Origin: Escherichia phage vB_EcoM-LTH01 | Length of the DNA stretch: 64,000 bases | Sequence record: PP430345 | Direction: 5' to 3' (one strand) | In this document: positions 1 through 64,000 of the stretch, piece after piece | Layout of the letters: the number at the start of each line of letters is the position of its first letter | How positions within the stretch are numbered: the first letter of the stretch is position 1 | Position numbers and translations under genes: made by a program | Notes under the pieces: generated by a model | The model's input: the letters and a program-made list of their open reading frames with translations, nothing else | The model's database searches: none | Told to the model about the DNA's origin: nothing

Positions 1-224
1 GCTCGCCTAAAATTTACCGAAAAATATTTTTAAAATGTTGTTGCTTTCGAATCAAAAACGGTGCTATTATATATTCATGGTGATGAGGACGGTTTCACGA
101 GGCAATCACCACCCCTGCCCGCTATTTTGCAAATGAGAATAATTCTCACCCCCCTGAAAAATTTCTTATCAAAGACCTTGACAAGCCTTATATTTTTGTG
201 CATATAAAAAATTTTTCAATTTTG

Positions 225-700
225 AAATGAAACTGAAATTTGAAAAACCCCTCAAGTATCTGGCCTGTAGCTCAAGTTCTCAATTTAAAATGCAAACTCA
301 AAAATGAAAAACCTCTCAAGTTCCTAATCTCTGTATCGAAAAACCTCTCAAGTTCTCGTGCACAGCTTTCAGGTTACGATCTGAAAAATGAAAAACCCCT
401 CAAGTTCTCAAATTATTTTGGTCACTGGTGTTGTATGTTTGCTTTGTATCATAGGTATACTGGAACAGTAACGTATTGAATCTGGATGGTGAGTCTGTAA
501 GAGGGGCATCAACTAAGTTGATCTAGTGGTGCAGGTATGCAGGAATGACACAGTATGGATGGGGCACGGTGGCAGGAGTCTTAAATTTATCTCAAATAGA
601 ATTTCAAATTGAAATCTGAAAATCCCCCATGAAACAAATATCACAGGGAAATATCTCAAATAGATTTTGGATCTGAAATCTGAATTTGTTTCAGCGAGCA
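225..700. repeat. Repeat-rich non-coding region: four copies of GAAAAACC(C/T)CTCAAGT (241-260, 306-324, 338-357, 390-410) and two copies of ATCTCAAATAGA...ATCTGAA (589-624, 653-688); candidate origin, packaging or regulator-binding array
   Basis: Direct repeats read in the sequence; no convincing ORF; lies beyond the 3' end of the minus-strand block. Confidence 0.6.
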
Positions 701-704
701 AATA

Positions 705-1523
705 TCACTCGTTAAAGAGTGTGTACAGGTCGAACGAAACATCCCCATTCACAGCTTTGAATAGTTGGATCTCTTCTTCTGTTGGGGAAAGCCAGTCTTC
801 AAAGAAAGTTTTAAAGTCCTCCTCTTTAAATGACTTACCCATTTTACTATCCCCTGTTGCGAAACGGATATAGTTTACTAGTTTAAATTTCTGATCTCTT
901 TCTTTACCAAAGAGGATGCTCTCTTTTGTCCAGTTGTTATGGACCATCAAGGAACCATCACAAAAGATATTTAACGTAACTGAAGTATCTTTCTTACCTA
1001 CCCGATTGATGTAACGAGTAAGGGAATCTTTCTCATACTCCCAGACAAAAGCCAGACTACCGAATGCTTTTTTGGATTTAAGATAGGCTAAAGGAAACTG
1101 ATCTACACAGGTATGATCAGCCCTTACAAAACCAGGGTCCATGCTGTCAGTAGCGTCAGCTATTTGGCTGAGTAAGGTTATTGCCTTGTCATCATTTATC
1201 GGGTCTTTTGATGAAGGATCAAAAGCTTCATCAAGAATACGCGATACCTTAGTGCGGTACTCATGAAACTTCGTGATTAGCGCCTCTGACTTTTCAATAT
1301 ATTCTTGAACAGAATCATCAGTATCAAGTTCACGGATCAAGTCTTTCAATCCGTGCACAGCACTTTCAATCTCCTCATTCTCTAGATCTCTTAAAGTGTA
1401 CTCTGCATTCCTGATCATTGTTTTATGATCAAGTGGAGTAGGTGATTGCAAACCATGAGGATTGGTAATATTCATCGGGACAACTTCATAAATGATTAGT
1501 GGGTCAAATTTACGGTAGGCCAT
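705..1523 (-). CDS. hypothetical protein (272 aa)
   Basis: Long ORF in the minus-strand block; no recognisable motif. Confidence 0.65.
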   Translation of the reverse strand: MAYRKFDPLIIYEVVPMNITNPHGLQSPTPLDHKTMIRNAEYTLRDLENEEIESAVHGLKDLIRELDTDDSVQEYIEKSEALITKFHEYRTKVSRILDEAFDPSSKDPINDDKAITLLSQIADATDSMDPGFVRADHTCVDQFPLAYLKSKKAFGSLAFVWEYEKDSLTRYINRVGKKDTSVTLNIFCDGSLMVHNNWTKESILFGKERDQKFKLVNYIRFATGDSKMGKSFKEEDFKTFFEDWLSPTEEEIQLFKAVNGDVSFDLYTLFNE

Positions 1524-1628
1524 GTAAGCTCCTGTATGCGTTTGTGAAGACCTTTTATGCTTGGCAAGGTCATTTATCGTCTTGTGTTTGTTTATGCTTA
1601 CAGGGGCCTGTTTAGGCCCCTTCTTTTG

Positions 1629-1856
1629 TTACTGTCTAATCTCAATAAGGGAAAGCTCGTGTTTTGGAGTGGGGCTGTAGCCTTCCCCATCATCATTGCC
1701 CCAAAATTCGAGAACATTCTTTAAGTTCATCTCTCCCATATCCCCTTCGTACCATTCAAAACCATAAAACTCTTCTGTCTCTAAATTCTCGACAAACAGC
1801 ACAGTCTTTAATTTCAGGTCACGATAGAATCGAAAGTTCTTTGGAAGCTTGTACAT
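1629..1856 (-). CDS. hypothetical protein (75 aa)
   Basis: ORF abutting its neighbours in the same operon. Confidence 0.5.
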   Translation of the reverse strand: MYKLPKNFRFYRDLKLKTVLFVENLETEEFYGFEWYEGDMGEMNLKNVLEFWGNDDGEGYSPTPKHELSLIEIRQ

Positions 1857-2170
1857 TACATCACCTCCAGGTCATTGTCATCACAGTATTTAAGAATCCA
1901 GGCCAATGCCGCATTGAATTCTTGTTCGTGATCAGTGTCCGCAGTTAATGTAAAAACTAACCACATGTCTTTGTTCGTTTCTACCCGAACGTAGTCGGTA
2001 AAACCCTGCTTCATAATTTTACGTAGGAAGTCTTCTTCCGTCAAGGGGTAGTTTACAGAAGTATCAATACCCTCTTCGGTCATACGCTCAAGACTAATGT
2101 CTGCAACGATATTTTTACGTACACTGAAAGTCTTGTCAATAACTACTTGCGTTCTTTCATCGATAATCAT
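1856..2170 (-). CDS. hypothetical protein (104 aa)
   Basis: ORF whose stop overlaps the next start. Confidence 0.55.
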   Translation of the reverse strand: MIIDERTQVVIDKTFSVRKNIVADISLERMTEEGIDTSVNYPLTEEDFLRKIMKQGFTDYVRVETNKDMWLVFTLTADTDHEQEFNAALAWILKYCDDNDLEVM

Positions 2171-2173
2171 CTT

Positions 2174-2794
2174 TTATTCTCCTTTAACCAGTTTAGTAAG
2201 CTGTGCAATGAATTGATCCAGATTGTCCTCTGTGACTTCCGCATCCTTAACTCTGACTGTGCGCTTAATGTTCACTTCAAAAACATCCGTATCTACAACT
2301 TCCTGTTCTTTTTCTACAGGTGCAGGAGTGTAATTATCAAACTTAGCCAATGCTTTCTTTAAGCTATCTTCCTGCAAGGTGAAGTATTTTTCCAAATTAC
2401 TTTGCTTAAGCATAACATAATCGTCAGGATTATCGGAGTTATACAGTCGCCACATATTTGGATGACTTGTTTTGATCTTGTAGTCACCCCATTTATCCCC
2501 CAGCAGATACTGATCATCAATAGCCACTTCACCCCTTGGGATCGCTAGGTTAACGATGTATTCTGCCGACTCCGCTGACCATTGAGGGAAGAATGTGAAA
2601 TACTCTTCGATATCTCTGGATGTTAAGAACTGACCCTCAATACGTGGACCCACCGGACGTAAGTAAGAATCGTTATTCTCAGAAGGTCGAACAATGAATC
2701 GATCACCATGATTTTCAATCATACGTCGGTTAGATGGGTCCATTGAAATAAAATAACTTTTCTTACTTTCTTTCAGTTTTGCATATATAGCCAT
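2174..2794 (-). CDS. hypothetical protein (206 aa)
   Basis: ORF in operon context. Confidence 0.6.
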   Translation of the reverse strand: MAIYAKLKESKKSYFISMDPSNRRMIENHGDRFIVRPSENNDSYLRPVGPRIEGQFLTSRDIEEYFTFFPQWSAESAEYIVNLAIPRGEVAIDDQYLLGDKWGDYKIKTSHPNMWRLYNSDNPDDYVMLKQSNLEKYFTLQEDSLKKALAKFDNYTPAPVEKEQEVVDTDVFEVNIKRTVRVKDAEVTEDNLDQFIAQLTKLVKGE

Positions 2795-2864
2795 TTCTTT
2801 CTCCTCTTTGTTTTGATAACTGAAGTTTAGCTCAAGGGGTGACTCTCGTCAACCCCTTTTGTGA

Positions 2865-3386
2865 TTAATTTGGCTTTATAACTTTACGAACAACATCCAA
2901 AATCTCACTTTGATGCGTATATTCAGTATTGATTTTTGTGGGCCAGTCCAGATACCAAGGTTCTTCTAACTCCCTCAGGGGTTGAAGCGCAAAAGGAACC
3001 CCATGAAGGATGTGATCACGGTCAGGGGCAAACGTCTCCGTATAATCCCAAGCCCATCTCGCCTGCCCTTTAGTTATTGAATCGGCCCGGCGTTGCTTCA
3101 AGATCATCTTCTTAATGAAAACAGGATCTTCATCCTTATCTTCAATAAATTTAGGCGCTCGACCCATACATCCGATAAGGTAGTCATTATCTACACGTTG
3201 GATGAAGGACTCTACACTACCTCCCATTGCATTCCATTGGCCTACCCAAGACTTGCCACTTGAGGTGACTATAAGCTTACCTCTGCCATTCTCGTAGTTC
3301 TCAATGATAACCTCGATAGGGTCGAGCCTTTCTTCCTGGAGTTCTTCTATTCGAACCTTTTTAACTAAGCTTTCTGTGACTTTCAT
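2865..3386 (-). CDS. hypothetical protein (173 aa)
   Basis: ORF in operon context. Confidence 0.6.
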   Translation of the reverse strand: MKVTESLVKKVRIEELQEERLDPIEVIIENYENGRGKLIVTSSGKSWVGQWNAMGGSVESFIQRVDNDYLIGCMGRAPKFIEDKDEDPVFIKKMILKQRRADSITKGQARWAWDYTETFAPDRDHILHGVPFALQPLRELEEPWYLDWPTKINTEYTHQSEILDVVRKVIKPN

Positions 3387-3527
3387 TTCTTTTCCTTACG
3401 CTCTGGAAACTTCCACGCGAAGTACGCCATGTTTCGATTATGCTTCACACCATAATACACTTCATGACCGTATCCGAAAAGATATCCAGCAACAACTAGC
3501 GCGTATTCCCAAAACTTCCACTTGATT

Positions 3528-3935
3528 TTACGGATTGCATTTCCCATGTTTTCTCCCTATTAAGACTTTGTGACGTTTCTGAACGGCTCGCTCTAAAGGA
3601 TTAACCCATTTGGTATTAGTCTTCTTAAGCTTACGTGTAATGTTCCAGACAATGATCTTCTTACCAATATCAGTTCCACTCACCTTTAAAAGAACGGCTT
3701 GTTTGATAGCGCCCCCTCTTACCACAATGTTTGCAATAAGGAAAGACAACAAAGCTAAAGGACCCATCAGGATCACAACAATAAACATGAAGTAGTCCAT
3801 CCCACTTACTTTGCCAGTACCTGCCAAAAGGTCAATGTAAAACCAGATCACAAAAGGAATACACAGTAGATAGATACCGATAAATACCCAATCAACCACT
3901 GTCAGTGCAAACACCATACTCAAAAAAGCATCCAT
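3528..3935 (-). CDS. small membrane protein (135 aa, about three hydrophobic helices)
   Basis: ORF with hydrophobic segments (VFALTVVDWVFIGIYLLCIPFVIWF, FMFIVVILMGPLALLSFLIANIVV). Confidence 0.55.
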   Translation of the reverse strand: MDAFLSMVFALTVVDWVFIGIYLLCIPFVIWFYIDLLAGTGKVSGMDYFMFIVVILMGPLALLSFLIANIVVRGGAIKQAVLLKVSGTDIGKKIIVWNITRKLKKTNTKWVNPLERAVQKRHKVLIGRKHGKCNP

Positions 3936-3944
3936 AATAACCCC

Positions 3945-4046
3945 TTAATGACGACCATAGACATAGGTTTGTGCGACTGCACGTTTACCATCACCACCTG
4001 CATTATCATTTGCAGGAACTACAAACAACCACCATTTAATACCCAT
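3945..4046 (-). CDS. possible tiny ORF (33 aa)
   Basis: GAGGTG ribosome-binding site before ATG, stop immediately before the next gene's binding site; not in the supplied track. Confidence 0.25.
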   Translation of the reverse strand: MGIKWWLFVVPANDNAGGDGKRAVAQTYVYGRH

Positions 4047-4055
4047 ACTCACCTC

Positions 4056-4298
4056 TTAAACAGGATGTTGATCACAATAACCAAATACACCAAATCCATC
4101 AATTAGGATCAGATGGTTGTTCCAGTTGATACGCTCATCAACTCCCTTTTCCACAATACTGATCGAATCAACAGAGAAATTAAACGGCTTACCTAACTCT
4201 TTGTTGATATGATCTACAAGAGATTGTTTTGTACCTTCAATCTGTTTAACAGTTTTCAAACTTTCGATCAATGTACCACGATGTTGACGTACTCTCAT
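4056..4298 (-). CDS. hypothetical protein (80 aa)
   Basis: ORF preceded by GGAGG ribosome-binding site. Confidence 0.55.
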   Translation of the reverse strand: MRVRQHRGTLIESLKTVKQIEGTKQSLVDHINKELGKPFNFSVDSISIVEKGVDERINWNNHLILIDGFGVFGYCDQHPV

Positions 4299-4534
4299 TA
4301 CGACCTCCTCTTAATAAATTCCAAAACTATTGAGTAAAACTTTACCCACTGATCCAACAATCATGAAGATCAATCCCAATGTTAGACAGTATATGTAAAA
4401 CTTATCCAATTGACTTTCCTTCTCTTGTTAACTCTACATCTGTTTCATTGTGGTGTCAACACAATTTTGTGGTGACTTAAAAAATTAAGTACCGAACGAA
4501 TGTGAGTGTGGTTAATTTTTTAATAGATATATAA

Positions 4535-4580
4535 ACCCCGTCGAAGCAACCGAGCAGGTTGAGGGGTTTATCATCTAATA
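4535..4580 (-). terminator. possible stem-loop terminator downstream of the 4619-4990 gene
   Basis: AAACCCC ... GGGGTTT inverted repeat with a long loop and a T/A-rich flank; weak. Confidence 0.3.
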
Positions 4581-4618
4581 TAGTATTGTATGCCTAAATG
4601 GGCATAAAGGAAATGTTG

Positions 4619-4990
4619 TTACTTAGACCAACGTTTCAACGTATTCCTTACCATCGTGTGCATACTTTCCTCATCATGACCTGCTGACCACATTGCCGTA
4701 AGTAACGAGAGCAACCTTACAATATCTGGCTCCTCATCTAACAGACTACCAACCGTAGCGGACAGGAAATCAATATCTTCATCAGCAATACGATCAGGAT
4801 ACAGGAAAGTGTCTTCCTTTACAAGATCTATCGGCTTTCCTGATCCAATCTTATGGCGAGATAAAGTAAATCCTTTCCCGTTAAAGGTGGAGGCCCACCA
4901 TTTTACAGCCTCCGCACTTTCATTAATCATGTTGATAGTCATAACCACACCACGCCTACCAACTGATAACTTGTAAGTATACTCGCTCAA
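4619..4990 (-). CDS. hypothetical protein (123 aa)
   Basis: ORF in operon context. Confidence 0.6.
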   Translation of the reverse strand: MSEYTYKLSVGRRGVVMTINMINESAEAVKWWASTFNGKGFTLSRHKIGSGKPIDLVKEDTFLYPDRIADEDIDFLSATVGSLLDEEPDIVRLLSLLTAMWSAGHDEESMHTMVRNTLKRWSK

Positions 4991-5001
4991 AGATCCTCCC
5001 C

Positions 5002-6540
5002 TTATTTAAGATACTTGTCAAAATCAATTGCCTTGCCAAAAGGCGGGGTGAACGAAGACCCGCGACCTAGGATGATCCAAAGAACATTCTTACCATACTT
5101 TTTGGCCCAATCTTTCTTTTGAGATACATCAGCAAAGTAACCGTCAGTATAGATGATGATCTGATCCATAGGGTCTTTCATTTCATCTAATGCTTCAAAC
5201 ACACAAGAAACATCCGTACCAAATGTGGTCTTGATCTTATAGTTAGCAATCTCATTCACATTCTTCTTCGTATACGTTTCAATGTTACCAACCTTTGTTG
5301 ACCAGCAGGCCATCGTGACCTCAAACTCGTCGTAAAGATTACACAATCCACGAATCTCACGCATTGTTGGTCTTAACAGTTCATCGTTAAATGATCCCGA
5401 CACATCAAAGAAAACACCTGCACGGATAGTCTTCTGTTTATTCTTTGATGGTAAACCAATTGTTTGTCGTCCAGACAAGTAACCTGAGCTACGGAGAGTC
5501 CGAGTTAACGAGTGACTACGGCGTGACAAACGACGATATGATACATCATCTTTAAACAGGCGTTCAATAGTTTTACGCAACAAACGAAGATAGTTAATCT
5601 TTGGTTTACCTGCCGCTTCTACAAAACGTCGTGCATCTTCCGGCGCACCGCTTCCTGCTGCCTGTACGGCATTCTCAATAGCTCGACGCATAACCCCATC
5701 GTTGTACTGGCGTTCTTCTGCTGTTTGCTTGGGCTTCGCTTTACGGTCGATTCCCAGTGCATCTTCGATATCATCACCTTCTGAATCTTCTGGATCACCA
5801 TTCTGGTCCATGTGCTGATCAACACCTTTACGACCTTGACCACCTTCTTCACCATCACCCTCTCCACTTCCAGAACCAGAACCTTTCCCTTTGGATTTTT
5901 CTTTATCATCTTGCTCTTTATTCAGTATTTCATAGATCTGCTCAGTATACATATCTTTGAATCGGAAATCACAGTAAGACCAGGCCATAAATCCAAATTC
6001 AGCATTTTTATCAAATACCGTTCTCTCTCCGGCAGGGAACCAGGCTTTACCTAGCTCATCCCCTTTCTGGTGAATAAGCACAGCCGTTGTATTGATACGG
6101 TGATCCGCTGCAATGTTGTAAAGTTCATGATTAAATCCTTTACCACGAGAGGCGTGATCAGAGATCACATGATCACATTCATGCTCAAGAATAAGAGCAA
6201 GCTCACGAGCAGTCTTTCGACGATAGAAGACATTGATAAACTCAATACCCTCTTTCAGCTTTTTAGGATCTTTCTCAGATTTGGAAAGTCGATCAAGTAC
6301 CAATTTTTTACGTTCTTCTGTCATACCTGCAACGAACTCTGGATGGTAATACAGGTTACGTCCATCAGTCGCCATTGTACTACACCACTCCGTCGCCTTT
6401 TTAACAGGCATAGACGAAAGCATCACCCCGTAGAAGGGTTTAAAACGCATCAGTTGTAGACTAGCAGCCTCAATGATACGTTCTGCTTCAGAGACTTGCA
6501 TTTCAATCATGTTGCTTTCTTCAATCGTCAGTTTTGCCAT
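5002..6540 (-). CDS. metallopeptidase-like (HExxH) plus VWA-like domain protein, partner of the adjacent MoxR-like ATPase
   Basis: N-terminal HECDH (HExxH-type) motif, acidic Gly/Ser-rich linker, C-terminal VWA-like FFDVSGSF (DxSxS) motif; sits directly downstream of the AAA+ ATPase. Confidence 0.7.
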   Translation of the reverse strand: MAKLTIEESNMIEMQVSEAERIIEAASLQLMRFKPFYGVMLSSMPVKKATEWCSTMATDGRNLYYHPEFVAGMTEERKKLVLDRLSKSEKDPKKLKEGIEFINVFYRRKTARELALILEHECDHVISDHASRGKGFNHELYNIAADHRINTTAVLIHQKGDELGKAWFPAGERTVFDKNAEFGFMAWSYCDFRFKDMYTEQIYEILNKEQDDKEKSKGKGSGSGSGEGDGEEGGQGRKGVDQHMDQNGDPEDSEGDDIEDALGIDRKAKPKQTAEERQYNDGVMRRAIENAVQAAGSGAPEDARRFVEAAGKPKINYLRLLRKTIERLFKDDVSYRRLSRRSHSLTRTLRSSGYLSGRQTIGLPSKNKQKTIRAGVFFDVSGSFNDELLRPTMREIRGLCNLYDEFEVTMACWSTKVGNIETYTKKNVNEIANYKIKTTFGTDVSCVFEALDEMKDPMDQIIIYTDGYFADVSQKKDWAKKYGKNVLWIILGRGSSFTPPFGKAIDFDKYLK

Positions 6541-6552
6541 TTCATTTTCTCC

Positions 6553-6585
6553 AAATTAAAAAAGGACACCTCTTTCGAGATGCCC
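6553..6585 (-). terminator. stem-loop with GAAA loop followed by U6, between the MoxR and VWA genes; overlaps a TTGACA-N17-TAATAT promoter-like element (6588-6616, minus)
   Basis: Minus-strand reading GGGCATCTC-GAAA-GAGGTGTCC then TTTTTT. Confidence 0.4.
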
Positions 6586-6620
6586 TTATATTAAGTTAAC
6601 TGTTTTTCGTTGTCAAGAGA

Positions 6621-7850
6621 TTATTCGAATTCTTTAATCAGTTGACCATATCGAGTCATGTATTCCATAACTGCGGCAGAAACAGTCGGGCAACTCTTAC
6701 GCATCAGCGGAATCATTTTCTGACGTTTCGGGTTAACAGTTAGGATAGATGGCTTATCGTTTGGACCACGGAACACGCCCAAGATCAAAGCAATCATCGT
6801 ATCCTTGTTGTTTGCATAATAGTTATTGTACATGAACGTAAGGAAGTTACCTGCACGCTCAAGGAACTTATCATCCGTCATGTCATTATCCATAACCTCA
6901 TCTTCCATGCGACGAAGGCCAGTTTGTGCCAGTACGTAAACAAGGTCGTTCTTACTACGATCAAGTTTATGTTCTTTCACTGCCCCACTAAAGATATCTT
7001 CAATCGGTGGAAGTTCTTTAGCACGTAAATGATAAGCAAGGATCTGTACTTCCAGGCCTTCACCAACTGTACCTGCAAGAGCAACCTCTGCGATAAATTC
7101 ATTAATCTCACCTGCATCATACTTGTACAGAATGTCAGATGCTGTTTTCCATTGACGAGGAGATGAATAAACCGGAGTACTTCGGTTTTCTACGTCACCA
7201 GTATAGAAATGCTCTGGAAACTGCTTCAAGAAACCAATAATGTTCGGGTGCAGACGGAACGGAATCGCATAGTCTTCGATCCACACATCCAGATTATAAT
7301 CAACTTCTGCAATAATCATACGGTTAACCAATGGGCCAGGCATAGAAGTAGTCCCTGCTCCATCAGTATCACGGTTACCTGCACCTACAAACACAGTACC
7401 TTTCGGGAACTTATGCTCACCTGCAACGTGATCAAGAATAACCTGATATGCAGAGTGCTGAGTGCCCAATGGTGCATTTGGCAGTTCATCCAGGAACACG
7501 ATACCTTCCCAATCAGGATCAGTAGGCCAAAAGTTTGGAACTGCATATACGGTACGAGTGACTTCTTTACCAGTTTTCGGATCTGGATAAGAGATCGGAA
7601 TCGGAATACCTGCGATATCTTGTGGCTCTTTATCCGACAGACGAACATCACAAAGGTTATTGCCTACACGATGTGGGAACATGGAATCAGCGATCTGTTT
7701 TACTTTTTCAGACTTACCAAGACCAGCACCACCAAAAAAGAATACGGTCTTTCCGATGGAAGCCCCCAGGCGAATCAGTGGTTCCATATCACGGATACTG
7801 ATACGTTTTTTGAACATGGTTTGGTCCATACGTTGATAAGTTGCTTGCAT
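6621..7850 (-). CDS. MoxR-like AAA+ ATPase
   Basis: Walker A FFFGGAGLGKSEK, Walker B IVFLDELPNAP; adjacent to the VWA protein. Confidence 0.7.
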   Translation of the reverse strand: MQATYQRMDQTMFKKRISIRDMEPLIRLGASIGKTVFFFGGAGLGKSEKVKQIADSMFPHRVGNNLCDVRLSDKEPQDIAGIPIPISYPDPKTGKEVTRTVYAVPNFWPTDPDWEGIVFLDELPNAPLGTQHSAYQVILDHVAGEHKFPKGTVFVGAGNRDTDGAGTTSMPGPLVNRMIIAEVDYNLDVWIEDYAIPFRLHPNIIGFLKQFPEHFYTGDVENRSTPVYSSPRQWKTASDILYKYDAGEINEFIAEVALAGTVGEGLEVQILAYHLRAKELPPIEDIFSGAVKEHKLDRSKNDLVYVLAQTGLRRMEDEVMDNDMTDDKFLERAGNFLTFMYNNYYANNKDTMIALILGVFRGPNDKPSILTVNPKRQKMIPLMRKSCPTVSAAVMEYMTRYGQLIKEFE

Positions 7851-7920
7851 TTTATATCTCCTCTTGTTTTTGATGTGATAAGTATATCTTTTCTATTTCT
7901 TAAGTCAACAAGTTTTTAAA

Positions 7921-8454
7921 TTATTTTGAAAAATTTTTACTTCCCCAACGACCAGTAAACATAAAACCCGCATCTTCAAAAACACCATCAGGATTTTCTT
8001 TGAAGAGTTTAAGGTAGTGTTCTAGAACACCGTCCCACTGCTTTTTATCGAAGTATACAACAGATTCACCTGTCAATACAACACCTTCGTCATAACCATC
8101 TTCCTTTTTACCCATGACCATCACGGTATTCTTTTTACGTCGAATAACCACATTATCATGATAGCCTGCACAACCCCCATGACCACAGCTACAAGTAAGG
8201 AATGATGCAAAAGAAAAACCAAATTGCCGATCTCCCTTGTACGTTGGGTTCATAGCTTCAAGGAAAGAAAACATGGTGTAAACACCTTTCGGTTCAGATC
8301 CATTGATCTTACAACCGAGCTTTGTAATGTCACCTTTTGTTTCTTCAGGGAATTCTTTCCAACCATCAGCGTCTTGTACCCCATAATCACCGTAACGTTC
8401 CAAATCGTCAAAGTATGTTGTTGTGAACGGTTCAATACTCAATACCTTTTTCAT
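7921..8454 (-). CDS. hypothetical protein (177 aa), Cys/His-rich segment
   Basis: ORF; CSCGHGGCAGYH cluster. Confidence 0.6.
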   Translation of the reverse strand: MKKVLSIEPFTTTYFDDLERYGDYGVQDADGWKEFPEETKGDITKLGCKINGSEPKGVYTMFSFLEAMNPTYKGDRQFGFSFASFLTCSCGHGGCAGYHDNVVIRRKKNTVMVMGKKEDGYDEGVVLTGESVVYFDKKQWDGVLEHYLKLFKENPDGVFEDAGFMFTGRWGSKNFSK

Positions 8455-9014
8455 TTAAACTCCTTCCACTTTTTAATAAGTTTCTGAACAAATTCTTTAC
8501 GTTCGTCGAGATAGCTACAATAGGCAAAAGAATCACAATAATCGAGATACCTTCCGATACTTTCATACCAACCAACCATCTCCGTAATCAACAAGTGCAT
8601 TGTTACATACTTCCTGATCCGTTGCAAGTCTTTTTCTGTGGTGCTACAAGTTCGCAGAATATCTAAGTTGTGTTTAAGATCCGCAAGCTTAACATGACAA
8701 GCACCCTCACTCTCTAAAATCCCCTCTAGGTAATCAGATGAAGATTGCTTACGTTTCTTTGTCACTGCATCGACAATCACTAAGGTTCTTTCTGAAATCC
8801 CCTTTTTAAAGAGGTGTTCCATAGTGATTTCAGTATCTTCAATCACATCATGCAAAACTCCTGCTGCCATTAAATCTTCCCTTCCCTTTTGCTGCAATGT
8901 TTGCATCACCTGCAAAGGATGAAGAATATAGATATTCCCCCCTTTATCTACTTGGTCAACATGGGCAGAAGCAGCTACGGATATCGCAATGGCTAACTCT
9001 TTATCTTGACTCAT
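8451..9014 (-). CDS. HD-domain small alarmone hydrolase-like protein (RelA/SpoT-type (p)ppGpp hydrolase fold)
   Basis: HPLQV...AAGVLHDVIEDT and KLADLKHNL, matching the SpoT/Mesh1 hydrolase signature (HD...LHDxxEDT...KLADRLHN). Confidence 0.7.
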   Translation of the reverse strand: MSQDKELAIAISVAASAHVDQVDKGGNIYILHPLQVMQTLQQKGREDLMAAGVLHDVIEDTEITMEHLFKKGISERTLVIVDAVTKKRKQSSSDYLEGILESEGACHVKLADLKHNLDILRTCSTTEKDLQRIRKYVTMHLLITEMVGWYESIGRYLDYCDSFAYCSYLDERKEFVQKLIKKWKEFK

Positions 9015-9076
9015 TTGTTATCTCCTTCTCATTTTAGATGTGCACAGTATAATGAAAATAAAATGCAAATCAAGTA

Positions 9077-9105
9077 TTGATCTTCTCCTCAAGTTCTCGT
9101 ATAGT
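9077..9105 (+). promoter_or_regulatory. sigma70-like promoter (TTGATC-N17-TATAGT) for the plus-strand block, in the divergent intergenic region
   Basis: Hexamers read in the sequence about 30 nt upstream of the 9135 start; spacer contains the CTCAAGTTCTCGT 13-mer. Confidence 0.45.
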
Positions 9106-9134
9106 TAGCACATACAAACGACGAGGGGTTAAAA

Positions 9135-9623
9135 ATGAAACATTTCAATACACGAACTTTACATATGCTCGAAGATCACGTCGATGAAAGAGCCTACGAA
9201 TTCTTTATGTCTGATTACCAGGGCAAAAAGACTTGGCATTCTCAAGCAGAGGGAGCCAAACCTACATTGACAGTAGATGCACGAAACTCTGGTGGTTCTA
9301 TTCTTTGTGGGTATTGCGGTAGAAAAGCATTACCTATACAAAATCATATTTTAAGAGTTGTGGGCCACTGCTGTGTTTGTAAAGATGCAATGGACCAATT
9401 AGAGATAGAAAATGAGGAAGAAAAAGTAAAAGAAGAAATGGAAAAACTTCTTGACAAGCTCCGTGAAGTTAAGCCAAAATTAAACAAAGAAATCCTTAAA
9501 TTAACGATGCAGGAAGTGATGAAAGAAGAGATTCGCCGCATCGAAAATGGTTTCTTTTCAACTAATGAAAATCGTTTCGGTATCCAAATAAATAATGGGG
9601 AAGATTATGTTGAAGAAGATTAA
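9135..9623 (+). CDS. Cys-rich (zinc-ribbon-like) plus coiled-coil protein; first gene of the plus block
   Basis: CGYCG ... CCVC motifs, Glu/Lys-rich coiled-coil C-terminus; GAGGGG ribosome-binding site. Confidence 0.6.
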   Translation: MKHFNTRTLHMLEDHVDERAYEFFMSDYQGKKTWHSQAEGAKPTLTVDARNSGGSILCGYCGRKALPIQNHILRVVGHCCVCKDAMDQLEIENEEEKVKEEMEKLLDKLREVKPKLNKEILKLTMQEVMKEEIRRIENGFFSTNENRFGIQINNGEDYVEED

Positions 9624-9945
9624 AAAGATTAGTAACAAAGTTCTTGACAAGATTGACCGTTTTTGGGATAAAGTTATGGGATGGGAAGATGATGTAGAAA
9701 TTGACACTTCACCAACCCAATTCAATAAATATTTTGAAGAAAAAGTATCAAAAGGGTTGCAAGGTGGAAAAGAAATGTATACACTGGCTATGCAAGGCGG
9801 CAATGGAATACCAACAATAGGTAAGGATCACTACTTCTATGGCGACATTAATGACGCAATTGAAAAAAGAAATAGACTTCAAGGCTCTAATAAAGTAAGA
9901 TTAGAGGTACGAAAAGTTAAAGTATTTATGATGGAGGTAAAATGA
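9607..9945 (+). CDS. hypothetical protein
   Basis: ORF; start taken at the second ATG, which follows a GGGGAAG ribosome-binding site (track start 9595). Confidence 0.55.
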   Translation: MLKKIKKISNKVLDKIDRFWDKVMGWEDDVEIDTSPTQFNKYFEEKVSKGLQGGKEMYTLAMQGGNGIPTIGKDHYFYGDINDAIEKRNRLQGSNKVRLEVRKVKVFMMEVK

Positions 9946-10208
9946 AAAAGATTATTGCTGCGATTTTTATGATATGTTTCATTTCCGGTTGTGATCAAAA
10001 GGGCGTTGTCGATAAAACTACTAATTACATTTTACCGCAAGAAATGAAAGAGGCAGGTTGTAAGATTTATCGTCTCAAAGCTAACCCAGGAGATATGAGT
10101 CTGAATGTGGTGTATTGTCCTCATGCAGATACTCATATCAAGACTTCGAACGGCAAGACAAAGAAAAGCACTTCAGTAGTTACAGGAGATGTTGACTATG
10201 GGTACTGA
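9942..10208 (+). CDS. putative lipoprotein (88 aa)
   Basis: Signal peptide with lipobox ISGC; ATGA start/stop overlap with the upstream gene. Confidence 0.6.
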   Translation: MKKIIAAIFMICFISGCDQKGVVDKTTNYILPQEMKEAGCKIYRLKANPGDMSLNVVYCPHADTHIKTSNGKTKKSTSVVTGDVDYGY

Positions 10209-10464
10209 TTTTGAGAATAATCTTTGTCCACTAGAAAAGTTCTTTGGGAGGGATGTTTACAAAGTTGATCGTGAAGCAATTTCAAAGCACGGTATGCCTA
10301 AGTTTGCAAGTGACACCGTAGTTAAAGTCACTGACCCTGTAAGCCAGTTTGCAAATAAAACTTACAGGGTAAAAGGAATTATGTATTCTTGTACTTTTAA
10401 CACCTGGGCTTATAGAGTTTTACCAGGTATCTATGTCGTAGAAGCTGATTTGGAGGAAATTTAA
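10189..10464 (+). CDS. hypothetical protein (91 aa)
   Basis: ORF in operon. Confidence 0.55.
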   Translation: MLTMGTDFENNLCPLEKFFGRDVYKVDREAISKHGMPKFASDTVVKVTDPVSQFANKTYRVKGIMYSCTFNTWAYRVLPGIYVVEADLEEI

Positions 10465-10721
10465 TGTTAGATCTTATTGTTGGTGTTTTTAGTGCTGACG
10501 TACAGTTTTCAGTGTTTGTTGTGGTTCTTACTGGATTAGGATTGATCGGTTTTGCATTTGTAAGAACTCTTTATAAATATTTCAAAATCGCCTCTGATTT
10601 TTACAAAGGTAAACGTACAAAGCTGAAGGCTTATCACTTTATCTCAGGGTTTGTTGATCTATACTTTCTGATCATTGTTCCTCAGGTAATTTATCACGTT
10701 GTTTCTTTAATTTTTAGTTGA
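10464..10721 (+). CDS. small membrane protein (85 aa)
   Basis: Two hydrophobic helices. Confidence 0.5.
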   Translation: MLDLIVGVFSADVQFSVFVVVLTGLGLIGFAFVRTLYKYFKIASDFYKGKRTKLKAYHFISGFVDLYFLIIVPQVIYHVVSLIFS

Positions 10722-10746
10722 CACCATATCAAGGGTCATGTAATAT
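10718..10746 (+). promoter_or_regulatory. sigma70-like promoter TTGACA-N17-TAATAT, followed by the CCTATCAAAACAAA element
   Basis: Hexamers read directly upstream of the 10777 gene. Confidence 0.5.
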
Positions 10747-10776
10747 GGCCCTATCAAAACAAACAAGGGGAAATAA

Positions 10777-11139
10777 ATGACTAAATCAAACAAGCATCCA
10801 GTAATCTTTAAAATTGCAGATCTTATTAAAGACGAGGCAGAATGGCAGCGATTCAAAGAATACGTTGAACGAGATATCAAATTGTACGGCCTTGATGCAA
10901 TATTTATCGAGCAAATGTCAGCAGTGGAGTATGTTAAGATCTCCAACGAAGAAGTTGAAAGCAAAATGGTAGAGATTTATAAACTGTCAAAACAGAACGG
11001 TATCACAGGGCATTATTATGGTAAACGTGCAGCTTTGAAAACGGCGCTTTATACTTTTATGTATACTAGAAACATCGATCCTAAAATTATTGAAGAGATT
11101 ATTGTTAAGCCACATGAAGAAGAAAAAGGTAATAAGTGA
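10777..11139 (+). CDS. hypothetical protein (120 aa)
   Basis: ORF with AAGGGG ribosome-binding site. Confidence 0.6.
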   Translation: MTKSNKHPVIFKIADLIKDEAEWQRFKEYVERDIKLYGLDAIFIEQMSAVEYVKISNEEVESKMVEIYKLSKQNGITGHYYGKRAALKTALYTFMYTRNIDPKIIEEIIVKPHEEEKGNK

Positions 11140-11297
11140 TGAAGTATTATGCTATACTGTGTCTACATTGCGGAGAGGATGCTCAAATTCATCCGACCTT
11201 ATTTGAAGACAAAGAAAAAGCAGAGGAAATCCGAGCAGAGATTGCCAGTTCCTCTGAAACATTAATTGCAGAAATACAAGAGGTATATACAAAATGA
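11139..11297 (+). CDS. small ORF (52 aa), translationally coupled
   Basis: Fills the gap; TGATG overlap upstream and ATGA overlap downstream; not in the supplied track. Confidence 0.4.
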   Translation: MKYYAILCLHCGEDAQIHPTLFEDKEKAEEIRAEIASSSETLIAEIQEVYTK

Positions 11298-11518
11298 TGA
11301 CATTCCAGGATATTGGCGTAGATTATCAGGCAGAAATTAATATTACACCTTCAACTGAAAAAGGTAAAATCCTAATCGGTATTGACTATTGCGATCGCGA
11401 AGGTTGTGATTCTGTTGGTATTCGTGTTACTCGTGAACAAGCTCGCAATCTGGCAGAAAGTTTAAATAATCTTGCTGATGAGTTGTTCTTGCAGGAACTG
11501 AAAGAAAGACGGGGTTGA
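11294..11518 (+). CDS. hypothetical protein (74 aa)
   Basis: ORF. Confidence 0.55.
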   Translation: MMTFQDIGVDYQAEINITPSTEKGKILIGIDYCDREGCDSVGIRVTREQARNLAESLNNLADELFLQELKERRG

Positions 11519-11522
11519 TGAT

Positions 11523-11723
11523 TTGAAAGATTTAATGGGTATAGAGATCAAAGTTGGTGACAAAGTGGCTTTTACTTATGACGATCGTAAAACCATATTT
11601 AAGGGGATTATCACCAGAATCATCCCGAGTAAGGGTCTGGCAGAAATAGAGTATGTTGACCCAACTTGGACAAGGACCCAAAGAATCCGAAGAACTTCTA
11701 AATACATTGTAAAAATAAAATAG
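11523..11723 (+). CDS. hypothetical protein (66 aa; start uncertain, TTG at 11523 or ATG at 11534)
   Basis: ORF. Confidence 0.45.
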   Translation: MKDLMGIEIKVGDKVAFTYDDRKTIFKGIITRIIPSKGLAEIEYVDPTWTRTQRIRRTSKYIVKIK

Positions 11724-11731
11724 GGGATTTT

Positions 11732-12427
11732 ATGAGAAACGTAATGAAACCCGAAGTAAAATTGTCTGAATCTGGCGTATTTGAGCGTGTAATCCAGACA
11801 CACCCAGCCTATGGGTTGGCATCAATCACTCACCCAACTGGTGGGAATGTGGAAATGTTCGGATCAGACACGACCCATAATCAACGTGTTTGTTTACGTA
11901 TTGATACCGCATACCAGGAGATCTCTTATGGTTTGCCGTCTTATTATACGTCACGAAACTCTCGTGTCATTGAGATTGAATTAACATCTTACCAATGGGC
12001 AGAGTTAGTGGCATCCCACAGTGGACAAGGCGTACCAATCACATTAAGATATATCAAGGGCGATGGATATGTTCCTGGCATTGAGGGACAACAAAATAGT
12101 TCTGACATGATCGGCTTGAACGTGGATAAAGACTTAAAAGATCTTTTAAAGGACCACTTGGAAGCAGTAATTGAAGTCCAGCAACTTATTGAGAAAGGTA
12201 AGGCAACAAAGAAAGAATTGACTGAACTTAAGAATAAGATCACTCGTGTTCATTCAAAGCTGCCGGATATCACTCAACATGCGATCAACGTGTTTAAGGA
12301 AAACTCCGAGGTTGTTAAGGCGAAAGCACAAGCAGAGTTCGAAGCTTCTGTAAATCGTAAGGTTGTAGAGGCAGGCTTGGAAGCTTTAGGTATTGTACCA
12401 TTACAAATAGGGAGTACCGATGATTAA
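11732..12427 (+). CDS. hypothetical protein (231 aa)
   Basis: ORF with GGGGA ribosome-binding site. Confidence 0.65.
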   Translation: MRNVMKPEVKLSESGVFERVIQTHPAYGLASITHPTGGNVEMFGSDTTHNQRVCLRIDTAYQEISYGLPSYYTSRNSRVIEIELTSYQWAELVASHSGQGVPITLRYIKGDGYVPGIEGQQNSSDMIGLNVDKDLKDLLKDHLEAVIEVQQLIEKGKATKKELTELKNKITRVHSKLPDITQHAINVFKENSEVVKAKAQAEFEASVNRKVVEAGLEALGIVPLQIGSTDD

Positions 12428-12647
12428 TGTTAAGCTGATCAAAGCCCGTGATGTAAAGAAAGGCCAAAAGTTTAAATATATTGTTGATTGTGACTTTACA
12501 GGCCAGCCAATTTATAATAAAGTATACGCAACCTCTGATGCAGTTGTGTCTGGGGATGCTGTTTTCATAGAGGTCGCGGTCGCAGAAACTCTGAGACTGT
12601 TTTATAAAACTGATATCAATTCTGACGTGGAGATTATTAATGACTGA
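12420..12647 (+). CDS. hypothetical protein (75 aa)
   Basis: ORF overlapping its neighbours. Confidence 0.55.
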   Translation: MINVKLIKARDVKKGQKFKYIVDCDFTGQPIYNKVYATSDAVVSGDAVFIEVAVAETLRLFYKTDINSDVEIIND

Positions 12648-12957
12648 CTTTCTGAAAAATGCTGAAACTACTCTTGTGTTTGCTATTCGTGATAATGATG
12701 CAGGTCACAACATTCCGAGCATGAGTATGGGACAAACTGAAGACGGTAAAGCAATTGTCGCAAAAGCTGTATTTGCTGATCAAGAAAGTGCAGACCTGAT
12801 GGCAAGCCACATGAATAAACAACCTGGTGCTCACGAAAATCGTTTTGATGTGGTTATGGTTGAATTGTGGCGACCAACCGATATCGAACTCTACGTTCGT
12901 GAACGCCTGCGTCAAGCAGAAAAAGAAAAAGGTCCAAAAATCCAACTTATTTCTTAA
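12640..12957 (+). CDS. hypothetical protein (105 aa)
   Basis: ORF. Confidence 0.55.
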   Translation: MTDFLKNAETTLVFAIRDNDAGHNIPSMSMGQTEDGKAIVAKAVFADQESADLMASHMNKQPGAHENRFDVVMVELWRPTDIELYVRERLRQAEKEKGPKIQLIS

Positions 12958-12967
12958 GAGGTAATAC

Positions 12968-13357
12968 ATGGAAAAAGAATATGAAGTCTGGATCAAGTGG
13001 GAAGGTGAAGTTTTTAAATTTTTCAAGGGCTATGATAGTGAACAAGAAGCGCAGCATACAGCTTTGAAAATACAAAAGGAATTTCCTGCGTTGGTCAAGG
13101 TCTATAAGGTATCTCGTGAAGAAATTTCTTATGAAAAGGGATACATTATTGAATGTGTTCGATCAGAAACTAACTCCATTAAGGTAGGTAAGAAACTCCG
13201 TGCACAAATCATCTATAATGAGTATAACAATGTTGAGTTTAAACTCCTAGAAGATTTGCCTAACGAAAATGATCTTTATGACGAAATGATATTTGTTAAA
13301 GGTTCCACTATGCCTAAAGATGGTTATCTTTGGAGTTGGAAAGTTGTTGACGAGTAA
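12968..13357 (+). CDS. hypothetical protein (129 aa)
   Basis: ORF with GAGG ribosome-binding site. Confidence 0.6.
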   Translation: MEKEYEVWIKWEGEVFKFFKGYDSEQEAQHTALKIQKEFPALVKVYKVSREEISYEKGYIIECVRSETNSIKVGKKLRAQIIYNEYNNVEFKLLEDLPNENDLYDEMIFVKGSTMPKDGYLWSWKVVDE

Positions 13358-13444
13358 ATAACTGATAATAGGTTCTATCTTAATCAATAGGGGTTTTACT
13401 CTATGAAGCCCCTATAGAGAAATTTCTTATGAAAGGAGTATGTA

Positions 13445-13639
13445 ATGGAGCATATTATTGAGTTAAAGCCGGAAGATTTTGCTGCTGTTGTTAAGCAGTT
13501 TTCTGTTAAATCTGGCTGGAAACATTCCAATGATATTGGATCATTTAACCCTGTGGACCGCACCCACAAAGGTGACAACCGCCGTAAGCTGAAATATGGT
13601 AACATTATCTTTGTTGAAACGGTTGACTCGGTAGAGTAA
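13445..13639 (+). CDS. hypothetical protein (64 aa)
   Basis: ORF with AGGAG ribosome-binding site. Confidence 0.5.
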   Translation: MEHIIELKPEDFAAVVKQFSVKSGWKHSNDIGSFNPVDRTHKGDNRRKLKYGNIIFVETVDSVE

Positions 13640-13682
13640 GTCATGTATTCTGCCCTCATTGGAAACAGAGAGGGCTTTATAG

Positions 13683-14114
13683 ATGAAATTTGAAATCGGT
13701 AAATATATGGTAACAGTACGGGAAGGTAAGAGTCGCAACAAGATTGAGGTCAGCTTAAATCACCACCCTGGGCTTACTCGTGTGTATGTAGATGCCCCTG
13801 AGGACCTTATCCACCCCGTGTTTCGGAAGTTGTTCGAGTTGAAGGTAAAGGGTATTATTGATGAGGTTCAGAAGCGACTTAGTTATGCCTCTGTTTCCAA
13901 CTACATCCCTACTCGTCATCGTTCTGTCAAGTGGTCTGTGCGCGAGTTCAAAAATGAGTTCACGAACCTACATGGTGATATTGACGAGGCCAAAGATAAC
14001 TGGGATTATAACAAAGCCCCAGCAGGTTCTGCGTTTACGGAAACTAAGTTTGGAGATCTCAAAGCCTTTCTTGAGATGCGGAAAGGTGACAAATTAAATT
14101 TGACAGGAGAATAA
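13683..14114 (+). CDS. hypothetical protein (143 aa)
   Basis: ORF. Confidence 0.6.
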   Translation: MKFEIGKYMVTVREGKSRNKIEVSLNHHPGLTRVYVDAPEDLIHPVFRKLFELKVKGIIDEVQKRLSYASVSNYIPTRHRSVKWSVREFKNEFTNLHGDIDEAKDNWDYNKAPAGSAFTETKFGDLKAFLEMRKGDKLNLTGE

Positions 14115-14115
14115 T

Positions 14116-14367
14116 ATGAAGAAGCCAGTACCCCGTGAAGATATTTATGATTACCTAGCAACAAAAACAAAAGGCTCTGATAATCCAGATGTTCTATTCC
14201 TCCAAAAAATCCCTTATGACAAGGATGGCTGCTTTAAGTTAGACAAAGATGCGAAGGTTCTTGATCTTCCTAAGTTATTTGAAGAGATCGGGATGGATAT
14301 TAAGAATATAGAATACGAAGATTTCTTATGCATCTGTGAAGCTTTCCTTCAACGCTGCGGGGCATGA
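14116..14367 (+). CDS. hypothetical protein (83 aa)
   Basis: ORF with GGAG ribosome-binding site. Confidence 0.55.
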   Translation: MKKPVPREDIYDYLATKTKGSDNPDVLFLQKIPYDKDGCFKLDKDAKVLDLPKLFEEIGMDIKNIEYEDFLCICEAFLQRCGA

Positions 14368-14368
14368 T

Positions 14369-14605
14369 ATGACAGATCGTGATTACTTTGATAAAATAGC
14401 AGATCAAGTTGAAGCATCTGTTTACCATGACCTTCGTATTCTTGTTGAAAAGGACTACGAAAATAAGTATCATGTAGATGTAGAAGAAATTGACGAGGAT
14501 TATGACCCAAGTGACGACTGGAGTTCAGAATACACAGGTGTTGCTTACAAGGTGTTTGACAACTTGAAGGAGGCTGCGGAATGGTTGAAGGAAAAGTACC
14601 TTTAG
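14369..14605 (+). CDS. hypothetical acidic protein
   Basis: ORF; start moved to the ATG just after the upstream stop (track start 14336). Confidence 0.5.
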   Translation: MTDRDYFDKIADQVEASVYHDLRILVEKDYENKYHVDVEEIDEDYDPSDDWSSEYTGVAYKVFDNLKEAAEWLKEKYL

Positions 14606-14772
14606 ACGAGTTAGAGTTTGCAAGAACTGTTCTACACCTTGCAAGATCGGGTGAGTATAAAAGTGGAAGAAGTTTACTTATTAAACTTGTTGAAATTTTT
14701 CCTGAGGTGGATAAGAATGAAATTCTTATTCGTATGAAAGATGTTATTCTTCGTAGCATGGGAGGTTTATAA
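14581..14772 (+). CDS. hypothetical protein (63 aa)
   Basis: ORF. Confidence 0.45.
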   Translation: MVEGKVPLDELEFARTVLHLARSGEYKSGRSLLIKLVEIFPEVDKNEILIRMKDVILRSMGGL

Positions 14773-14966
14773 TGTTCGTAAAAGCAAATTTGTCAGGTGA
14801 GGGTGGTCTTAAAGTTGCTCTGCGTGTAGAAGAGATTCTTCTCTTTCGTGAAGGTAATCATTTTGGTGAAGAAACTACCGTTGTTGTCTTCCGTGATGGA
14901 AGTACAGCACATATCACCCAGGATGTTGAAACTTTTGAACAACTGATCAAGGAAAGTGTAAAATGA
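14772..14966 (+). CDS. hypothetical protein (64 aa)
   Basis: ORF with GGAGG ribosome-binding site. Confidence 0.55.
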   Translation: MFVKANLSGEGGLKVALRVEEILLFREGNHFGEETTVVVFRDGSTAHITQDVETFEQLIKESVK

Positions 14967-15349
14967 CAGCGCACGATAAACTGGCAGCTAAGTATGGCCT
15001 AAAATTCGGTGGTAACTTTGCACTGGAAGGGGTTAGTACGATTTCAGAAGACCTCGAAAAGAAATGCGGGTTTGCAATTGATGGAACTCAAAATCTGGTA
15101 AATCTGATAGGTTATATTGAACACTCCGAACTGGAATACCAAAAGACAGGGTTTGCGGGTCGTCGTGTAACAACCTCTCTTGTACGGGGTCTTGCTGTAC
15201 GTGATGGAAGTATCTATGCGATCACAGATGACTACGTATACCGCCTGTATGGCCCCTGGTTGGGCGAAGTCATCACAAGCAACCCTTTCCTTAATGGTTT
15301 GTGGAAAGGTATTGCTGATCAAATTCAGAAGCATATCGAAGGTAGTTGA
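14963..15349 (+). CDS. hypothetical protein (128 aa)
   Basis: ORF. Confidence 0.6.
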   Translation: MTAHDKLAAKYGLKFGGNFALEGVSTISEDLEKKCGFAIDGTQNLVNLIGYIEHSELEYQKTGFAGRRVTTSLVRGLAVRDGSIYAITDDYVYRLYGPWLGEVITSNPFLNGLWKGIADQIQKHIEGS

Positions 15350-15374
15350 CAAGAGGGTGACCCAGTGATAAGCT
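15346..15374 (+). promoter_or_regulatory. promoter-like TTGACA-N17-TAAGCT overlapping an inverted repeat GACCCAG-N7-CTGGGTC
   Basis: Read in the sequence upstream of the hydrolase gene. Confidence 0.35.
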
Positions 15375-15395
15375 GGGTCCTCAATTGGAGGTAAA

Positions 15396-15911
15396 ATGAA
15401 AAAATTAGTTTTATGTGGTTTGATTTGTACTCTGTCTCTGGCACCAGGCGTCACTTATGCCAAAGAGAGAGCACAGAAGGTTATTCATAAATGTACGAAA
15501 AAGGATAATTCTGTAAATGCCTTAGCCTGTAATGTCTATATGGAGTCCCGAGGCGAGACGATAAATGGTCAAATGGCTGTTGCCTTCGTTACAATGAATC
15601 GGATGAAAAATGATAAATTCCCGAGAACAATGAAAGGAGTTGTGTATCAAGCCTCTCAGTTTTCATGGACATTAACTAAATCCTCTTATAGCATAACAGA
15701 TAAAGACTCCTGGGAGGGCGCTCTAAGCATCTCCAAGTTTGTACACAAGATAAAAAATAATGAGGTTTTGTATAAAAGGTTTGACCCAACACATGGATCT
15801 CTGTACTATCATACTAAGAAGGTTAAACCTGTTTGGCGTAAACTTCTAAAAAGAACAGTCACCATAGAAAATCACATTTTTTACAAAGACAAAGAGGAGA
15901 AAAAGAAATGA
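15396..15911 (+). CDS. secreted cell-wall hydrolase, SleB/CwlJ-like (Hydrolase_2 family); candidate endolysin
   Basis: N-terminal signal peptide (MKKLVLCGLICTLSLAPGVTYA); NVYMESRGE...GQMAVAFVTMNR matches the SleB-type hydrolase motif. Confidence 0.6.
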   Translation: MKKLVLCGLICTLSLAPGVTYAKERAQKVIHKCTKKDNSVNALACNVYMESRGETINGQMAVAFVTMNRMKNDKFPRTMKGVVYQASQFSWTLTKSSYSITDKDSWEGALSISKFVHKIKNNEVLYKRFDPTHGSLYYHTKKVKPVWRKLLKRTVTIENHIFYKDKEEKKK

Positions 15912-16120
15912 TAAAACGCATGATACTGACATTTGCTGTAGTTATGACATTTTGGCTAGTAGGTGTCAGATATGTAAAGAATGCTTACTTTGATCATGTA
16001 GCCGACGAGGTTTTCATCCAGATCAGTGTGACTTCCATTGTAATGTATATGGCAATGATCTTATCCCTTGTAGCAGCGGAGATGTTATATGAAAAACGTA
16101 AAAATAAAACTACTAGATGA
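15908..16120 (+). CDS. small two-helix membrane protein (70 aa); holin-like candidate
   Basis: Two hydrophobic helices and a charged C-terminus, immediately after the hydrolase gene. Confidence 0.45.
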   Translation: MIKRMILTFAVVMTFWLVGVRYVKNAYFDHVADEVFIQISVTSIVMYMAMILSLVAAEMLYEKRKNKTTR

Positions 16121-16286
16121 TTTCAGTGATCGCGATGACCATCCAAAGAAAGGTGATATTCTTATAATTGAAGAAATTCACTATGATGATGATTTTTACC
16201 TTGAGAGTGTTATAGCCGTAGCACTAAAAGACAACAAAGGATATCTACTCTACCCATATGAATATGAGGAACTAAATAATGACTAA
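16089..16286 (+). CDS. hypothetical protein (65 aa)
   Basis: ORF. Confidence 0.45.
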   Translation: MKNVKIKLLDDFSDRDDHPKKGDILIIEEIHYDDDFYLESVIAVALKDNKGYLLYPYEYEELNND

Positions 16287-17637
16287 GACAGTGATCGGTA
16301 ACGAAGCAGCGATGCAGGCAATCATGAATGGTGAAAACGTTTTTATCACCGGACCTGGTGGTAGTGGTAAAAGTATGATGATCGCTGCATTGCGTGACTT
16401 CTTTGCCGATAGTTTTCTGTTTGTTGGTCCTACAGGTGTAGCATCATTAAACATCCGTGGTGTTACTGCCCACAAAGCATTTGGTTTGACATTTGGGGTT
16501 ACAACATCTGAAGATTACAAAGCCAAATCCAAAAAGGCATCTATGCTTATGGCATCTGACGCATTAGACGGTATTGTATTTGATGAGATCGGCATGACTC
16601 GAAGTGACAAGCTGAAAGAGATCGATATGAAACTTCGTCACCATCGTAAGTCTGACAAACCTTTTGGTGGCCTACAGGTCATCATGTTTGGTGATGGTTT
16701 CCAGATCAAGCCTGTACTTAAGAAAGAAGAAGTCCCTCTGTTTCGTGAACTACACGGCAAGGAAATCCCTTTTGGATGTGAAACTTGGGAATCTTTGAAT
16801 TTGACCTATGCCTACCTTCCTAAAGTGCATCGTCAAAGTGACCCTGTGTTTGCAGAACACCTGAATAATATCCGTATCGGGAAAAACATCCCTGATGCCG
16901 TTAACTTCTTTAACCAGCGTTGCTTTGGTCGTCCACTTGACGGGGCAGTAACTTTAACTACCACAAACAAGCTGGCAGAAGAGATTAACAACAAAGAGTA
17001 CGCAAAGATTAATGCTGAACAGCATGAATTTAATGCCCGTATTACTGGTGAGTTTGTTGAACGTCCAGTTAATGAAAAACTCTTTCTCAAGGAAGGTCTT
17101 AAAGTAATGATTGTTGTTAACGACAATGATCAGAAGAAGAAAGTGCCTGATTATGTCAACGGTACAGTCGGCATTGTTCGTCGTATCGCAAAAACCTTTG
17201 TTGTTGTAGATATTGATGGCAAGATGGTCCCAATCGGCCCTGCAACATGGAACAACGTCGCTCAAGTACCTGAGAAAAAGATGATGCTTGAAGAGGAAGA
17301 GGTTGATATGCCTGACGGGACTAAAAAGATGATCAAGAAGATGGTTGAAAAGACTGTTCTTGTTGATAAATCTATTGGTGAATACATTCAATACCCATTC
17401 AAGTTGGGCTATGCGATCACTGGTCACAAGGCACAAGGTTTAACTTTAGGTAAGGTAAACATCGATCTCGGCTTTGGTACTTTCACACCTGGTCAAGCAT
17501 ATGTTATGCTTTCCCGTGCCACGAGTGTAGAAGGTCTTCGCCTTTTGAAACGCTTACGAGTAAAAGATATCATTGTTGACCAAGATGTTGTAAACTTCTA
17601 TCACGAGAAGTTCCCCAGTATCTTCAAGGATCAATAA
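16279..17637 (+). CDS. SF1B DNA helicase (Dda/PIF1/RecD-like)
   Basis: Walker A ITGPGGSGKS, Walker B IVFDEIG, C-terminal ITGHKAQGLT motif. Confidence 0.75.
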   Translation: MTKTVIGNEAAMQAIMNGENVFITGPGGSGKSMMIAALRDFFADSFLFVGPTGVASLNIRGVTAHKAFGLTFGVTTSEDYKAKSKKASMLMASDALDGIVFDEIGMTRSDKLKEIDMKLRHHRKSDKPFGGLQVIMFGDGFQIKPVLKKEEVPLFRELHGKEIPFGCETWESLNLTYAYLPKVHRQSDPVFAEHLNNIRIGKNIPDAVNFFNQRCFGRPLDGAVTLTTTNKLAEEINNKEYAKINAEQHEFNARITGEFVERPVNEKLFLKEGLKVMIVVNDNDQKKKVPDYVNGTVGIVRRIAKTFVVVDIDGKMVPIGPATWNNVAQVPEKKMMLEEEEVDMPDGTKKMIKKMVEKTVLVDKSIGEYIQYPFKLGYAITGHKAQGLTLGKVNIDLGFGTFTPGQAYVMLSRATSVEGLRLLKRLRVKDIIVDQDVVNFYHEKFPSIFKDQ

Positions 17638-17719
17638 ATAATTCAAAAAGATGCAATAAACTTGTTGCATCTTTCTCTCAAAGTGATAAAGTAACTGAAC
17701 ACAAACAAGGAGATTAAAC

Positions 17720-17944
17720 ATGAGTTTCAAAGTTGATGATTTTTCTGTAGACTTGTCTGTACTCAATCGTGCACAACTGCTAAGTCTTCGTGACATTAGT
17801 GCCGATCATATCAAAAAGTGCAAACAAGAAGTTAAGGAATCTGAAGAATTTTATGATTCTGTCATTAAAGCGTTAAAAGTTGTTGAGGAGAAGGCGACAA
17901 CTCTGTATACTATTAACGGTAAGCTCGAAATTATTGAGGGATAA
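17720..17944 (+). CDS. hypothetical protein (74 aa)
   Basis: ORF with AGGAG ribosome-binding site. Confidence 0.55.
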   Translation: MSFKVDDFSVDLSVLNRAQLLSLRDISADHIKKCKQEVKESEEFYDSVIKALKVVEEKATTLYTINGKLEIIEG

Positions 17945-17947
17945 ATA

Positions 17948-18157
17948 ATGATGTTTGATATTGTTAAGTTTGAGGAGAGTGGAAAGTGGTACTTTATCAA
18001 TCGTGATAATTCACAGCCCGAAGTGTTCCGCGCGGTCGATGGCATACTGCTGCAATCTTCATCTGTAAATTTCGAAACTGTCGATCTTGCGTTACAATCT
18101 GGCAGTGCAGAGGTAATTGGTCAAGCTAAAGTCACAATAGAGATTTCACTAACTTAG
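17948..18157 (+). CDS. hypothetical protein (69 aa)
   Basis: ORF. Confidence 0.5.
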   Translation: MMFDIVKFEESGKWYFINRDNSQPEVFRAVDGILLQSSSVNFETVDLALQSGSAEVIGQAKVTIEISLT

Positions 18158-18166
18158 GGGAATGAT

Positions 18167-18535
18167 ATGGATCAACTCGGAAAGTTAAAAATCCCACCTC
18201 ACCTATTCAGTAAGCATATTGGTGAGATCATGGAGACTTTTTCAAAATATGGTCATACACAACAATTACGGGAACGTATTGTTAAAGTAATCAATAAACA
18301 CGTTGTTCCTGACCACAAGGGGGAAAGACTGATGAAAAAGATGGTTCGTTGTTTAGTTAAGAAAGAAAACGGTGATTTTGAACGAGCAGCTAAACTTGGC
18401 TATGGTGTCAATGTTTATTGTGCTGAAGGCTATATGTGGTTGCACAGAAACATAGAAGAAGGTAATATCGGCTTTGTTAAGACACTGATCCAAAATGATG
18501 GTTTTGAAATGATCAGTGAGGTTGAATACGCATGA
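18167..18535 (+). CDS. hypothetical protein (122 aa)
   Basis: ORF with GGGGAA ribosome-binding site. Confidence 0.6.
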   Translation: MDQLGKLKIPPHLFSKHIGEIMETFSKYGHTQQLRERIVKVINKHVVPDHKGERLMKKMVRCLVKKENGDFERAAKLGYGVNVYCAEGYMWLHRNIEEGNIGFVKTLIQNDGFEMISEVEYA

Positions 18536-18723
18536 ATAATGTGTTCAAATACGCAATCAATGATGATGTAAGCTTCGATCAGATTGGCGAAAAGTACGGT
18601 AAGAAAGGTGATGGTAAGATCTTGATGCTGCAAGAATACATTCTTTGCAATGCCTACCTTGTCGAGATGAAAGATGGCACTAAGCTTCAAGTTCGTGAAG
18701 AACATATCATTTCCAAAAAGTAA
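18532..18723 (+). CDS. hypothetical protein (63 aa)
   Basis: ORF with ATGA overlap. Confidence 0.5.
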   Translation: MNNVFKYAINDDVSFDQIGEKYGKKGDGKILMLQEYILCNAYLVEMKDGTKLQVREEHIISKK

Positions 18724-18759
18724 GCAGTAAATAAATATAAATTATCAGGAGAAAATAAA

Positions 18760-19035
18760 ATGCGTACAGTAAACTTCGAATTCACACATTTTCATAAAGC
18801 GATCGGTAAAGAGGTAGTAGTTGAGGCCGAGGTTATTATGTACAAGGGTATTCCAGATGCAGAATCAGATTGGGATGCCGAAGATTACTTAGATATTTTT
18901 TCAATCACTGTTTATGAAGATGGTGAAGAAATTGCTCTTGATATCCCTTATGAAGTGGTGTATCGTTGTATTGAAGAACGTGTCCGTGATGCACAAGTAC
19001 GTCAGGTATTTAATGAAGAAACTGGAGGTTTTTGA
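18760..19035 (+). CDS. hypothetical protein (91 aa)
   Basis: ORF with AGGAG ribosome-binding site. Confidence 0.55.
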   Translation: MRTVNFEFTHFHKAIGKEVVVEAEVIMYKGIPDAESDWDAEDYLDIFSITVYEDGEEIALDIPYEVVYRCIEERVRDAQVRQVFNEETGGF

Positions 19036-19193
19036 TGGACGTTAAGATCTTATCATATACAAATCTATTGGCTCTTCAAAAATTTATACTGAAGCATTAC
19101 GATTACGGTTATAAATTGATTGGTCCTGTAACAACAGGTATTAATTCAAACGGTAACACTATTTATTTGGCGACAATGATCAAGGAGCAGTAA
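19035..19193 (+). CDS. small ORF (52 aa), translationally coupled
   Basis: TGATG overlap upstream, TAATG overlap with the primase start; not in the supplied track. Confidence 0.4.
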   Translation: MDVKILSYTNLLALQKFILKHYDYGYKLIGPVTTGINSNGNTIYLATMIKEQ

Positions 19194-21238
19194 TGAGCAC
19201 TATTGGCGAAAGTCTGTTTGGCGGTTATAAGTTTGGACATAAAAATCCTAAAGCTTCAGTAGCACGTAATTATGGTGGTGGTGTGTCTCGTGTGGAAGAA
19301 ACAGTTGAAGACGTATTGACTTATCCGTGTAAAAGTATCCCTGAGCGTGGTATCGACGAAAAGACAGCTAAACGATTTGGTATTCGTACCAAGTTGTCAG
19401 CTAAAGACGGTATGACACCAGAGGCGCATTATTTTCCGTACACATTGGAAGGTAAGGTTGTAGGTTTTAAGAAGCGTGATCTTACGATCCCTAAGCAACA
19501 GAAAGGTCACTTTACAACTATTGGTTTCCAATCTGTGGCTTGTGATATGTTTGGGCTGGAAGGTGCAAATAAGTCTTCCAAACGTATGATCTTTATCACT
19601 GAAGGTGAATACGATGCTGCAATCTTGTGGCAGGTATTGACAGAGAAGTACAAACCGAAGGATGGTTCCACCCGTAAACCAAACTTCACAGTTGTATCTA
19701 TCTCTAACGGTACATCAAATGCCGTGCAAAACTTATCACAGAAGAATAACTATAAGCTTCTGAGTAAGTTTGAAGAGATTATCGTAGCTTTCGATGCTGA
19801 CCGTGCGACAGAAGCAGAGAAGGCCAAAGGGATCATGAAAGGTAAAGATGCAGTTGCAGCGGTATACTCTGTAATTCCACAAATGAAGGTCGTGGATATT
19901 CCAGAAGATATGGACCCTTGCGATATGTATAACAAAGGTCTTTCTGATCAGTTGTTTTGGGCTGCAATGAAGCCAAAAGAATATGTGCCTGATGGTTTCT
20001 CGACTTATTCACAGTTCCGCGAAAAGGCACATGAGATCCCTAAACTCGGCAAGAAGTTCCCTTGGCCCACCATGACCAAGCTTACTTTAGGCCGTCGCCC
20101 AGGTGAAGGTTACTTTATCGGGGCAGGGGTCAAAATGGGCAAGAGTGAACTTCTTAACCAGATGGTAGAGCACATCACAGGTATTGAGAAGTCAAAGGCT
20201 GCGGTGTTTAAGTTCGAAGAAGAGAACGAAATTACCTGTAAAAAGATCGCAGGTAAGCGTTATCATAAAGACTTTGTTAACGCAGAAAAGGTAATGATTC
20301 CTCAAGAAGATGGAACTTTCCGTGACATTTGGGGTAATGAAGTATTTGAAGGGCAACGTGGCTACTTTAAGCAAGAAGAACTGATCAAAGCTACAGATGA
20401 GGTTGGTGATAGTGTCATCTATTATAACAACTATGGTCGTGCAGTATGGGATGAACTGAAAGGTGCTATCCGTCACGCAGTGATTGTAGAAGGTTGTGAA
20501 GATATCTTTATTGACCCGATCACTCGTCTTGTGCAAGGTATGAGTGCTTCCGAAGCTAACCAGGAGCTGGAACGATTCTCGGATGAGATCTCTAAACTGG
20601 CAAAAGAGCTTGGCTTTACTTATTATTGCTTCTGTCACCTTAACAAGCCTGAATCTGGTAAGCCTCATGAATTTGGTGGTCAAGTCCAGTCGGCACAGTT
20701 TGCTGGTAGCCGTGCAATGATGCGTAACACTTATTACATGTGGGGTATTGAACGTAACAAAGATCCAGAACTCCCGATGAAACAACGTAACACTTCTTAC
20801 TTTGTTATTCTAGATGACCGTAAACACGGTCGTGCTGGTAAATTCCCTGTATTCTATGACATTGATACAGGTGATTATCTGGAACCGCCAGAGGGCTTCT
20901 TAGAGAGTCCTTATGAAACTCTTCGTGAGTGGTATGCCGCTCATCCAGAAGATGATCATCGTTCTCCAGACTTCAAGCCTAAGGCAGCAGAGATTCAACC
21001 CCTATCTGAACAAAACAGTGATCTCACTCGTTCAGATATTAAAGAGGAAGATATTCCTGAGCCGGATGATAACTTCCTGCGTGAGCAAGAGGAAGAGATC
21101 AAGAAGGTTATGGAAGAAATGGAACAACCCTCAGAAGAACCTACATGGGAGCAACAAAGTATCGTTGAATCCGCAGGTGATATTCCTGATGTGCCGGACA
21201 CAGAGCCGGATGATTGGGACGACAACGCACCTTTCTGA
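19193..21238 (+). CDS. bifunctional DNA primase/helicase (T7 gp4-like: Toprim primase plus DnaB-family helicase)
   Basis: Toprim-like IFITEGEYDAAILW; helicase Walker A GAGVKMGKSEL; 681 aa. Confidence 0.75.
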   Translation: MSTIGESLFGGYKFGHKNPKASVARNYGGGVSRVEETVEDVLTYPCKSIPERGIDEKTAKRFGIRTKLSAKDGMTPEAHYFPYTLEGKVVGFKKRDLTIPKQQKGHFTTIGFQSVACDMFGLEGANKSSKRMIFITEGEYDAAILWQVLTEKYKPKDGSTRKPNFTVVSISNGTSNAVQNLSQKNNYKLLSKFEEIIVAFDADRATEAEKAKGIMKGKDAVAAVYSVIPQMKVVDIPEDMDPCDMYNKGLSDQLFWAAMKPKEYVPDGFSTYSQFREKAHEIPKLGKKFPWPTMTKLTLGRRPGEGYFIGAGVKMGKSELLNQMVEHITGIEKSKAAVFKFEEENEITCKKIAGKRYHKDFVNAEKVMIPQEDGTFRDIWGNEVFEGQRGYFKQEELIKATDEVGDSVIYYNNYGRAVWDELKGAIRHAVIVEGCEDIFIDPITRLVQGMSASEANQELERFSDEISKLAKELGFTYYCFCHLNKPESGKPHEFGGQVQSAQFAGSRAMMRNTYYMWGIERNKDPELPMKQRNTSYFVILDDRKHGRAGKFPVFYDIDTGDYLEPPEGFLESPYETLREWYAAHPEDDHRSPDFKPKAAEIQPLSEQNSDLTRSDIKEEDIPEPDDNFLREQEEEIKKVMEEMEQPSEEPTWEQQSIVESAGDIPDVPDTEPDDWDDNAPF

Positions 21239-21246
21239 TCCTAAAA

Positions 21247-21274
21247 ATAAACCGCCTTCGGGCGGTTTATTTCT
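21247..21274 (+). terminator. rho-independent terminator after the primase-helicase gene
   Basis: AAACCGCC-TTCG-GGCGGTTT hairpin followed by a T-tract. Confidence 0.7.
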
Positions 21275-21275
21275 A

Positions 21276-21304
21276 TTGACACCCTCATCAAACTCCCCTA
21301 TACT
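21276..21304 (+). promoter_or_regulatory. sigma70-like promoter TTGACA-N17-TATACT
   Basis: Hexamers directly after the terminator and upstream of the 21336 gene. Confidence 0.5.
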
Positions 21305-21335
21305 TCTCCCATACCAAACAGAAAGGAGAAAACAA

Positions 21336-21599
21336 ATGCACTACTCACAAAATGACAAAATCGAATTTGAAGTTGGCGACCTGATTGTAAATCGCTCTTA
21401 CGATAATACTCCATTCGTAGAGGTTGTTACCTTTGTTGGTGAAGAAGGTGTTGTTGTGCATTCCATTGGTGGTGTTGTCGGTATGCTTGAGCGATACATC
21501 AAATACGGCAAAGTAACCGACAGCTATCCTCAGATTTATCATAAACGAAATGCAGAATCTTATATCGAATTCGTATCCACACTGAACAAAGGAGAATAA
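21336..21599 (+). CDS. hypothetical protein (87 aa)
   Basis: ATG preceded by AAAGGAG; the track ORF 20913-21599 is a 5' over-extension through the terminator. Confidence 0.6.
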   Translation: MHYSQNDKIEFEVGDLIVNRSYDNTPFVEVVTFVGEEGVVVHSIGGVVGMLERYIKYGKVTDSYPQIYHKRNAESYIEFVSTLNKGE

Positions 21600-21600
21600 A

Positions 21601-21897
21601 ATGACCAAACTTATGACTACTGTTGTTAAAGATGATATGGCAGATGAACAACAGAATACTGCTGGCGACGAGGTAGAGGTTCTTGTCAAGGTTCCTGCAT
21701 ATACAACATTGACCTTCGTCGAAGGTCACCGTACAACAAAAATAAATACTCGTCGTGAAGTTTATTTGGTAAACTCACCACGACCACGTACCCGCCGGAG
21801 CGGACCGACAGGAGAGATTGTCAAAGATATTCTGATCTACTACAAAGGTTATGAAGGTAACGATATTTACAGTGCAAAAGAACTTGGTATTAAATAA
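21601..21897 (+). CDS. hypothetical protein (98 aa)
   Basis: ORF. Confidence 0.55.
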   Translation: MTKLMTTVVKDDMADEQQNTAGDEVEVLVKVPAYTTLTFVEGHRTTKINTRREVYLVNSPRPRTRRSGPTGEIVKDILIYYKGYEGNDIYSAKELGIK

Positions 21898-21923
21898 AAT
21901 TTCTTGACCTCAAGGAAACACAA

Positions 21924-22136
21924 ATGATACAATCAAAGACAGTTACAAGATGGTACGTTAAATGCCAAATGAGTGTTGATGAAATAGCACATACCGCAGG
22001 TTGGGGTGCTGATGAGGAACAAATGAGAATCCTCGTTGAGAACCTTAAAAAGACGTGGCGTTATGTAACACCGATCAGTTATCAACAAAAAGTTTGCGAT
22101 GTAAAACCTGAGAAAAAGGAGAAAGTTAAAAAATGA
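21924..22136 (+). CDS. hypothetical protein (70 aa)
   Basis: ORF with AAGGAAA ribosome-binding site. Confidence 0.5.
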   Translation: MIQSKTVTRWYVKCQMSVDEIAHTAGWGADEEQMRILVENLKKTWRYVTPISYQQKVCDVKPEKKEKVKK

Positions 22137-22537
22137 AACCTGTATATCGTTACGACTTGGTTGGTGATATGGACGGCAATTGCAATATCAATGAAGCCCG
22201 TATGGAAAAATCAGAGGACGGCCTTTATGTGAAATATCGTGAATACAAAGAATTACTGCGGGCATTTAAAAGGGCAACTGGTCACCGTGACGATATTGTG
22301 ATTTTTAAGGAACAAGCTGTTCAGTTACCGACTGGTTGGAAATTACGAGAAACTGAGCGGGTTGAACTTATTAATCCGAAAGGAGAGTGTGTTGCCTACC
22401 TTTCCGAAATTGAAAGCATTGATTATTGGCAAGTTATTTACAAAGACAAGGCTGTTTTTAATAGCCATAATGTTCAATGTGAATGTATTGAATACATGAC
22501 TAAGATTGCATATGCAGAGGAGGAAAGTTCCCAATGA
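22133..22537 (+). CDS. hypothetical protein (134 aa)
   Basis: ORF with ATGA overlap. Confidence 0.6.
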   Translation: MKPVYRYDLVGDMDGNCNINEARMEKSEDGLYVKYREYKELLRAFKRATGHRDDIVIFKEQAVQLPTGWKLRETERVELINPKGECVAYLSEIESIDYWQVIYKDKAVFNSHNVQCECIEYMTKIAYAEEESSQ

Positions 22538-22788
22538 AAAATCCAGATCCTTGCTTACCTTATGAGGATAAGCTTTACGATGGTTGCCTTGCAATGGTCC
22601 ACAGCCATGAAGATGCCGGACTATCGGTAAGGGTTAAAATGGTTTGCAAAACAACATGTTTAGTAGAAACAAGTTCCGGCAATCTTTGCTATTATTTTAA
22701 AGAACATCTGATGCCACTGACAGTAGAAGGTTCAGACGACAGTAAAGATCTTGATGAATTCTTATATGAAGCGAGGTATGGTTTATGA
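22534..22788 (+). CDS. hypothetical protein (84 aa)
   Basis: ORF. Confidence 0.55.
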   Translation: MKNPDPCLPYEDKLYDGCLAMVHSHEDAGLSVRVKMVCKTTCLVETSSGNLCYYFKEHLMPLTVEGSDDSKDLDEFLYEARYGL

Positions 22789-23108
22789 TCGAAGCAATCA
22801 TTAATGTTTTTGTTTTTTGGGAGGCGTTTAGCCGTCAATTTGTAACCGCACCTTGGTTGATTGGTATATTTTCTGTAGGTTCTATTGCTGGATTGTTTTT
22901 AAAATTGCGGCATAATTATATCAATTACTCAAAGATGTGGCTAGGCACAGAATTCCTGTTTGCTAGTGCTTTTGGGCTGATGGTTATGGTTCTTATTTAT
23001 GGGTTTCCTTTTACAGTCTTTGCTCTCCTTTTGGCAGGGATTGGGAAGTTTATTGTGTGTCTGGTCGAAAAGGCTGTTATTGCATCTGTACCGAGGAAAA
23101 CTGAATGA
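22785..23108 (+). CDS. membrane protein (107 aa)
   Basis: Several hydrophobic helices. Confidence 0.55.
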   Translation: MIEAIINVFVFWEAFSRQFVTAPWLIGIFSVGSIAGLFLKLRHNYINYSKMWLGTEFLFASAFGLMVMVLIYGFPFTVFALLLAGIGKFIVCLVEKAVIASVPRKTE

Positions 23109-23413
23109 TTGAATTCTACAACATGTGGTTTGATATGGTTAAGTCACACATGACTTTATTTCCTTGCATTTTGTACTTTTTATTCTGGCTCGTCCTTAGC
23201 TCCGTAGTAATAACATGGGACAACATTAAAAAGGCAAGAGATCCATTTCACTATTTCGTGCCGGATCTTATTGCAAGCATAGGTATTTCAGTCTTTGCAG
23301 TGATTATGACGATATTCTTACCTATAGCATTGACTTGTGTTATTACTCTTGCTACACTGATCGGGATTTTCTGGTGTATTTGTAAATTAACCACTATATG
23401 GATGCTACGATGA
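23105..23413 (+). CDS. membrane protein (102 aa)
   Basis: Several hydrophobic helices. Confidence 0.55.
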   Translation: MIEFYNMWFDMVKSHMTLFPCILYFLFWLVLSSVVITWDNIKKARDPFHYFVPDLIASIGISVFAVIMTIFLPIALTCVITLATLIGIFWCICKLTTIWMLR

Positions 23414-24114
23414 ATAAAAAGATTATCTGGAGTCTCTTTTCTGGCTCAGGGATTGATGTTCTTCCCTGGGCGAAGGCAGGGCACAAATGCTACTGCTTCA
23501 ACTATGATGATGCTGATCACGGGGATTATGAAGGCGTAAAGGAAATTCATCCAAACATCACTTACGTTAACGCCTTTATCGATATGGAATGGATGGAGAA
23601 TGTAGAGAACTTAGGATTGCCTGCGCCGGACCTGATCCTTGCCTACCCACCATGTACGGATATGGCTGTTAGTGGTTCTCGTCACTTTGCATCGAAGAAA
23701 GCAAAAGATCCTTTCTTCCAGATCAAGGCGGTAAGAACTGCAAAGATTGCAGCCTGGCTTGCGGAATTTGTTTTTGATTGTCCGTACATGATCGAGAACC
23801 CTGTTAGTGTTTTAGCTGGACAATGGCGAAAGCCTACGGTATATTTTAACCCTTGGGAATATGGTGGTTACCTTCCGGTAAATGATGTTAACCCTTATTT
23901 CCCCCAGTACATTAAACCACGGGATGCTTATCCTAAAAAGACTGGACTTTGGACAGGGAATGGGTTTATAATTCCAAAAACCTCTCCGGTCCCTGTTGCA
24001 CCTGGTTGGTCAGATCAGCAGAATAAGTTAGGAGGTAAGTCAGCAAGAACTAAGATGATCCGGTCACTAACTCCACGGGGTTTAGCTGAAGCAATTTATC
24101 AATACAACAAATAA
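23410..24114 (+). CDS. minimal C5-cytosine DNA methyltransferase-like protein (about 235 aa)
   Basis: Motif I LFSGSG (FxGxG), motif IV AYPPCTDMAVSG (PC dipeptide), motif VI-like IENPV, in canonical order; too short for a normal target-recognition domain. Confidence 0.45.
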   Translation: MNKKIIWSLFSGSGIDVLPWAKAGHKCYCFNYDDADHGDYEGVKEIHPNITYVNAFIDMEWMENVENLGLPAPDLILAYPPCTDMAVSGSRHFASKKAKDPFFQIKAVRTAKIAAWLAEFVFDCPYMIENPVSVLAGQWRKPTVYFNPWEYGGYLPVNDVNPYFPQYIKPRDAYPKKTGLWTGNGFIIPKTSPVPVAPGWSDQQNKLGGKSARTKMIRSLTPRGLAEAIYQYNK

Positions 24115-24126
24115 GAGGGTAAATAA

Positions 24127-25344
24127 ATGAAACAGATTAAATTGAGCATCACTGAAAATTACGTCAGTCACTGGTCATGGTGGCAAGGTGCTCGTGAACT
24201 CATGCAAAACGCTATCGATACGGAAGATTTCAATATTTATTTTGGCAACGACGACAGTAATCAAGGTAAGATCACAATCATCTCTCGTGGTGGCGTTGTT
24301 CCTGTCTCCGGCCTTTTGATGGGTGTTTCAACCAAACGTGATGATGACAGTAAGATCGGTAAGTTTGGTGAAGGTCTGAAAGTGGGTCTTCTGGTGCTTG
24401 TTCGTGAAGGCGCAGATATCGTTATCGAAAATGGTAATGATCTTTGGATTCCAAATATGGTTTACGATACCACATACGAACAGAACATTTTGGCGGTGGA
24501 TATCCATGAAAACGCCTTATCGGGTCGTGATTCAAATACTGTGACCGTTATCATTGAAAACATCCCTCAGTACGCTATGTCGGAAATTATGGATAACTAT
24601 GCACCAACTACTGAACGTACAGTCGTTATTCAGAATGATCGCGGTAAAGCTTATACTAAGCTGTACAATGCTGCGGACGAATACCAAAATGAAGAAGAGG
24701 ATGGCTCTATCACAGGTGGCGACTGCAACCTGTTTGTAAATGGACTGTTCGTTACTCGTGTCCCAGGCAATTTTAAATTCGATTATGACTTTAAGCCGGA
24801 AGCTTTTACTCTCGACCGTGATCGTGACAGTGCAAATACTTTTGAGGTTAAGTATGAAGCAAACCGACTACTGTCAGAAAGCGACGATATCGAGCTTCTG
24901 GCGCGTTTAGCTCTTGAGCAGTACGATGACCTTGCTTTGTTCTCAGAGCGTCGTGCTAAGACCTCTGGTGGCTATTATTGGGGTCAAAGTCGGTCACAAG
25001 AAGATCAGGATGACTTGACAAAAACAGCAGTTAAGTTATTCTCTGAAAAATACGGCAAAGATTCTTTCCCGATCGATGACTCATGGACCGATGGCAAGAA
25101 GCGTGTTGTTACCCAAATGGCGATCAGTAAGGGTTATACTCCTGTAACTGTAAAAAATCCGGTTTATCGTATGGTCCAGAAAGAGTATGCTGTTGACGAA
25201 TCAGTACAGGAAGTGTTATCCTTTAAACCGTTAGAGTTCTTAGAAGGCTTCCTGAAGCGACACGAACGTCGTTTAGTTGCCAAACCTCGTAAAGAACTGG
25301 AGAAAACTATCCAAATGTTACGCATCGCAGGGGGTAAAGAGTGA
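24127..25344 (+). CDS. hypothetical protein (405 aa) with possible GHKL/Bergerat-fold ATPase-like motifs
   Basis: N-box-like RELMQNAIDT (ExxxNxxD) and G2-like IGKFGEGLKVG; no clear DxGxG G1 box, so assignment is tentative. Confidence 0.3.
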   Translation: MKQIKLSITENYVSHWSWWQGARELMQNAIDTEDFNIYFGNDDSNQGKITIISRGGVVPVSGLLMGVSTKRDDDSKIGKFGEGLKVGLLVLVREGADIVIENGNDLWIPNMVYDTTYEQNILAVDIHENALSGRDSNTVTVIIENIPQYAMSEIMDNYAPTTERTVVIQNDRGKAYTKLYNAADEYQNEEEDGSITGGDCNLFVNGLFVTRVPGNFKFDYDFKPEAFTLDRDRDSANTFEVKYEANRLLSESDDIELLARLALEQYDDLALFSERRAKTSGGYYWGQSRSQEDQDDLTKTAVKLFSEKYGKDSFPIDDSWTDGKKRVVTQMAISKGYTPVTVKNPVYRMVQKEYAVDESVQEVLSFKPLEFLEGFLKRHERRLVAKPRKELEKTIQMLRIAGGKE

Positions 25345-25673
25345 GTGACAACCGATTGACTATTGGTGTTATTGCAAAGCTTGAGCCGGATTCTCCGGCT
25401 ATTGCTTGGGAAAATGATCCCCATATCCAACTCACCTACGATGGTAAGATGGTTGTGTATGTTCACGATGAGAAATCTCTCCACGATGCTTACGGGGTGA
25501 ACTTGCTGGATGATTACATCTTACAATCTTTCTTCAAGGGGATTGAAAGAGCAGGGGCAAAGATCGTGAAGGATTCCCAAAAGGTTTTCGTAGAAGTGTG
25601 GTATGATGGTAGCGATCCTGGATACCTCAGTTCAAAAATTAAAGATATTTACGGAGAAGATTATGAAATTTAA
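25341..25673 (+). CDS. hypothetical protein (110 aa, GTG start)
   Basis: ORF overlapping the upstream stop. Confidence 0.5.
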   Translation: MSDNRLTIGVIAKLEPDSPAIAWENDPHIQLTYDGKMVVYVHDEKSLHDAYGVNLLDDYILQSFFKGIERAGAKIVKDSQKVFVEVWYDGSDPGYLSSKIKDIYGEDYEI

Positions 25674-25989
25674 CAAATCGCCCAGTGGATTTTATGGTCA
25701 TGTCAATGTAGAAAAGAAAGATCAAGACACCCTTGTGTTATTCCACGATGGAGATAAACCGTGGGAATACGTGGAGCTTAAACGTGAGCACTGGAAAGCT
25801 TTTGGGTTGGGTTTTTCAGAATCCGATCCCCTGGTTGAAAAAATTACTTACGGAAATTGCTTTTTAGAGAAAATAGAGCATAATTATGGACTTGATGCTG
25901 AAAAGGGATATGTTGCATTTGGTAATGATCATGAAGAAATTTTCAAGTATATTCGTAGCCTAGCTGAAGGAGATGATTCAAATGTTTAA
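25663..25989 (+). CDS. hypothetical protein (108 aa)
   Basis: ATG after GGAGAAG; track start 25603 over-extends. Confidence 0.55.
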   Translation: MKFNKSPSGFYGHVNVEKKDQDTLVLFHDGDKPWEYVELKREHWKAFGLGFSESDPLVEKITYGNCFLEKIEHNYGLDAEKGYVAFGNDHEEIFKYIRSLAEGDDSNV

Positions 25990-26461
25990 AGATTTAAGTA
26001 AGCGTAAATACCCTGCGGTATTTAATGATAACGGTAAATGGTTTACTGGTTGGGATAAGGATGCTCTTTCTACCGAAGAGATCGAAAAGCTGAAATTAAA
26101 GCATCCACATTATTCCGAAGAATACTTCGAAAATCGGAAAAAGATGAAGACGAATGAACATGAACATCGCCATTTACGTTTACAGTTTCGTCAATTCACC
26201 CAAGGACGTAGCTCTGTTGTTGCAGTTATGGAGGACGAAGATGGTTTCTGTTACAACATGACGTTGGCAGATTTTGAGCATATTTTGTTAGTGACCCAAC
26301 GGTCAGACAATAATCTTGCTGATCTGATCCTTGTTCATGAAGAAACTTTCATCAACATGGATATTGGTACTTGGTATGTTGGAACTTTCAATCAGTGTAA
26401 GCGGGGGCAGAATTACTTCATCACCCCTTCCGAGTATGAACAAACAGAAGAGGATTGGTAA
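25973..26461 (+). CDS. hypothetical protein (162 aa)
   Basis: ORF. Confidence 0.6.
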   Translation: MIQMFKDLSKRKYPAVFNDNGKWFTGWDKDALSTEEIEKLKLKHPHYSEEYFENRKKMKTNEHEHRHLRLQFRQFTQGRSSVVAVMEDEDGFCYNMTLADFEHILLVTQRSDNNLADLILVHEETFINMDIGTWYVGTFNQCKRGQNYFITPSEYEQTEEDW

Positions 26462-26466
26462 TACCT

Positions 26467-26700
26467 ATGAAAGATAATTCTGTATACTCGGAGATCAGCA
26501 GTGTTCGAATAATCAATGCTGAAAATAAAGATATCAATAACAAAGACCTACAAGCTTACGGTGTAAAAGTTGGTGACATTTACGAAGCGAGGGTGTACTA
26601 TCTATCTAGGAATGGCAAACCTACAACTGCCCGATTGAACATGGGCTACGGTGAGACTATTGTAGCTTTTAGTAGTGAATTTGAGGTAATAGAAGACTGA
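26467..26700 (+). CDS. hypothetical protein (77 aa)
   Basis: ORF; start at the ATG after the upstream stop. Confidence 0.5.
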   Translation: MKDNSVYSEISSVRIINAENKDINNKDLQAYGVKVGDIYEARVYYLSRNGKPTTARLNMGYGETIVAFSSEFEVIED

Positions 26701-26792
26701 TGCCTACTTTACTGGGTTTAATCTTCTTAGGTGGGGTATTCGCTATTTTAGTTATGCTTTACTTTATTGATGAAGGATACCTGCACTTTTGA
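26700..26792 (+). CDS. possible 30-aa hydrophobic peptide
   Basis: TGATG-coupled ATG; MPTLLGLIFLGGVFAILVMLYFIDEGYLHF; followed by a hairpin; not in the supplied track. Confidence 0.3.
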   Translation: MPTLLGLIFLGGVFAILVMLYFIDEGYLHF

Positions 26793-26865
26793 TAACCTAG
26801 CCGAAGGGTAATACCTCCGGCTGGGCTTTGTTTTAGTCTAGTTGGAGTTTAAAGAAGGAGAAAAA

Positions 26866-29202
26866 ATGAAAGGCTTATTTATTGGAGATGCGGAAGCTAA
26901 CGGCCTGTTGACAGAGGTTGATCTCATTCACTGCGTCCTGTTTAAAGAGTATAAAAAAGATAACTGGAACATCTTTCTTGATCCCCAACGGGAAGGTTAC
27001 GATCAAGCTGTTAAATTTATCCAATCTAAAGGTAAAAACTTTAAGATTCGCACTATTGAAGAATTAAACGAATGGTTTGTCACAGAGCCTAAGGCAATTG
27101 CTATCCACAACATCTTCGGCTATGACCTCCAGTTGTTTAAGAAGATGCTAGGAACAACTTACGATATGTTTGCAGACCCTGGTTGCATGGGGACGATCAA
27201 TGGTAAACAAGTAACCATCTTCGATACACTTTCAATGTCCCGTACATTGTATCCAGATCGCCCTCTGCCTCGCGGTTGTCCTGAGATGGTAAAGAACCCC
27301 GTCACAGGTAAAATGAAGCCTGTAGGGCCACACGGGCTTGAAGCTTGGGGTATGCGAGTAGCCAACCAGAAAGTGGCGATTGAAGATTGGCGTGGCCTTC
27401 CACTTTGGAAGTATTGCGATCGTATTATTGAAGACGTAATTATCAACGAAATGGTGTGGGATGCTCTGATGAAAGAGATCTCTTGTGAATCTATGCCGGA
27501 TGATAAACGCTTCATGTATAAGGATGAAACAGACAAAGATCAGAAGAAGTATAAAATGATCAACTGGAAGAATGCCCTGCGTCGAGGTATGTTGACTGAC
27601 TACCTGATGATTGAGCAAGAAATTCAAGGTGTTTCATTTGATGAAGAAAAAGCACTCAAGCTTCGTGATCGTATCGATAAGATGATGACTGACATTGAGT
27701 TAGAGGTTGAACCTAAGTTGCCGAAGAAAGAGATGTCGAAATCAGCACAACCGACATTCCCATCCAAACCTTTCAAGGGCGATGGCTCTCTTTCCGGTAC
27801 AGGTTGGAAATGGTTAGAGAAGTTAGGTTATAATATCAATTGGGAAGCCTTGGAATTTAAAGGTGCACCAAGTAAGCCGTTTAAGGCTGACGGATCTCTT
27901 ACTGCCGCCGCGATCAAGTATTGTGTTGAACACGGTGTAGAAGATGAATCCAAAATGGGTGATTTTATCCGTGCACAAAACGTTAAGCAGCAAGGGCTTG
28001 TTCCTTTGCCGCCGGAAGATATGGCTCGTGCTTTGATGGATATCAAAGAACAAAAGATGCCGGACATTATGATCCCGATGCGTATTGGTAACCAGGACGA
28101 CGTTAAGAAGTTCCTGATCCGTGATGCAGGGTGGATTCCAACAATTTGGCGTACAAAGGATGCAACTAAAGATCAGTTCAAGAAACAACGTCCAGATAGT
28201 GAGGTTGACCTGATTGTTCGTCAATATATTGAAGATTTGGATCAGACAGAGTATCGGGATTTGATTCTGAAAAGCTTATCGATCACCCCTAAACAGTGGT
28301 CCGATAAAGAAAAGATGTTCAAGTTCTTCCGTAAGAAAGCCCGTGCATTACCAACATCTCCACAACTTAAGGATCAGCAGGGTCTTTGCCCTAACCTTGA
28401 GCGAGTAGATGGTGAAATGGCTAAACAGATTGTTAAATGGCTGTCTTTACGTAACCGACGATCTGTTCTTGACCCACTGAAAGAAGAGAAGGTTGATACC
28501 GGATGGCTTAACCATCCACGTCTACGAGTTGACGGTAAACTTCCGGCCCGTTATAGTGGAATAACTAACACAGGTCGTCGTAAGCATACGATCGTAGCAA
28601 ACGTACCTAAGCCGGATGAGAAAGTTCTTCTCGGTAAAGAGATGCGTGAACTGTTTAGAGCCTCCGAGGGTAAATATCAGGTAGGTATCGACGGTTCAAA
28701 CTTGGAAGGTATGATCGCGGCATGGGGCGCGTATGATTTCGATGGTGGCGCTTATCTTCGTATCATGGAATCTGGAGATGCTCACTCCCGAAACGCAGAA
28801 GCGTATACCAAAGCGGCAGGGAAGAAGGTTTCTCGTGGTGAAGGTAAAGGTGTGACATACGGAATTATGTACGGGGCACAGGCAGCGAAGATTGCATCAA
28901 TGCTGGGGATCACTCTTGAGAAGGCCCAGGCAGTAATCGACGCATTCTGGGATAGCAACATCGGCTTGAAAGGTCGTAAAGAAGCATTAGAGAAGTTTTG
29001 GGAAGCTAACGGTAAGCGATTCATCTACGGTCTTGATGGACGTAAGATCTACACTCGTTCCAAACACTCATTGCTTAATGCTTATCAGCAGAATGGTGGT
29101 GCTGCACTGTTTGACTTGGTGGGTATCCTCCTGCACTGGCAGTTGGTCAAGAAAGGTTGGTATGATGAAGGCGTTAGACGTATTATCTATTACCATAAGT
29201 AA
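26866..29202 (+). CDS. family A DNA polymerase (T7 gp5 / Pol I-like), 5' exon; the ORF runs into the intron and stops at 29202, true splice junction unresolved
   Basis: AAGGAG then ATG at 26866; exonuclease-like FIGDAEANGL; motif B RGEGKGVTYGIMYGAQ; ...GLDGRK...LLNAYQQ..RRIIYYH aligns with the pre-motif-C region of Pol I/T7 polymerase (recalled from memory). Confidence 0.75.
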   Translation: MKGLFIGDAEANGLLTEVDLIHCVLFKEYKKDNWNIFLDPQREGYDQAVKFIQSKGKNFKIRTIEELNEWFVTEPKAIAIHNIFGYDLQLFKKMLGTTYDMFADPGCMGTINGKQVTIFDTLSMSRTLYPDRPLPRGCPEMVKNPVTGKMKPVGPHGLEAWGMRVANQKVAIEDWRGLPLWKYCDRIIEDVIINEMVWDALMKEISCESMPDDKRFMYKDETDKDQKKYKMINWKNALRRGMLTDYLMIEQEIQGVSFDEEKALKLRDRIDKMMTDIELEVEPKLPKKEMSKSAQPTFPSKPFKGDGSLSGTGWKWLEKLGYNINWEALEFKGAPSKPFKADGSLTAAAIKYCVEHGVEDESKMGDFIRAQNVKQQGLVPLPPEDMARALMDIKEQKMPDIMIPMRIGNQDDVKKFLIRDAGWIPTIWRTKDATKDQFKKQRPDSEVDLIVRQYIEDLDQTEYRDLILKSLSITPKQWSDKEKMFKFFRKKARALPTSPQLKDQQGLCPNLERVDGEMAKQIVKWLSLRNRRSVLDPLKEEKVDTGWLNHPRLRVDGKLPARYSGITNTGRRKHTIVANVPKPDEKVLLGKEMRELFRASEGKYQVGIDGSNLEGMIAAWGAYDFDGGAYLRIMESGDAHSRNAEAYTKAAGKKVSRGEGKGVTYGIMYGAQAAKIASMLGITLEKAQAVIDAFWDSNIGLKGRKEALEKFWEANGKRFIYGLDGRKIYTRSKHSLLNAYQQNGGAALFDLVGILLHWQLVKKGWYDEGVRRIIYYHK

Positions 29203-29917
29203 CATTGTGGCTTTGTGAGGTAACTCACATCGAAAACTCCTTTAATTGCTGGAAGACTAAGGTTGATATTAATTCAAGTGTGAGTTAGTATGAGACTATG
29301 TTAATCAGCAGCGAAGAGGATCATGTGGAATATAAAGATTATTTCGGTTACAAGGTTTATGAAGACGGGACCATTATAGGTCGTCGAGGGAAACCAATGG
29401 CGGCAGTTGATAATGGACGTGGGTATCTTATTGTAAGTCTGTATCTCAACAAAAGGACGACTACAAAGGCTGTTCACGTTTTGGTGGCAGAGTGTTTTGT
29501 ACCAAACCCTGAAGGTTTGCCGGAGGTTGATCATAAGTGGCCTGACAAAAGGAATAACCACTATTCAAACCTCCAATGGACAACTCGTGGTGGAAATATC
29601 AAGAAAACCTTTGCTGATAAATGTCGTTCAGCAACAGGGGTTGATAACGCCAGAAGTATAGTTACCGAAGAAGAGGTTAGAGAGATTTGCAACTTCCTGG
29701 GGCAAGGTTATGGAAGTGCACAGATTCGGGATATGGGTTATCCTTACAACGTGGTAAGGTCCATAAAAATCCGTAAAAACTGGACACACATCTCTTGTGA
29801 CTACACATGGTCCTAACGTTCAGAGACTAGCCGAGAGGCGTAGGCGAGCAAGTGCCGTCGAAATGGGGAGCATCCTGAAAAGGATGGTGATATAGTCCGA
29901 TCCATACGTGAAAACGT
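29203..29917 (+). mobile_element. group I self-splicing intron carrying an HNH homing-endonuclease ORF, inserted in the polymerase gene at or near motif C (boundaries approximate; the 3' end may lie as far as about 30116)
   Basis: After the HNH stop: GTTCAGAGACTA (J6/7-P7) ... GATATAGTCC (P7 3' strand) and a P9-like hairpin CCATACGTG-AAAA-CGTATGG, matching the conserved group I core as I recall it from the Tetrahymena and T4 td introns. Confidence 0.65.
29298..29816 (+). CDS. HNH homing endonuclease (intron-encoded)
   Basis: YKDYFGYKVYEDGTIIGRRGKP...GYLIVSLY...AVHVLVAECFVPNP..LPEVDHKWPDKRNNHYSNLQWTT is the typical free-standing HNH homing-endonuclease pattern; different frame from both polymerase segments. 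Confidence 0.75.
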   Translation: MLISSEEDHVEYKDYFGYKVYEDGTIIGRRGKPMAAVDNGRGYLIVSLYLNKRTTTKAVHVLVAECFVPNPEGLPEVDHKWPDKRNNHYSNLQWTTRGGNIKKTFADKCRSATGVDNARSIVTEEEVREICNFLGQGYGSAQIRDMGYPYNVVRSIKIRKNWTHISCDYTWS

Positions 29918-30268
29918 ATGGCAACATGTAATGATGTGGGCGAGAGTAACGACCTCGTTAAACTTTTGGATGAATACCAGCTTGAAGTGCCGCACAAGTT
30001 CAAAAAGACTTGGACCTTTGACAACGAAGCTGACGCGAAGAAATTTGTAGAAGCTTGCTTGGCTAAGAAAATGATCTTGGATGGTCATTGTGTGAAAGAA
30101 GGGAAGTTTAAGTGTGATCCTGATGAGAATGGAATCTACACGATCATGTATTGTCCAGTTGGAGAGATGGTTGTTCGTTGCGTAGAGCAAGCAGCACGAA
30201 TGATGAAATCTCCTGTACACATAACAGGTGAATACCTCACAGGGATGAACTGGGGGGCGTGCCACTGA
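29918..30268 (+). CDS. family A DNA polymerase, 3' segment (C-terminal palm region); real exon start unresolved (between about 29930 and 30117)
   Basis: C-terminus ...CDPDENGIYTIMYCPVGEMVVRCVEQAARMMKSPVHITGEYLTGMNWGACH aligns with the (H)DE...NW..AH C-terminus of Pol I and T7 gp5, including the terminal His. Confidence 0.6.
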   Translation: MATCNDVGESNDLVKLLDEYQLEVPHKFKKTWTFDNEADAKKFVEACLAKKMILDGHCVKEGKFKCDPDENGIYTIMYCPVGEMVVRCVEQAARMMKSPVHITGEYLTGMNWGACH

Positions 30269-30274
30269 TAATTT

Positions 30275-30304
30275 AAACCACCCTTCGGGGTGGTTTTCTT
30301 TTAT
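30275..30304 (+). terminator. rho-independent terminator after the DNA polymerase
   Basis: AAACCACCC-TTCG-GGGTGGTTT then TTCTTTT. Confidence 0.7.
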
Positions 30305-30317
30305 GTGCAAAAAGTTA

Positions 30318-30347
30318 TTGACAGGACATACCCACATCAACTAAGAT
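30318..30347 (+). promoter_or_regulatory. sigma70-like promoter TTGACA-N18-TAAGAT
   Basis: Hexamers directly downstream of the terminator, upstream of the paralog array. Confidence 0.5.
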
Positions 30348-30376
30348 GTATCCATCAACTGAAGAGGAGAACAAAG

Positions 30377-30748
30377 ATGGAAATCGGAAAGACTTATATT
30401 CTTAATAAAGACTTAGAAAAAGCTTTTATTAGTATGGACCCTAGCTACAATCAAGAATTGGCTGATCTTCTTTATAAACACGGTCCTAAATTTGTTGTCA
30501 ACACCACCCACGTTTATGATAATGTTACATACGTTAACAATGTCATATTTGAAGATGGTACTTTAGGTAGTGACAGTCTTCACGGCTGCGAAGGTAACAA
30601 GGGTGTATACTTTGAACTTGCAGAGAGTGAATTTCCCTTCTTTAAGGAAGTCGGGGAAGATGAAGACCCTATTATCCAGGTTGCCGTTTCTCGTGGTAAT
30701 GCACAAGAAACCGTAGACCTGATTAAAGCTACCTTTAACCTAGTATAA
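30377..30748 (+). CDS. small protein, paralog family member 1 (MEIGKTYILN...QETVDLIKATFNL)
   Basis: GAGGAG ribosome-binding site; shares N- and C-terminal motifs with the next two genes. Confidence 0.65.
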   Translation: MEIGKTYILNKDLEKAFISMDPSYNQELADLLYKHGPKFVVNTTHVYDNVTYVNNVIFEDGTLGSDSLHGCEGNKGVYFELAESEFPFFKEVGEDEDPIIQVAVSRGNAQETVDLIKATFNLV

Positions 30749-30759
30749 GGAGGACAAAA

Positions 30760-31119
30760 ATGCAAGTCGGTAAAACTTATAAACTTAATCCAAAATTCGT
30801 GGAAGAATTTATTAAGGCTGACCCAAGTTACAATCACGAGATTGTTTCTTTTCTGGATGAGCACGGGCCGCGATTTATTGTTAACAACATGAGCATGATT
30901 GAAGGTGATGAGTATGTTAATAACATCACAACAGAAGATGGTGCTGTAGGGTGTGATTCATTCAGTGTGGGCTGCGGGGCAATGTACTTTGAACTTCGTG
31001 AATCTGAGTTCAAATACTTTGAAGAGGTCAGCGACCTTAAAATTATTCAGGTATCTGTGTCAGACCGCAACGCACAAGAAACTATTGACCTGATCAAATC
31101 CACATTTAACTTACCATAA
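30760..31119 (+). CDS. small protein, paralog family member 2 (MQVGKTYKLN...QETIDLIKSTFNL)
   Basis: AAGGAGG ribosome-binding site; paralog of the flanking genes. Confidence 0.65.
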   Translation: MQVGKTYKLNPKFVEEFIKADPSYNHEIVSFLDEHGPRFIVNNMSMIEGDEYVNNITTEDGAVGCDSFSVGCGAMYFELRESEFKYFEEVSDLKIIQVSVSDRNAQETIDLIKSTFNLP

Positions 31120-31129
31120 GGAGATTGTT

Positions 31130-31519
31130 ATGATGCAAGTAGGAAAAACTTATATTCTCAACCCTCTGTATAAAGATGATTTTACCCGCAAGTACCTCGC
31201 AAACGACAAGATTTCAGATTTGCTAGAGCGGCATGGTCCCAGTTTCGTTGTAGACGAGTTAAAAACCTACAATCTTGAGAATAAATTTGTAGCCCGTGTA
31301 ACTCTAGAGGATGGTACTGTATCTTCTAGCAATATTGAAGATGATTTATTTTTTGAGGTTTATCCTGATGAATTCGAATACTTCACCGAGGTAACTTTAG
31401 AACAGCCCCAACCTATTGCCGAAGATACAGTTTCAGGTGTAGCAAAAGTTCATTGTGTTGTGGATGAAAACAACGTCGATGAAATCATCAAACTTTTGCA
31501 AAAAACTTTTAAAAAGTAG
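31130..31519 (+). CDS. small protein, paralog family member 3 (MMQVGKTYILN...)
   Basis: AAGGAG ribosome-binding site; N-terminal motif shared, C-terminus more diverged. Confidence 0.65.
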   Translation: MMQVGKTYILNPLYKDDFTRKYLANDKISDLLERHGPSFVVDELKTYNLENKFVARVTLEDGTVSSSNIEDDLFFEVYPDEFEYFTEVTLEQPQPIAEDTVSGVAKVHCVVDENNVDEIIKLLQKTFKK

Positions 31520-31530
31520 TATACAAGCGG

Positions 31531-31566
31531 ATAGGACTATGTTATAGTAGTCCTATCAAAACAAAT
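31531..31566 (+). promoter_or_regulatory. perfect 10-bp inverted repeat GATAGGACTA-N8-TAGTCCTATC followed by CCTATCAAAACAAA; operator or stem-loop upstream of the 31579 gene
   Basis: Palindrome read in the sequence; the same CCTATCAAAACAAA 14-mer follows the promoter at 10741-10765. Confidence 0.45.
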
Positions 31567-31578
31567 GAGGAGAACAAA

Positions 31579-31905
31579 ATGAAAAGCAGCCCACAACTTC
31601 TGAATTTCTACCAAGAATATAAAAAATGGTTAGATATCGGTGCACCAAAAGATGGTGCTTTTTACCGAGGCGCTGGCCTTTGTTTTAATTTGTCCTCATT
31701 CCTGGGTAAAAATGATCCAGACATGAAAGTGCAATTCGAAATGAAGAATCAATTCTTTGATGCGGGTCTTAACACCGAAACACCTTTTGATTTTGATTTT
31801 GACGAATATGCCCATCATGGTTCAAAAGGTAAATCTTACCTCAACATTTATCGTCGTGGTTGGGTAGAAGATCGAATTCGCGACATGGAGAATACACATG
31901 AGTAA
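31579..31905 (+). CDS. hypothetical protein (108 aa)
   Basis: ORF with GAGGAG ribosome-binding site. Confidence 0.6.
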   Translation: MKSSPQLLNFYQEYKKWLDIGAPKDGAFYRGAGLCFNLSSFLGKNDPDMKVQFEMKNQFFDAGLNTETPFDFDFDEYAHHGSKGKSYLNIYRRGWVEDRIRDMENTHE

Positions 31906-32164
31906 TCTGGCAGTTACAGCGATTGTTAAATATGACTTGTTTCCTCGTTATCGGGTGATCAAAGGCCGACTGCTGCCAAATGGTAATGTTCAACTTATCG
32001 GATCAACGTCCTACATGAAGGCAGAGCACATTATTCGTATTCTTCCACTCGACCAGTTCGATGAAGAAGAAAAGAAAAAGGATAAACTTGTTTCCGATTA
32101 TCGTGAAAAAGAACTTAAATTAAGACTTGACTTGTTGGAACAAGCTGGTGTAGACTATATCTAA
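31898..32164 (+). CDS. hypothetical protein (88 aa)
   Basis: ORF. Confidence 0.55.
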   Translation: MSNLAVTAIVKYDLFPRYRVIKGRLLPNGNVQLIGSTSYMKAEHIIRILPLDQFDEEEKKKDKLVSDYREKELKLRLDLLEQAGVDYI

Positions 32165-32187
32165 CTTGAAACGAAGAGGATAATATA

Positions 32188-32454
32188 ATGTCAGAAAAAA
32201 CTTTAGTTGGTATTGAAAAAGCTTTCATCGAATCTTTTGATGGGTGGGATGAAATTGATTGTGGGGTGATGTATTTTTACGACGTTGTGTTAAAAGAAGA
32301 ATATAAGCATCTCGTACCAGAAGGAACTGCCTCTGTAGGTATGGCTGTTAGTTCGACTGAGAGCTATGTCCAATTTAATTTCTTCGACAAGGACGACAAA
32401 GCTACAACAAAAGCTTTCGAGATTAATCTTACTTTAGGTAAAGAAAAGTTATAG
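32188..32454 (+). CDS. hypothetical protein (88 aa)
   Basis: ORF with AAGAGGA ribosome-binding site. Confidence 0.55.
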   Translation: MSEKTLVGIEKAFIESFDGWDEIDCGVMYFYDVVLKEEYKHLVPEGTASVGMAVSSTESYVQFNFFDKDDKATTKAFEINLTLGKEKL

Positions 32455-32475
32455 ACTACCGAGGGGAATAAATAA

Positions 32476-32733
32476 ATGAAATTTTACTCAGCAAAACATA
32501 AATTTAGCGGTGAATTTGTTTCATTTTGGCAGACTGCCGACGATGATGGTTTTGTACATACAAAATTAAGTCTTTCTAATAACGAAAGGGACACACCTTT
32601 TGTGACCTCGTTAGAACAGGTAGCCAAACTGATCAAAGGTAATCTTAACAATGATTGGTCTATTATTGTATACGATGAGCTTAAGGAAGCTGTTGAAAAT
32701 TCAATGCTTGAAATCGTAGTAATTGATATCTGA
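32476..32733 (+). CDS. hypothetical protein (85 aa)
   Basis: ORF with GAGGGG ribosome-binding site. Confidence 0.55.
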   Translation: MKFYSAKHKFSGEFVSFWQTADDDGFVHTKLSLSNNERDTPFVTSLEQVAKLIKGNLNNDWSIIVYDELKEAVENSMLEIVVIDI

Positions 32734-32915
32734 TGAAAGTCAAAATCTTAGAATCAAAGACCAAACTGCTTGAGCAACTTAAGTATTACGGTGTCCAAAA
32801 AGATTCAATTCTTTTCGTGACAAAAGAAAGCGCGTCTGGTACTATTATTGCGAATAAGGGCAAGGGCTATCAATTTATGCTCTTGAAAGATGAATACGAA
32901 ATAGTTGAAGAATAG
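32733..32915 (+). CDS. hypothetical protein (60 aa)
   Basis: ORF. Confidence 0.45.
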   Translation: MKVKILESKTKLLEQLKYYGVQKDSILFVTKESASGTIIANKGKGYQFMLLKDEYEIVEE

Positions 32916-32923
32916 GAGTCACC

Positions 32924-33160
32924 ATGTGGCCTTTTAAAAAGAAAGAAACTGAAGAAAACAAACCAAGTTGTAAACATGATTTTGTCATTACTCAATGTAA
33001 TCAAGTTACAAAGGTAATGTCTCGCTTCTACGATACAGAAGAGATCAAGACAACAGTTGTGTCACGTATTTGTCGGCAATGCCTTGTACAAGAGGCTCAC
33101 ACTGTTCCAGGTCACATTGATTATTCTAAAGCTTTAAATATTTTTGGAGGTACTCGATGA
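32924..33160 (+). CDS. hypothetical Cys-containing protein (78 aa)
   Basis: ORF with AGGAG ribosome-binding site. Confidence 0.5.
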   Translation: MWPFKKKETEENKPSCKHDFVITQCNQVTKVMSRFYDTEEIKTTVVSRICRQCLVQEAHTVPGHIDYSKALNIFGGTR

Positions 33161-33543
33161 GTTTATCAAAAAATAGAAAAGAGTTTAATGAATTTATTGA
33201 CAGCTTGGCAGGAAAGCCTTATATTAATGCCATCGTCTCTAAATATCCTTTGGCGCATCTGACCTTTGTTCCAGAAAAGCGATTGTACCAACTGGAAGAG
33301 GATGAAGTATTTTGCTGTACGTGCGGTTGTGGTGAGGTAAAACCTATTATGGTCCCTTACCCAACATTGAGTGTTGTATCACATACCGACGGACTGGAGG
33401 AGGCAGTAATCCACGGTTTTTGGGTATCACCTTGTAAACAAAAAAGTTCTTTTGATGATGAAGGTATTGTTGAATACTATGACATTGAAGTATTCAATGA
33501 TAAAACTGGTGAAATTGTTAAAGTGGAGATCAATTACGAATGA
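33157..33543 (+). CDS. hypothetical protein (128 aa) with CCTCGCG cluster
   Basis: ORF. Confidence 0.55.
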   Translation: MSLSKNRKEFNEFIDSLAGKPYINAIVSKYPLAHLTFVPEKRLYQLEEDEVFCCTCGCGEVKPIMVPYPTLSVVSHTDGLEEAVIHGFWVSPCKQKSSFDDEGIVEYYDIEVFNDKTGEIVKVEINYE

Positions 33544-33857
33544 AAATTGTATGGGGTTTTACTAAAATAATCTTTATGATCCTGTGCCTTGCTGTACTAA
33601 ACCCACATCGTTTACTGCTGGCCTTGATTCACCTTTTAGCTGCAATATTTAGTTTTATCGCTTGGCGACTAGAAGACCTCGCGGGCTTTATGGGGAAGTG
33701 CGTTAAGAAAGGCATGAAGAAATTCTGGCTTTTTGGTGAGAAGTTATTATCTGAGCCTTTACATAAGGAAATCGAAAAGCTGGATATTATTTTGAAGGCC
33801 GCAGAAAAGAAACTCAATCCGAATAATGTTGACAAGGAAAAGGATGATGGTGTATAA
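33540..33857 (+). CDS. membrane protein (105 aa)
   Basis: Hydrophobic N-terminal helices. Confidence 0.55.
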   Translation: MKIVWGFTKIIFMILCLAVLNPHRLLLALIHLLAAIFSFIAWRLEDLAGFMGKCVKKGMKKFWLFGEKLLSEPLHKEIEKLDIILKAAEKKLNPNNVDKEKDDGV

Positions 33858-34050
33858 AGTATTCTGCGAATGGGATATTGGTCAAGAAGGTATTGCATTT
33901 GTTTCAGAAAAGGCAGCACTCAATTGGATAGAGGGTCAAAAAGATATTCTTCTGTCTGACATTGATGAGACTATAAAAAGTCTTATGAAGCAACGTCTTT
34001 TAGTTATTGAGCCACTAATTGTTATTGATGAAAAAGGAGAAAGAGTATGA
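33826..34050 (+). CDS. hypothetical protein (74 aa; start uncertain)
   Basis: ORF. Confidence 0.45.
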   Translation: MLTRKRMMVYKVFCEWDIGQEGIAFVSEKAALNWIEGQKDILLSDIDETIKSLMKQRLLVIEPLIVIDEKGERV

Positions 34051-34655
34051 TCAAGAAGTTTGTTGCTTGGGTAAAATCGCTGTTTATTCCTCTGGAAGTA
34101 GAAACTGCGGCGATCGACAAGTATATTGCAAAGCAGGCCGAACAGCGTAAGGAGACTGAAAGCGTTAAATTCGGCCCAGTTGAAACACGCGATCTGGAAG
34201 AACCATTAAAAGAAAATGAGGTATTGGTTGGGGTAAACATCAAAGATAAGACGATGAAGGTTGTTGATATCTCTGTTGAACGACCAAAATCACAGGCTAC
34301 GCCGCCGAAACCGTTGGATGAACAACTGAAGGGTGTTGAATTACCGTCCTATGCTCAAGGTAAGAAATTACCACCGAAGGCAAAGCGACAGTATATTGAT
34401 CAGGCCCGTCGGGCAGCACCACGTAAGATGAGCGACTCTCCAAATGGGTATGGAACTAGCCAGGTTGATCCTCAGGTGGCAGCTTTAGGTGGTGTGGCAA
34501 CGTATACTGCTGTAATGTCCTCCAGTGAAGATCGTACAAGTAGTTCAAGTTCTCACTGTTCTTCAAGTCGGTCAAGTTCGTATGATAGCTCATCATCGTA
34601 TGATAGTTATTCTTCTGATAGTAGCAGCAGTAGTTCTTCAAGCAGTTGTGATTGA
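34047..34655 (+). CDS. hypothetical protein (202 aa) with a Ser-rich low-complexity C-terminal tail
   Basis: Last ~46 residues (from SSSEDRTS to SSSSSSCD) are about 70% Ser, with Tyr/Asp interspersed. Confidence 0.6.
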   Translation: MIKKFVAWVKSLFIPLEVETAAIDKYIAKQAEQRKETESVKFGPVETRDLEEPLKENEVLVGVNIKDKTMKVVDISVERPKSQATPPKPLDEQLKGVELPSYAQGKKLPPKAKRQYIDQARRAAPRKMSDSPNGYGTSQVDPQVAALGGVATYTAVMSSSEDRTSSSSSHCSSSRSSSYDSSSSYDSYSSDSSSSSSSSSCD

Positions 34656-34722
34656 TATTTAAGAGAGGGGCCGAAAGGCTCCTCACATCGGGAGTAAGAG
34701 TTTTAATTAGAGGAGTGATGAA

Positions 34723-35124
34723 ATGCGTAAAGTATACCCTAAGAAGCCAAATGCCACTAAAACCCCACGCTACGGTTCTGAAGAATGTCCGCGAATCACG
34801 GATGAAGAATCTCGTATCGTTAAGGAAAATTTTGCAGAAATATTTTTGTTTGGTCCCACTAATAATGATCCGTACACTCTGTTGGCTGAACGTTTAGGCT
34901 CAGATCGCAATCGAGCAAAAACTGTATACTATGCTTGGGTTTATCGACAGAAAGGTCATTATTTTCGTCATGTTACTCGGGAGCGTCAAGTTCGTTCACG
35001 TTTAGTCTGTCGTATCAAAAAGTACACAGAATTCTTAAACAATCCAGAAACTATCTATCAGATTATGTGTCGTGCAGAAGATGAGGTTGACGAACTGATT
35101 GCTAAGGGGACTATCAAACAATGA
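34723..35124 (+). CDS. hypothetical protein (133 aa)
   Basis: ORF with GGAG ribosome-binding site. Confidence 0.6.
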   Translation: MRKVYPKKPNATKTPRYGSEECPRITDEESRIVKENFAEIFLFGPTNNDPYTLLAERLGSDRNRAKTVYYAWVYRQKGHYFRHVTRERQVRSRLVCRIKKYTEFLNNPETIYQIMCRAEDEVDELIAKGTIKQ

Positions 35125-35276
35125 TGATTTCTCCAGAGATTTTTGTAACGTTTTTCATTATGGTTTCTCTTGCAGGATCAAGGTTTTTACCTTTCAACGT
35201 ACTAAGTGCGACATGGTTCATACTTGGGACAATATTTGCAGTAGAGACTACAAAATATTTTGGAGGTAGCTATTGA
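35124..35276 (+). CDS. possible small membrane protein (50 aa)
   Basis: TGATG-coupled start, hydrophobic; not in the supplied track. Confidence 0.35.
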   Translation: MISPEIFVTFFIMVSLAGSRFLPFNVLSATWFILGTIFAVETTKYFGGSY

Positions 35277-35572
35277 AAAGGTTAATCATTTTATGTATAC
35301 TTCTTCTTGTTGGTTGCGGAGAGGGTGAAGATGAGCAGACAAAGCGATACAAAAATCTACCTTCTCTGATGCCAACAGAGGTTAAGGAGTTACACGAATT
35401 TTGCAAGAAGCAACACAATTATTACAACAGTTATGCGGTTGTTGTTGATGGTGAAGCAAAATCTGTAATTTGCAAGTTCAAAGATAGTGAACGTGAAAAA
35501 GGTATCTCCTCAGGTTATACGTGGGATGCTCAAAGTTTAAGAGATAAAATGAAGGGGGTTAAAAATGAGTAA
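35273..35572 (+). CDS. putative lipoprotein (99 aa, TTG start)
   Basis: GGAGG ribosome-binding site; signal peptide with lipobox LVGC. Confidence 0.55.
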   Translation: MKRLIILCILLLVGCGEGEDEQTKRYKNLPSLMPTEVKELHEFCKKQHNYYNSYAVVVDGEAKSVICKFKDSEREKGISSGYTWDAQSLRDKMKGVKNE

Positions 35573-35753
35573 TGATCTTAGTTCACATGCGGTAATGGGA
35601 CCTGGTGGTGCACTGATCGGGATCGCAATCACAAAAGGTATTGCAAATGAAATTATCATGGAGTTTCAAAAGAAAGGTCGAACGGGTTACTATGCAACCC
35701 CTGTAGAAAGTTGGATGTTAGATTACTTTAAAGACGATACCGAGGAGGCTTAA
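35565..35753 (+). CDS. hypothetical protein (62 aa)
   Basis: ORF. Confidence 0.5.
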   Translation: MSNDLSSHAVMGPGGALIGIAITKGIANEIIMEFQKKGRTGYYATPVESWMLDYFKDDTEEA

Positions 35754-36340
35754 TGGAATACATTAGTTGGTTGTTTATCTTATCTGCGTGGGTTATCTTT
35801 GCTATCTGGTTAGCCCCTGTGATCATCGCTTTCCGTCGTAATCACAAGAACAAGGTTGTAATTTTAGCTTTGTCATTCTTTACTTCAATGATCCCTTACC
35901 CGCTTGCATTGTTTGCTTGTTGGATAGTTCTGTTGGCTTGGTCATTGTATAAAGTTTCAGTGGTCAATGATGGCTCAAAGTCTGCATATTTAGATTCTAA
36001 GTATCTTGAGTATGCAAAAGGACCGCAAGGTTTACCTGGTCCAATGGGTCCCCGTGGAGAGTCTGCTTATGAAACATACCTGAGAATTCTTCGTAAAGAA
36101 GATCCTAGCGCTATCCCACTAAATGAGAAGGATTGGCTGGATAGTTTAAAAGGGTTGGATGGTGACAAAGGTGATCGAGGGCCATCTGCATACGATCTGT
36201 ATTGCTTATCTGTATGGTCCAAAGGTGATGGTAAAGTACCTCTGTCTTTAGATGAGTGGCTAGAATCTCTCCGTGGTAAAGATGCAGACGAATTACCTTT
36301 ATCTAAAAAAGGTGTCGTTAGTCCACCAAAACGTCCTTGA
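35753..36340 (+). CDS. membrane-anchored protein with a tail-fibre-like repeat domain
   Basis: N-terminal hydrophobic helices; then GPQGLPGPMGPRG and two repeats of the SAYE/D.Y...(D/E)WL(D/E)SL(K/R)G type. Confidence 0.6.
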   Translation: MEYISWLFILSAWVIFAIWLAPVIIAFRRNHKNKVVILALSFFTSMIPYPLALFACWIVLLAWSLYKVSVVNDGSKSAYLDSKYLEYAKGPQGLPGPMGPRGESAYETYLRILRKEDPSAIPLNEKDWLDSLKGLDGDKGDRGPSAYDLYCLSVWSKGDGKVPLSLDEWLESLRGKDADELPLSKKGVVSPPKRP

Positions 36341-36394
36341 CAGAAAGTTAAGTGTGGGGCATAATGGCCCCACTTAAACAACAGAGGAAAGAAG

Positions 36395-36775
36395 ATGAGT
36401 ATTTTTGACGGTAAAGATTATTTGGTTGCTGATTGGATTCCTATCTCTGCGACACGTAACATTCACATTTACGATGGTGTTAAGAATTTGAATACGACGA
36501 TCATCTACACAAACAGTGAAGAAGACCGTGAAATGCAAATCATGAGTGTCTTCGGTATTGATGATGAGAATAAGATTGAAAAAGGTCGTGCTCGTATTGG
36601 TATCGACATTTTCGACCTGTCTGGTGACCAAAGTGCAGATCCCGTAAACATTGACCGTTCTCGTGTGTTTGCTCACAAAGAAGAACAATTTACGGAAGAA
36701 CTTATTAAAGACTTGCAGATGATCAACACTTTGTTTGATAATGTTCATGAAAAAGTTAAGCGAGTTTATCTCTAA
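36395..36775 (+). CDS. hypothetical protein (126 aa)
   Basis: ORF with GAGGAAAG ribosome-binding site. Confidence 0.6.
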   Translation: MSIFDGKDYLVADWIPISATRNIHIYDGVKNLNTTIIYTNSEEDREMQIMSVFGIDDENKIEKGRARIGIDIFDLSGDQSADPVNIDRSRVFAHKEEQFTEELIKDLQMINTLFDNVHEKVKRVYL

Positions 36776-36858
36776 AAGTTGTTTGCAATTCAAATAAGTT
36801 AGTTGTAATATAGTTTCTCGGCCTTAAGTGGTGTGTTCAATAGTTAAAGGAGATTTAA

Positions 36859-38034
36859 ATGTCTGAAGTTAAAGTTATCAATGCTGTATACGATGCTGTT
36901 TCCGATACCACAGTAAACATTGCAGCAGGTACGATTGAACGTATCCTCATTAAACGTATTAATGAAGATGGTAGTCCACGCGTTACCACCTTTAAAGATA
37001 AGAATACAGGTCAGCAAAAAAGCATTAACAATACCCACCGCTATGCAGTTCTTCTGAAAGAAGGTGAAGACCAGGCTTGGATTTCTTTTGGTGAAGGTGA
37101 AGTTAAAAACCTGAAGTATGAGAATCAGTTCCAGATTAAAAATCCTGAAGGTGGTTACACTGATCTTAAAGAAGGTATGAAAATTCGCTTACCTGTTGTT
37201 ATCAAGACCTACACCAAACAAGATGGTAGTCAGGGTTCTTCTACGGAAGGTAAGAAAGCACGTATCAAGATTACTGACGCATCCGGTGCTCGTGAGCCTC
37301 GTCAGCAACAGCAGCAATCAAGTGGTTCCCAACAGCAGCAAAAGCCGTCTGGTGGTGCAGCTAAGAAGATTTATGGTGATATCACATCTATCGAAGGCAA
37401 TAAGGTAGTTGTTAAGCTGGAAGACGGCACAGAAGTTACTGTAAACCTCACTGATGAACAGACGGGTCAGATTACAGAAGGTGGTCGTATTGCAGGTGTT
37501 CGTTCAGATGATGGTACGGTTACAAGCTTTAAAGCTTACGGTCCAAAAGGTGCAAATACTGGAACAGGATCACGTTCAGGTAAAGGTAAAGACGATCTGC
37601 CTATTCGTTTAGGTAATGCACTGTCTATCACAGATGCGATGTTCCCGAATGAAACGATCGCAAATCAGGGTATTGTTGTAGAGCAAGTTCTTGCAGCGAT
37701 GGACTCCATTAAAGCAAAACTTCGCGAAGAGTTTAAATCTATGGATGATTATTCTTTTGGTGCTCGTTTAGGCCAGTGTGGTATTCTTTCTGCCCGTTGG
37801 GGAAGTAATAACATTGAAACGTTTATTGCTAAAACAGAAGAGAATTTCCGATTTATCTGTCAGTTGGAAGATAAGATCCGTAACGGGGCTTCAACCCCTA
37901 AGCAAGAAGAAAAGAAATCTGAGCCGGAACCGCAGTTAACTCCGTCAGCAGAAGATTCACCTACACCTGATATCGAAGGCCATGTGAATATGTCTGTAGA
38001 TGATATGGATTTTGACGACGATATTCCGTTTTGA
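36859..38034 (+). CDS. ssb: single-stranded DNA-binding protein (unusually long, 391 aa, Gln-rich linker)
   Basis: C-terminal acidic tail DDMDFDDDIPF matches the conserved bacterial SSB tip (DDDIPF); AAGGAG ribosome-binding site; last gene of the plus block. Confidence 0.7.
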   Translation: MSEVKVINAVYDAVSDTTVNIAAGTIERILIKRINEDGSPRVTTFKDKNTGQQKSINNTHRYAVLLKEGEDQAWISFGEGEVKNLKYENQFQIKNPEGGYTDLKEGMKIRLPVVIKTYTKQDGSQGSSTEGKKARIKITDASGAREPRQQQQQSSGSQQQQKPSGGAAKKIYGDITSIEGNKVVVKLEDGTEVTVNLTDEQTGQITEGGRIAGVRSDDGTVTSFKAYGPKGANTGTGSRSGKGKDDLPIRLGNALSITDAMFPNETIANQGIVVEQVLAAMDSIKAKLREEFKSMDDYSFGARLGQCGILSARWGSNNIETFIAKTEENFRFICQLEDKIRNGASTPKQEEKKSEPEPQLTPSAEDSPTPDIEGHVNMSVDDMDFDDDIPF

Positions 38035-38048
38035 TCGTAAAATTTAGA

Positions 38049-38084
38049 TAAAAATAAAGGCGCTCATTTGAGCGCCTTTTCTTT
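38049..38084. terminator. bidirectional rho-independent terminator between the convergent plus and minus blocks
   Basis: AAAGGCGCTCA-TTT-GAGCGCCTTT flanked by an A-tract and a T-tract. Confidence 0.7.
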
Positions 38085-39318
38085 ATGCTGGAATAACTAT
38101 ACCTTCCAAGTTAAACTTCTGAGCTATCGTATTAGAGGCCGTAAAGTCAGCAGGGTACATAGCCCCTGTGTAACCTCTCCCTGTCCAGTAAAGATTACCA
38201 TTGCCACTAACAATTACTTTAAAAGTGTCAGCCAATGAGCCAGTCATATGGAGAATGCCGCCATCATCTATAATATCTTGATGTATGCTTTCAAAAGATG
38301 TTGCGTTGGTGGTTATAGGAAGATCTCTAAATAAGGAGTATGTGTATCCACCTTGTCCACCTGTCGATTGATAAACTCCATTAACCCTGTCAGAGATGAA
38401 TACTTGCAGTGCTGCCCTAGTGCTCACACTTGCGTTTGTATAACTGATCTGGTTAGTTAGGTAAACTTCAACTCCAGCAGGAATGCTTGCCATAGGTGCT
38501 AAATTAGGACCGAGGACGTTGGTTGAGTTTATCCCTGCTCTTGCTGCCGATCCAACTGCATCCCATGACCCATCTTCCCTCTGTGCAACAATAAGTATAA
38601 TAGATTGAGCACCTGAACCGCCAGCCGTGTTAGCCACTTGACCACGAGCACATTTTGCCCTAATATATCTTACAGAAGGGTCCCCAATAGTTGTCCAAGT
38701 TGATAATATTGTTCCGGCAGAAGTACCTGCTACTTGATCTACACCATTGTCGCCTCGGTATTTTAAAGTCCCATCAACCTCGACACGAATAGCATTATAG
38801 TTTGCAAAATACAGATATTTTGTTTTTTCACCCCAAGCTATTTGGGGTCCGTCTGGAAGAAGTCTATAAACAGTGCCGTCAGGTTGGATCGCATATGATC
38901 TAGCTATTTGTATTGCGGAAGATAAGATATTTACGCCGTCAACAATGTATGCAGATTCAGGCAAGACGTTCCAACTGTTTTGGAGAGTTGTGTCAACAGC
39001 GGGGAAGATTACGGCAGAGATATATTCATAGTGGTTATTATTTTTCTTAACCCATACACCGCCGTACAGTGTACTGTCTGTGCCTGCCTCATAAACTTCT
39101 TCGACACCCGTGTTAGTGAGTGTCCATCCAGAAGTTGCATTATTTGTGGTCCCTGTTTTACCAAGCCCGTTTAAATAATTAGATCCGGTTACATACAGAT
39201 GCCCATTAGTAAGCAAAATAAAAATATTTCCTGTACTGGTGCTTACGGCATATTTGATTGTAACGCCTACAGGCAGCGGAACACCGCCGCCGAAGTTAAT
39301 AATTGGAAAAGGGATCAT
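38083..39318 (-). CDS. putative distal tail fibre / receptor-binding protein (411 aa)
   Basis: Last gene of the structural operon, next to the 1077-aa fibre gene; Gly/Thr/Asn/Tyr-rich beta-type composition. Confidence 0.4.
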   Translation of the reverse strand: MIPFPIINFGGGVPLPVGVTIKYAVSTSTGNIFILLTNGHLYVTGSNYLNGLGKTGTTNNATSGWTLTNTGVEEVYEAGTDSTLYGGVWVKKNNNHYEYISAVIFPAVDTTLQNSWNVLPESAYIVDGVNILSSAIQIARSYAIQPDGTVYRLLPDGPQIAWGEKTKYLYFANYNAIRVEVDGTLKYRGDNGVDQVAGTSAGTILSTWTTIGDPSVRYIRAKCARGQVANTAGGSGAQSIILIVAQREDGSWDAVGSAARAGINSTNVLGPNLAPMASIPAGVEVYLTNQISYTNASVSTRAALQVFISDRVNGVYQSTGGQGGYTYSLFRDLPITTNATSFESIHQDIIDDGGILHMTGSLADTFKVIVSGNGNLYWTGRGYTGAMYPADFTASNTIAQKFNLEGIVIPA

Positions 39319-39356
39319 TTATCCTCCTAAAAAGAAAAGGCCCCGAAGGGCCTCTA

Positions 39357-42300
39357 TTAGCGACGAGTGATGAATACGTCAATCAATGGGCCTTTGCCAC
39401 GATAAACCATGTTAACTACCGATACAGTGTTTGCATCTGTGTTGATGGTTTCAGTACCGTGTACAACAAACTCCGATCCGAATGTTACCGCATGTCCACC
39501 TGTACCATCCTGTTCAAAGAAGAGGAACACTGACTCACCTTTTCCTGAACTCAACAGGCCAATCGGTGCTTTCACTTCAACATCATTTATAACGTTTACG
39601 TTATATATGCTCGTTGAGCCGTCTGGGATATAAGAAGAAGAGGTGGTGCTTACTTCTTTTGGTGTGGTGCTGAACTTGCTTGCGGAAATGGCGTTTTCAG
39701 AACTAAGGGATTGAACATTTAACGGTACAGTCGGGATATTAAACTGACCAGTTACAGTCAGGTCTGTTATGTTCGCCGTCGTTAACGTAGCTGTCGTGGT
39801 AGACAAAGATGCAGGCTCGATCGCCTTTCCAGACAAGTCGATATTGCCAGAGATGTTACCAACAACAGTCAGGTTTCCACCAACTCGAAGGTTCTTGTTG
39901 ATGTTTGCACCGGAAAGAGAAGTTATCCCGTATGTAGGTGCACCTTCATAATCTTCACCGAATGTACCAGATAATCCAGTTACCGATGTACGAGACTCAA
40001 TGGAAAGGGCACTTACTGTTCCCGTTGAGGTCATAGAAGCAACGTTAACGTCTTGAGAGCTAAGGTCAATGTTGCCAGTTACAGTTCCTGTTACGTTAAG
40101 GTCGCCCTGAATCTCACCTGGTCCACGAACTTCAAGAGCAGGATCACTAGACCCGACAGTACGAGTGATAACCGTGTTACCTGAAGTTACTTTACCAGCA
40201 CGGATATCATCGGTGATGACTTGATCAATGTTGCCTATCCCTGAAACCTCTAAGCTTCCTGCCATTACTTGTCCAGTTGAAATCAAAGAACCAACTTCAG
40301 CTTGACCTGTGGCAACAATTGCAGTAGTCTGAATCTCAACTTGAGCGGTTACGCTACGGGGAGAGATATCTTTACCGTTTATGCTTTCCGCTGTCCCTAA
40401 GGCGTTACCATTCGCGTCCAGAAGAGATCCAAATACCTGTACGTCATTGAAGCTTGCTTGACCTTGAACAGATGTGATATTACCAGCGGTGATAGTCAAA
40501 CCATCATTTAAGGTAACAGCACCTTCCAAGAGGCTAGTCTCTTCGACACGTAGCGTTTTAGTTCTCACAGACGTTGCAGACTGCACACTATTTGGAAGAA
40601 TGTCTTGACCAGTGACGTTTGCAAAGAATTGCTCACCATTGGCATTTGTCAGGTTTCCAGTTACCTGAAGATCTACCGTAGTAATCTTTTGATTGTTGGT
40701 TATGTTATTAGCAGTAACCTCGTCAAAAGTTGATCCACGAGTAACCGTCAGGGTATTAACCTGAATGTCCCGCCCAGTGAGGTCTACTTCAAAACCTGTT
40801 ACAGTTCCCGTGATTGTCAGGTTATTTACCTGAGTTTCTCCAGTGGCTGTCAGGTTTGCCGTTGTAACGCTCTCAGAAGCTTCTACAGACGTTGTTTCCA
40901 CAGAGGATGGGAGAATGTCTTGTCCGTCAACATTTCCCGTTACAGTGATTCCTGTGGTGGTTCCTGTGACTACAAGATTGTTAACCGTTGTGGTCGAAGT
41001 TGTTCCTGCGGTAATGTCGCCACTAACTGAGAGGCTCGCACCATCAATTGCAGCAGCCGTTATGTCCCCAGTATCTAAGCTTTGGATACTTAACTCACCG
41101 TCTAGAGTAATATCACCACGAACACGCATGTTGTTACCAACATCGATGTTTCCTGTGGTTGTCACCGAAGAAGGAGAGATTGCTTCACCATCAATAGAGA
41201 CTGTAACTCCCGTCAGGTTTCCAGTGATCTCAAGATCCTTGATCGTTGCCTTGTTAGTCACTGTCAGATCTTGGAATTCAACAGCAGAAGTTCCAAAGTC
41301 GATATCGGCCCTGAGTGTTCCATTAACCGTCAGGTTGTTTACCGTAACATCGCCGGAAGCAGTAGTAGGTCCAGTAATGTTTAAGCTCTCTGCCACAGTA
41401 ACAGATGTTGCACTCACATTACGAGGGGAAATGTCTTTCCCGTCAACACCGATTCCAGCACCCGTGAGAGTACCTTCGATTCTTACATTTTTCAATACTG
41501 TATTGCCAGCAACGGCAAGATCTGCACCGAGAGTTGTATTTCCCTTGACCTCCGCAGTTCTTTCAACCACAATGCTGTTAGGATTAATATCCAGACCTTC
41601 AACGTCAGCCTTCAATCCTTCAATGGTGTTCGTCACACGAAGAGTATTTATTTCCGCAATACCGTCAACGATCAGCTGTGGGCGGTCTTCTGCGTTATTG
41701 GCATTACCCTCTAAGTGAAGATAGTCACCTTGCATGAATCCATCAACATCAAGAGAATTCGTGGAAACAGAGGTATTTCCAACCTTGATCTCTCTCGCAG
41801 TTATATTATCGCTATCAACAACACCAGTGGTGACTTGGAAAGGCTTTATATTTGTTCTTTTGGTTAACCCTGCCTGGGGTGGAACGCCATTTTGTTCAAA
41901 TGCGATTTCTGCGTCTGTGCCTGTCATTCGTAATCTTTTTAAAGATAATTCGGCATCAAGAGCAGCGATCCTGTCGCCAGTGAAGATGGTTTCTCCACTT
42001 ACATAGAGATCTTTCAGACTCGCATCATCTGCAACGATAATGTTTTGGAATTCACCTTTGGACTCTTCAAGAACCTCACCACGTACTTTTTCTATTTCTC
42101 GGCTAACCCAAGCGGTGTTCGCGATAGTAAATGAGCTATCACCTTCAGCAGCAAGAGGTACAGTAGGGTTTCCACGGAAGACAGGGGAAAGGATAGGGGC
42201 GTAAGTTTCTTGAATGTTACCTTTATCGAAGAAAGGTCTGAACTTCCCGTCGTTGATCGGACTGTCTCGCATAACGACAGGGGTACTAGTAGTTGCACCT

Positions 42301-42590
42301 GGGGCATACCACCAAGTTACGTTGCCATTTACATCGGTAAAGGCATACAACTGATTGAATTCAATAACTGAACTTCCATTTCTCCACGGTAACGGTGGAG
42401 TTTTGAAATAAAAGTTATCAATTATTGCTTTACGTACACTCGGGATTAAGCTACCATCTTCTGTAACAGCTTGTTCAGTTGCTGTGCCGTTGACGATCAA
42501 ATGAAGTCTTCGAGAGTCTTCGATGATCTGATCAACAGCAAGGTCTGCTTCGGTGCTTACCAGTGCCAATATATCAGTATTAGACGACAC
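39357..42590 (-). CDS. large tail fibre / spike-like protein (1077 aa) with internal Thr/Asn/Val/Gly-rich repeats
   Basis: Long ORF in the tail module; repeated NLT(V/I)(T/N)G..TG and VTV motifs. Confidence 0.55.
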   Translation of the reverse strand: MSSNTDILALVSTEADLAVDQIIEDSRRLHLIVNGTATEQAVTEDGSLIPSVRKAIIDNFYFKTPPLPWRNGSSVIEFNQLYAFTDVNGNVTWWYAPGATTSTPVVMRDSPINDGKFRPFFDKGNIQETYAPILSPVFRGNPTVPLAAEGDSSFTIANTAWVSREIEKVRGEVLEESKGEFQNIIVADDASLKDLYVSGETIFTGDRIAALDAELSLKRLRMTGTDAEIAFEQNGVPPQAGLTKRTNIKPFQVTTGVVDSDNITAREIKVGNTSVSTNSLDVDGFMQGDYLHLEGNANNAEDRPQLIVDGIAEINTLRVTNTIEGLKADVEGLDINPNSIVVERTAEVKGNTTLGADLAVAGNTVLKNVRIEGTLTGAGIGVDGKDISPRNVSATSVTVAESLNITGPTTASGDVTVNNLTVNGTLRADIDFGTSAVEFQDLTVTNKATIKDLEITGNLTGVTVSIDGEAISPSSVTTTGNIDVGNNMRVRGDITLDGELSIQSLDTGDITAAAIDGASLSVSGDITAGTTSTTTVNNLVVTGTTTGITVTGNVDGQDILPSSVETTSVEASESVTTANLTATGETQVNNLTITGTVTGFEVDLTGRDIQVNTLTVTRGSTFDEVTANNITNNQKITTVDLQVTGNLTNANGEQFFANVTGQDILPNSVQSATSVRTKTLRVEETSLLEGAVTLNDGLTITAGNITSVQGQASFNDVQVFGSLLDANGNALGTAESINGKDISPRSVTAQVEIQTTAIVATGQAEVGSLISTGQVMAGSLEVSGIGNIDQVITDDIRAGKVTSGNTVITRTVGSSDPALEVRGPGEIQGDLNVTGTVTGNIDLSSQDVNVASMTSTGTVSALSIESRTSVTGLSGTFGEDYEGAPTYGITSLSGANINKNLRVGGNLTVVGNISGNIDLSGKAIEPASLSTTTATLTTANITDLTVTGQFNIPTVPLNVQSLSSENAISASKFSTTPKEVSTTSSSYIPDGSTSIYNVNVINDVEVKAPIGLLSSGKGESVFLFFEQDGTGGHAVTFGSEFVVHGTETINTDANTVSVVNMVYRGKGPLIDVFITRR

Positions 42591-42602
42591 AGTTTTCTCC
42601 TC

Positions 42603-42863
42603 TTACTTGTTTTCGTCGGAAGGGTCTTTATCTTTTTTCAAAGATAATCCCCAACGGAGGTTGATGAGGTCACTCAACAGGTGTGGGGCCACTACCGTAG
42701 GGGCATAAAGCCATACGTACCATTCAGGCAATGTATTGTTGAATCCATACCAGAGAAAGACGGCAGTCATAGCAGCCATACCTACGTTAGACCAAAACTT
42801 CGTATGAGAAGCTTTATCTGGTTCCACCGCAGAGGTCACTAGGTCTTTGAGAAATTTTAACAT
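42603..42863 (-). CDS. small membrane protein (86 aa)
   Basis: Two hydrophobic helices. Confidence 0.5.
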   Translation of the reverse strand: MLKFLKDLVTSAVEPDKASHTKFWSNVGMAAMTAVFLWYGFNNTLPEWYVWLYAPTVVAPHLLSDLINLRWGLSLKKDKDPSDENK

Positions 42864-42885
42864 AGATCACCTTCATTATCAATGT

Positions 42886-43344
42886 TCATACCATGTGGGC
42901 AATGAGCACTAGAAATATCACTACTGCTGTTCTTATCCATTCCGGTACGGTATTATCCTTCCAAGAATAAACGAACACAAAGGTTTCTATGAAATATTTG
43001 TGAGCGTCTCTAAGAGCGAATTCGTAAACCCATAAGGGGAACAATTCTGGATATTGGATTGCAAACACTTGAATAAGCATGAACGGAATACTTAGGCATA
43101 CGATAAGTTTTTGTCGTAATCCTTTCACTGTACAACCCATAGTGAAAAGCAGTATCGAATCCAATGTCCAGACGACATTAAAATAAAGAGTGATATCGAA
43201 ATTGATTTGCGTAGAGAAGAACCAAAGGATCAGGTTCTCCAATACGAGATAGGCCAGGCAAAGCCCAGCCATTATCTTTGTTCCACTCTCTTTTCGAGTA
43301 GCAAGGATTACGAAACAAATGCCATATATTATGGCTGTAATCAT
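42886..43344 (-). CDS. polytopic membrane protein (152 aa)
   Basis: About four hydrophobic helices. Confidence 0.55.
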   Translation of the reverse strand: MITAIIYGICFVILATRKESGTKIMAGLCLAYLVLENLILWFFSTQINFDITLYFNVVWTLDSILLFTMGCTVKGLRQKLIVCLSIPFMLIQVFAIQYPELFPLWVYEFALRDAHKYFIETFVFVYSWKDNTVPEWIRTAVVIFLVLIAHMV

Positions 43345-43706
43345 TTGCGGTTCTCAATAATTTTGTTTAGTAATTCTCGAATATCCTTCTGTAGAGCGTG
43401 GTTTTCTTCTTTTGCTTCCTTTCGCATATCTGTGATATCGGTCCTAATATCTTGGATCGTATCGGTGATATGTTTTATCTTACGGTCAAGAATGGCATCG
43501 ATACTATCCTTAGTAACCGCAGATTCCTTCAAGCGAAGAACATCTTTTTCAAGCTCACTTTGACGTGACTCTAATTTTTTAAAGTCGGTGTAAAAGATCT
43601 TTAATGCACCCAGCAAAATGAATGTTAAAAGACCCCAAAGTGCTTTCAGAACTGCCATTATATCAACAATCATAAGTCTCCATAGTCGGGCCGAAGCCCG
43701 ACTCAT
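43341..43706 (-). CDS. membrane-anchored coiled-coil protein (121 aa)
   Basis: N-terminal helix (IVDIMAVLKALWGLLTFILLGALKIF) then heptad-like charged region. Confidence 0.55.
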   Translation of the reverse strand: MSRASARLWRLMIVDIMAVLKALWGLLTFILLGALKIFYTDFKKLESRQSELEKDVLRLKESAVTKDSIDAILDRKIKHITDTIQDIRTDITDMRKEAKEENHALQKDIRELLNKIIENRK

Positions 43707-43712
43707 CTAAGG

Positions 43713-44225
43713 TTAAAAGGTGAACTCTGACCAGTCGATATCACCAGGGGAGGTGCTATCAGGGATACGCATGACTTTAACTCTCATCTTGCGAAGATCG
43801 TTATATCTCTCAAGCTCATCGTCTGTAGCATCTCCCAATTCAACAGCATCCTGAAGCGGAACGATAACAGAACCGATCACTTGCAGAATGCCAGCCTTTC
43901 TTGCAGCGGTGCTAAAAGCAGGGTCATAATCTGCCTTAACTACCTGTTTACCGTTGAATGACCAAACACCGCCTTGCAAAGAAAAATCTTTGGGAAGTGT
44001 ATTAAGATCCACAACAGACAAACCACCTGGGTGAAGACGAGTAACCTCTTCACTCTTTGCCCAGCCACGGACAATACTATGTTCATCAAAGAAAACAACA
44101 TATTTCTTTTTGAACAGTTCGCGAGAGTCGTAGAAATCACGACCTTTATCGTCCTGAAAATACTGAACACCTTCTCCAAAAGCTTTAACTTCCGGTGTAT
44201 AAAGCTTGAAGTTATTCATTCTCAT
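43713..44225 (-). CDS. tail fibre assembly protein (Tfa-like chaperone)
   Basis: C-terminal LQDAVELGDATDDELERYNDLRKMRVKVMRIPDSTSPGDIDW resembles the Tfa motif; start moved to the ATG after GGAGGG (track start 44333 overlaps the fibre gene). Confidence 0.65.
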   Translation of the reverse strand: MRMNNFKLYTPEVKAFGEGVQYFQDDKGRDFYDSRELFKKKYVVFFDEHSIVRGWAKSEEVTRLHPGGLSVVDLNTLPKDFSLQGGVWSFNGKQVVKADYDPAFSTAARKAGILQVIGSVIVPLQDAVELGDATDDELERYNDLRKMRVKVMRIPDSTSPGDIDWSEFTF

Positions 44226-44227
44226 AA

Positions 44228-45862
44228 TTAGCCCTCCACCGTTACCCATACGCCAGACATACGCTTCTGGATTGGTTTGTAATAACCTTGGTTTAATCCA
44301 AGTCCCGCTGAAACAACACCAGTGATTACGCAACCTGCCGGAGCACGTACAGGACTGGTATAGTTGTCCCCATTCATTGTCGTTTGTTGCTCAATACCTA
44401 AACGAACATCTTCGATAGTTTGAACAACTACGGCTGGAATAACTGTAACCTGCCTTGTTGCTTGGATTCCCGTAATAGATCCACGAACAGTAATAACAGC
44501 AGTACCTGGAGCAACACCCGATACATATCCACTTTGTGTAACGACAGCAACGTTAGCATTACTGGTGGAATACACTAGCGGCTCGTTGGAGTTGGCAGGT
44601 GTTCTGTTAACAGGGATCACTTCAGAATCGTTAACTTCCACACTAGGGATGCTGCCGATACTGATCGCTGTCAATGGTGTGTATGAAACTATTTTAACCT
44701 GTGCCGATATACCTGTGGAGATAGAGGCAATGATGTTAGTTTCACCTGGTCCAGTCAATCTTACATTACCAGCGCTATCCACGGTTGCAACATTACCATT
44801 CTGAGAGGTCCAAGTAACAGGATATTGGCTCGCCAAGTTTGCAGGGAGAACTTGAGCAGATATCCCTTGGGTAAAACCTACACGATTTGTAATGCTATCT
44901 GGTGTAGTAACAAGTGCAGTTGGTGACAGACTTCCAGTACCTTGTGCCTGATCAGTCTTGATAATGTACATCACTGCGACGTTCTTAGGTCTGTTTTCCG
45001 GTGCAGTCGGAACTACACGGCTTGCATCGAATCGAACATCACCTGCTGGGTTTTTACGATCGTGGTCAGGACCCGAGTTTGAGTTATATTGCGTATAAAG
45101 CGCACCTTGTTCACGATAACCGTGATCAGTACGGATACTTTCGTAACCCATTACACCCGTAATGTTTCGAATCGCATCACCTTGAATAGAACCTAAAGCA
45201 CGACCAGAGTCAGGGTCGTAAGCTCCAGATCCGTGCGCCCATCCACGAAGGAACAATCCACGATAATCAGGGACTACGTTTCGTCCTAAAACTTGGTACA
45301 GTCGTGGGTTCTGAGATGTACTGAATACTTGCCCGTTACACTCCAAGAATCCCGCCGGAGGAACTTGACCAGCCCAAGTAAGAATTGCACCAATCGGAAC
45401 CAGACGAGGCTCAAGCTCATCAATACGTGCGTTTAATCGGGAAACTGCATTATCTAAGTCTTGAGATAAACGAGTAACACGCTGATCAACCGCAGTGATC
45501 TCACGACGAAGATCTGCAACAGTCTGCTCTACATAAGTTCTTAAAGTTGCAACAGATTGTCTTACGTTCGCAACATCTTCACGAATAACTTCCAGTTGAT
45601 TGTTTACTCGTGTTTCGAGTTCCTGAATCAGTCGCTTGTATTCTTCTTCAACCTCTGGAAACTTCTCTTCTACGATCCAATTAAGCCAAGCACCAGACTG
45701 GTGAAGAATATAGTTGAATTCTTCTGCCGCTGGTTTTTGCCCTTTGTCATAGCCCTTTGCTAAAAGGTCATCAATCGGTTTTGATTTGTTAGGTCTTCCA
45801 GTACCAGGAAGGTTAACATCTTGTGCCGCAAAGACAACAATCGGTGTTGTTGGTCTAGCCAT
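44228..45862 (-). CDS. tail fibre protein with coiled-coil, phage tail collar domain and two BIG2-like Ig domains
   Basis: PIGAILTWAGQVPPAGFLECNGQ...NPRLYQVLG...VPDYRGLFLRGW (collar-domain pattern); TSQNGNVATVDSAGNVRLTG and SNANVAVVTQSGYVSGVAPGTAVITV (BIG2-like). Confidence 0.7.
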   Translation of the reverse strand: MARPTTPIVVFAAQDVNLPGTGRPNKSKPIDDLLAKGYDKGQKPAAEEFNYILHQSGAWLNWIVEEKFPEVEEEYKRLIQELETRVNNQLEVIREDVANVRQSVATLRTYVEQTVADLRREITAVDQRVTRLSQDLDNAVSRLNARIDELEPRLVPIGAILTWAGQVPPAGFLECNGQVFSTSQNPRLYQVLGRNVVPDYRGLFLRGWAHGSGAYDPDSGRALGSIQGDAIRNITGVMGYESIRTDHGYREQGALYTQYNSNSGPDHDRKNPAGDVRFDASRVVPTAPENRPKNVAVMYIIKTDQAQGTGSLSPTALVTTPDSITNRVGFTQGISAQVLPANLASQYPVTWTSQNGNVATVDSAGNVRLTGPGETNIIASISTGISAQVKIVSYTPLTAISIGSIPSVEVNDSEVIPVNRTPANSNEPLVYSTSNANVAVVTQSGYVSGVAPGTAVITVRGSITGIQATRQVTVIPAVVVQTIEDVRLGIEQQTTMNGDNYTSPVRAPAGCVITGVVSAGLGLNQGYYKPIQKRMSGVWVTVEG

Positions 45863-45874
45863 TAAATTCTCCCA

Positions 45875-46516
45875 TTAAAAGCCCCAAGGGTCTTCGTCGT
45901 CAGATACATAAACTAAAGTTGCAAGTCCACCCGCGCCAGTACGATCAGTGTCGTAGACGGATGCCCACCCAAATGCTTGTTCGTCACCCTCAAATCCAAA
46001 CGGGTATCCCTGATTCTCCACAACTCGCAAGTGAGTCACCAGAGGGAGCATATCAAGTATTTGGTCAAGAATAAGCTCAACTTCCACACAGGTATTGAAG
46101 ATGTTAATATCCATACGGTAATTTCTACCCTTATAGGTAGTCACACCCTCCTCACCGAATAATTGCTTCAGTGTGGATATAATTTCAGATCTTGTTCCAC
46201 TTTTAGATCCAATAGCTGTAAGGATTATAATAACAGCCCTGTACTCAGGATCATTCAATCCGTTACGGAAGATACCGTTTTGTCTGCCTATTTCGTCGAG
46301 AGTGTCGCCCTCTGCATTGATGATTGTTCTCATCTCTGCCAGTTCAACAGCTTTCTGATCTATGAGTTCAAGACGTTTCAAGAAGATCTCAAGGACCTTT
46401 TGGATGTTATCTTTATTCTCAAAGATCTCAGGGGGTAAATAATCAATACCCCCTTTGACGAAATCAGGCAGAGGATGGATGTGGTTAACATCCTTCTTTT
46501 CTGTAACCTCTGCCAT
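45875..46516 (-). CDS. putative baseplate / tail fibre attachment protein (213 aa)
   Basis: Position between the baseplate genes and the tail fibre gene. Confidence 0.4.
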   Translation of the reverse strand: MAEVTEKKDVNHIHPLPDFVKGGIDYLPPEIFENKDNIQKVLEIFLKRLELIDQKAVELAEMRTIINAEGDTLDEIGRQNGIFRNGLNDPEYRAVIIILTAIGSKSGTRSEIISTLKQLFGEEGVTTYKGRNYRMDINIFNTCVEVELILDQILDMLPLVTHLRVVENQGYPFGFEGDEQAFGWASVYDTDRTGAGGLATLVYVSDDEDPWGF

Positions 46517-46525
46517 TCTTTCTCC

Positions 46526-48010
46526 TTAAACTATCTGACGGAATTCAATATTCTCTGCGGACAGGGCGAATACTTCAGTAACATCGGCAGATACATCTGT
46601 TCCAACATAGGAAGACTCAGGTTCTTCTACGTTCTTAATCTCAACAAAAACTTGAGTGAAACGAGATGATGCCGTTGAACTGATAACTGTACCTACCAAC
46701 TGAACGTTGTACAGAGTTCCGGCTATAATAGTCCCATTTATCGCAGTAATCAAGCTATTTGAGATAGTTGTTTCTTCGACAACAGAAAGAGGTCTTCCAC
46801 GATAGCTGATTCTCATACTCAGGTTACGAGCTTGGGCCTTCGTGTGCCAGATTGTTTCTACTTGGTCATCTTCAGTGGTGATGTTGTAGAAAGTACTCCC
46901 TGACGTATTGTTGGAACCAGCGATAGTGTCGTAAAGTACCTGACTGATTTCAGCAGTGTTACCACCGTAAACAACAGGCATGAAGGAGTAAGGAGGCACA
47001 CCAACAGAGTTTGTCTTGTCGGTATTGTTTGCAAAGATCCTTACCTTCTCTATACCCTCAACTTTGTTCAGCAGTGCAGAAAGGATCGCTGCACGAGTGG
47101 CCTTTCCTGTGTTAACTGCATCAATTGCACGGAGACGGTATTCATTATCTGATTCTACGTCTGACCCTGGGGTGAATGCAATCAGGTTCGTCAAGTCAAG
47201 GAAACCCGCCGGAACCGGACTTATTCCACGAACACTGAAAGCATCACGAGATGTTAAACCAGGCTCCGTAGCTCTAACATCCATTGTGATAGTTCTAGTA
47301 CCTGCCAATGGTTGAGTACGGAAATCGATTCTGCTTGACAAGCCGATAAGGTTCTTGTTACTATCATACCCAATGTGGATAGAGTTGGCTACGGAATCAA
47401 TAATGATTTTATCACGGTTGGACAGGATAGTGTTCTCCACAATGAAATCTTTAATTGCAGAGAAGAATGCGATAACAGGCGCACCAGTGGTGGCTGTCAA
47501 TTGATATGTCATGGTCTTGATCGATTGATCATTGATGTTCTGGATCTGTAATCGGTAACTTCCGACAGAAAGATCCGAACCACGGATGACCTGAGCAAAA
47601 ATGTTTCCTGCAACCTGAACATCGTTAGATAGACGATAATCGTTGTCGATGGTGTATGCAGAGGCAGAGTAAATCATGTTGTAAGGGATAGTGGAATCAA
47701 TGGTCAACTGAACCTGACCTGTGCTTCGAGTCTTCCCGTTACGATAAATACCACGCTTAGATAAAAGGTCGTCAAGGTAAATACCTTCTGCACCTTGCAT
47801 TGTCTGTGCGTAATAAACAGAACCCATCAACAACCAGAGTTGATATTCACGTTCGTTAAAGATAGAAATGAGTTTGTCAGCAACTGAGTTACTTTCGGTA
47901 TTGAAATCTTCACCAAATTCATTCTTGAAAGTTTTCTTCGTTTCCTGAATCAAGTCTTCCATCGGCGGGAGGTTAAATCCACTACCCGTTAGACCGTAAT
48001 TGGACGCCAT
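46526..48010 (-). CDS. putative baseplate protein (J-like by position, 494 aa)
   Basis: Size and position in the baseplate cluster; no motif verified. Confidence 0.4.
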   Translation of the reverse strand: MASNYGLTGSGFNLPPMEDLIQETKKTFKNEFGEDFNTESNSVADKLISIFNEREYQLWLLMGSVYYAQTMQGAEGIYLDDLLSKRGIYRNGKTRSTGQVQLTIDSTIPYNMIYSASAYTIDNDYRLSNDVQVAGNIFAQVIRGSDLSVGSYRLQIQNINDQSIKTMTYQLTATTGAPVIAFFSAIKDFIVENTILSNRDKIIIDSVANSIHIGYDSNKNLIGLSSRIDFRTQPLAGTRTITMDVRATEPGLTSRDAFSVRGISPVPAGFLDLTNLIAFTPGSDVESDNEYRLRAIDAVNTGKATRAAILSALLNKVEGIEKVRIFANNTDKTNSVGVPPYSFMPVVYGGNTAEISQVLYDTIAGSNNTSGSTFYNITTEDDQVETIWHTKAQARNLSMRISYRGRPLSVVEETTISNSLITAINGTIIAGTLYNVQLVGTVISSTASSRFTQVFVEIKNVEEPESSYVGTDVSADVTEVFALSAENIEFRQIV

Positions 48011-48049
48011 TGTTCCTCCTGCTCCAAAATTAGACGATAAGCGTATTTT

Positions 48050-48084
48050 ATCATAATATCCAGAGAATTAAAAGAAAAGGGAGC
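48050..48084 (-). terminator. internal terminator or attenuator in the tail operon
   Basis: Minus-strand GGGAGC-CTCGT-GCTCCC followed by TTTTCTTTTAATT. Confidence 0.5.
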
Positions 48085-48101
48085 ACGAGGCTCCCTTGAG
48101 G

Positions 48102-48626
48102 TTATTTCCAGGTATTGACCCAAGTAGAGTCACCATATTTCGGTAATCTGAAGTTAATCAGGTAGTAAAGCTTGTTCTTGAATTCAATTAAAGAACCTTC
48201 GTCACCACACAGTTCAACGTTACCTTCCGGCGGTGTTGGATACTCATAAGTATCATCACCTAAGAATGCGAAGTTAATCTCTTCACCCTCTGACGTTACA
48301 ACCGTAAAGAAGCATTTATAACTACGGCTGTAAATCTCTACAGAGGAATTGAAATCTTTTATCGCGATCACATCCGGCTCTTGACGAACCTCTTGCTTTA
48401 TCCTATTATCCAGTACAGTTTTTGATAGTTTCTTGGCAATAAACATTCCGTAAGGGAAGCCTATTGTTTCATCGAAATACCAAGTTCCCTGCCAGATCCC
48501 GAAGCGAAGATAAAGCCTTTGACGTAAACTCATCTGGTTAGAGGTAACAACCTGCAAAGTCCTTGTCGAGAAATCAAGATCCCCTGTTAAGGGATCTAAA
48601 AGGAAGTCTTTAAATACTGTAGCCAT
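48102..48626 (-). CDS. putative baseplate protein (174 aa)
   Basis: ORF in the baseplate cluster. Confidence 0.45.
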   Translation of the reverse strand: MATVFKDFLLDPLTGDLDFSTRTLQVVTSNQMSLRQRLYLRFGIWQGTWYFDETIGFPYGMFIAKKLSKTVLDNRIKQEVRQEPDVIAIKDFNSSVEIYSRSYKCFFTVVTSEGEEINFAFLGDDTYEYPTPPEGNVELCGDEGSLIEFKNKLYYLINFRLPKYGDSTWVNTWK

Positions 48627-49318
48627 TATACTTTAACCCCACTGGTATCACCACCTCTTTCAACGCCACTATGTCTATGGTTGAGGTAGTCGGCATAAAA
48701 ATCTTCCAGATCAACACCGGAAGCTGTGATCACGTTACCGGAGGTTGTTATGGTGCAACCATTCACCCTTACCATTCCAGACTCCATCACTTCTATGTTG
48801 GCAGGACCATTCGAAAACGTCATCTTACCACTTTGCTCAATCTTTAGATTGGCAGCAGGATTCTGAAACGTCATCGTCCCATCAGGCATCAGTGTCATAA
48901 CACCTTTATCGTTCTCAAGAACAACGTTGTCGGGATGAGCAGCCTTTCCATTACCTTCGGTAAATATCTGCGTCACAGCCCAACCAGGGAATAATTGATG
49001 GGTATTCACATCCTTAAAGTCACCTTCGTTCCTTTCAGAGAAAGCAACACCCACCAAATCTCCGACTTTTATAGGCATAGATAATCTTGCCTTTCCACCT
49101 GCGCCGGAAGGGAAGTTAATCGGAACATCGTAAATAACTGGATAAGCTTCTACTGTTCCGTTATCAAATTCCGTTTGTGCCATAGGTTTAACATCGACAG
49201 AGGGGATGGCGTAATTAACGCCAACCACTGTTCCTCGGATGTTAGTATGCACGTTGTTTCGCAGATATCTTCCGACAAAGACAGATAGTGCTGCATCATA
49301 ACGATCTACGTAAGCCAT
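48626..49318 (-). CDS. putative baseplate protein (230 aa)
   Basis: ORF; stop overlaps the downstream start. Confidence 0.45.
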   Translation of the reverse strand: MAYVDRYDAALSVFVGRYLRNNVHTNIRGTVVGVNYAIPSVDVKPMAQTEFDNGTVEAYPVIYDVPINFPSGAGGKARLSMPIKVGDLVGVAFSERNEGDFKDVNTHQLFPGWAVTQIFTEGNGKAAHPDNVVLENDKGVMTLMPDGTMTFQNPAANLKIEQSGKMTFSNGPANIEVMESGMVRVNGCTITTSGNVITASGVDLEDFYADYLNHRHSGVERGGDTSGVKV

Positions 49319-49321
49319 AAG

Positions 49322-50278
49322 TTATCTTATCAACTCCCCTCGTGTTTCTGCAAGACCTAATTCGGTTACCCAGTCGCCTGTTTCGTAACCGCCCCTGTGT
49401 GTCAACTCAATGACTTTGTAAAAACCCTTAATGTATCGAGTGTTCAGGTATACTGTAGACTCAGGAAGGATCGCACCATTAAGGAGTGTAGTCACTGTCA
49501 AACCAACGTCCTCCTTTACATTCTTCTCCTTCTTCTTTGAAGTCTCTTTTGTATCTTTTTTCTTTTTCTTCTTCGAGATGTTTGGTTGCTTTAACGTTGG
49601 AGTGCCAACCATCCCGCCTTCCTCGGAGATCTCGAACATCACATTTGCAAACCTGGAGCCTTCTTTTGTCCAATAAACAGCACCATCCTGTATGGAAAAG
49701 GTAGATCCAGTATTTTTTGCAAGGTTTTCTAAGTTCTGTGCCGCATTACCAGTAAATGCCATAGAACTCTGCAATGTGTCAGCACTAAAAGGAACAACAC
49801 GCCCTTTGGGTAGCTTAAGATCAGAGATAAGGTCATTAAGAACCTGATTCACAGGCGTTCCCTTTCGGTAAGATCGGGAGGTTGTGGCGGTAGTCAAGTT
49901 TAGCGTTCCATCACCAAAAATAAACTTAGTCTCTCGTGTTTCCTCTGAGAAAGTATCCTCTACAAACTCGATTGTTCCAGAAAAGATAAGTTTTTCGTCA
50001 CCATTGTACCCCGCTTTTAAAAGGACAGCGAGGGATTCTCTTTGGTTTATACTGAGGTAGTTAACAACGTCATCGGAAAGGTTAAATACACTTACGTATC
50101 CCTTGTTAGGTTCCTTTGAGTTGTCTTTCTTTAACTGAAAGGTAATATGAAGATCCTTGATCTCATATGCTTCACCTTGGTTACTGTTACTGGCGTAGCG
50201 CTCAATGTTGACGGGCTTTTCACCAATATAAACAGGTCTTCCGATAACTAAAGTATATGTCCTTTCCAATGCCTTCAT
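49322..50278 (-). CDS. putative baseplate / tail protein (318 aa) with an internal Lys-rich tract
   Basis: ORF; KKKKKKDTKETSKKKEK segment. Confidence 0.5.
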   Translation of the reverse strand: MKALERTYTLVIGRPVYIGEKPVNIERYASNSNQGEAYEIKDLHITFQLKKDNSKEPNKGYVSVFNLSDDVVNYLSINQRESLAVLLKAGYNGDEKLIFSGTIEFVEDTFSEETRETKFIFGDGTLNLTTATTSRSYRKGTPVNQVLNDLISDLKLPKGRVVPFSADTLQSSMAFTGNAAQNLENLAKNTGSTFSIQDGAVYWTKEGSRFANVMFEISEEGGMVGTPTLKQPNISKKKKKKDTKETSKKKEKNVKEDVGLTVTTLLNGAILPESTVYLNTRYIKGFYKVIELTHRGGYETGDWVTELGLAETRGELIR

Positions 50279-50646
50279 TAATTAATCGCCTCCACATCTT
50301 CCTCTCTGGATGCATAAATCATCTGGACACCAGAAAGAGGTCCAACATTATAACGACCCACACGAGTAGCAATATCTCGCAATGGGAATAAATACAGGTT
50401 ACCATCGGGAACATTATCCAAATAACGATAAGGTCCGATAATATCACTATAGCAAGTCAATTTGGTAGTTATCGTAGGAGAAACACCGATATCACCTAAA
50501 GAGAATAACCAAGACTCATCCCTTTCATTCCATGTAAAACGAACCTCGTAAGTTACGGAGTCGAGGACCACACGGAATGTTTCGTCAGGGTATCCAGTCA
50601 ATTCAAAATCGAATGTTCTCACATATTTCTTGTTAAGATCAATCAT
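50278..50646 (-). CDS. putative tail protein (122 aa)
   Basis: ORF with overlapping boundaries. Confidence 0.5.
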   Translation of the reverse strand: MIDLNKKYVRTFDFELTGYPDETFRVVLDSVTYEVRFTWNERDESWLFSLGDIGVSPTITTKLTCYSDIIGPYRYLDNVPDGNLYLFPLRDIATRVGRYNVGPLSGVQMIYASREEDVEAIN

Positions 50647-50648
50647 TA

Positions 50649-51524
50649 TTACCTCTTCAAAGATGCTGGATCAAATTCATATTTCTTACCTGCCTCTCCA
50701 GAGAAATCTGTCGTTCCTGTAAGTGCGTTTTCGATTCGCTCTTTTGCAGCAGCATTCTTTCCGAGATACGGTGTTTTACGCTTACCTTGAGCGTTGTCGC
50801 TAACAGAACCATTCTCTGCGGTCTGTTTAGTGCCAGAGTTTACATTCTTAGCTTTCTTAGGATCAGCAGTAGTTCTTGCTAAAACTGTTTTAGAAATATC
50901 ACGGAAACGGAACTCTTCTAGGGTCAAACTAACAGCAATGCTACCTCCCTGACCATTGTCACGAGTAACAGAGAAGTTTGTGATCACATAGTTCGTCAGG
51001 ATATCATCTTCTGTTACCAAGGTAACAAGTTGATGACCATCACCAATTTGCTTAAGGATCTCTACAGCTTTTGCTGGACGCTTGGATTGTAACGGGTTAT
51101 TTTTGTCTGTATCGAAATCAATATAGTTTCTCTCGTTTATAATTAAAGGAGAGTCAGTGATGACTGCCGAAAAACTAAATTTACCATCTTGAGTTACAAC
51201 ATGATCAGATGCTTTAGCTTTTGACTCTACAGCATAGCTGGTCTTGTTATAATCCTTTGTGTAGGTGTGGGTAGTAACAACGTCAAACAGGATAGCAATA
51301 TCGTCTGTTTGGTTCTTGTCGTAAAGAAGTGGTGCTCTACCTGTATTTATACCAGAAGCGAAGAGTGTGTATTGAACATCTTCACGCAACTTGGTATTCT
51401 GTGCCGTCTGTTTTTGACGGGCCTCTTCAGCTTGACCTTGCTGATACGCCTTGTCGATAGCAGCAATCTGCTCAGGTGAATACGTACCCATTTTGTAAGT
51501 GCTAGGTTTTAAATCAGTAGCCAT
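50649..51524 (-). CDS. putative tail protein (291 aa) downstream of the tape measure gene
   Basis: ORF with AAAGGAGG ribosome-binding site. Confidence 0.5.
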   Translation of the reverse strand: MATDLKPSTYKMGTYSPEQIAAIDKAYQQGQAEEARQKQTAQNTKLREDVQYTLFASGINTGRAPLLYDKNQTDDIAILFDVVTTHTYTKDYNKTSYAVESKAKASDHVVTQDGKFSFSAVITDSPLIINERNYIDFDTDKNNPLQSKRPAKAVEILKQIGDGHQLVTLVTEDDILTNYVITNFSVTRDNGQGGSIAVSLTLEEFRFRDISKTVLARTTADPKKAKNVNSGTKQTAENGSVSDNAQGKRKTPYLGKNAAAKERIENALTGTTDFSGEAGKKYEFDPASLKR

Positions 51525-51561
51525 AAGTTTCCTCCTTTCAGTATTTTAACACGAATAAGTA

Positions 51562-51590
51562 CAATAAAAAAGGGGGCCGAAGCCCCCTGT
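51562..51590 (-). terminator. rho-independent terminator or attenuator after the tape measure gene
   Basis: Minus-strand GGGGGC-TTCG-GCCCCC followed by TTTTTTATT. Confidence 0.6.
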
Positions 51591-51592
51591 AA

Positions 51593-54016
51593 TTATTGGT
51601 TACCACCCTGAGTGAGCAGGTTGATATTGAATCCGTTCTCTTCATCCACAATTGCACGGATATATTGACGAATCTCTCCACTCTTGATCTCAACGGTGAT
51701 CTTACCTTCAGGTGGTGCTGCTGGAGTTTCCAGAGGAAATCCGCTAGGGCGAATACCAGATGGAGTCGAGATAGTGTTAGGATCTACAGTTATGTCACGA
51801 GAGCCACCAAACAACTCTCTGAACACATCAGTTAACCCGACAGGTTGTGGAGTTACACCATATTGCTGCTGGAAAGCTGTTGCGTCAAGCCCTGCTCCAG
51901 CCAATCGGCTCTCTCCACTTTGGATAAAGCGGTCATTGATTTCTGACCCTGCTGAATAAAGCGTACCAAGGCCAAAAAGATTACCAAGCTTACCAAGTTG
52001 ACTGAATCTTCCAGCTACACTTGTCTTACCTGGGGTAGTTGCGCCACCAGAGGCTGTGGTGTTTGCACCAGTTGTGGTTTTTCCACCCGTAGCTAAATCT
52101 CCACCAAGGGTTCCACGAATCTCCTTAAGTGCACCTTTTAATCCTGCAATCTTAGCTAGGATATTAAACACTTTAGTTAGACCGCCGAGGAACAATCCGA
52201 TACCAAGGAGATAAGAACCCCAATCAAACACTTGACGAAGAGTATCACCTTCAACACCTATTTTCTTGAAGTAATAAGACACCACACGATCCAAAAGGAC
52301 AAGGTTATCATGTATTTCAAGAACCATGTCTGTAAATCCTTCAATTACGTTACCGAAGAATCTACCGATGGTGCTTGCAACGTTACCATTACTTGATAGG
52401 ATTGTAGCTAAGTTATTGAAAACTCTTGTCAGTTGTTCACCAAAGCCACCTTGGAATATTCTGTTTTGAAACTCTGCAAAAGTCTGAGTTAAACGCTGGT
52501 AAGCAACACGGTTACTTTCCAAAGCTTTATCCAGTGCACCACCTTTGTTAGCAGCCTCTGCATAGTATTTACCAACCAAAGGTATGATCTTGGAGGCTTT
52601 CAATTCACCATCTTCCATCAACTTCAACAATTTTGCAATGTCGATAGAGGTGTCGCCGAATGCTTCTTGAGTTGCTTTCAAGAATACCTGTAAAGAACCA
52701 GGAATTGCTTCAGCCAACTGACCCTTTAGTTCTTCAGCCATTACTTGACCTTTACCAAGGATCTGTTGAATTGCTGTAATGCCACGCTGATATCTTACAG
52801 GATCGACCTGAAGTGCGGTGGAATATTCAGAAAATGCACTAAATAATTCGTCTGTTTGAGATTTACTAATAACACCATCAGCAGAGATCGCTAACTGGGT
52901 AAATCCCTGCGATGCAGTTTTCAGATCCAAACCTAAACGGTATGCTTCGTCACGAACAAACTTAACACGCTGACCAGCTTCTTCTGCCGAATCAGAGATC
53001 AACAGAGATGTTGCATTGATTCCTTCGAAGAATTGACCTTGACGAGTTATTGATGCACCTGCTGAGAAAACTCCATATGCGGCAGTAGCACTTACCAAGC
53101 TGGAACGAACATCTTTAAGTGTGGAAGAGAAAGATCCAGCACTTGACTGTGCAGCACGGAATTGTCTTTCTAGCGCCTGTATGCTTTGACGATACTGCCC
53201 AGATGATAACGTACCAGCACGAAATTGTCTATTAAGATCTTCAATCCCACGACCTTCCGAGTCACGACCCAAAGCACCTGCATAACCACGACCATATCGA
53301 GAGGATAGACGAATACGTTGTTGTGCTGTAACATCATCAATACGGGCAGCAGCACGAGCAGCGCGGACACGTTCACGTTCCTGTTCTTGAGTTTGTTGCT
53401 TCTGCATTCTCTCTTTGATACGAGAACTACGTTGCATCGCTCTGTTTTGTGCAGCAATTAAATCAGGGTTGAATCGGCTATTAGGATCTCCAACAATACC
53501 TGACCCTGGCTCTCTGTTACCGCGAGATAATAATTGATTTGCAGCTTCCACACGTTGGATGTTGAAAGGCGGTAAAGGTGTCGCTGTACGGTTTGCAGAT
53601 CTTGCAGCAGCACGGGCAGCTTTCTCCTGTTCCTGATAGAACTTTCTCATCTCAGCAGAACCAGGGGATGCAGCCGTCAGGCTTTTAACCTGTTGTCGTA
53701 TTCTTGCAGCAGAAACCTTCTGAATTGCCTCTTTTGCCTTGGCTTCTTTCTTTGCCAGAGCAATACGATAATCAGTGGCCTTCTTCTCCTCACGCTTCCG
53801 AGTTTCTTCCAGACGTTTACTGACTAGTCTCATTTCACGAGCGGATTGTTTATAAGCCTCAGCAGGAGAATTCTTTCCGGCAGCGGTAGCCTCTGTTGAA
53901 GCCTTTTTCCATTCGTTGGAGAGTTTTCGGATCTCCTCACGAGCTTTTCGATAGGAACCTTTGTCAGTTTCAAATATGACTCGGTTCTTTGTTGTTGCAA
54001 TTACTTCAACAGCCAT
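51593..54016 (-). CDS. tail tape measure protein (807 aa)
   Basis: Long Ala/Gln/Arg-rich ORF immediately downstream of the frameshifted chaperone pair; Gly-rich C-terminal half. Confidence 0.7.
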   Translation of the reverse strand: MAVEVIATTKNRVIFETDKGSYRKAREEIRKLSNEWKKASTEATAAGKNSPAEAYKQSAREMRLVSKRLEETRKREEKKATDYRIALAKKEAKAKEAIQKVSAARIRQQVKSLTAASPGSAEMRKFYQEQEKAARAAARSANRTATPLPPFNIQRVEAANQLLSRGNREPGSGIVGDPNSRFNPDLIAAQNRAMQRSSRIKERMQKQQTQEQERERVRAARAAARIDDVTAQQRIRLSSRYGRGYAGALGRDSEGRGIEDLNRQFRAGTLSSGQYRQSIQALERQFRAAQSSAGSFSSTLKDVRSSLVSATAAYGVFSAGASITRQGQFFEGINATSLLISDSAEEAGQRVKFVRDEAYRLGLDLKTASQGFTQLAISADGVISKSQTDELFSAFSEYSTALQVDPVRYQRGITAIQQILGKGQVMAEELKGQLAEAIPGSLQVFLKATQEAFGDTSIDIAKLLKLMEDGELKASKIIPLVGKYYAEAANKGGALDKALESNRVAYQRLTQTFAEFQNRIFQGGFGEQLTRVFNNLATILSSNGNVASTIGRFFGNVIEGFTDMVLEIHDNLVLLDRVVSYYFKKIGVEGDTLRQVFDWGSYLLGIGLFLGGLTKVFNILAKIAGLKGALKEIRGTLGGDLATGGKTTTGANTTASGGATTPGKTSVAGRFSQLGKLGNLFGLGTLYSAGSEINDRFIQSGESRLAGAGLDATAFQQQYGVTPQPVGLTDVFRELFGGSRDITVDPNTISTPSGIRPSGFPLETPAAPPEGKITVEIKSGEIRQYIRAIVDEENGFNINLLTQGGNQ

Positions 54017-54073
54017 TTCGACTCCTCATAATAAAAATAAAGGCCAGAGTCTTTCGACTCCAGCCCTATTTAT

Positions 54074-54460
54074 TTACTTTCTCCGTTTTAACTGGGCCTC
54101 TTGTTGTTCCATTCGCTGGCGTTCGTATTCCTTCTCTTTCTCTTGAACACCTTCCAAATATTCTTGAATATCTATATATTCATTTTTCTTAAGAAGGTCT
54201 TCCATGTCCCCACTTTCAATAGAAAGTTCATTAACTCCCTTGAATTTCTCCATGACACGGAAATAAAGATAGTCATACCATTTCAGACTGGAGTTTTTCC
54301 TACAATACTCCAAGGCCCTTTCCACCGTACTCAGCGGCCTCAGGCTTCCGTCTGATCCAGTTGGTCCACCTTGCGAACCAGACCGAACTTCTGAAGGAGA
54401 TTTTCGATTGTCCCGAAACCGCTCTTGCCGAAAAAACAGCCGTAGTTCACCTGTATGATT
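54074..54460 (-). CDS. tail assembly chaperone, -1 frameshift extension (T-like part); the annotated GTG start at 54325 is probably not used independently
   Basis: Reading frame is open upstream to 54460 and overlaps the upstream chaperone ORF in the -1 frame; slippery T-TTT-TTC lies in the overlap. Confidence 0.55.
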   Translation of the reverse strand, partial: NHTGELRLFFRQERFRDNRKSPSEVRSGSQGGPTGSDGSLRPLSTVERALEYCRKNSSLKWYDYLYFRVMEKFKGVNELSIESGDMEDLLKKNEYIDIQEYLEGVQEKEKEYERQRMEQQEAQLKRRK

Positions 54461-54810
54461 TCAGCAAGTAACTTGAACAAATCTTCTACGTGACCATCAA
54501 ACACTTCATCGATATCAATCGGGCCGCCCATGTTGTCTACTTCAACGCCTTCCAGTAAAAGGTTGATAATTTCCAGACCACCTTCATCGATACGATCCAG
54601 AATATAAAGAATTGCGGTTGGGACAGCATCTTGAAAATCTTGTCCACCGGAAATAGCAGAGCCTGCCATTGTACCCAAAGGAACAGCTACCAGCTTGCCA
54701 ATTTTAGGCATATTACGGATAACTTGAGTAGGCGACCAATGATAAATCGTGAATCGCTTACCGCCGCAGAGAGTGATCTCTGTAGTCTTTTTAAATTTAA
54801 AACCTTGCAC
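54340..54810 (-). CDS. tail assembly chaperone (G-like, 156 aa)
   Basis: ORF between the tube and tape measure genes; contains the slippery heptamer. Confidence 0.6.
   Translation of the reverse strand: MQGFKFKKTTEITLCGGKRFTIYHWSPTQVIRNMPKIGKLVAVPLGTMAGSAISGGQDFQDAVPTAILYILDRIDEGGLEIINLLLEGVEVDNMGGPIDIDEVFDGHVEDLFKLLAEIIQVNYGCFFGKSGFGTIENLLQKFGLVRKVDQLDQTEA
54430..54436 (-). other. candidate -1 programmed ribosomal frameshift site (T TTT TTC)
   Basis: Heptamer in X-XXY-YYZ register of the upstream chaperone frame (codons TGT TTT TTC), inside the two-frame overlap. Confidence 0.55.
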
Positions 54811-54889
54811 GTTTACACTCCTGTGTCCACTTTGTTAATATAAATATGTCCATAGCGTGAGAAGGGCCTCATCCTTGAGGCTCACGTAA

Positions 54890-55372
54890 TTATTGATCCA
54901 GTCCGAGTATTCCACCGATACCAGCAGCAACGCCTTGAATCTGATCAGCGCTCAACTGTGCATCGACTACGCCAATTTCCCAGTCCATCTGACCTACTTC
55001 AGAACCGTAGGTCAGGTCTGGTTGACGTTGAATCCATCCGAAGGTGTTCAGAGATAGACCCTGAGAACCTTCAATCTGAATCGGGAAGTAAACAAGTCCG
55101 GTAAGACGGGCTTGCAACTGCCATTGAGAGAGATAACCGTTCCATACAGAGGTATTCTGCAAAGAGATGGTCACTACGCCGGAGTTATCACGGACGATAG
55201 CAGAACTCACTTCACCATCTACACCCGACAGCGGAGTAATGTTATCATTGTTACGAGAAACAACGACTTTCGTATCAGCGGCGAATCCAGAAACACGTTG
55301 ACCACCGATAAAGATCAGGACTTTGGCTGGGTCATACGCCTGGAGACTAATTAACTTAGGATTCAGTGCCAT
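54890..55372 (-). CDS. putative tail tube protein (160 aa)
   Basis: Size and position directly downstream of the putative sheath gene and upstream of the chaperones. Confidence 0.5.
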   Translation of the reverse strand: MALNPKLISLQAYDPAKVLIFIGGQRVSGFAADTKVVVSRNNDNITPLSGVDGEVSSAIVRDNSGVVTISLQNTSVWNGYLSQWQLQARLTGLVYFPIQIEGSQGLSLNTFGWIQRQPDLTYGSEVGQMDWEIGVVDAQLSADQIQGVAAGIGGILGLDQ

Positions 55373-55375
55373 CTA

Positions 55376-56791
55376 TTACACCCCTACAGAAGAAGTAGTG
55401 AAAGAAGTCTGAGTGCTTTGGGTCGTAGTTTGAGGACGATCCAGAACAACAGCAGCGCGAATTTTAACGTAGTGCAGGGAGTTGTTGTAAACTACTTCAA
55501 CTTTAACATCACGCAGGATACGGTTAGCCAAGTCGTTGCTTGGAATTTCAGCACGACGAGGAATAGTAATGATTGGATCGTAGCTCACACGGTTCACTGT
55601 ATCATAACCAGTCAGAATACCACCGTTACGAATACCGATGTTGATTGGATTATTGAACAGGATAGAACGCAGAACCGGAAGATCTTCATCACTCATCTTC
55701 ATGGACTGGCCTTGATCAGAACGACGCTTCATGTATCCGAATACAGATTCTTCCATGCGGAATTTCAGCCAATGGGAGAAACGAATAACGTCAACATACT
55801 GACCGCTGGAGGTACGACCTTCGATGTAGCTGTTAGTGCCGTACATTGCACGATAGATGTTTGCGTTACGTCCCCAAGCGTTGCTACGCTGAGTTTCGGA
55901 GATGGTAGAAGGCTTCATGCCAGGCATTGTCTTCAGGTGAATAGAGTCACCGTAAGAAGGATCGTTGGCAGCCATTGCACCGATAACAGAACCTTCGGTG
56001 AATTCTACATCCGCTTCTTTGTCGTAAGTACCCAGAGAGTTGTAACCCAGAGCTTTCAGTGTATCAAACACGGAAGCGCTTTGGTTAGCTGCTGCCAGAG
56101 CATCGCTGTCACTGGAATTATATACGTGCAGTTTATAATTGGCTTGTGCAAATTCAGCCGCTGCAACGATATCTGCATCAGAACGTTGTTCGTGAGACAG
56201 GAAGTACCAGTTGTGGTTTTCAGCAAGTACCTGCGGAAGAACAGTTGCAACAGTTTCAACAGAGGTGTTTACAATCTTGTAATTACCTTCGCCTTTTCCT
56301 ACGCTGATAATTTCTGCGGATTGTACAACAACGACGACACCACCTTCAACAGTTGCAGTAACGCGACCAGCCAAATCCGCATCGTTGTTAATGCCTTCTG
56401 CCAGAGCGGTTGCGATCTGACCAGGGGTGTTTCCAACGTTAACCAAAATGGTGATTGCTTTAACAACCTTATTGATGGTAATATTTACAACAACACGTTC
56501 GGTATTGGTAGTGCCAGTAAAGTCGATTCGAGAACCCGACATAGACATACGACCAATAGCCACCAGTTGCGGAGCAAAAGAACCGCCAAATGCATTGGAT
56601 GCAAACTGATGCGCTGCGGAACCAACTGCAAATCCATCACCAACCAGACTTTCCAAAGACCCGTACAGACGGAGACGTTCAGGGAAGTTGTTGTGTACTG
56701 CTAAGAACATTGGGGTTTCAAACCCTACGGTATCAATAGGTTGAGTGCCAAGAGTTACCTCGACGTCAACTACCTTATCTTCATAAGCCAT
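55376..56791 (-). CDS. putative contractile tail sheath protein (471 aa)
   Basis: Size and gene order (sheath, tube, chaperone pair, tape measure); AGAGGA ribosome-binding site. Confidence 0.55.
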   Translation of the reverse strand: MAYEDKVVDVEVTLGTQPIDTVGFETPMFLAVHNNFPERLRLYGSLESLVGDGFAVGSAAHQFASNAFGGSFAPQLVAIGRMSMSGSRIDFTGTTNTERVVVNITINKVVKAITILVNVGNTPGQIATALAEGINNDADLAGRVTATVEGGVVVVVQSAEIISVGKGEGNYKIVNTSVETVATVLPQVLAENHNWYFLSHEQRSDADIVAAAEFAQANYKLHVYNSSDSDALAAANQSASVFDTLKALGYNSLGTYDKEADVEFTEGSVIGAMAANDPSYGDSIHLKTMPGMKPSTISETQRSNAWGRNANIYRAMYGTNSYIEGRTSSGQYVDVIRFSHWLKFRMEESVFGYMKRRSDQGQSMKMSDEDLPVLRSILFNNPINIGIRNGGILTGYDTVNRVSYDPIITIPRRAEIPSNDLANRILRDVKVEVVYNNSLHYVKIRAAVVLDRPQTTTQSTQTSFTTSSVGV

Positions 56792-56902
56792 GTTTATCCT
56801 CTGCTTCTAGACGATTATTGACTAGCACCGGAAGTGCCAATTGATTAGGGGCCGAAGCCCCTCATTTGTCACTGATAAGCGTGGGCCTATCAATAACCGG
56901 AT

Positions 56903-57562
56903 TTACTTCTCGTTTACAGTAACGATAGTATCGATGTAAGTGAAAGGAATATCCGGTTCTGGCGGGATACTAGGACCATCACCACCTGGTTTGACGTTGA
57001 TATCGATAAGGGCTTCATTTTCGATCTTGTTTCCAGAGGGATCTGAAACACTAGTGTCGATAATGATGCTTTCGATATTTTCAAACTGACCGAAGTCACT
57101 TTCAACGAATGTAACGTTAAAGGTAATCAGTACCCTTGCCCTGTTTTCGTAATATTGCTCATTAAGGGGAATTCTTAATCTTGCAATAGAAGAAGTGGAC
57201 GAGTAAGCATAAGGTGATCCGACAGGGAAGTATTTATCTCTTATCCATGCAAGGCTCAATGCCTGATGAAAACGAGTCAATGCCCAGTGAGGTTTTCCAC
57301 GATATGCGGTGAGTGTGTATGTTGCAGTGTAGTTGTGAACAGTGTGGGTGATACCATTCTCAACAATCTGATTTGTTTCCCAATCGAGAGGGCTTAAATC
57401 TGATAGGTCTACGAGGATGAATGGTCCCTCAACTTTAGGGATTGTTTCACCAGCTTCAACCACCTTGTAAGTGGTTACGTCTTTCAAGAGACGACCGATA
57501 ACCTTTGTGAGATTGCCCATAATCTCGTCGGAGTTTGTAAACTCATTAGGCAATTGATCCAT
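56903..57562 (-). CDS. putative neck / tail completion protein (219 aa)
   Basis: ORF upstream of the sheath gene. Confidence 0.45.
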   Translation of the reverse strand: MDQLPNEFTNSDEIMGNLTKVIGRLLKDVTTYKVVEAGETIPKVEGPFILVDLSDLSPLDWETNQIVENGITHTVHNYTATYTLTAYRGKPHWALTRFHQALSLAWIRDKYFPVGSPYAYSSTSSIARLRIPLNEQYYENRARVLITFNVTFVESDFGQFENIESIIIDTSVSDPSGNKIENEALIDINVKPGGDGPSIPPEPDIPFTYIDTIVTVNEK

Positions 57563-58002
57563 TATAATCCACCCTCTGTTCCAACAGGTACAGCGATCAG
57601 ATAGTAACGATATCTCATGTTGCCTGCACTTGGATAACGGTCAGCTTTCATTACTGTAAACCAACTGTTCTCACCAACAGAATTGGGAAGCCACAATTGA
57701 TCAGAAAGTTTATCCGTTCCTTCTTGTGCACGATACAATACAGTTTCTGAATACACAGTATAGGAGTCGTAATCTTCCTCACCTGCTGTAGTCAGTTGGT
57801 TGTTTTGATCACGAAGCGCTTTGCCTCGGATTGGTTGAATGACACACTCAACAGCCGTGAATGGTGTGTATTCAATTTCCAGACCACCGTTGTCGAATGG
57901 GTCATCCAAATCAACCTTTTTATAAGAACGTCTGCGACCTTCAACCTCGATACGAGGGATAAGCTGGTTGCGACGACTTAACAATAAATAGCCACGAGAC
58001 AT
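57562..58002 (-). CDS. putative neck protein (146 aa)
   Basis: ORF with overlapping stop/start. Confidence 0.45.
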   Translation of the reverse strand: MSRGYLLLSRRNQLIPRIEVEGRRRSYKKVDLDDPFDNGGLEIEYTPFTAVECVIQPIRGKALRDQNNQLTTAGEEDYDSYTVYSETVLYRAQEGTDKLSDQLWLPNSVGENSWFTVMKADRYPSAGNMRYRYYLIAVPVGTEGGL

Positions 58003-58011
58003 TATGCCTCC

Positions 58012-58473
58012 TTAGTCTTTCGTAAGAGGAACAATCTTAAACTTCGCTGCATCTGAAAGATCGCCGTAATGGATCATTGCATCACTGAATCCTTTATAGC
58101 TCGCCCATGCAGTGGATACTCGGTTATTGGAGAACGTACCTTGATCAATTGTAAAACGAATGCTGTCAGCGTAGTCCTTACCGATTTTCTTGAGTGCAGG
58201 GCTATATGACTTACCTTTCAGCAAATCATCATTAAGCCTTTTGAGGTTCTTGATGAGTCCACCGCGATAATGAATCGAAGTAGAAAGCATGAAGTTACGT
58301 TCAGGAAGATTGTTCCATCCTAATTCGTGAATTGCTGCAAGAGTCGCCATATTTAGACCAGAATAGTGAGCCTCATCAAAGAAGCCCACCTCAATCTCTT
58401 TTGTTTCCAATTCAGAGAGTTGGTCGAAATAGTGATCCATGACAGAAAAATCAACTGTTGATGTTTTCTTCAC
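58012..58473 (-). CDS. putative neck / head-tail joining protein (153 aa)
   Basis: ORF. Confidence 0.45.
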   Translation of the reverse strand: MKKTSTVDFSVMDHYFDQLSELETKEIEVGFFDEAHYSGLNMATLAAIHELGWNNLPERNFMLSTSIHYRGGLIKNLKRLNDDLLKGKSYSPALKKIGKDYADSIRFTIDQGTFSNNRVSTAWASYKGFSDAMIHYGDLSDAAKFKIVPLTKD

Positions 58474-58536
58474 GGTTATTTCTCCATGAAAGTTATTTTA
58501 CCACAATAGATGAGCAAAAGCAACAAAGTCAAAGCT

Positions 58537-59094
58537 TTAGTTGACCATCCAAGGATTACGCTTTCTTACACCAGTTCTTGTACCCACAGCAGGGAAAATA
58601 CCTGGTTCCATGAATCCATTGAAGGAATCCCGATTTCTTTTAACTCTCGCAAATTCACCATTCCTTGTTCCACCGATAATGATCAAACCGAGGCCAGAAC
58701 CTACGGCGTTGTCTTTAAGGCACGGGTCAATATACTCAGGATGCTCAGTCAACCAGTCGAGAAAGTCTTGCCAGTTTCCAGAGTTAGACCCGTATTTCAC
58801 AGATATGGTTTCATCGCCAACTTTTTCGAATCGTTCACGAATTGAAGAAGCACCACTTGAAACTTCCTGAACAATAAGCCAACGTACACAATCAAGAACG
58901 GTATTGTAAAGAATGATGGAGAACTGATCCGGCCTGTTTTCTAGGTCGTAACAAATCTTCCATTTATTATAGAAAAACAGAATCATGCTGTCAGGCATTT
59001 CATCTTCAGTAAGTCCACCTAAAAAGTTACGGACAAGTTGTACTACTTCTTCATCAGTCATGTTATCCTCCAGTGTATTAAAACATATTATCAC
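58537..59094 (-). CDS. putative head-tail connector-associated protein (185 aa)
   Basis: ORF. Confidence 0.45.
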   Translation of the reverse strand: MIICFNTLEDNMTDEEVVQLVRNFLGGLTEDEMPDSMILFFYNKWKICYDLENRPDQFSIILYNTVLDCVRWLIVQEVSSGASSIRERFEKVGDETISVKYGSNSGNWQDFLDWLTEHPEYIDPCLKDNAVGSGLGLIIIGGTRNGEFARVKRNRDSFNGFMEPGIFPAVGTRTGVRKRNPWMVN

Positions 59095-59153
59095 AAAATA
59101 AAGAGAAAGTCATTTGTATAAAAATAAAGCCACCCGAAGGTGGCCTTATACAT

Positions 59154-60851
59154 TTAATAGACATTACCGGTTTGAATAGTTTGTGTAGCTCCGTCAAAAA
59201 TACAAATAGAATATATTGACAATCTCCCACCTGTGTCACTTGAAGAAGATTTATTCATCGTTGCTGTTATCCAAACCCTCCAACAACTTCCGTCGTTATT
59301 GTCTGTAACAACAAGGTGCATTGTATCTGGATACCCTACAGTCGCCGACGCATTTTCAACATAAGCAACAGTATTGCTCAATGTTGCATTACTTACCCTC
59401 CCTGTTTTTATTCTATTAATATCCGTGTAGTTAGCCGTCAAGTACCATCCAAAATTTATTTGTCTGGAAGAAGACGATGTTCCTGCGGAGAAACCTACCT
59501 TAACTTGACTAGCCAAACCTGCGGCGTCAATAATAAGCCTTACATTACCATTATTAGTACCGGGTAAAGGTAACCACATTTTTTTAGTCCCAGTAGGTGT
59601 ATTATAAACCCCAGCTAAGGTAGGAGTAGCAGCTGGACCTACATCTCCTTTATCCCCTTTGTCCCCTTTCTCGCCCTTAGGACCTTGAGGGCCTATCATA
59701 CCTGCCGGACCTTGTGGTCCAATAGCACCTGTCTCCCCCTGAGGGCCAGTCGGACCCCTGATACCCTGAGGGCCAGCTATGCCTTGAGTGCCTTGAGGGC
59801 CTGCTGGGCCGATATCTCCTTTATCTCCCTTAGGACCTTGCGGACCCTCTGGGCCAGTTGGTCCTGCATCACCCTTCACTCCCTGGGGACCTTGTGGACC
59901 TTGAGGACCAGTCGGACCTATATTACCTTGAGGGCCAGTTGGACCCGTTGCACCAATTGGACCTTGAGGACCTTCAGGGCCTGCTGGACCTTCAGCGCCT
60001 ATATCCCCTTTAGGTCCTTGTGGTCCCATAGGACCCTGAGGTCCTTCAGCACCTTGATCACCTTTGGGACCAACAGCGCCTGCAATCCCCTGAATACCCT
60101 GGGGACCCTGAGGGCCTGTTGGCCCTTGTTCCCCCCTTGCACCTTGATCACCTTTTGGACCCTGCGGTCCTTGTGGACCTGTTGGCCCTTGAGATCCTTC
60201 TAAGGCTAAGATAACCCAATCTTCATTTGTACCAGGTTCTGAGCCAATACTGGCAGAACTGGCAAAATACGTTGAACCATTGTAAGAAACCGAATCATTT
60301 TCAGAATAAGATTCCTCAGCGTCCCAAGTACCTTTGAAAGTCAAACCAGCAGGGCCAACCTCACCTTTTTCCCCTTTAGGGCCTGTAAGTCCGATCGGTC
60401 CTTGCGGACCTTCTGCTCCAGTCTCACCCTTAGGACCTTCAGGGCCAACAAGTCCCTGAGGACCTTGCTCACCTTTTTGTCCTTGTGGCCCTTGCGGACC
60501 CATAGGTCCTTGAGGGCCAACAATACCAGCTGCCCCCGCTATACCTGCGGGACCTTGTTCTCCTTTATCACCCTTAGGACCTGTAAGGCCACGGACACCT
60601 TCATCTCCTTTGGGACCAATAGGACCTTGCGGTCCAATATCCCCTTTTGGACCCTGAGGGCCAGCAGGTCCAACTGGACCTTGTTCTCCCTGAGGTCCGC
60701 GAGGACCAGTGTTACCAACATCACCTTGTTCTCCGACACGGGAAAACAAATCTTTAAACAAATACCTCTTTCTTGCATTAAGATCGTAAACGGCAGTCCC
60801 GAAATAAACCCCGCTGTGATCTCCCGTAATACCTTTAGCTGTAGAAGGCAT
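59154..60851 (-). CDS. collagen-like fibre protein (565 aa) with an embedded carbohydrate-binding-like module and a C-terminal globular domain
   Basis: Long Gly-X-Y tracts ([20 protein letters not shown]...), interrupted by [39 protein letters not shown] (W...Y..GD.V.YNG..Y...W pattern), then ~150 aa without collagen repeats. Confidence 0.7.
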
Positions 60852-60863
60852 AGATTACTCCTA

Positions 60864-61502
60864 TTAAACAGTGCGGAAAGATTCAGGTACGGAAGGAAGT
60901 TCTTCAATATTTTTTGCAATATTCACTTCTTTAATAAAAGTCCCCATATTATTGTAACTTTCTACATAAACGGAGATTATTTCTTTGATAAGTTCGATTA
61001 CATCTAGACGAAGATGCTCGATCACTTTATTATCATAAGTTAACAGACTAAATAATTGATCGTCTTCAGCCAGTTCTGCAACAGAAAGAATGGAGTGATA
61101 AAGAGACAGTGAATTTGAATCTACAGAATAGAAACTACCATCAACCTCTACGCCGCCCATGTTTTCATTTTCGAAATTAGATTTGGCAGAGTAGATTAAT
61201 TGTTCTTTTTCACGAGTCAAGTTATCAGCTAACTCTTCCTCGGTAAAATCCCTAACGTTCCAAGTTCTGTACCAGAAACCGTCTTCTCGCAATTCTGGAA
61301 GTCCTTCCGTCACAACATCCCCTTGCGGCATCGGTACATCATAAACCGCATGATATCCAACTTCAGCCATACCGACAGCGTAAACAAAGCTACCAATAGA
61401 TACGTTAGGATATTCAGCACGGTAGTCGGCCAGGTATACCGGATAACGCATGTCAGACATGCGGATCATGGGGGTCCAGCCATAAATCTTATCGATCACC
61501 AT
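60864..61502 (-). CDS. hypothetical protein (212 aa) between the two collagen-like genes
   Basis: ORF. Confidence 0.55.
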   Translation of the reverse strand: MVIDKIYGWTPMIRMSDMRYPVYLADYRAEYPNVSIGSFVYAVGMAEVGYHAVYDVPMPQGDVVTEGLPELREDGFWYRTWNVRDFTEEELADNLTREKEQLIYSAKSNFENENMGGVEVDGSFYSVDSNSLSLYHSILSVAELAEDDQLFSLLTYDNKVIEHLRLDVIELIKEIISVYVESYNNMGTFIKEVNIAKNIEELPSVPESFRTV

Positions 61503-61509
61503 ATTAATT

Positions 61510-61540
61510 CCTTTCTGAAAGAGGGGGCCTAAGCCCCCAT
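61510..61540 (-). terminator. GC hairpin GGGGGC-N4-GCCCCC, possible attenuator
   Basis: Same hairpin family as at 51572 and 56847; weak U-tract. Confidence 0.35.
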
Positions 61541-61547
61541 TTAAAAA

Positions 61548-64000
61548 TTAACCTATAGTCATTGCTTGAGTACCCGTCAGGAACTCACCATCCCAGAACA
61601 AGGTCAGGATAGTGCGAGTAGCCCCGAGAGTAGGTGCTGTTCCGTTAGACCAAGCGATCTGGCTATCCCAGTTAATCTGACCACCGTTACCAGTGAATCG
61701 TAAGACTATGGTTTTAGCCCTTCCTGCTGGCAATCCGGTGATGACTAAGGATTTGTTGGTAGTCCCATCTAAAGTCCAAGCGTTACCTGTGCTTGCATCA
61801 ATTGCCCCTGTAGAAGCAACAACACGCAAATCGTACTGGTCCAGCTTAACCCATGCGCCGTTTTCACGAACATAGAACCCACCTTCCAGCGGTGCTTCCA
61901 GAACTGGAACCGTCAATGTAGACCAAGCACCATCTTTACGGACGTACTGGTTACCATCACGAGGTGCTTCCAGAACTTCTGCGGTAGGCAGTTCAGTCCA
62001 ATCACCGTCGGTACGGACATACAGCTTTCCGTCCCCTGGTGCGTCATACACGTTACCACCACCTAAGAATCCGAGCAGTGCCCAGTTCGTTGCGGAAGTT
62101 TTACGGTAATATTCCAGAGTGGAAGAGTTCAGGTACAAATCGTTAAGACGACCATCGCTAACCATCGGTGCACGAGGGAAAACAACCCACAATGTACCTT
62201 GATCACCTTTAGCACCTGTCGGACCAGAAGGGCCTTGCGGACCTTGGTTACCCGTTGGACCAACTGGTCCTACTGGACCTTGGATACGTCCTAAGTTTTC
62301 GTATGCTGCACCAGTCCAACCCCAGAAGTCACCTTGGATAAGATAACCTTGACCCAAAGTACCAGTTGAAGGTAATTCATCAGAGGTATCAAATCGACCA
62401 ATGATCTCTACACCAGGACCAATATCTCCCTGAGGACCTTGCTCACCCTGTGGGCCTTGGTCGCCTTGTGGTCCTACTTCACCACGTTCACCCTGAGGAC
62501 CTTGCTCCCCTTGTGGCCCTGTGGCTCCAGTATCACCTTTGTCACCTTTAGCGCCAGTCAATCCCTGAGGGCCCTGAGTACCCTGAGGACCTTGCTCCCC
62601 TTGTGGGCCACGGGCAACCCCAGCCTCTACAAAAGCAGTTCCGTCGAAAGCGTAACCGATCCCAGTGTCGTCTGTGACATAGAAATCACCTACAGCACCA
62701 GTTTGAGGAAGGTCTGCTTGAGATGGTACAGTTCCTTTAGGGATCAGGCCAGAGCCAACATCCCCCTTGTCGCCTTTGTCTCCTTTTGCACCAGTTTCAC
62801 CAGCAGGTCCTTGTGGTCCTTGGTCACCCGTAGAACCTTTCTCACCTTGTGGACCTTGAGGACCAACTTCTCCTTGAGGGCCGACCTCACCCTGCGGTCC
62901 GCGAACGGTTCCGGCAGAAACGAATTCCACGCCATCCCAAGCGTAACCGATCCCAGTGTCTTCAGCTACGTAGAAGTCACCTAATTCAGCAGTAGAAGGA
63001 AGTTCAGCGGAGGTTGCAACCAAACCTTTCAGCTTCAGTGCATCACCTGCGTCGCCTTTGTCTCCTTTGTCTCCTTTCTCACCAGTGTCGCCTTTGTCGC
63101 CCTTCAGACCCTGAGGTCCACGAGTAAGACCAGTCAGTACCCATGCAGTGCCATCCCAAGCATAACCATTACCTTCAGACTCTACAACGTAGAAGTCACC
63201 AGTGGTGGCATCGGCAGGAAGTGCTTCTTGAGTTGCAACAATACCACGAGCAACGATACCAATTCCAGTATCACCCTTATCACCCTTATCGCCCTTGTCA
63301 CCTTTTTCGCCAGTCTCACCCTGTGGACCAATACCACCTTGTGGACCAGTCTCACCTTGGGGGCCAGCAGGACCTTGTGCCCCTGTTGCACCCTGCGGTC
63401 CTTGTGCACCAGTCAGACCAATAGGACCTTGTGGACCTTGTGGTCCTACATCCCCTTGGGGACCTTTGATGTTACCAACGTTAGTCCACTGACCGCCAGT
63501 AAAGATATAAAGATCAGCTTCAATCAGATAAGCATCACCTTCACTAATACCAGTCTGAGGCAATTGGTCTTCGGAAGCTACTGAGCCAAGGATATTCAGA
63601 CCCGCACCAACAGGACCTTGTTCACCTTGTGGACCAGTTAATCCACGAGGGCCAGTTGCACCCACGTCACCTTTTTCACCCTTCAAGGTTGCAAGGTATT
63701 CATTAACTGAACCTTCGAAACCGTTAGCAACCGCGATAGTGTAGTTGTCGTCTCCTTTATCGCCTTTATCGCCTTTGTCCCCTTTATCGCCTTTATCACC
63801 CTTAGCACCAACTGGGCCTTGTGGGCCTTGGAAAGATCCCAAATCTTCCCAGTTACCAGTACCATCAGAAACGAAGACATTAGTTCCGATCAGGTAAGCA
63901 TCACCCGCATCAGCACCTGCTGGCAAACTTGCTTCATCGGCAACAGAACCTAAGATATTAATAGCGTTAGCATTCTTACCGTCAACACCAGGTTCACCCT
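61548..64000 (-). CDS. collagen-like modular fibre protein, 5'-partial (N-terminus lies beyond the window end)
   Basis: Frame stays open to position 64000; at least five repeats of a ~25-aa module (LP.TG..GD.Y......Y.W.G..W...G...GP.G) alternating with Gly-X-Y tracts; non-collagen C-terminal domain. Confidence 0.7.

Follow-up and report, generated by a model that had tools for sequence, protein, structure and literature searches.

A direct-repeat word of the main non-coding region recurs in the spacer of the replication-block promoter in a Septuagintavirus-like phage and its relatives

Why should a word taken from a repeat array in the largest non-coding region of a phage genome reappear inside the promoter that heads its replication genes, kilobases away? 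The question is raised by the 13-mer CTCAAGTTCTCGT, which occurs exactly twice in the window (the whole 64-kb stretch of DNA analysed here), both times on the plus strand: at 347–359, within the fourth copy of the array, and at 9088–9100, within the promoter of the plus-strand block, hereafter P(+). A previous sequence-only reading had pointed out this sharing, and the match is indeed exact at both places. Its position for the array copy was right, whereas the one given for the promoter copy (9087–9099) is off by one. Likewise, the 13-mer had been described as lying exactly between the two promoter hexamers, which holds for 12 of its 13 bases, located in the 3′ two-thirds of the spacer, but not for the last T, with which the −10 hexamer TATAGT begins.

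The window belongs to a Septuagintavirus-like phage of the Vequintavirinae. Its first 12 kb are 93.7–96.2% identical, over their full length, to the corresponding DNA of the E. coli phages UPEC06, A7_1, A5-4, A73 and W70, which GenBank classes as Vequintavirinae. The genus Septuagintavirus holds A73 and A5-4, with A7_1 and W70 grouped alongside, and UPEC06 is unclassified in one of the two papers concerned (PMC12942863, PMC13538427). The phage is virulent, has a genome of about 143–145 kb and encodes its own replisome. The features discussed below are collected in table 1. The array shares its non-coding region with several promoter-like sites and with short non-coding units that are conserved; one conserved element, at 61–166, yielded no compensatory pairs, Rfam gave no match in 1–12000 or in the upstream region, and no tRNAs were found in the 64-kb window. 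The GC-skew minimum near 9 kb tracks the switch in gene orientation, and is uninformative on the location of an origin.

Table 1. Positions of the features discussed, numbered from the first base of the window.
Feature	Position	Strand	Remarks
Non-coding region, ~1 kb	about −370 to 704		largest non-coding region; holds the array
AT-rich tract, 60 bp	181–240		GC 15–20%, directly left of copy 1; from composition profile
Array copy 1	242–261	+	GAAAAACCC-CTCAAGTATCT; degenerate 3′ half
Array copy 2	271–281	+	core CTCAAGTTCTC without GAAAAACC flank; 20 bp after copy 1
Array copy 3	306–325	+	GAAAAACCT-CTCAAGTTCCT
Array copy 4	338–359	+	GAAAAACCT-CTCAAGTTCTCGT; carries the 13-mer at 347–359
Array copy 5	390–409	+	GAAAAACCC-CTCAAGTTCTC
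272-aa protein, function-unassigned	705–1523	−	weak candidate binder; adjoins the array-bearing non-coding region
Minus-strand block	705–9014	−	includes HD-domain protein, MoxR ATPase and DUF2201 protein
Divergent control region, 120 bp	9015–9134		between minus and plus blocks
Minus-block promoter-like site, TTGATT-16-TATACT	9046–9073	−	divergent, back to back with P(+)
−35 hexamer of P(+), TTGATC	9077–9082	+	invariant in six genomes; Certrevirus homologue TTGATT
Proposed operator CTCCTCAAGTTCTCGT	9085–9100	+	about −27 to −12 from the predicted start; asymmetric
−10 hexamer of P(+), TATAGT	9100–9105	+	identical TATAGT in most Certrevirus promoters
162-aa protein	9135–9623	+	first gene behind P(+); weak candidate binder
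Plus-strand block, ~29 kb	9135 to about 38 kb	+	headed by P(+); replication genes
PIF1-like helicase	16279–17637	+	Pfam match, annotation of relatives
DnaB/Toprim primase-helicase	19193–21238	+	Pfam match, annotation of relatives
Family A DNA polymerase	26842–29202	+	Pfam match, annotation of relatives

P(+) has the features of a sigma-70-type promoter, with hexamers that match at 9 of 12 positions, a 17-nt spacer (9083–9099) and, 30 nt past the −10 hexamer, an ATG preceded by a GAGG ribosome site; transcription is predicted to start near 9112. A promoter scan of the window as a whole shows no enrichment (66 sites found against 54 expected from shuffles), so that the P(+) call rests on its position and on its conservation in other genera. 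The proposed operator departs from the array consensus CCyCTCAAGTTCTC at a single position in the window, and agrees with it fully in the five relatives. Its centre also lies about 50 bp upstream of the predicted start of the minus promoter, whose region (9032–9064) is invariant in the six genomes, and an effect on that promoter is thus possible.

The array itself consists of five copies in the same orientation within 242–409, their CTCAAG starting at 251, 271, 315, 347 and 399, and four of the five have the 20-nt form GAAAAACCyCTCAAGTTCTC. In the window the copies are in helical phase (0, 1.9, 6.1, 9.1 and 14.1 turns), whereas those of Certrevirus (0, 6.0 and 13.4 turns) and of PVP-SE1 (0, 6.4 and 13.5 turns) are out of phase. 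No match to the DnaA box TTWTNCACA was found in 1–720, and the whole window contains three against nine expected. Homologous direct-repeat arrays are also present in Certrevirus, PVP-SE1 and Stephanstirmvirinae phages. The short CTCAAG is by contrast of little value when taken alone: a related CTCAAGG had been noted at 2831 and is indeed present there, but CTCAAG occurs 59 times in the window, and the kinship proposed for this site is therefore attributable to chance. At 2831, CTCAAGG falls within a hairpin overlapping a minus-strand promoter-like site.

Is the recurrence of the longer word itself more than chance? Expected counts were calculated with an order-2 Markov model for both strands, giving 0.0024 occurrences of the 13-mer per window and 0.0055 per 145-kb genome, 0.04 and 0.10, respectively, for the 11-mer core, and 0.0008 per 145-kb genome for the 14-mer CCCCTCAAGTTCTC. 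A7_1 (96% identical), whose genome is complete, has the 13-mer in the array and the promoter alone; its 11-mer copies number four, three of the array and one of the promoter, and of its three 14-mer copies (versus approx. 0.001 expected) two belong to the array and one to the promoter. The genome-wide count of the 13-mer, by which the sequence-only reading had proposed to judge the motif, is thus above chance and restricted to the two loci in this complete genome. Moreover, the motif is absent from the approximately 30 other early-promoter regions of A7_1.

These counts nevertheless have to be read with care. Indeed, direct pairs of 13-mers number about 295 in the window, so a bare 13-mer repeat means little, and what matters is that the consensus of an array recurs. 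With a weight matrix derived from the five copies of the array, the promoter site ranks seventh in the window (14.6 bits) and fourth in A7_1 (18.3 bits, with one coding-region site at 18.4); as its score is level with those of a few coding-region sites, the single-genome statistics are only moderate and suggestive. Two other sites of the window were taken as chance matches, namely an 11-mer at 44846 (minus strand), which lies in coding DNA and is missing from A7_1, and a weight-matrix site at 17257, inside the helicase gene. It is consequently the placement of the word and its covariation across genera, rather than single-genome statistics, that carry the argument.

In the close relatives, the identity between promoter and array extends further than it does in the window, to 14 nt in A7_1, A73 and A5-4, reading CCCCTCAAGTTCTCGT, and to 16 nt in UPEC06 and W70 (CCTCTCAAGTTCTCGT, identical to array copy 4). 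The variable promoter positions, 9086 and 9087, include the position that varies among the array copies, and positions 9088–9109 are invariant in the six genomes. Across these genomes (93–96% identical), the array cores vary at only 1 of 55 positions, versus 67 of 499 for the other non-coding positions (Fisher p = 0.005).

The strongest evidence is the covariation across genera, beginning with Certrevirus, the nearest other genus, as judged from its MoxR ATPase (69–76% identity, versus 37–38% for PVP-SE1- and rV5-like phages). In CR9, KaOmega and PcCB7V, a non-coding region of 0.8–1 kb lies beside the homologue of the 272-aa gene, and a divergent control region is located approximately 11–12 kb away, before the homologue of the 162-aa gene. 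The array layout is homologous as well, with an A-rich left flank, full then partial copies, and caaatt after the last one. The array word, however, differs from that of the window: it is (T)CGATCGAGAC(CC), also written TCGATCGAGACCC, and reads (T)CGATCGAGACCC(C/T) in CR9, KaOmega and PcCB7V. In these three phages the homologous promoter is TTGATT-tctcGATCGAGACCCTa-TATAGT, with the word in the same register. Indeed, when the 17-nt spacers of the window and of Certrevirus are set against each other without gaps, CTCAAG and ATCGAG fall in one register, and the six positions at which the two 11-nt words differ have changed alike in array and promoter. Each 30-kb Certrevirus locus has exactly four copies of GATCGAGAC, on a single strand, of which the array contains three and the promoter one, and the CR9 promoter site scores 19.1 bits with the weight matrix, as do the array copies, against 11.9 for the best other site. 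GATCGAG also occupies the same spacer in CR3, phiTE and two IMG/VR contigs, among which the 3′ end of the spacer word varies slightly (GAGACTTGG, GAGTACCTG). In total, seven of the eight Certrevirus phages examined carry their own array word in the homologous promoter spacer.

A third word, ATTATTTAAAGTT, is found in Citrobacter phage Tr1 (Stephanstirmvirinae). There, the array copies read AATTATTTAAAGTTTTTCTAC, and the promoter TTGACT-ctaaATTATTTAAAGT-TATTAT heads an operon in which the 162-aa homologue is the second gene. This promoter site ranks third among the 64,862 positions of the locus, directly after two array copies (22.5 bits, versus 13.8 for the next). Each lineage word is expected only 0.002–0.004 times anywhere in a 30-kb locus, and far less often in one given spacer; three unrelated words, each lodged in the same spacer of its own lineage, thus exclude chance. 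Nor can the likeness between array and promoter have been maintained by recombination or gene conversion, for which 14 bp is too short. The proposal that array and early promoter share a protein-binding motif is accordingly upheld by three kinds of observation: the genome count, the covariation and the conservation of the cores.

The promoter copy does not accompany every array. PVP-SE1 has three array copies of GATCGAGWAC and no further copy in its 146-kb genome, the promoter included; one Certrevirus-like contig combines a GATCGAGACCCC array with an unrelated promoter spacer; and phi92, KP2025, 05F01, PsgM04F and another contig have AT-rich arrays and no significant promoter site. Some Stephanstirmvirinae spacers seemed to resemble the array word of their own genome, but this weak likeness was lost on weight-matrix scoring. 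In rV5 the gene order differs and the corresponding region was not located, and a scan of IMG/VR for TTGATY-N5-CTCAAGTTCTC returned 14 matches, all of them unrelated chance occurrences. Since arrays exist in phages without the promoter copy, the array has a function of its own, and the promoter copy is an optional, lineage-specific link to a widespread array.

What could this link be? As the three lineage-specific words occupy the same spacer, a common reader of array and promoter is the economical explanation, and one phage-encoded protein probably reads both the array and the P(+) site, six sites in the genome in all. We infer the binding, the repression, the origin role and the identity of the protein from comparisons of sequence. 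In the reading that we prefer, to which we give a probability of roughly 70% when taken in full (a single protein, repression of P(+), and the array as main docking site and as origin or copy-control element), a sequence-specific DNA-binding protein would recognize the asymmetric site of approximately 14 bp CCyCTCAAGTTCTC. Its main docking place would be the five-copy array, the sixth copy being that of the P(+) spacer. Bound at about −27 to −12, the protein would compete with RNA polymerase, so that P(+) would be turned down as the protein accumulates after infection; repression is the default reading for a site that covers these positions in a promoter with good hexamers and good spacing. 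The array, for its part, would most plausibly be an iteron-type replication origin or a copy-control element, and the expression of the replication genes would be tied to its occupancy. A role at the RNA level linking array and promoter is ruled out, because the promoter copy lies upstream of both start sites.

The function of the array is the least firm part of this proposal. Direct repeats adjoining a very AT-rich tract are typical of iteron origins, and the tract at 181–240 is a possible unwinding element, should the array be an origin. In its most explicit form, the array would be the origin, and a fast-evolving initiator would both fire it and shut off the replication operon through the promoter copy; we regard this version as tentative, and the part of initiator may fall to either of two proteins, the 272-aa one next to the array or the zinc-ribbon one encoded downstream of P(+). 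The alternative that survives best retains the same protein at both places and makes the array a transcriptional control region or a sink for the regulator, with no origin: it could serve as a silencer or roadblock to the promoters of the non-coding region and to its small conserved transcripts, or titrate the regulator and so set the concentration of free protein available at P(+). The promoter-like sites and conserved short units of this region speak for it, as do the existence of arrays without a promoter copy and the failure to find an initiator-like protein, a DnaA box or a helical phasing common to the genera. What counts against it is that a phage encoding its own replisome here combines, in its longest stretch of non-coding DNA, direct repeats with a neighbouring very AT-rich tract, a combination typical of origins, and that the regulated operon is the replication block itself. 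On balance, we consider this array without origin possible, but doubtful.

A second alternative concerns the sign of the regulation. Here, the bound protein would activate, either by remodelling the P(+) spacer or by acting on the minus promoter from about −50, a position that upstream activators do use and at which the operator centre lies with respect to the minus start. However, MerR-type promoters have spacers of 19–20 nt and palindromic operators; with a spacer of 17 nt and an asymmetric site, activation of the MerR type was rejected. More generally, the optimal spacer and good hexamers of P(+) are unlike the targets of spacer-binding activators, the site is asymmetric, and a protein lying over −27 to −12 normally excludes RNA polymerase. 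Activation is thus unlikely.

It could also be supposed that the array units are decayed copies of the promoter, or sites for a phage-modified RNA polymerase. Indeed, TTGAAA, ATGAAA or TCGAAA stands upstream of CTCAAG at the same distance as TTGATC in P(+), so that the array units resemble the left two-thirds of the promoter. Yet the sequences that stand at the −10 distance in the five copies (GCCTGT, ATTTAA, ATCTCT, TGCACA and AATTAT) do not resemble a −10 hexamer, the word is missing from some 30 other early-promoter regions, and the A-rich left flank is common to the arrays of genera whose promoters differ, all of which makes this explanation very improbable. Finally, the view of the promoter copy as a matter of chance, or as a functionless relic of duplication, draws on the many direct 13-mer pairs of the window, on the fact that the recurrence somewhere of some 13-mer from an array of about 190 nt is not very unlikely, on the few coding-region sites that equal the score of the window promoter and on the related phages without a promoter copy, but it can hardly be reconciled with three rare words each in the same 17-nt spacer of its own lineage, a match of 14–16 nt in the relatives, significantly conserved cores and stretches of 14 bp too short for gene conversion, and is the least credible of all.

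If the preferred reading of a single protein is retained, which gene product would be the binder? Two weak candidates emerge from the gene layout. The 162-aa protein has a conserved zinc-ribbon signature (CxxC...CCxC, with an invariant CxYCG...GHCCVC) and, after it, a long helix; in each of the three lineages its gene is the first or second of the operon that the motif-bearing promoter heads. It is missing from PVP-SE1 and from the phi92 locus, both without the promoter copy; it is present without the promoter copy in KP2025 and others, and PVP-SE1 has the array in its absence. The 272-aa protein is syntenic in Certrevirus, and is the most diverged of the shared proteins, with 22.7% identity to its CR9 counterpart, versus 31–69% for its neighbours. 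Neither candidate has a match to Pfam, to a PHROG of assigned function, to NCBIfam or to the PDB (by sequence or profile), their homologues in a large protein index number only six and one, and their AlphaFold models are unusable (pLDDT of 52.6 for the 162-aa and 36.1 for the 272-aa protein). A Pfam search of approximately 50 window proteins detected nothing DNA-binding of the initiator, Rep_3, winged-helix or ParB type. An 80-aa plus-strand ORF just outside the window was dropped as a binder, because Certrevirus does not have it.

Comparison with known systems helps to situate the proposed circuit. The closest parallels are the iteron replicons (P1 RepA with oriR-incA, F RepE, pSC101 RepA and R6K pi), in which repeats of approximately 20 bp in the same orientation likewise lie by an AT-rich tract, an extra repeat copy overlaps the promoter of the replication gene and couples occupancy to expression, and a separate repeat cluster can act as a sink. 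The differences are as clear: here the promoter copy is single, direct and 8.7 kb from the array, whereas the inverted half-repeat or origin-embedded promoter of those replicons is not seen; the host genome is that of a virulent phage of about 143 kb with its own replisome; and neither a Rep_3-like or otherwise recognizable initiator nor DnaA boxes were found, the origin role being putative. In SPP1 (G38P at oriL and oriR) and P4 (alpha at ori and crr), one protein also reads the same short repeat at loci kilobases apart, but both of those loci serve replication, whereas here the second is a copy in a promoter spacer. SV40 large T antigen (origin and early promoter) and EBNA1 (the repeat family of oriP, and Qp) similarly combine an array bound by an origin protein with promoter sites and negative feedback; as the proteins and hosts are unrelated, the analogy is one of circuit design only.

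On the side of transcription, the C1 repressor of phage P1 also uses an asymmetric, non-palindromic operator (17 bp in P1), a single copy of which lies over a promoter core. P1, however, is temperate and has many dispersed operators and no tandem array, unlike the six sites described here, of which five are clustered. The middle promoters of T4 resemble P(+) in having a phage-specific word ahead of a sigma-70 −10 element, but the MotA box recurs at many promoters and takes the place of the −35 element, at about −30, whereas P(+) keeps an intact −35 hexamer and has its word between −27 and −12, at one promoter only in the genome. A MotA-type middle promoter was accordingly rejected. Arrays of the ParB or KorB type were discarded too, as the sites are direct and non-palindromic and the approximately 50 window proteins contain no ParB-like match.

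The searched literature on the genus and the subfamily contains no description of these repeats or of P(+), and, for the genus, no transcription or replication experiments. In a related phage, Bas54, a transposon study reported an intergenic region of approximately 2 kb that tolerates no insertions (10.1101/2025.11.20.689424), a possible counterpart of the region described here. The case is well supported, and adds a new example to a known type of regulatory circuit, from a group of phages that has been little studied. Phages of the Vequintavirinae and related groups are commonly isolated as candidates for therapy, and yet their regulation and origins are essentially unstudied and most of their genes are labelled ‘hypothetical’. 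The circuit proposed here connects the replication genes, through P(+), with the largest stretch of non-coding DNA, and thereby indicates where to seek an origin. In addition, the array and promoter words provide a DNA bait for a binder that sequence and fold searches miss, with natural specificity variants as controls. Were the array indeed an origin, the three words would represent specificity switches between Septuagintavirus, Certrevirus and Tr1, and would define replication or regulatory incompatibility groups among related phages co-infecting the same hosts.

The non-coding region that bears the array of CTCAAG-containing words is associated with two promoter-led units that are conserved beyond the close relatives of the phage. 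The roughly 100-nt element of the first unit has about 75% identity to unannotated DNA in PVP-SE1-like, Cronobacter and phi92-like phages; the second, around a core CGCCACCCCACGGCGAAAAGGCGGGGCTAAC, is common to Certrevirus, PVP-SE1, phi92 and others. Neither unit had a match in Rfam, and an alignment of six sequences of the first element revealed no compensatory base pairs.

Features in and around the array-bearing non-coding region and elsewhere in the window (L001, locus reaching left of the window; L010, L012 and L013, loci of related phages; each locus in its own coordinates)
Feature	Location	Strand	Details
Promoter-led unit	window 41-166		promoter-like site TTGCTT-18-TATTAT, then ~100-nt element
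Second promoter-led unit	L001 5878-6010		strong promoter, then about 110 nt; immediately left of window, end = window 1-13
80-aa ORF	L001 5634-5876	+	roughly 130-370 nt beyond the left end of the window; lone among minus-strand genes
Palindrome	window 132-147		ATGAGAATAATTCTCA
Similar palindrome copies	L010 2510-2600; L013 11510-11620; L012 16085-16105
Direct-repeat pair	window 588-708		57 nt, 64 nt apart; TATCTCAAATAGA...AAATATCAC
Hairpin	window 2824-2858		AAGGGGTGactctcgtCAACCCCTT; overlaps -35 hexamer of promoter-like site TTGACG-17-TAAACT (-)
MoxR-type ATPase paired with DUF2201 metallopeptidase/VWA-like protein	window 5002-7850
Three tandem paralogues	window 30290-31519		phage FRD2 family (Pfam PF03197)
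Near or exact array-core copy in coding DNA	window 17257-17271	+
Near or exact array-core copy in coding DNA	window 44846-44856	-

The direct-repeat pair constitutes a second repeat set, placed just before the stop of the gene for a 272-aa protein (window 705-1523) and approximately 75% conserved in CR3-like phages. Between both repeat sets, window 420-590 contains no ORF and displays a strong positive GC skew (+0.3 to +0.5) that differs from its surroundings; it may correspond to a structured RNA transcribed from a promoter-like site at 177-207.

No other syntenic protein is nearly as diverged from its counterpart in Cronobacter phage CR9 as the 272-aa protein encoded beside the array-bearing region (22.7% identity versus 31-69% for its neighbours). 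Its short motif PTEEEI-LF is preserved in all genera. The 80-aa ORF is kept in phi92 (gp224) and PVP-SE1 (gp201) and is absent from Certrevirus. It matched no family, and its stretch GGTVYQVASATGLDVNTILNL looks like a helix-turn-helix.

Elsewhere, the hairpin-beside-promoter layout recurs in A7_1 ahead of many small early genes. The window lacks the HNH homing endonuclease gene (7811-8305 of locus L002, outside the window) that is inserted between the MoxR-type ATPase and DUF2201 genes of A7_1 and A5-4. Both array-core copies in coding DNA were taken as chance occurrences; A7_1 lacks the copy at 44846.

Palindromes of the GAGAATGATTCTC and GATAATGATT types, similar to ATGAGAATAATTCTCA, are present in two to five copies in the equivalent region of related phages. 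All three presumably resemble the E. coli Fur box, a likeness that would point to iron-responsive regulation, or regulation by a repressor, in the non-coding region where they lie.

Follow-up and report, generated by a model that had tools for sequence, protein, structure and literature searches.

The locus raises the question whether a secreted cell-wall hydrolase and a small membrane protein, encoded side by side in an early gene block, form the lysis cassette of their phage. It lies in a stretch of 64,000 nucleotides from Escherichia phage vB_EcoM-LTH01 (PP430345), here called the window. An earlier note on this DNA had proposed such a cassette, consisting of an exported amidase with a holin- or pinholin-type partner at an unusual location. 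The secreted SleB-type hydrolase, the coupled protein with two transmembrane (TM) segments, the early block and the non-virion nature are retained from that proposal; the amidase, the lysis cassette, the pinholin and the unusual location are given up. The interpretation preferred here, with about even confidence, sees the pair as an accessory to lysis, a Sec-exported muralytic enzyme coupled to a membrane partner whose role is unproven, and not as the main lysis cassette.

Gene organization

The phage of the window is of the Septuagintavirus type (Vequintavirinae) and 95% identical to phage UPEC06. At the locus, the nucleotide identity to the Septuagintavirus phages UPEC06, A5-4, A7_1, A73 and W70 ranges from 89 to 95%. 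The hydrolase gene (15,396-15,911, plus strand) encodes a predicted secreted protein of 171 amino acids of the SleB/CwlJ type (Hydrolase_2). It is followed by a gene for a 70-aa membrane protein (15,908-16,120, plus strand) with two predicted TM segments in N-in/C-in topology, a candidate holin or regulator. Both open reading frames were found exactly where the earlier note had placed them, with the motifs NVYMESRGE and GQMAVAFVTMNR. Its description of a signal-peptide SleB-family hydrolase followed by a two-helix membrane protein agrees with the Pfam match, the signal features and the hydropathy reported below.

Two Shine-Dalgarno (SD) sequences were read from the sequence. GGAGG (15,387-15,391, plus strand) lies 4 nt 5' of the hydrolase ATG, and GAGGAG (15,894-15,899, plus strand) is located within the hydrolase coding sequence, 8 nt 5' of the ATG of the 70-aa gene. 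In an ATGA, the start of the 70-aa gene overlaps the hydrolase stop codon. Judged from this overlap and the internal SD, the 70-aa gene is translationally coupled to the hydrolase gene. Purifying selection acts on both frames in a comparison of six genomes (dS up to 0.93): the dN/dS of the hydrolase gene is 0-0.03, that of the 70-aa gene 0.07-0.35. Both are therefore real genes. A scan of 14,800-16,500 with Rfam and for repeats revealed no meaningful structured RNA or repeats.

The hydrolase

The HMM search for Hydrolase_2 suggested by the earlier note was positive. The Pfam profile PF07486 matches residues 53-163 (15,552-15,884, plus strand) with an E-value of 2.3e-23 and 83.1 bits (cut-off 27) over profile positions 1-100, its full length. 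PHROG 938 ('endolysin') matches at 5.6e-27, and phmmer finds the SleB structures 4F55 and 4FET. The AlphaFold2 model has a pLDDT of 86.8, with residues 1-23 disordered and the full fold at about residues 30-165 at a pLDDT above 90. A Foldseek search with this model yielded 4F55 and 4FET at a probability of 1.00 (TM score 0.73-0.74, 28-29% identity); further matches were noise. The protein is 100% identical to QUL77346 of UPEC06, annotated as 'putative cell wall hydrolase SleB'.

The candidate catalytic residue is Glu50 (codon 15,543-15,545, plus strand) in the motif Y-M-E-S-R-G-E. It is aligned with the Glu of YGESRGE in SleB (4F55/4FET) and does not vary among 11 diverse homologues from phages or among 31 from databases. 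In SleB, the Glu of the E-x-R-G-E motif serves as catalytic residue. Against the equivalog model TIGR02869 for SleB, the hydrolase scores 63.4 bits (cut-off 236.5), with an alignment to the C-terminal catalytic part only, and no PG_binding domain was found in it with Pfam. The protein is therefore a SleB relative and not a SleB orthologue. The earlier note assigned it to the amidases. The solved homologues are deposited as germination-specific lytic transglycosylase, and a lytic transglycosylase rather than an amidase is probably encoded. Cys33 and Cys45 are conserved among the homologues of the Vequintavirinae and phAPEC8. SleB-type homologues occur in 1269 phage records from several unrelated families, including Vequintavirinae, Stephanstirmvirinae, T5-like Demerecviridae, Pakpunavirus and others.

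Residues 1-22 (15,396-15,461, plus strand) form a predicted Sec signal peptide for signal peptidase I with cleavage after T-Y-A. The sequence reads MKK / LVLCGLICTLSLA / PGVTYA, followed by KE, and comprises an n-region (MKK), an h-region of 13 residues, a P17-G18 break, Thr at -3 and Ala at -1. The call is drawn solely from these sequence features and the disordered N-terminus of the model. An equivalent AxA-type signal is present in every Vequintavirinae homologue examined as well as in T5-like SE7, phAPEC8 and A110a. A lipoprotein was rejected, as there is no lipobox. A SAR domain was rejected as well, given the h-region of about 13 residues, the Pro/Gly break and the T-Y-A cleavage site; the same holds for close homologues.

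The earlier note had named a virion-associated lysin among the outcomes that would refute its proposal. Such an enzyme, acting at DNA injection, would be in line with the general observation that peptidoglycan hydrolases are common virion components; nothing specific to this locus points to it. A Sec signal peptide takes the protein out of the cytoplasm, where virions are assembled. The orthologues of the two proteins in W70, W70_56 and W70_57, are absent from the table of 28 virion proteins identified in W70 by mass spectrometry, and the SleB-domain protein gp447 of PA5oct was not detected in virions either. For CB7, the virion-associated role has been given to another, gp25-like protein (PMC7344957). 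A function in the virion is thus very improbable and effectively refuted.

The membrane protein

Hydropathy analysis of the 70-aa protein locates TM1 at about residues 5-21 (15,920-15,970) and TM2 at about residues 36-57 (16,013-16,078). The N-terminus carries K3 and R4, and the C-terminal tail EKRKNKTTR is positively charged as well. The positive-inside rule thus predicts an N-in/C-in topology. The periplasmic loop would comprise only some 14 residues. Within the genus, where overall identities range from 87 to 96%, no other part of the protein is conserved less.

The traits of a class II holin are present: the protein is small, has two TM segments in N-in/C-in orientation and a charged C-tail, and is conserved in the genus. 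These traits are not specific, as over 25 further small membrane proteins are predicted in UPEC06. An invariant M1-I-K-R-M5 was checked as a dual start, yet the sole SD serves Met1 at 8 nt, and the in-frame Met5 would be 20 nt off. The pinholin-type trigger of the earlier note is supported by neither partner. A SAR-like TM1 of pinholins would be rich in Gly, Ala, Ser and Thr. TM1 of the 70-aa protein (ILTFAVVMTFWLVGV) is strongly hydrophobic (mean hydropathy 2.37) and poor in small or polar residues, and the N-terminus of the hydrolase is not a SAR domain.

A holin-type partner in the broader sense, also named in that note, found no backing in family searches. The 70-aa protein did not match any holin family in Pfam, PHROGs or NCBIfam. 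With tblastn against phages at E-values up to 1, only the five Septuagintavirus genomes were recovered. Beyond the genus, neither a word-indexed search (5.8 billion proteins) nor a full profile search (1.84 billion representatives) gave anything but spurious TM matches. On the basis of these searches, the protein is a genus-restricted ORFan. The gene is annotated merely as 'hypothetical' in UPEC06 (QUL77345) and in Septuagintavirus.

Transcription signals

A sigma-70-like promoter candidate, GTTGACA-N17-TAAGCT (15,345-15,374, plus strand), overlaps the preceding gene at its stop codon. The pattern GTTGAC-N18-TANNNT occurs six times in the window, compared with 0.73 expected copies, and at least six copies were obtained in none of 100 shuffles. 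Four of these copies (4,431, minus strand; 10,717, 13,622 and 15,345, plus strand) have a gene start no more than about 100 nt from their end. Another is intergenic (2,824, minus strand), and the last is located inside a gene (28,528, plus strand). The candidate is identical in all six Septuagintavirus genomes and resembles the published consensus of early/middle promoters in Certrevirus. Its -10 hexamer TAAGCT matches three of six consensus positions and was not called in a consensus scan. Late promoter motifs of the T4 type and the PVP-SE1 type (TATAAATA, CTAAATA) were not enriched, and none was present upstream of the locus. On the timing of SleB homologues, the publications on PA5oct and PAK_P3/PAK_P4 offered no usable information, and no paper on T5.083 was found.

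The -10-like hexamer is situated in the loop of a hairpin with the core GACCCAG / CTGGGTC (15,355-15,382, plus strand), directly 5' of the ribosome-binding site. The RNA fold has a free energy of -19.8 kcal/mol (z -4.0), and none of 200 shuffles was as stable. The hairpin is conserved in the six close genomes and recurs at the equivalent spot 5' of the SleB homologues of CR8, L016, L017, rV5, P8734, pEa55, L018 and L019. The layout of promoter and hairpin is shared by CR8, L016 and L017. A T-rich tract follows the hairpin in CR8, L016, L017, rV5 and P8734. The hairpin may act as a terminator, an attenuator or an insulator.

Occurrence in related phages

The pair is located in an early/middle-type block, as the earlier note had recognized. 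This location is not unusual. Across the Vequintavirinae, the SleB gene is conserved in its position next to a helicase gene or rIIA, and an early position is also known from T5. In rV5 (where it is so annotated), pEa55 and apparently P8734, the SleB gene adjoins rIIA. In H12, the rV5-like neighbour is named 'membrane integrity protector'. All genera of the subfamily have a SleB homologue, and the 'canonical' endolysin has been swapped between genera (PMC7344957). Given this conservation versus the exchange of the canonical endolysin, SleB could be the more important of the two enzymes.

A small two-TM ORF directly 3' of the SleB gene was present in seven of nine Vequintavirinae-type lineages examined. 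These positional counterparts have 51-76 amino acids and usually overlap the SleB gene or start within about 15 nt; the SleB proteins of the seven lineages are 45-60% identical. The ORFs of CR8, L016, L017, L019, pEa55 and P8734 share no sequence similarity with the 70-aa protein. No membrane partner follows the SleB gene in rV5 and L018, nor in any of six non-Vequintavirinae lineages checked. It is also reportedly absent in CR9 (PMC7344957). The lineages with a SleB gene and without a partner indicate that the hydrolase does not need the membrane protein.

Lysis genes of the clade

UPEC06 encodes a separate M15 endolysin of 127 amino acids, which lacks a signal and TM segments, as well as Rz and Rz1 as a pair adjoining the large terminase gene. 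In tblastn searches, the M15 endolysin, its neighbour, Rz and Rz1 had no match within the window. The description of the clade lists both an M15C endopeptidase and SleB and does not discuss the 70-aa gene (PMC11370258). The cytoplasmic M15 endolysin and the Rz/Rz1 pair of UPEC06, encoded elsewhere, and the agreeing description of the clade speak against the designation of the locus as a lysis cassette in the earlier note. The 70-aa gene adjoins the SleB-type gene but is widely separated from the genes of the M15 endolysin and the spanins.

No TM protein is encoded next to the M15 endolysin of UPEC06, and the annotations of the clade do not include a holin. Three non-virion membrane proteins of 86, 121 and 152 amino acids are encoded at 42,603-43,706 in the late tail-fibre operon, two of the three with homologues in 373 and 219 phage records. 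Being more widely conserved, they are rival candidates for the holin. One database homologue of the 86-aa late membrane protein carries DUF2644. This lead was abandoned, as none of 20 family members matched in Pfam, and no mention of DUF2644 for this protein was found in the literature.

Comparison with known systems

The pair is already known. The hydrolase is annotated as SleB in UPEC06, and the same hypothesis has been published for the Certrevirus CB7. UPEC06 (QUL77346/QUL77345) and the Septuagintavirus phages have the same locus with no difference of substance. Annotated and previously discussed, the locus adds no new kind of system.

For Certrevirus, a signal-peptide SleB with an overlapping two-TM candidate class II holin was proposed (Buttimer et al., 2020; PMC7344957). 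A signal peptide was reported for CB7_83, as was toxicity on expression in E. coli, the latter with data not shown in the source (PMC7344957). CB7_83/CB7_82 and CR8 gp090/gp089 share the gene order of the window: upstream gene, hairpin, signal-peptide SleB, overlapping two-TM ORF, small ORF and PIF1/Dda-type helicase. The two-TM ORF of Certrevirus (62-65 aa) is N-in/C-in, like that of the window. CR8 has a SleB protein with 53-57% identity to the hydrolase, and its gene is preceded by the same promoter-plus-hairpin architecture. The CR8 membrane protein belongs to phrog_10205, whereas the 70-aa protein is in no PHROG and has no detectable similarity to the Certrevirus protein.

Bacillus SleB (4F55, 4FET) has the catalytic-domain fold and the Glu motif E-S-R-G-E in common with the hydrolase, which lacks the N-terminal peptidoglycan-binding domain. 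In Bacillus, sleB forms an operon with the gene of its membrane-anchored partner YpeB. The pairing of an enzyme gene with a membrane-protein gene is thus shared; the 70-aa protein does not resemble YpeB.

Lys44 of the Oenococcus phage fOg44 has a cleavable signal peptide and is exported before lysis; collapse of the membrane potential by the holin has been proposed to activate it. The hydrolase shares with it the muralytic type and a predicted cleavable signal peptide. It differs in its catalytic class and its Gram-negative host, and its clade also has a cytoplasmic endolysin. Phage 21 uses the SAR endolysin R21 and the pinholin S21, and the SAR helix remains uncleaved and is weakly hydrophobic. 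As in R21/S21, the enzyme of the window pair, predicted to be exported, adjoins a small N-in/C-in protein that has two TM segments, a charged C-tail and two closely placed Met at its start. A signal-peptidase site, a strongly hydrophobic TM1 and the enzyme gene in first position set it apart.

T5.083 and the T5-like 'SleB' are signal-peptide Hydrolase_2 proteins of 149 aa, 42% identical to the hydrolase. T5.083 lies in the early region of T5 among mapped early promoters, far from the holin and the M15 endolysin, which adjoin in T5-like phages. Unlike in the window, no small membrane-protein gene follows the T5-like 'SleB' genes.

Function of the pair

As an accessory system, the two genes would represent, for Septuagintavirus, a module that part of the Vequintavirinae has conserved. 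Transcription of the pair would accompany that of the early/middle replication block, starting at a weak sigma-70-type promoter of its own and/or reading through the hairpin. The hydrolase would be exported via Sec, released from its signal peptide and soluble in the periplasm, probably with a Cys33-Cys45 disulfide. Homology suggests that it may cut glycan strands as a lytic transglycosylase through Glu50. This activity would be an accessory wall degradation, with bulk lysis by the cytoplasmic M15 endolysin and the Rz/Rz1 spanins encoded elsewhere. The M15 endolysin would need a true holin. The 70-aa protein may either depolarise or permeabilise the membrane in a holin-like manner, unleashing the pre-exported enzyme, or restrain or position the enzyme until then.

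The accessory role is suggested by the M15 endolysin and Rz/Rz1 of UPEC06, the coexistence of M15C and SleB in the clade, the separation of the two in T5-like phages, the early position of T5.083 and the distribution of homologues over the 1269 phage records. Several points count against it. The -10 hexamer is weak, and the hairpin may instead terminate transcription. Bacillus SleB probably requires muramic delta-lactam, which E. coli, the host, is not known to contain.

A functional endolysin-holin cassette, in which the Sec-exported endolysin is inactive in the periplasm until a class II holin triggers it, was suggested in the earlier note and by Buttimer et al. for CB7. It is considered unlikely. 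The adjacent and coupled genes do encode a muralytic enzyme and an N-in/C-in two-TM protein with a charged C-tail, the small TM gene is positionally conserved, and a SleB homologue exists in every genus of the subfamily (PMC7344957). The M15 endolysin of UPEC06 without a TM neighbour and the lack of an annotated holin in the clade fit as well. The invariant M1-I-K-R-M5 resembles a dual-start motif; an SD at proper spacing serves Met1 alone. A cytoplasmic endolysin and spanins are encoded elsewhere, and the block has host-type promoters, not late ones. The proposed holin is an ORFan at the genus level without holin-family match, one among many small predicted membrane proteins (more than 25 others in UPEC06), and has no counterpart after the SleB genes of rV5, L018 and reportedly CR9. 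Conservation of the membrane proteins encoded in the late tail-fibre operon extends far more widely. The opposite extreme, an adjacency without functional meaning, would make the 70-aa protein a small membrane 'moron', for instance for superinfection exclusion or host takeover. The confinement of the ORFan to one genus, the many small TM ORFs in UPEC06, the many lineages with a SleB gene lacking such a neighbour and the label 'membrane protein', the only one given to the PHROG of the CR8 positional analogue, are consistent with this. A 51-76-aa two-TM ORF right after the SleB gene in seven lineages is hard to ascribe to chance, and the ATGA overlap with the internal SD speaks for a connection. 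An accidental neighbourhood is improbable as well.

Alternatively, the hydrolase may not be a lysis enzyme at all, but an early to mid-infection factor of periplasmic peptidoglycan remodelling that is restrained or positioned by the membrane protein in a YpeB-like manner. Possible effects include a loosened or reshaped sacculus, a block of division and changes of the envelope. This explanation is possible but doubtful. Sec export requires no holin, and the position in the replication or early module is conserved in unrelated phage families having their own endolysin. Host-type promoter candidates are located directly upstream here and in CR8, L016, L017, SE7 and phAPEC8, and rIIA is the neighbour in rV5, pEa55 and apparently P8734. 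A SleB homologue of the Gram-negative Zymomonas affects growth, morphology and cross-linking, and YpeB is reported to hold Bacillus SleB inactive. The 70-aa protein has no similarity to YpeB, and its short periplasmic loop is the part least conserved in the genus. The toxicity of CB7_83 on expression fits a lytic enzyme as well (PMC7344957). The SleB-type enzyme comes in addition to a canonical endolysin wherever lysis genes were checked or reported, i.e. in the clade of the window, Certrevirus, T5-like phages and PVP-SE1/BME3. Signal-peptide SleB-type enzymes might be widely shared early/middle factors of periplasmic peptidoglycan remodelling in virulent phages of Gram-negative bacteria, restrained or localised in part of the Vequintavirinae by a fast-evolving two-TM partner in analogy to the inactivation of Bacillus SleB by YpeB; this generalization is tentative and rather doubtful.

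Implications

Vequintavirinae, the rV5-like phages, are widely used in phage therapy and biocontrol, and no holin has been identified in them to date. Several papers note a second, SleB-type 'endolysin' in Vequintavirinae and T5-like phages without resolving its role. The role of the secreted enzyme and its membrane neighbour, holin or regulator, once known, would complete the lysis pathway of a large group of phages. A naturally exported enzyme that acts on Gram-negative walls might be a further gain.

Gene pair and published interpretation

The gene of a 171-aa SleB-type hydrolase (15396-15911, +) is followed by that of a 70-aa membrane protein (15908-16120, +). ORF list and sequence agree exactly with an earlier note, which described this real and conserved pair correctly. 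The genes are coupled by an ATGA overlap of the hydrolase stop and the second start codon. A GAGGAG Shine-Dalgarno sequence lies 8 nt upstream of this ATG, within the hydrolase gene. Across six genomes, purifying selection acts on the hydrolase gene (dN/dS 0-0.03) as well as on the 70-aa gene (0.07-0.35). Escherichia phages UPEC06, A5-4, A7_1, A73 and W70, for which the genus Septuagintavirus (Vequintavirinae) has been proposed, share 89-95% identity with this region (PMC11370258).

UPEC06 encodes a protein identical to the hydrolase, annotated as 'putative cell wall hydrolase SleB'. As enzymes that degrade the wall, the genus paper names this SleB-like protein and an M15C endopeptidase (PMC11370258). 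The Certrevirus homologue CB7_83 carries a signal peptide and was toxic in E. coli on expression, data not shown (Buttimer et al. 2020, PMC7344957). For Certrevirus, the same paper proposed the overlapping two-TM protein as a candidate class II holin. The interpretation as a lysis cassette repeats this published hypothesis; the pair is already annotated and interpreted in the same way in the literature, with putative function.

Family, fold and predicted export of the hydrolase

Family and fold of the hydrolase are established. The profile search proposed in the earlier note matched Pfam Hydrolase_2 (PF07486) with E 2.3e-23 and 83 bits (cut-off 27), and a further profile match assigns the protein to PHROG 938, 'endolysin'. 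A sequence search recovered 4F55 and 4FET, the two SleB catalytic domains of known structure. These were also the only significant structural neighbours (probability 1.00, TM 0.74) of an AlphaFold2 model built with 31 homologues (pLDDT 86.8, disorder confined to residues 1-23). Glu50 (Y-M-E-S-R-G-E), the candidate catalytic residue, aligns with the Glu of SleB YGESRGE and is invariant across all aligned homologues. The term 'amidase' has to be replaced, as the structure entries for SleB name a lytic transglycosylase. Judged by sequence, the protein is a relative and not an equivalog of spore SleB, because it scores 63 bits against 236.5 for TIGR02869 and a Pfam search found no peptidoglycan-binding domain.

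The N-terminus, MKK-LVLCGLICTLSLA-PGVTYA/KE, is organised into n, h and c regions like a substrate of signal peptidase I and contains no lipobox; by these sequence features it is the cleavable signal peptide proposed in the earlier note. An equivalent AxA-type signal occurs in all Vequintavirinae homologues examined and in those of T5-like SE7, phAPEC8 and A110a. The hydrolase would be exported by Sec, matured and periplasmic. Cys33 and Cys45 are conserved among the homologues from Vequintavirinae and phAPEC8 and probably pair as a disulfide in that compartment.

Upstream region and genome position

The 46-nt spacer before the hydrolase gene holds GTTGACA-N17-TAAGCT, which resembles the published sigma-70-like early/middle promoter of Certrevirus. 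The window contains six matches to GTTGAC-N18-TANNNT where 0.73 would be expected; five of the six are intergenic, and for four the distance from their end to a gene start is no more than about 100 nt. Since the -10 is weak, the candidate promoter is no more than plausible. Its -10 hexamer forms part of the loop of a hairpin that folds stably (-19.8 kcal/mol, z -4.0). The element is conserved in six close genomes and recurs ahead of SleB in the Certrevirus phage CR8 and two metagenomic Certrevirus-like contigs (L016, L017). Several other lineages have a terminator-like T-rich tract after a hairpin before SleB.

Sigma-70-like candidates (TTGACA, 17 nt, TAnnnT-type hexamer) with the -10 in a hairpin loop lie at 10717-10760, 15345-15382, 31520-31560 and 36343-36375 (+). 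Their stem sequences differ, the structure is kept, and fold z ranges from -2 to -5. The layout may represent a terminator/promoter overlap, an attenuator or an insulator. Near the window start, a short repeat, GAGAACTTGAG(G/A)GGTTTTTC..., is present several times in a minus-strand intergenic region (204-512, 309 nt).

The position in the replication block, considered unusual before, is the rule for the SleB gene in the subfamily, and the T5 homologue lies in the early region. Hydrolase homologues occur in 1269 phage records. T5.083 of phage T5 (AY543070; 42290-42739 in the record, 20291-20740 in our T5 stretch L023) is homologous to the hydrolase (Hydrolase_2/SleB; 42% identity, E 4e-35) and has a signal peptide. 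It lies in a region of mapped early promoters of T5, and the T5 lysis genes are about 20 kb away. It is annotated as 'conserved hypothetical protein' only, and no literature mention was found. In T5-like Salmonella phages, the SleB gene is distant from the M15 endolysin gene, which adjoins that of the holin.

The 70-aa membrane protein and its counterparts

The 70-aa protein has, as proposed, two hydrophobic helices (about residues 5-21 and 36-57). Positive charge at both the N-terminus and the C-tail predicts an N-in/C-in topology. The start M1-I-K-R-M5 is invariant, with a usable Shine-Dalgarno sequence at Met1 only. The resemblance to a class II holin is one of general shape and goes no further; in UPEC06, more than 25 further small proteins are likewise predicted to be membrane proteins. 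The pinholin variant fails because TM1 is strongly hydrophobic and the hydrolase signal is cleavable, not a SAR helix. No homologue outside the genus was detected in phage tblastn, 5.8-billion-protein or 1.84-billion-representative searches. The gene of a 65-aa acidic protein ahead of the helicase (16089-16286, +; phrog_14198, labelled 'exonuclease', E 1.4e-8) overlaps the end of the 70-aa gene by an unusually long 32 nt; a similar 62-aa protein occupies this position in L016.

Other Vequintavirinae-type lineages, with SleB proteins 45-60% identical to that of the window, carry a two-TM ORF of 51-76 aa directly after SleB. It encodes 62 aa in CR8, 71 aa in each of the two metagenomic Certrevirus-like contigs, 65 aa in lineage L019, 76 aa in Erwinia phage pEa_SNUABM_55 and an unannotated 51 aa in Klebsiella phage P8734. 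Those of Certrevirus share an FPE(L/M)MA loop motif; none has detectable similarity to the 70-aa protein. The ORF of P8734 (PQ133625, about 3030-3185) has two hydrophobic segments, MKKFLVIFVCITPLCVILSLSQPMYWEQICGAYAIGMATAAFRLNTNNCKK, within a 170-nt 'gap' between the SleB homologue and a 663-aa gene. This gene and a 660-aa gene after the pEa_SNUABM_55 ORF, both hypothetical, stand at the rIIA position of rV5, where the gene after SleB is annotated rIIA (record rV5_ev158). Septuagintavirus and Certrevirus, reportedly without rII genes, have a small ORF and a PIF1/Dda-type helicase at this position.

In rV5, no small membrane ORF is present and SleB overlaps rIIA directly. The partner is also absent in lineage L018 and reportedly in the Certrevirus phage CR9. 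Outside the Vequintavirinae, each of the six lineages inspected lacks it as well (T5-like SE7, Pakpunavirus C11, phAPEC8, A110a, Aeromonas PhAER-4, Stenotrophomonas IME-SM1). It follows that the hydrolase is not dependent on this partner.

Possible role in lysis

A true endolysin-holin cassette is an unlikely reading. The pairing of hydrolase and membrane protein stands; against the cassette, UPEC06 encodes a separate annotated endolysin, a 127-aa M15 peptidase without signal or TM segment, inside a nucleotide-metabolism block and without TM segments in its neighbours. Two UPEC06 genes located upstream of the large terminase look like spanin genes, one for Rz with its N-terminal TM and the other for Rz1 with its lipobox (LVGC). 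By tblastn, none of four UPEC06 genes (M15 endolysin, its neighbour, Rz, Rz1) is encoded in the window. Certrevirus phages likewise lack a classical lysis cassette, and their Rz/Rz1 genes adjoin the large terminase gene (Buttimer et al. 2020, PMC7344957). The 70-aa protein, moreover, has no holin-family match in Pfam, PHROGs or NCBIfam.

A cytoplasmic endolysin requires a genuine hole-forming holin, and with a cytoplasmic M15 endolysin in the clade, a holin must be encoded somewhere in the genome. Competing, subfamily-wide holin or antiholin candidates are three membrane proteins between tail-fibre genes of the late operon (42603-43706, -). They comprise 121 aa (43341-43706; N-terminal TM, coiled coil, weak Rz-like PHROG matches), 152 aa (42886-43344; four TM) and 86 aa (42603-42863; two TM, TM1 rich in small residues, charged C-tail). 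Homologues of the 86-aa protein occur in 373 phage records and of the 121-aa protein in 219, both including rV5 and Certrevirus; the former extend to phAPEC8-type phages. The virion proteome of W70 lacks the matching ORF interval, W70_108-111.

The orthologue of the hydrolase is also absent from W70 virions, which makes a virion lysin highly improbable. That the adjacency is functionally meaningless is unlikely, as the position of the two-TM ORF is kept across lineages despite sequence turnover, which argues against chance. It is rather doubtful that the enzyme is non-lytic and remodels peptidoglycan in the periplasm, with the 70-aa protein as a YpeB-like partner. An even chance is given to a Sec-exported, periplasmic accessory lytic transglycosylase with a membrane partner. 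Such an enzyme would act on the glycan strands, adding a wall-degrading activity beside M15 endolysin and spanins, and the 70-aa protein would serve either as depolarising, holin-like trigger or as restraint. It is a tentative and rather doubtful extension that signal-peptide SleB-type enzymes may be widespread among virulent Gram-negative phages as periplasmic factors other than endolysins.

Follow-up and report, generated by a model that had tools for sequence, protein, structure and literature searches.

Positions 29197 to 29968 of the 64,000-nucleotide stretch of DNA analyzed here (hereafter the window), from Escherichia phage vB_EcoM-LTH01 (PP430345), are almost certainly a mobile group I intron of the IA2 type that carries an HNH gene and lies in the family A DNA polymerase gene of an rV5-like coliphage of the Vequintavirinae. 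All features described lie on the + strand. The ribozyme fold with its covariation, the exact boundaries of the element, the restored reading frame and the family of the endonuclease were established in this analysis. Splicing in this phage is probable, as judged from the structure of the RNA, the DNA of relatives and the orthologous intron of phage CB7, which differs in its endonuclease ORF and in the P5-P6 region. We also infer catalysis by the ribozyme, the activity and target of the endonuclease and the regulation of its expression. The original prediction, that a group I intron with an HNH gene splits a family A polymerase gene, was borne out by the model match, the covariation, the comparison with phage UPEC06 and the likeness to I-HmuI. 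The span then proposed, 29190-30130, overshoots the true end of the element, 29968, by about 160 nt.

The unspliced polymerase frame (26842/26866..29202) ends ...RRIIYYHK at a stop codon at 29200-29202, confirming the ORF end read originally. Exon 1 (26866..29196; 777 codons) begins at ATG 26866, which is annotated as the polymerase start in A73 and UPEC06, two nearly identical phages, and ends ...RRIIYYH with the His of motif C; its end was set by the U·G pair of P1 and by the alignment with UPEC06, whose gene lacks the intron. Exon 2 (29969..30268; 99 codons plus stop) opens with the codons for the Asp-Glu of motif C, GAT GAA, and its product ends ...NWGACH. The exon belongs to the ORF 29918-30268 in the third frame, where the C-terminus of the polymerase had been expected to resume, and matched PHROG 8888 (DNA polymerase) with a value of 1.8e-48. 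The spliced gene has 2631 nt, the length of the uninterrupted UPEC06 gene, from which it shows 54 nucleotide and two amino acid differences; eight synonymous differences were clustered in the last 28 nt before the insertion site. The mature polymerase would have 876 amino acids, reading ...IIYYH|DEYQLEV at the junction, and its predicted junction-spanning peptide is IIYYHDEYQLEVPHK.

The alignment of the joined exons with T7 gp5, proposed as a check in the original prediction, restored motif C. YYHDEYQL aligned with WVHDEIQV across the junction, and the HDE of T7 gp5 fell on 29194-29196 plus 29969-29974. The Pfam DNA_pol_A score was 42.8 bits for exon 1 alone and 45.7 bits for the spliced protein (cut-off 34.3), and the coverage of the profile was extended by splicing from 113-279 to 113-345. 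The intron is inserted within motif C, after the His and before the Asp-Glu, at a position equivalent to residue 881 of E. coli Pol I. Directly 3' of the polymerase stop codon, an intrinsic-terminator-like hairpin followed by a T-run was observed at 30275..30296 (+).

Sequence comparison and the modeled fold place the polymerase junction at exactly 29196|29969 (TACCAT|GATGAA). The resulting intron, IA2-like in subgroup, has 772 nt and is supported by its RF00028 match, its covariation and the agreement of the spliced length with UPEC06. It starts with AAGUAA, whose UAA (29200-29202) is the stop codon in the polymerase frame, and ends at G29968, which is kept in all 11 intron-containing alleles. 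The 5' splice site lies directly after U29196, which forms a wobble pair with G29207 in P1; this U·G pair was invariant in 10 of 10 homologues. P1 (29193..29210) joins exon CCAU and intron AA (29193-29198) to the internal guide UUGUGG (29205-29210). Exon 1 ended in UACCAU in 11 of 11 intron-containing alleles, and the intron-less alleles (n=4) had UAUCAU or UACCAC at this place. The guide part of P10, CAUU (29203..29206), is complementary to GAUG at the start of exon 2 (29969-29972) with four standard pairs out of four, although so short a helix is weak evidence by itself. Every base pair of P1, P10 and P6a was verified individually.

The covariance-model scan suggested in the original prediction revealed a match to the Rfam group I model RF00028 covering 29187-29920 and model positions 1-253, the full length, with 42.9 bits and E=1.3e-7 over the 64-kb window; it was the sole Rfam match there at E<=0.01. 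A default Rfam scan at the curated gathering score of 50 found nothing, the score falling below this cut-off because of the 497-nt ORF insertion. Orthologues at the same site scored above 50 (rV5, 64.7; Vibrio phages, 65.0 and 71.5; PVP-SE1, 54.4), the range of the ORF-less ones being 64.7-71.5. Covariation was determined in 10 homologous introns at the same insertion site, using 62 pairs in 12 helices. In this set 97.2% of the cells were paired and 30 of the 62 pairs showed changes on both sides, whereas slid alignments gave 33-41% paired cells with 2-7 compensatory pairs and none of 500 shuffles reached the observed values. The helices supported were P1-P9, P7.1/P7.2, P9.1 and P9.2.

Within the intron, P2 is the hairpin UGUGAG-GUAA-CUCACA (29214..29229), with six of six pairs compensatory and 100% of cells paired. 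The 5' strand of P3 (29237..29242) pairs with its 3' strand (29865-29870), which is enclosed by P7, forming a pseudoknot with P7 (3/6 pairs compensatory, 100% paired). P4 (29247-29252/29305-29310; region 29247..29310) was defined by covariation (helix 4). Inside it, P5 (29255-29257/29300-29302) and an 11-bp extension, P5a (29266-29276/29281-29291), are predicted from the minimum-energy fold only. Folding of an ORF-deleted mini-intron gave P6 (29311-29313/29817-29819; region 29311..29819) and the 11-bp P6a (29317-29327/29804-29814), which close the loop containing the endonuclease ORF; PBES02 and SSE121 retain all 11 pairs of P6a, with compensatory changes. P7 (29823-29829/29893-29898; region 29823..29898) and the helices within it were supported by covariation (helices 6-9). 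These include P7.1 (29830-29832/29837-29839; GCC-GAGA-GGC), which is followed by a GUA linker and varies among relatives or is missing from some of them (78.6% of cells paired), P7.2 (29843-29846/29856-29859; GGCG-(9 nt)-CGUC; 3/4 pairs compensatory) and P8 (29871-29875/29882-29886; 4/5). On the 3' side follow P9 with its GAAA loop (29902-29909/29914-29921; region 29902..29958; 4/8 pairs compensatory), P9.1 (29924-29927/29934-29937; 2/4) and P9.2 (29940-29944/29954-29958; 4/5), and the fold of the P9-P9.2 segment had z=-2.5. The core motifs recognized at the outset, GTTCAGAGACTA (29818-29829), GATATAGTCC (29889-29898) and a GAAA-capped hairpin (29902-29921), aligned to P7, J8/7-P7' and P9 of RF00028, respectively. 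The hallmark of subgroup IA2 given in PMC3428280 is a pair of additional helices, P7.1 and P7.2, which lie between P7 and P3' and are joined by GUA; the intron of the window has P7.1-GUA-P7.2 at 29830-29859, as expected of IA2.

The low model score and the variation of the P4/P5 region among relatives could also be taken as signs of a decayed intron, one that self-splices inefficiently and needs a host or phage factor, or that stays mostly unspliced and acts as a brake on polymerase expression. We consider this very unlikely. The ORF loop explains the score, as the values of the ORF-less orthologues indicate, and all core helices form in the window sequence itself. Furthermore, the same intron is present in the closest relatives A73, W70 and A5-4, all of them phage isolates grown on E. 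coli K-12, and the polymerase, which is presumably essential for phage replication, was the only polymerase-family match in the region examined (26000-32000).

A second alternative is that the polymerase is permanently split: the endonuclease gene would have been inserted, the RNA would stay unspliced and the enzyme would be built from two polypeptides, as is reportedly the case for NrdA of Aeromonas phage Aeh1, split by mobE. GenBank gives two "DNA-directed DNA polymerase" CDSs in the closest relatives, the frame starting at ATG 29918 runs on into exon 2, and the CB7 paper mentions an HNH insertion in another gene that did not splice (PMC7344957). This arrangement is nevertheless highly improbable, since a non-splicing insertion needs no such conservation as the full group I core and 30 covarying pairs found around the ORF, and the end of exon 1 is constrained for P1 pairing. 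ATG 29918 is part of the 3' strand of P9, no Shine-Dalgarno sequence was found upstream of it, and its use would add 17 intron-encoded residues. The break would also part the His from the Asp-Glu inside one catalytic beta-hairpin, and the orthologous CB7 insertion splices.

The original prediction had further placed motif C at the Asp-Glu codons 30122-30127, with either an intron running about 190 nt past P9, to about 30121, or an insertion of about 60 amino acids before motif C; this has virtually no chance of being correct, although, as in Pol I, the terminal His follows 46 codons after them, in a frame open from 29918, and it was refuted by the spliced-gene length and by UPEC06, whose intron-less gene reads YYH-DEYQLEV (Asp-Glu at 29969-29974) and holds the whole of 29969-30121 as coding sequence at about 100% identity, while base 30121 is a T where a group I 3' end requires G, P10 fits 29969, and the T7 gp5 alignment agrees. 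The intron continues only 47 nt beyond P9, and the approximately 51 extra amino acids are native to the polymerase and sit downstream of motif C. An intein was rejected as well, given the stop one codon past the junction and an endonuclease ORF in another frame; inteins are in-frame insertions with an N-terminal Cys, Ser or Thr and a His-Asn plus nucleophile at the C-terminal junction.

By sequence similarity, the ORF in the P6a loop of the intron is an HNH-family homing endonuclease of the I-HmuI-like kind. As first noted, it occupies 29298..29816 (172 aa from ATG 29298) in a frame different from that of the polymerase. It matched PHROG 59 "HNH endonuclease" (1e-33) and PDB 1U3E (I-HmuI; E=3.5e-5), residues 13-118 aligning to 7-111 and the motif DH...N...N to that of I-HmuI, with EVDHKWPDKRNNHYSNLQWTT opposite VVDHKDGNKDNNLSTNLRWVT. 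The Pfam HNH_3 score was 23.9 bits, slightly below the cut-off of 24.8, and an NCBIfam search with the ORF gave no match. The choice of start codon is ambiguous, GTG 29325 (163 aa) being more likely than ATG 29298. GTG 29325 is preceded by GAGGA at 29316-29320, both within the 5' strand of P6a, and the annotated starts in PBES02 and SSE121 correspond to position 29325.

We propose that a single pre-mRNA is made from the polymerase gene and that translation of unspliced RNA would end at the UAA at 29200-29202, giving a polymerase that lacks the catalytic carboxylates. The intron RNA would fold into the P1-P9.2 core and free guanosine would attack after U29196; G29968 would next fill the G-binding site in P7 while P10 (29969-29972/29203-29206) aligns exon 2, and exon ligation would yield the 876-aa polymerase with ...IIYYH-DEYQLEV.... 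The likely ribosome-binding site and start codon of the endonuclease would be hidden within the P6a stem. During mixed infections the HNH enzyme may nick intron-less polymerase alleles, and repair would then copy in the intron together with nearby exon markers (homing).

The element belongs to a common type of phage selfish element that has been documented before, and it opens no new question. Its chief value is for annotation, as the junction 29196|29969 yields the true 876-aa enzyme with motif C intact and shows the segment of about 51 amino acids after motif C to be part of the polymerase protein. In GenBank the polymerases of A73, W70, A5-4, PBES02 and rV5 appear, incorrectly in detail, as two unrelated CDSs, with exon 2 started at the intron ATG, and the 2013 rV5 paper reports a 775-aa polymerase, which corresponds to exon 1 only. 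The intron is also another case of homing-endonuclease introns that target essential phage replication genes at their most conserved codons.

Among known systems, the CB7 intron (L003 4311-4997, carrying CB7_50) splices in vivo, as determined by RT-PCR and Sanger sequencing (PMC7344957, 2020). The CB7 introns were termed group I in that paper only from their HNH gene content, and no structure or splice sites were given (PMC7344957). CB7 is likewise a member of the Vequintavirinae, with the identical insertion site ...IIYYH|DEYQLEV and a homologous ribozyme whose core aligns with that of the window; in phiTE, a close relative of CB7, the 3' core is 94.8% identical. On the other hand, the HNH gene of CB7 is a different, shorter one (127 aa), which starts within an expanded P5 loop and has TTGACA-N17-TATGAT ahead of it. 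The P5-P6 region of CB7 is unrelated to that of the window, and CB7 has a second, upstream intron at ...GVTYG|(I)MYG..., a site that is empty in the window. In rV5 and PVP-SE1 the insertion site and the ribozyme core are the same, but the rV5 intron has 276 nt and no ORF, and the gene carried by PVP-SE1 is of the LAGLIDADG family, not HNH, and lies between P7 and P7.1 rather than in P6a.

According to PMC3428280, the T7-like phages PhiI and W31 have IA2 introns, reported to self-splice, at Pol I site 881, between the His and Asp-Glu of motif C of a family A polymerase, with P7.1 and P7.2 joined by GUA and an HNH ORF in P6a. The host gene, the insertion site, the subgroup and the place of the ORF are as in the window. 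This likeness is drawn from published descriptions, and theirs is a podophage family whereas the window comes from a large myophage. A BLAST search with the 3' core of the window gave no T7-sized genome among the matches listed (60 of 125 records). In phages SPO1, SP82 and Bastille, too, the family A polymerase gene holds a group I intron, and these introns encode nicking HNH enzymes (I-HmuI, I-HmuII and I-BasI). They occupy Pol I site 674, however, which lies in the fingers, and not 881 (PMC3428280), their hosts are Gram-positive and the similarity of the endonuclease proteins is distant.

Across the relatives, the cassettes found at this site were no ORF (rV5, Vibrio phages), the HNH type in P6a (window, PBES02, SSE121), a second HNH type starting in P5 (CB7, Aeromonas phage 2L372D) and LAGLIDADG beside P7.1 (PVP-SE1), and several relatives have a sigma-70-like promoter within the intron. 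We tentatively suggest that the site-881 intron may be one widespread ribozyme chassis on which endonuclease cassettes are exchanged independently, in rV5-like coliphages, in Vibrio and Aeromonas myophages and possibly in PhiI and W31. If so, the series would be a natural set for studying how introns and homing-endonuclease genes unite, and the intron of the window with its relatives offers a handy comparative set for endonuclease swapping on a single ribozyme.

The polymerase frame of family A opens at 26842/26866 and ends in ...GVRRIIYYHK* at a stop codon (29200-29202), and a third frame, open at 29918-30268, encodes the C-terminus ...NWGACH*. Every sequence feature named in the original prediction, which had proposed a polymerase gene split by a group I intron carrying an HNH gene, was found at its given coordinates by ORF listing and Pfam searches. 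Pfam DNA_pol_A matched the first ORF with 42.8 bits over profile positions 113-279 only, and coverage reached position 345 once the exons were joined.

In BLAST searches against phage genomes, Escherichia phage A73, which belongs to the Vequintavirinae (rV5-like myophages), matched the window at 98.8% identity. The sister phages UPEC06 and A7_1 carry the polymerase gene without interruption, and alignment of UPEC06 with the window takes out exactly 29197-29968 (772 nt). The joined exons (26866-29196 and 29969-30268, plus strand) amount to 2631 nt, a length equal to that of the UPEC06 gene, from which they differ by 54 nucleotides and 2 amino acids; the UPEC06 protein reads ...RRIIYYHDEYQLEVPHKF...CDPDENG...NWGACH. 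The predicted exon junction is ...TATTACCAT|GATGAATACCAG, with IIYYHDEYQLEVPHK as the predicted junction peptide, and intron-less alleles of the UPEC06/A7_1 type read ...TACTATCAT|GATGAA... at this site. U29196 pairs with G29207 as a U·G wobble in P1, the group I 5' boundary signal, and the last intron base is G29968, as expected of a group I intron. A P10 helix is possible between the first four bases of exon 2 (GAUG) and CAUU at 29203-29206.

The joined protein aligned continuously with T7 gp5 across the junction (YYHDEYQL / WVHDEIQV), so that motif C, the catalytic His-Asp-Glu of family A polymerases, is restored, its Asp-Glu pair lying at 29969-29974. The original prediction had assigned this pair to 30122-30127, which the intron-less gene shows to be wrong: the DE of ...CDPDENG... 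belongs to a segment of about 51 aa, specific to this lineage and downstream of motif C, that is also present in UPEC06. The boundary alternatives near 30121 are likewise refuted by the intron-less allele, and the intron extends 47 nt past P9 instead of the suggested 190 nt or so. The segment (about 29990-30140) follows the motif C strand (DEYQLEV) and precedes the conserved C-terminal region (CPVGEM...NWGACH); both its length and its sequence vary from one rV5-like phage to another. It is missing from T7 gp5 and Pol I, and the Vibrio and Aeromonas homologues have a 68-aa exon 2 without it.

The expected match to the Rfam group I intron model (RF00028) was obtained with E-value thresholds, at 29187-29920 over the whole model length with 42.9 bits (E=2.5e-9 in a 1.2-kb search; E=1.3e-7 in the whole 64-kb window, where it was the sole match), but a scan of the whole window at gathering thresholds gave no match. 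The score falls under the curated 50 bits because the endonuclease ORF forms a 497-nt insertion in P6. Among the orthologues at this gene position, those without an ORF scored 64.7 (rV5), 65.0 and 71.5 (two Vibrio phages); that of PVP-SE1 scored 54.4. No further group I introns (Rfam, E-value threshold) and no tRNA genes were found in the window.

Introns inserted at exactly the same ...YH|DE... site were collected from ten phages (the window, CB7, PBES02, SSE121, SophiaRose, rV5, PVP-SE1, Vibrio 424E50-1, Vibrio 10AMN and Aeromonas 2L372D), and their ribozyme cores were aligned (alignment A2) with the variable P5 and ORF loops taken out beforehand. Covariation was scored on a structure of 12 helices (62 pairs) in which the P3/P7 pseudoknot was explicit. 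Standard pairs occupied 97.2% of the cells and compensatory changes were seen at 30 of the 62 pairs, against 33-41% paired and 2-7 compensatory pairs when the 3' partners were slid by 1-3 columns; none of 500 shuffles attained the observed pairing or covariation values. P2 covaried at all six pairs. P9.1 (2 of 4 pairs) and P9.2 (4 of 5) lie downstream of the end of the Rfam model, and their covariation thus places the 3' end at 29968 independently.

In the window the helices are P1 (29193-98/29205-10), P2 (29214-19/29224-29), P3 (29237-42/29865-70), P4 (29247-52/29305-10), P6 (29311-13/29817-19), P6a (29317-27/29804-14, from the fold), P7 (29823-29/29893-98), P7.1 (29830-32/29837-39), P7.2 (29843-46/29856-59), P8 (29871-75/29882-86), P9 (29902-09/29914-21), P9.1 (29924-27/29934-37) and P9.2 (29940-44/29954-58). 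The minimum-energy fold with the ORF loop deleted recovered all of them except the pseudoknotted P7. P7.1 and P7.2 are linked via GUA, the feature by which subgroup IA2 is assigned (PMC3428280). A decayed intron is unlikely, since all core helices pair in the window sequence itself and isolated, propagated phages have the same intron in the polymerase gene. Taken together, these sequence comparisons indicate that 29197-29968 is a genuine, mobile intron of group IA2 that carries an I-HmuI-like HNH gene, so that the original interpretation is supported with one detail corrected and its boundaries resolved.

The endonuclease ORF (172 aa, 29298-29816) is in a frame other than that of the polymerase. 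It matched Pfam HNH_3 at a borderline score (23.9 bits, cut-off 24.8), PHROG 59 (HNH endonuclease) at 1e-33 and the I-HmuI crystal-structure sequence 1U3E at E=3.5e-5 (catalytic motif DH...N...N aligned), and had no match in NCBIfam. Relatives were detected by tBLASTn in 750 phage records. I-HmuI itself is encoded in the polymerase intron of SPO1. The 11-bp P6a stem closes the loop that holds the ORF, and all 11 pairs of the stem are kept in PBES02 and SSE121, with compensatory changes. The longest form starts at AUG 29298, the G of which is paired in P5; in PBES02 and SSE121 the annotated starts equate instead to GUG 29325, with GAGGA upstream (29316-29320). Both GUG and GAGGA lie in the P6a 5' strand, and ribozyme folding should therefore mask translation initiation of the endonuclease. 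The UAA stop of the ORF (29814-29816) extends into the final P6a pair.

A sigma-70-like site (TTGATA-17-TAGTAT, 29263-29291, 9/12) is present in the P5a extension just 5' of the ORF. Promoter-like sites were not enriched in the region (11 found against 8.1±2.8 expected), and an intron-internal promoter is therefore a lead, not a finding. The motif was compared at equivalent positions in relatives' sequences (L003, L004, L005, L006, L008 and L012), and better versions occur in the same place in relatives, among them CB7 (TTGACA-17-TATGAT) and Aeromonas phage 2L372D (TTGACA...TATAAT).

Exon 1 ends in UACCAU, the P1-pairing sequence, in all 11 intron-containing alleles, against UAUCAU or UACCAC at those synonymous positions in the four intron-less alleles (29169-29196 compared with the relatives' sequences L001, L013, L014 and L015). 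Eight of the 54 differences from UPEC06 are synonymous and crowded between positions -28 and -4 relative to the insertion site, with none in the 246 nt preceding this cluster and only two in exon 2. This pattern may have arisen through co-conversion when the intron homed, or through selection acting on P1 and on the endonuclease target, in the latter case as immunity of the target.

Exon 2 lacks a ribosome-binding site, and ATG 29918 lies in the P9 3' strand, the first 17 codons of its frame being intron sequence that is by chance open and in frame. A split gene that does not splice, as in Aeh1 nrdA/mobE, is contradicted by this lack and by the conserved, covarying ribozyme; the break would moreover fall inside a single catalytic hairpin, and the CB7 orthologue splices. 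An intein is ruled out by the stop codon and the change of frame. The chief practical use of the spliced-intron model is correction of gene annotation. GenBank entries A73_100, ADU18_0172 and rv5_gp220 annotate the polymerase as two CDSs, with exon 2 begun at the intron-internal ATG or its equivalent, and the A73 record names the window-type HNH protein 'hypothetical protein'. The 2013 rV5 paper gives a polymerase of 775 aa, which is exon 1 only, and mentions introns in the terminase gene only. No publication on the ribozyme structure and exact junctions in rV5-like phages was found in the literature searched.

Directly 3' of the polymerase are three tandem paralogous small ORFs (30377-30748, 30760-31119 and 31130-31519), preceded by a terminator-like hairpin with a T-run (30275-30296) and a promoter-like site (30318-30347). 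Each begins M-(E/Q)-(I/V)-GKTY-x-LN, and they share the internal motifs ...HGP-F-V..., ...EDG... and ...F(E/K)E(F/Y)F-EV....

A second group I site in the same gene, in the motif B region (about 28863, ...GKGVTYG|IMYGAQ...), is empty in the window and occupied in SSE121 (L005 2756-3397, Rfam 63.8 bits) and CB7 (L003 3256-3926, 47.0 bits). The polymerase gene of Vibrio phage 424E50-1 carries two ORF-less group I introns (L009 1337-1586 and 1684-1898; 93.3 and 65.0 bits) about 100 nt apart, leaving a mini-exon of about 100 nt between them.

At the window's own site the same ribozyme is found without an ORF in rV5 (L007 1393-1668) and two Vibrio phages, with a LAGLIDADG gene inserted between P7 and P7.1 in PVP-SE1 (L008 709-1627), and with a different HNH gene, beginning in an enlarged P5 loop, in CB7 (L003 4311-4997) and Aeromonas phage 2L372D (L012 1143-1882). 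The CB7 polymerase gene contains two HNH-containing introns whose splicing was demonstrated by RT-PCR and Sanger sequencing (Buttimer et al. 2020, PMC7344957); CB7_50 lies in the 4311-4997 intron, and its YYH|DE site is identical to that of the window. As cited in PMC3428280, the introns of the T7-like phages PhiI and W31 are of subgroup IA2, with an HNH ORF in P6a, and occupy Pol I site 881 (His881|Asp882). This makes the window's element orthologous to an intron already in the literature and closely analogous to a classic one.
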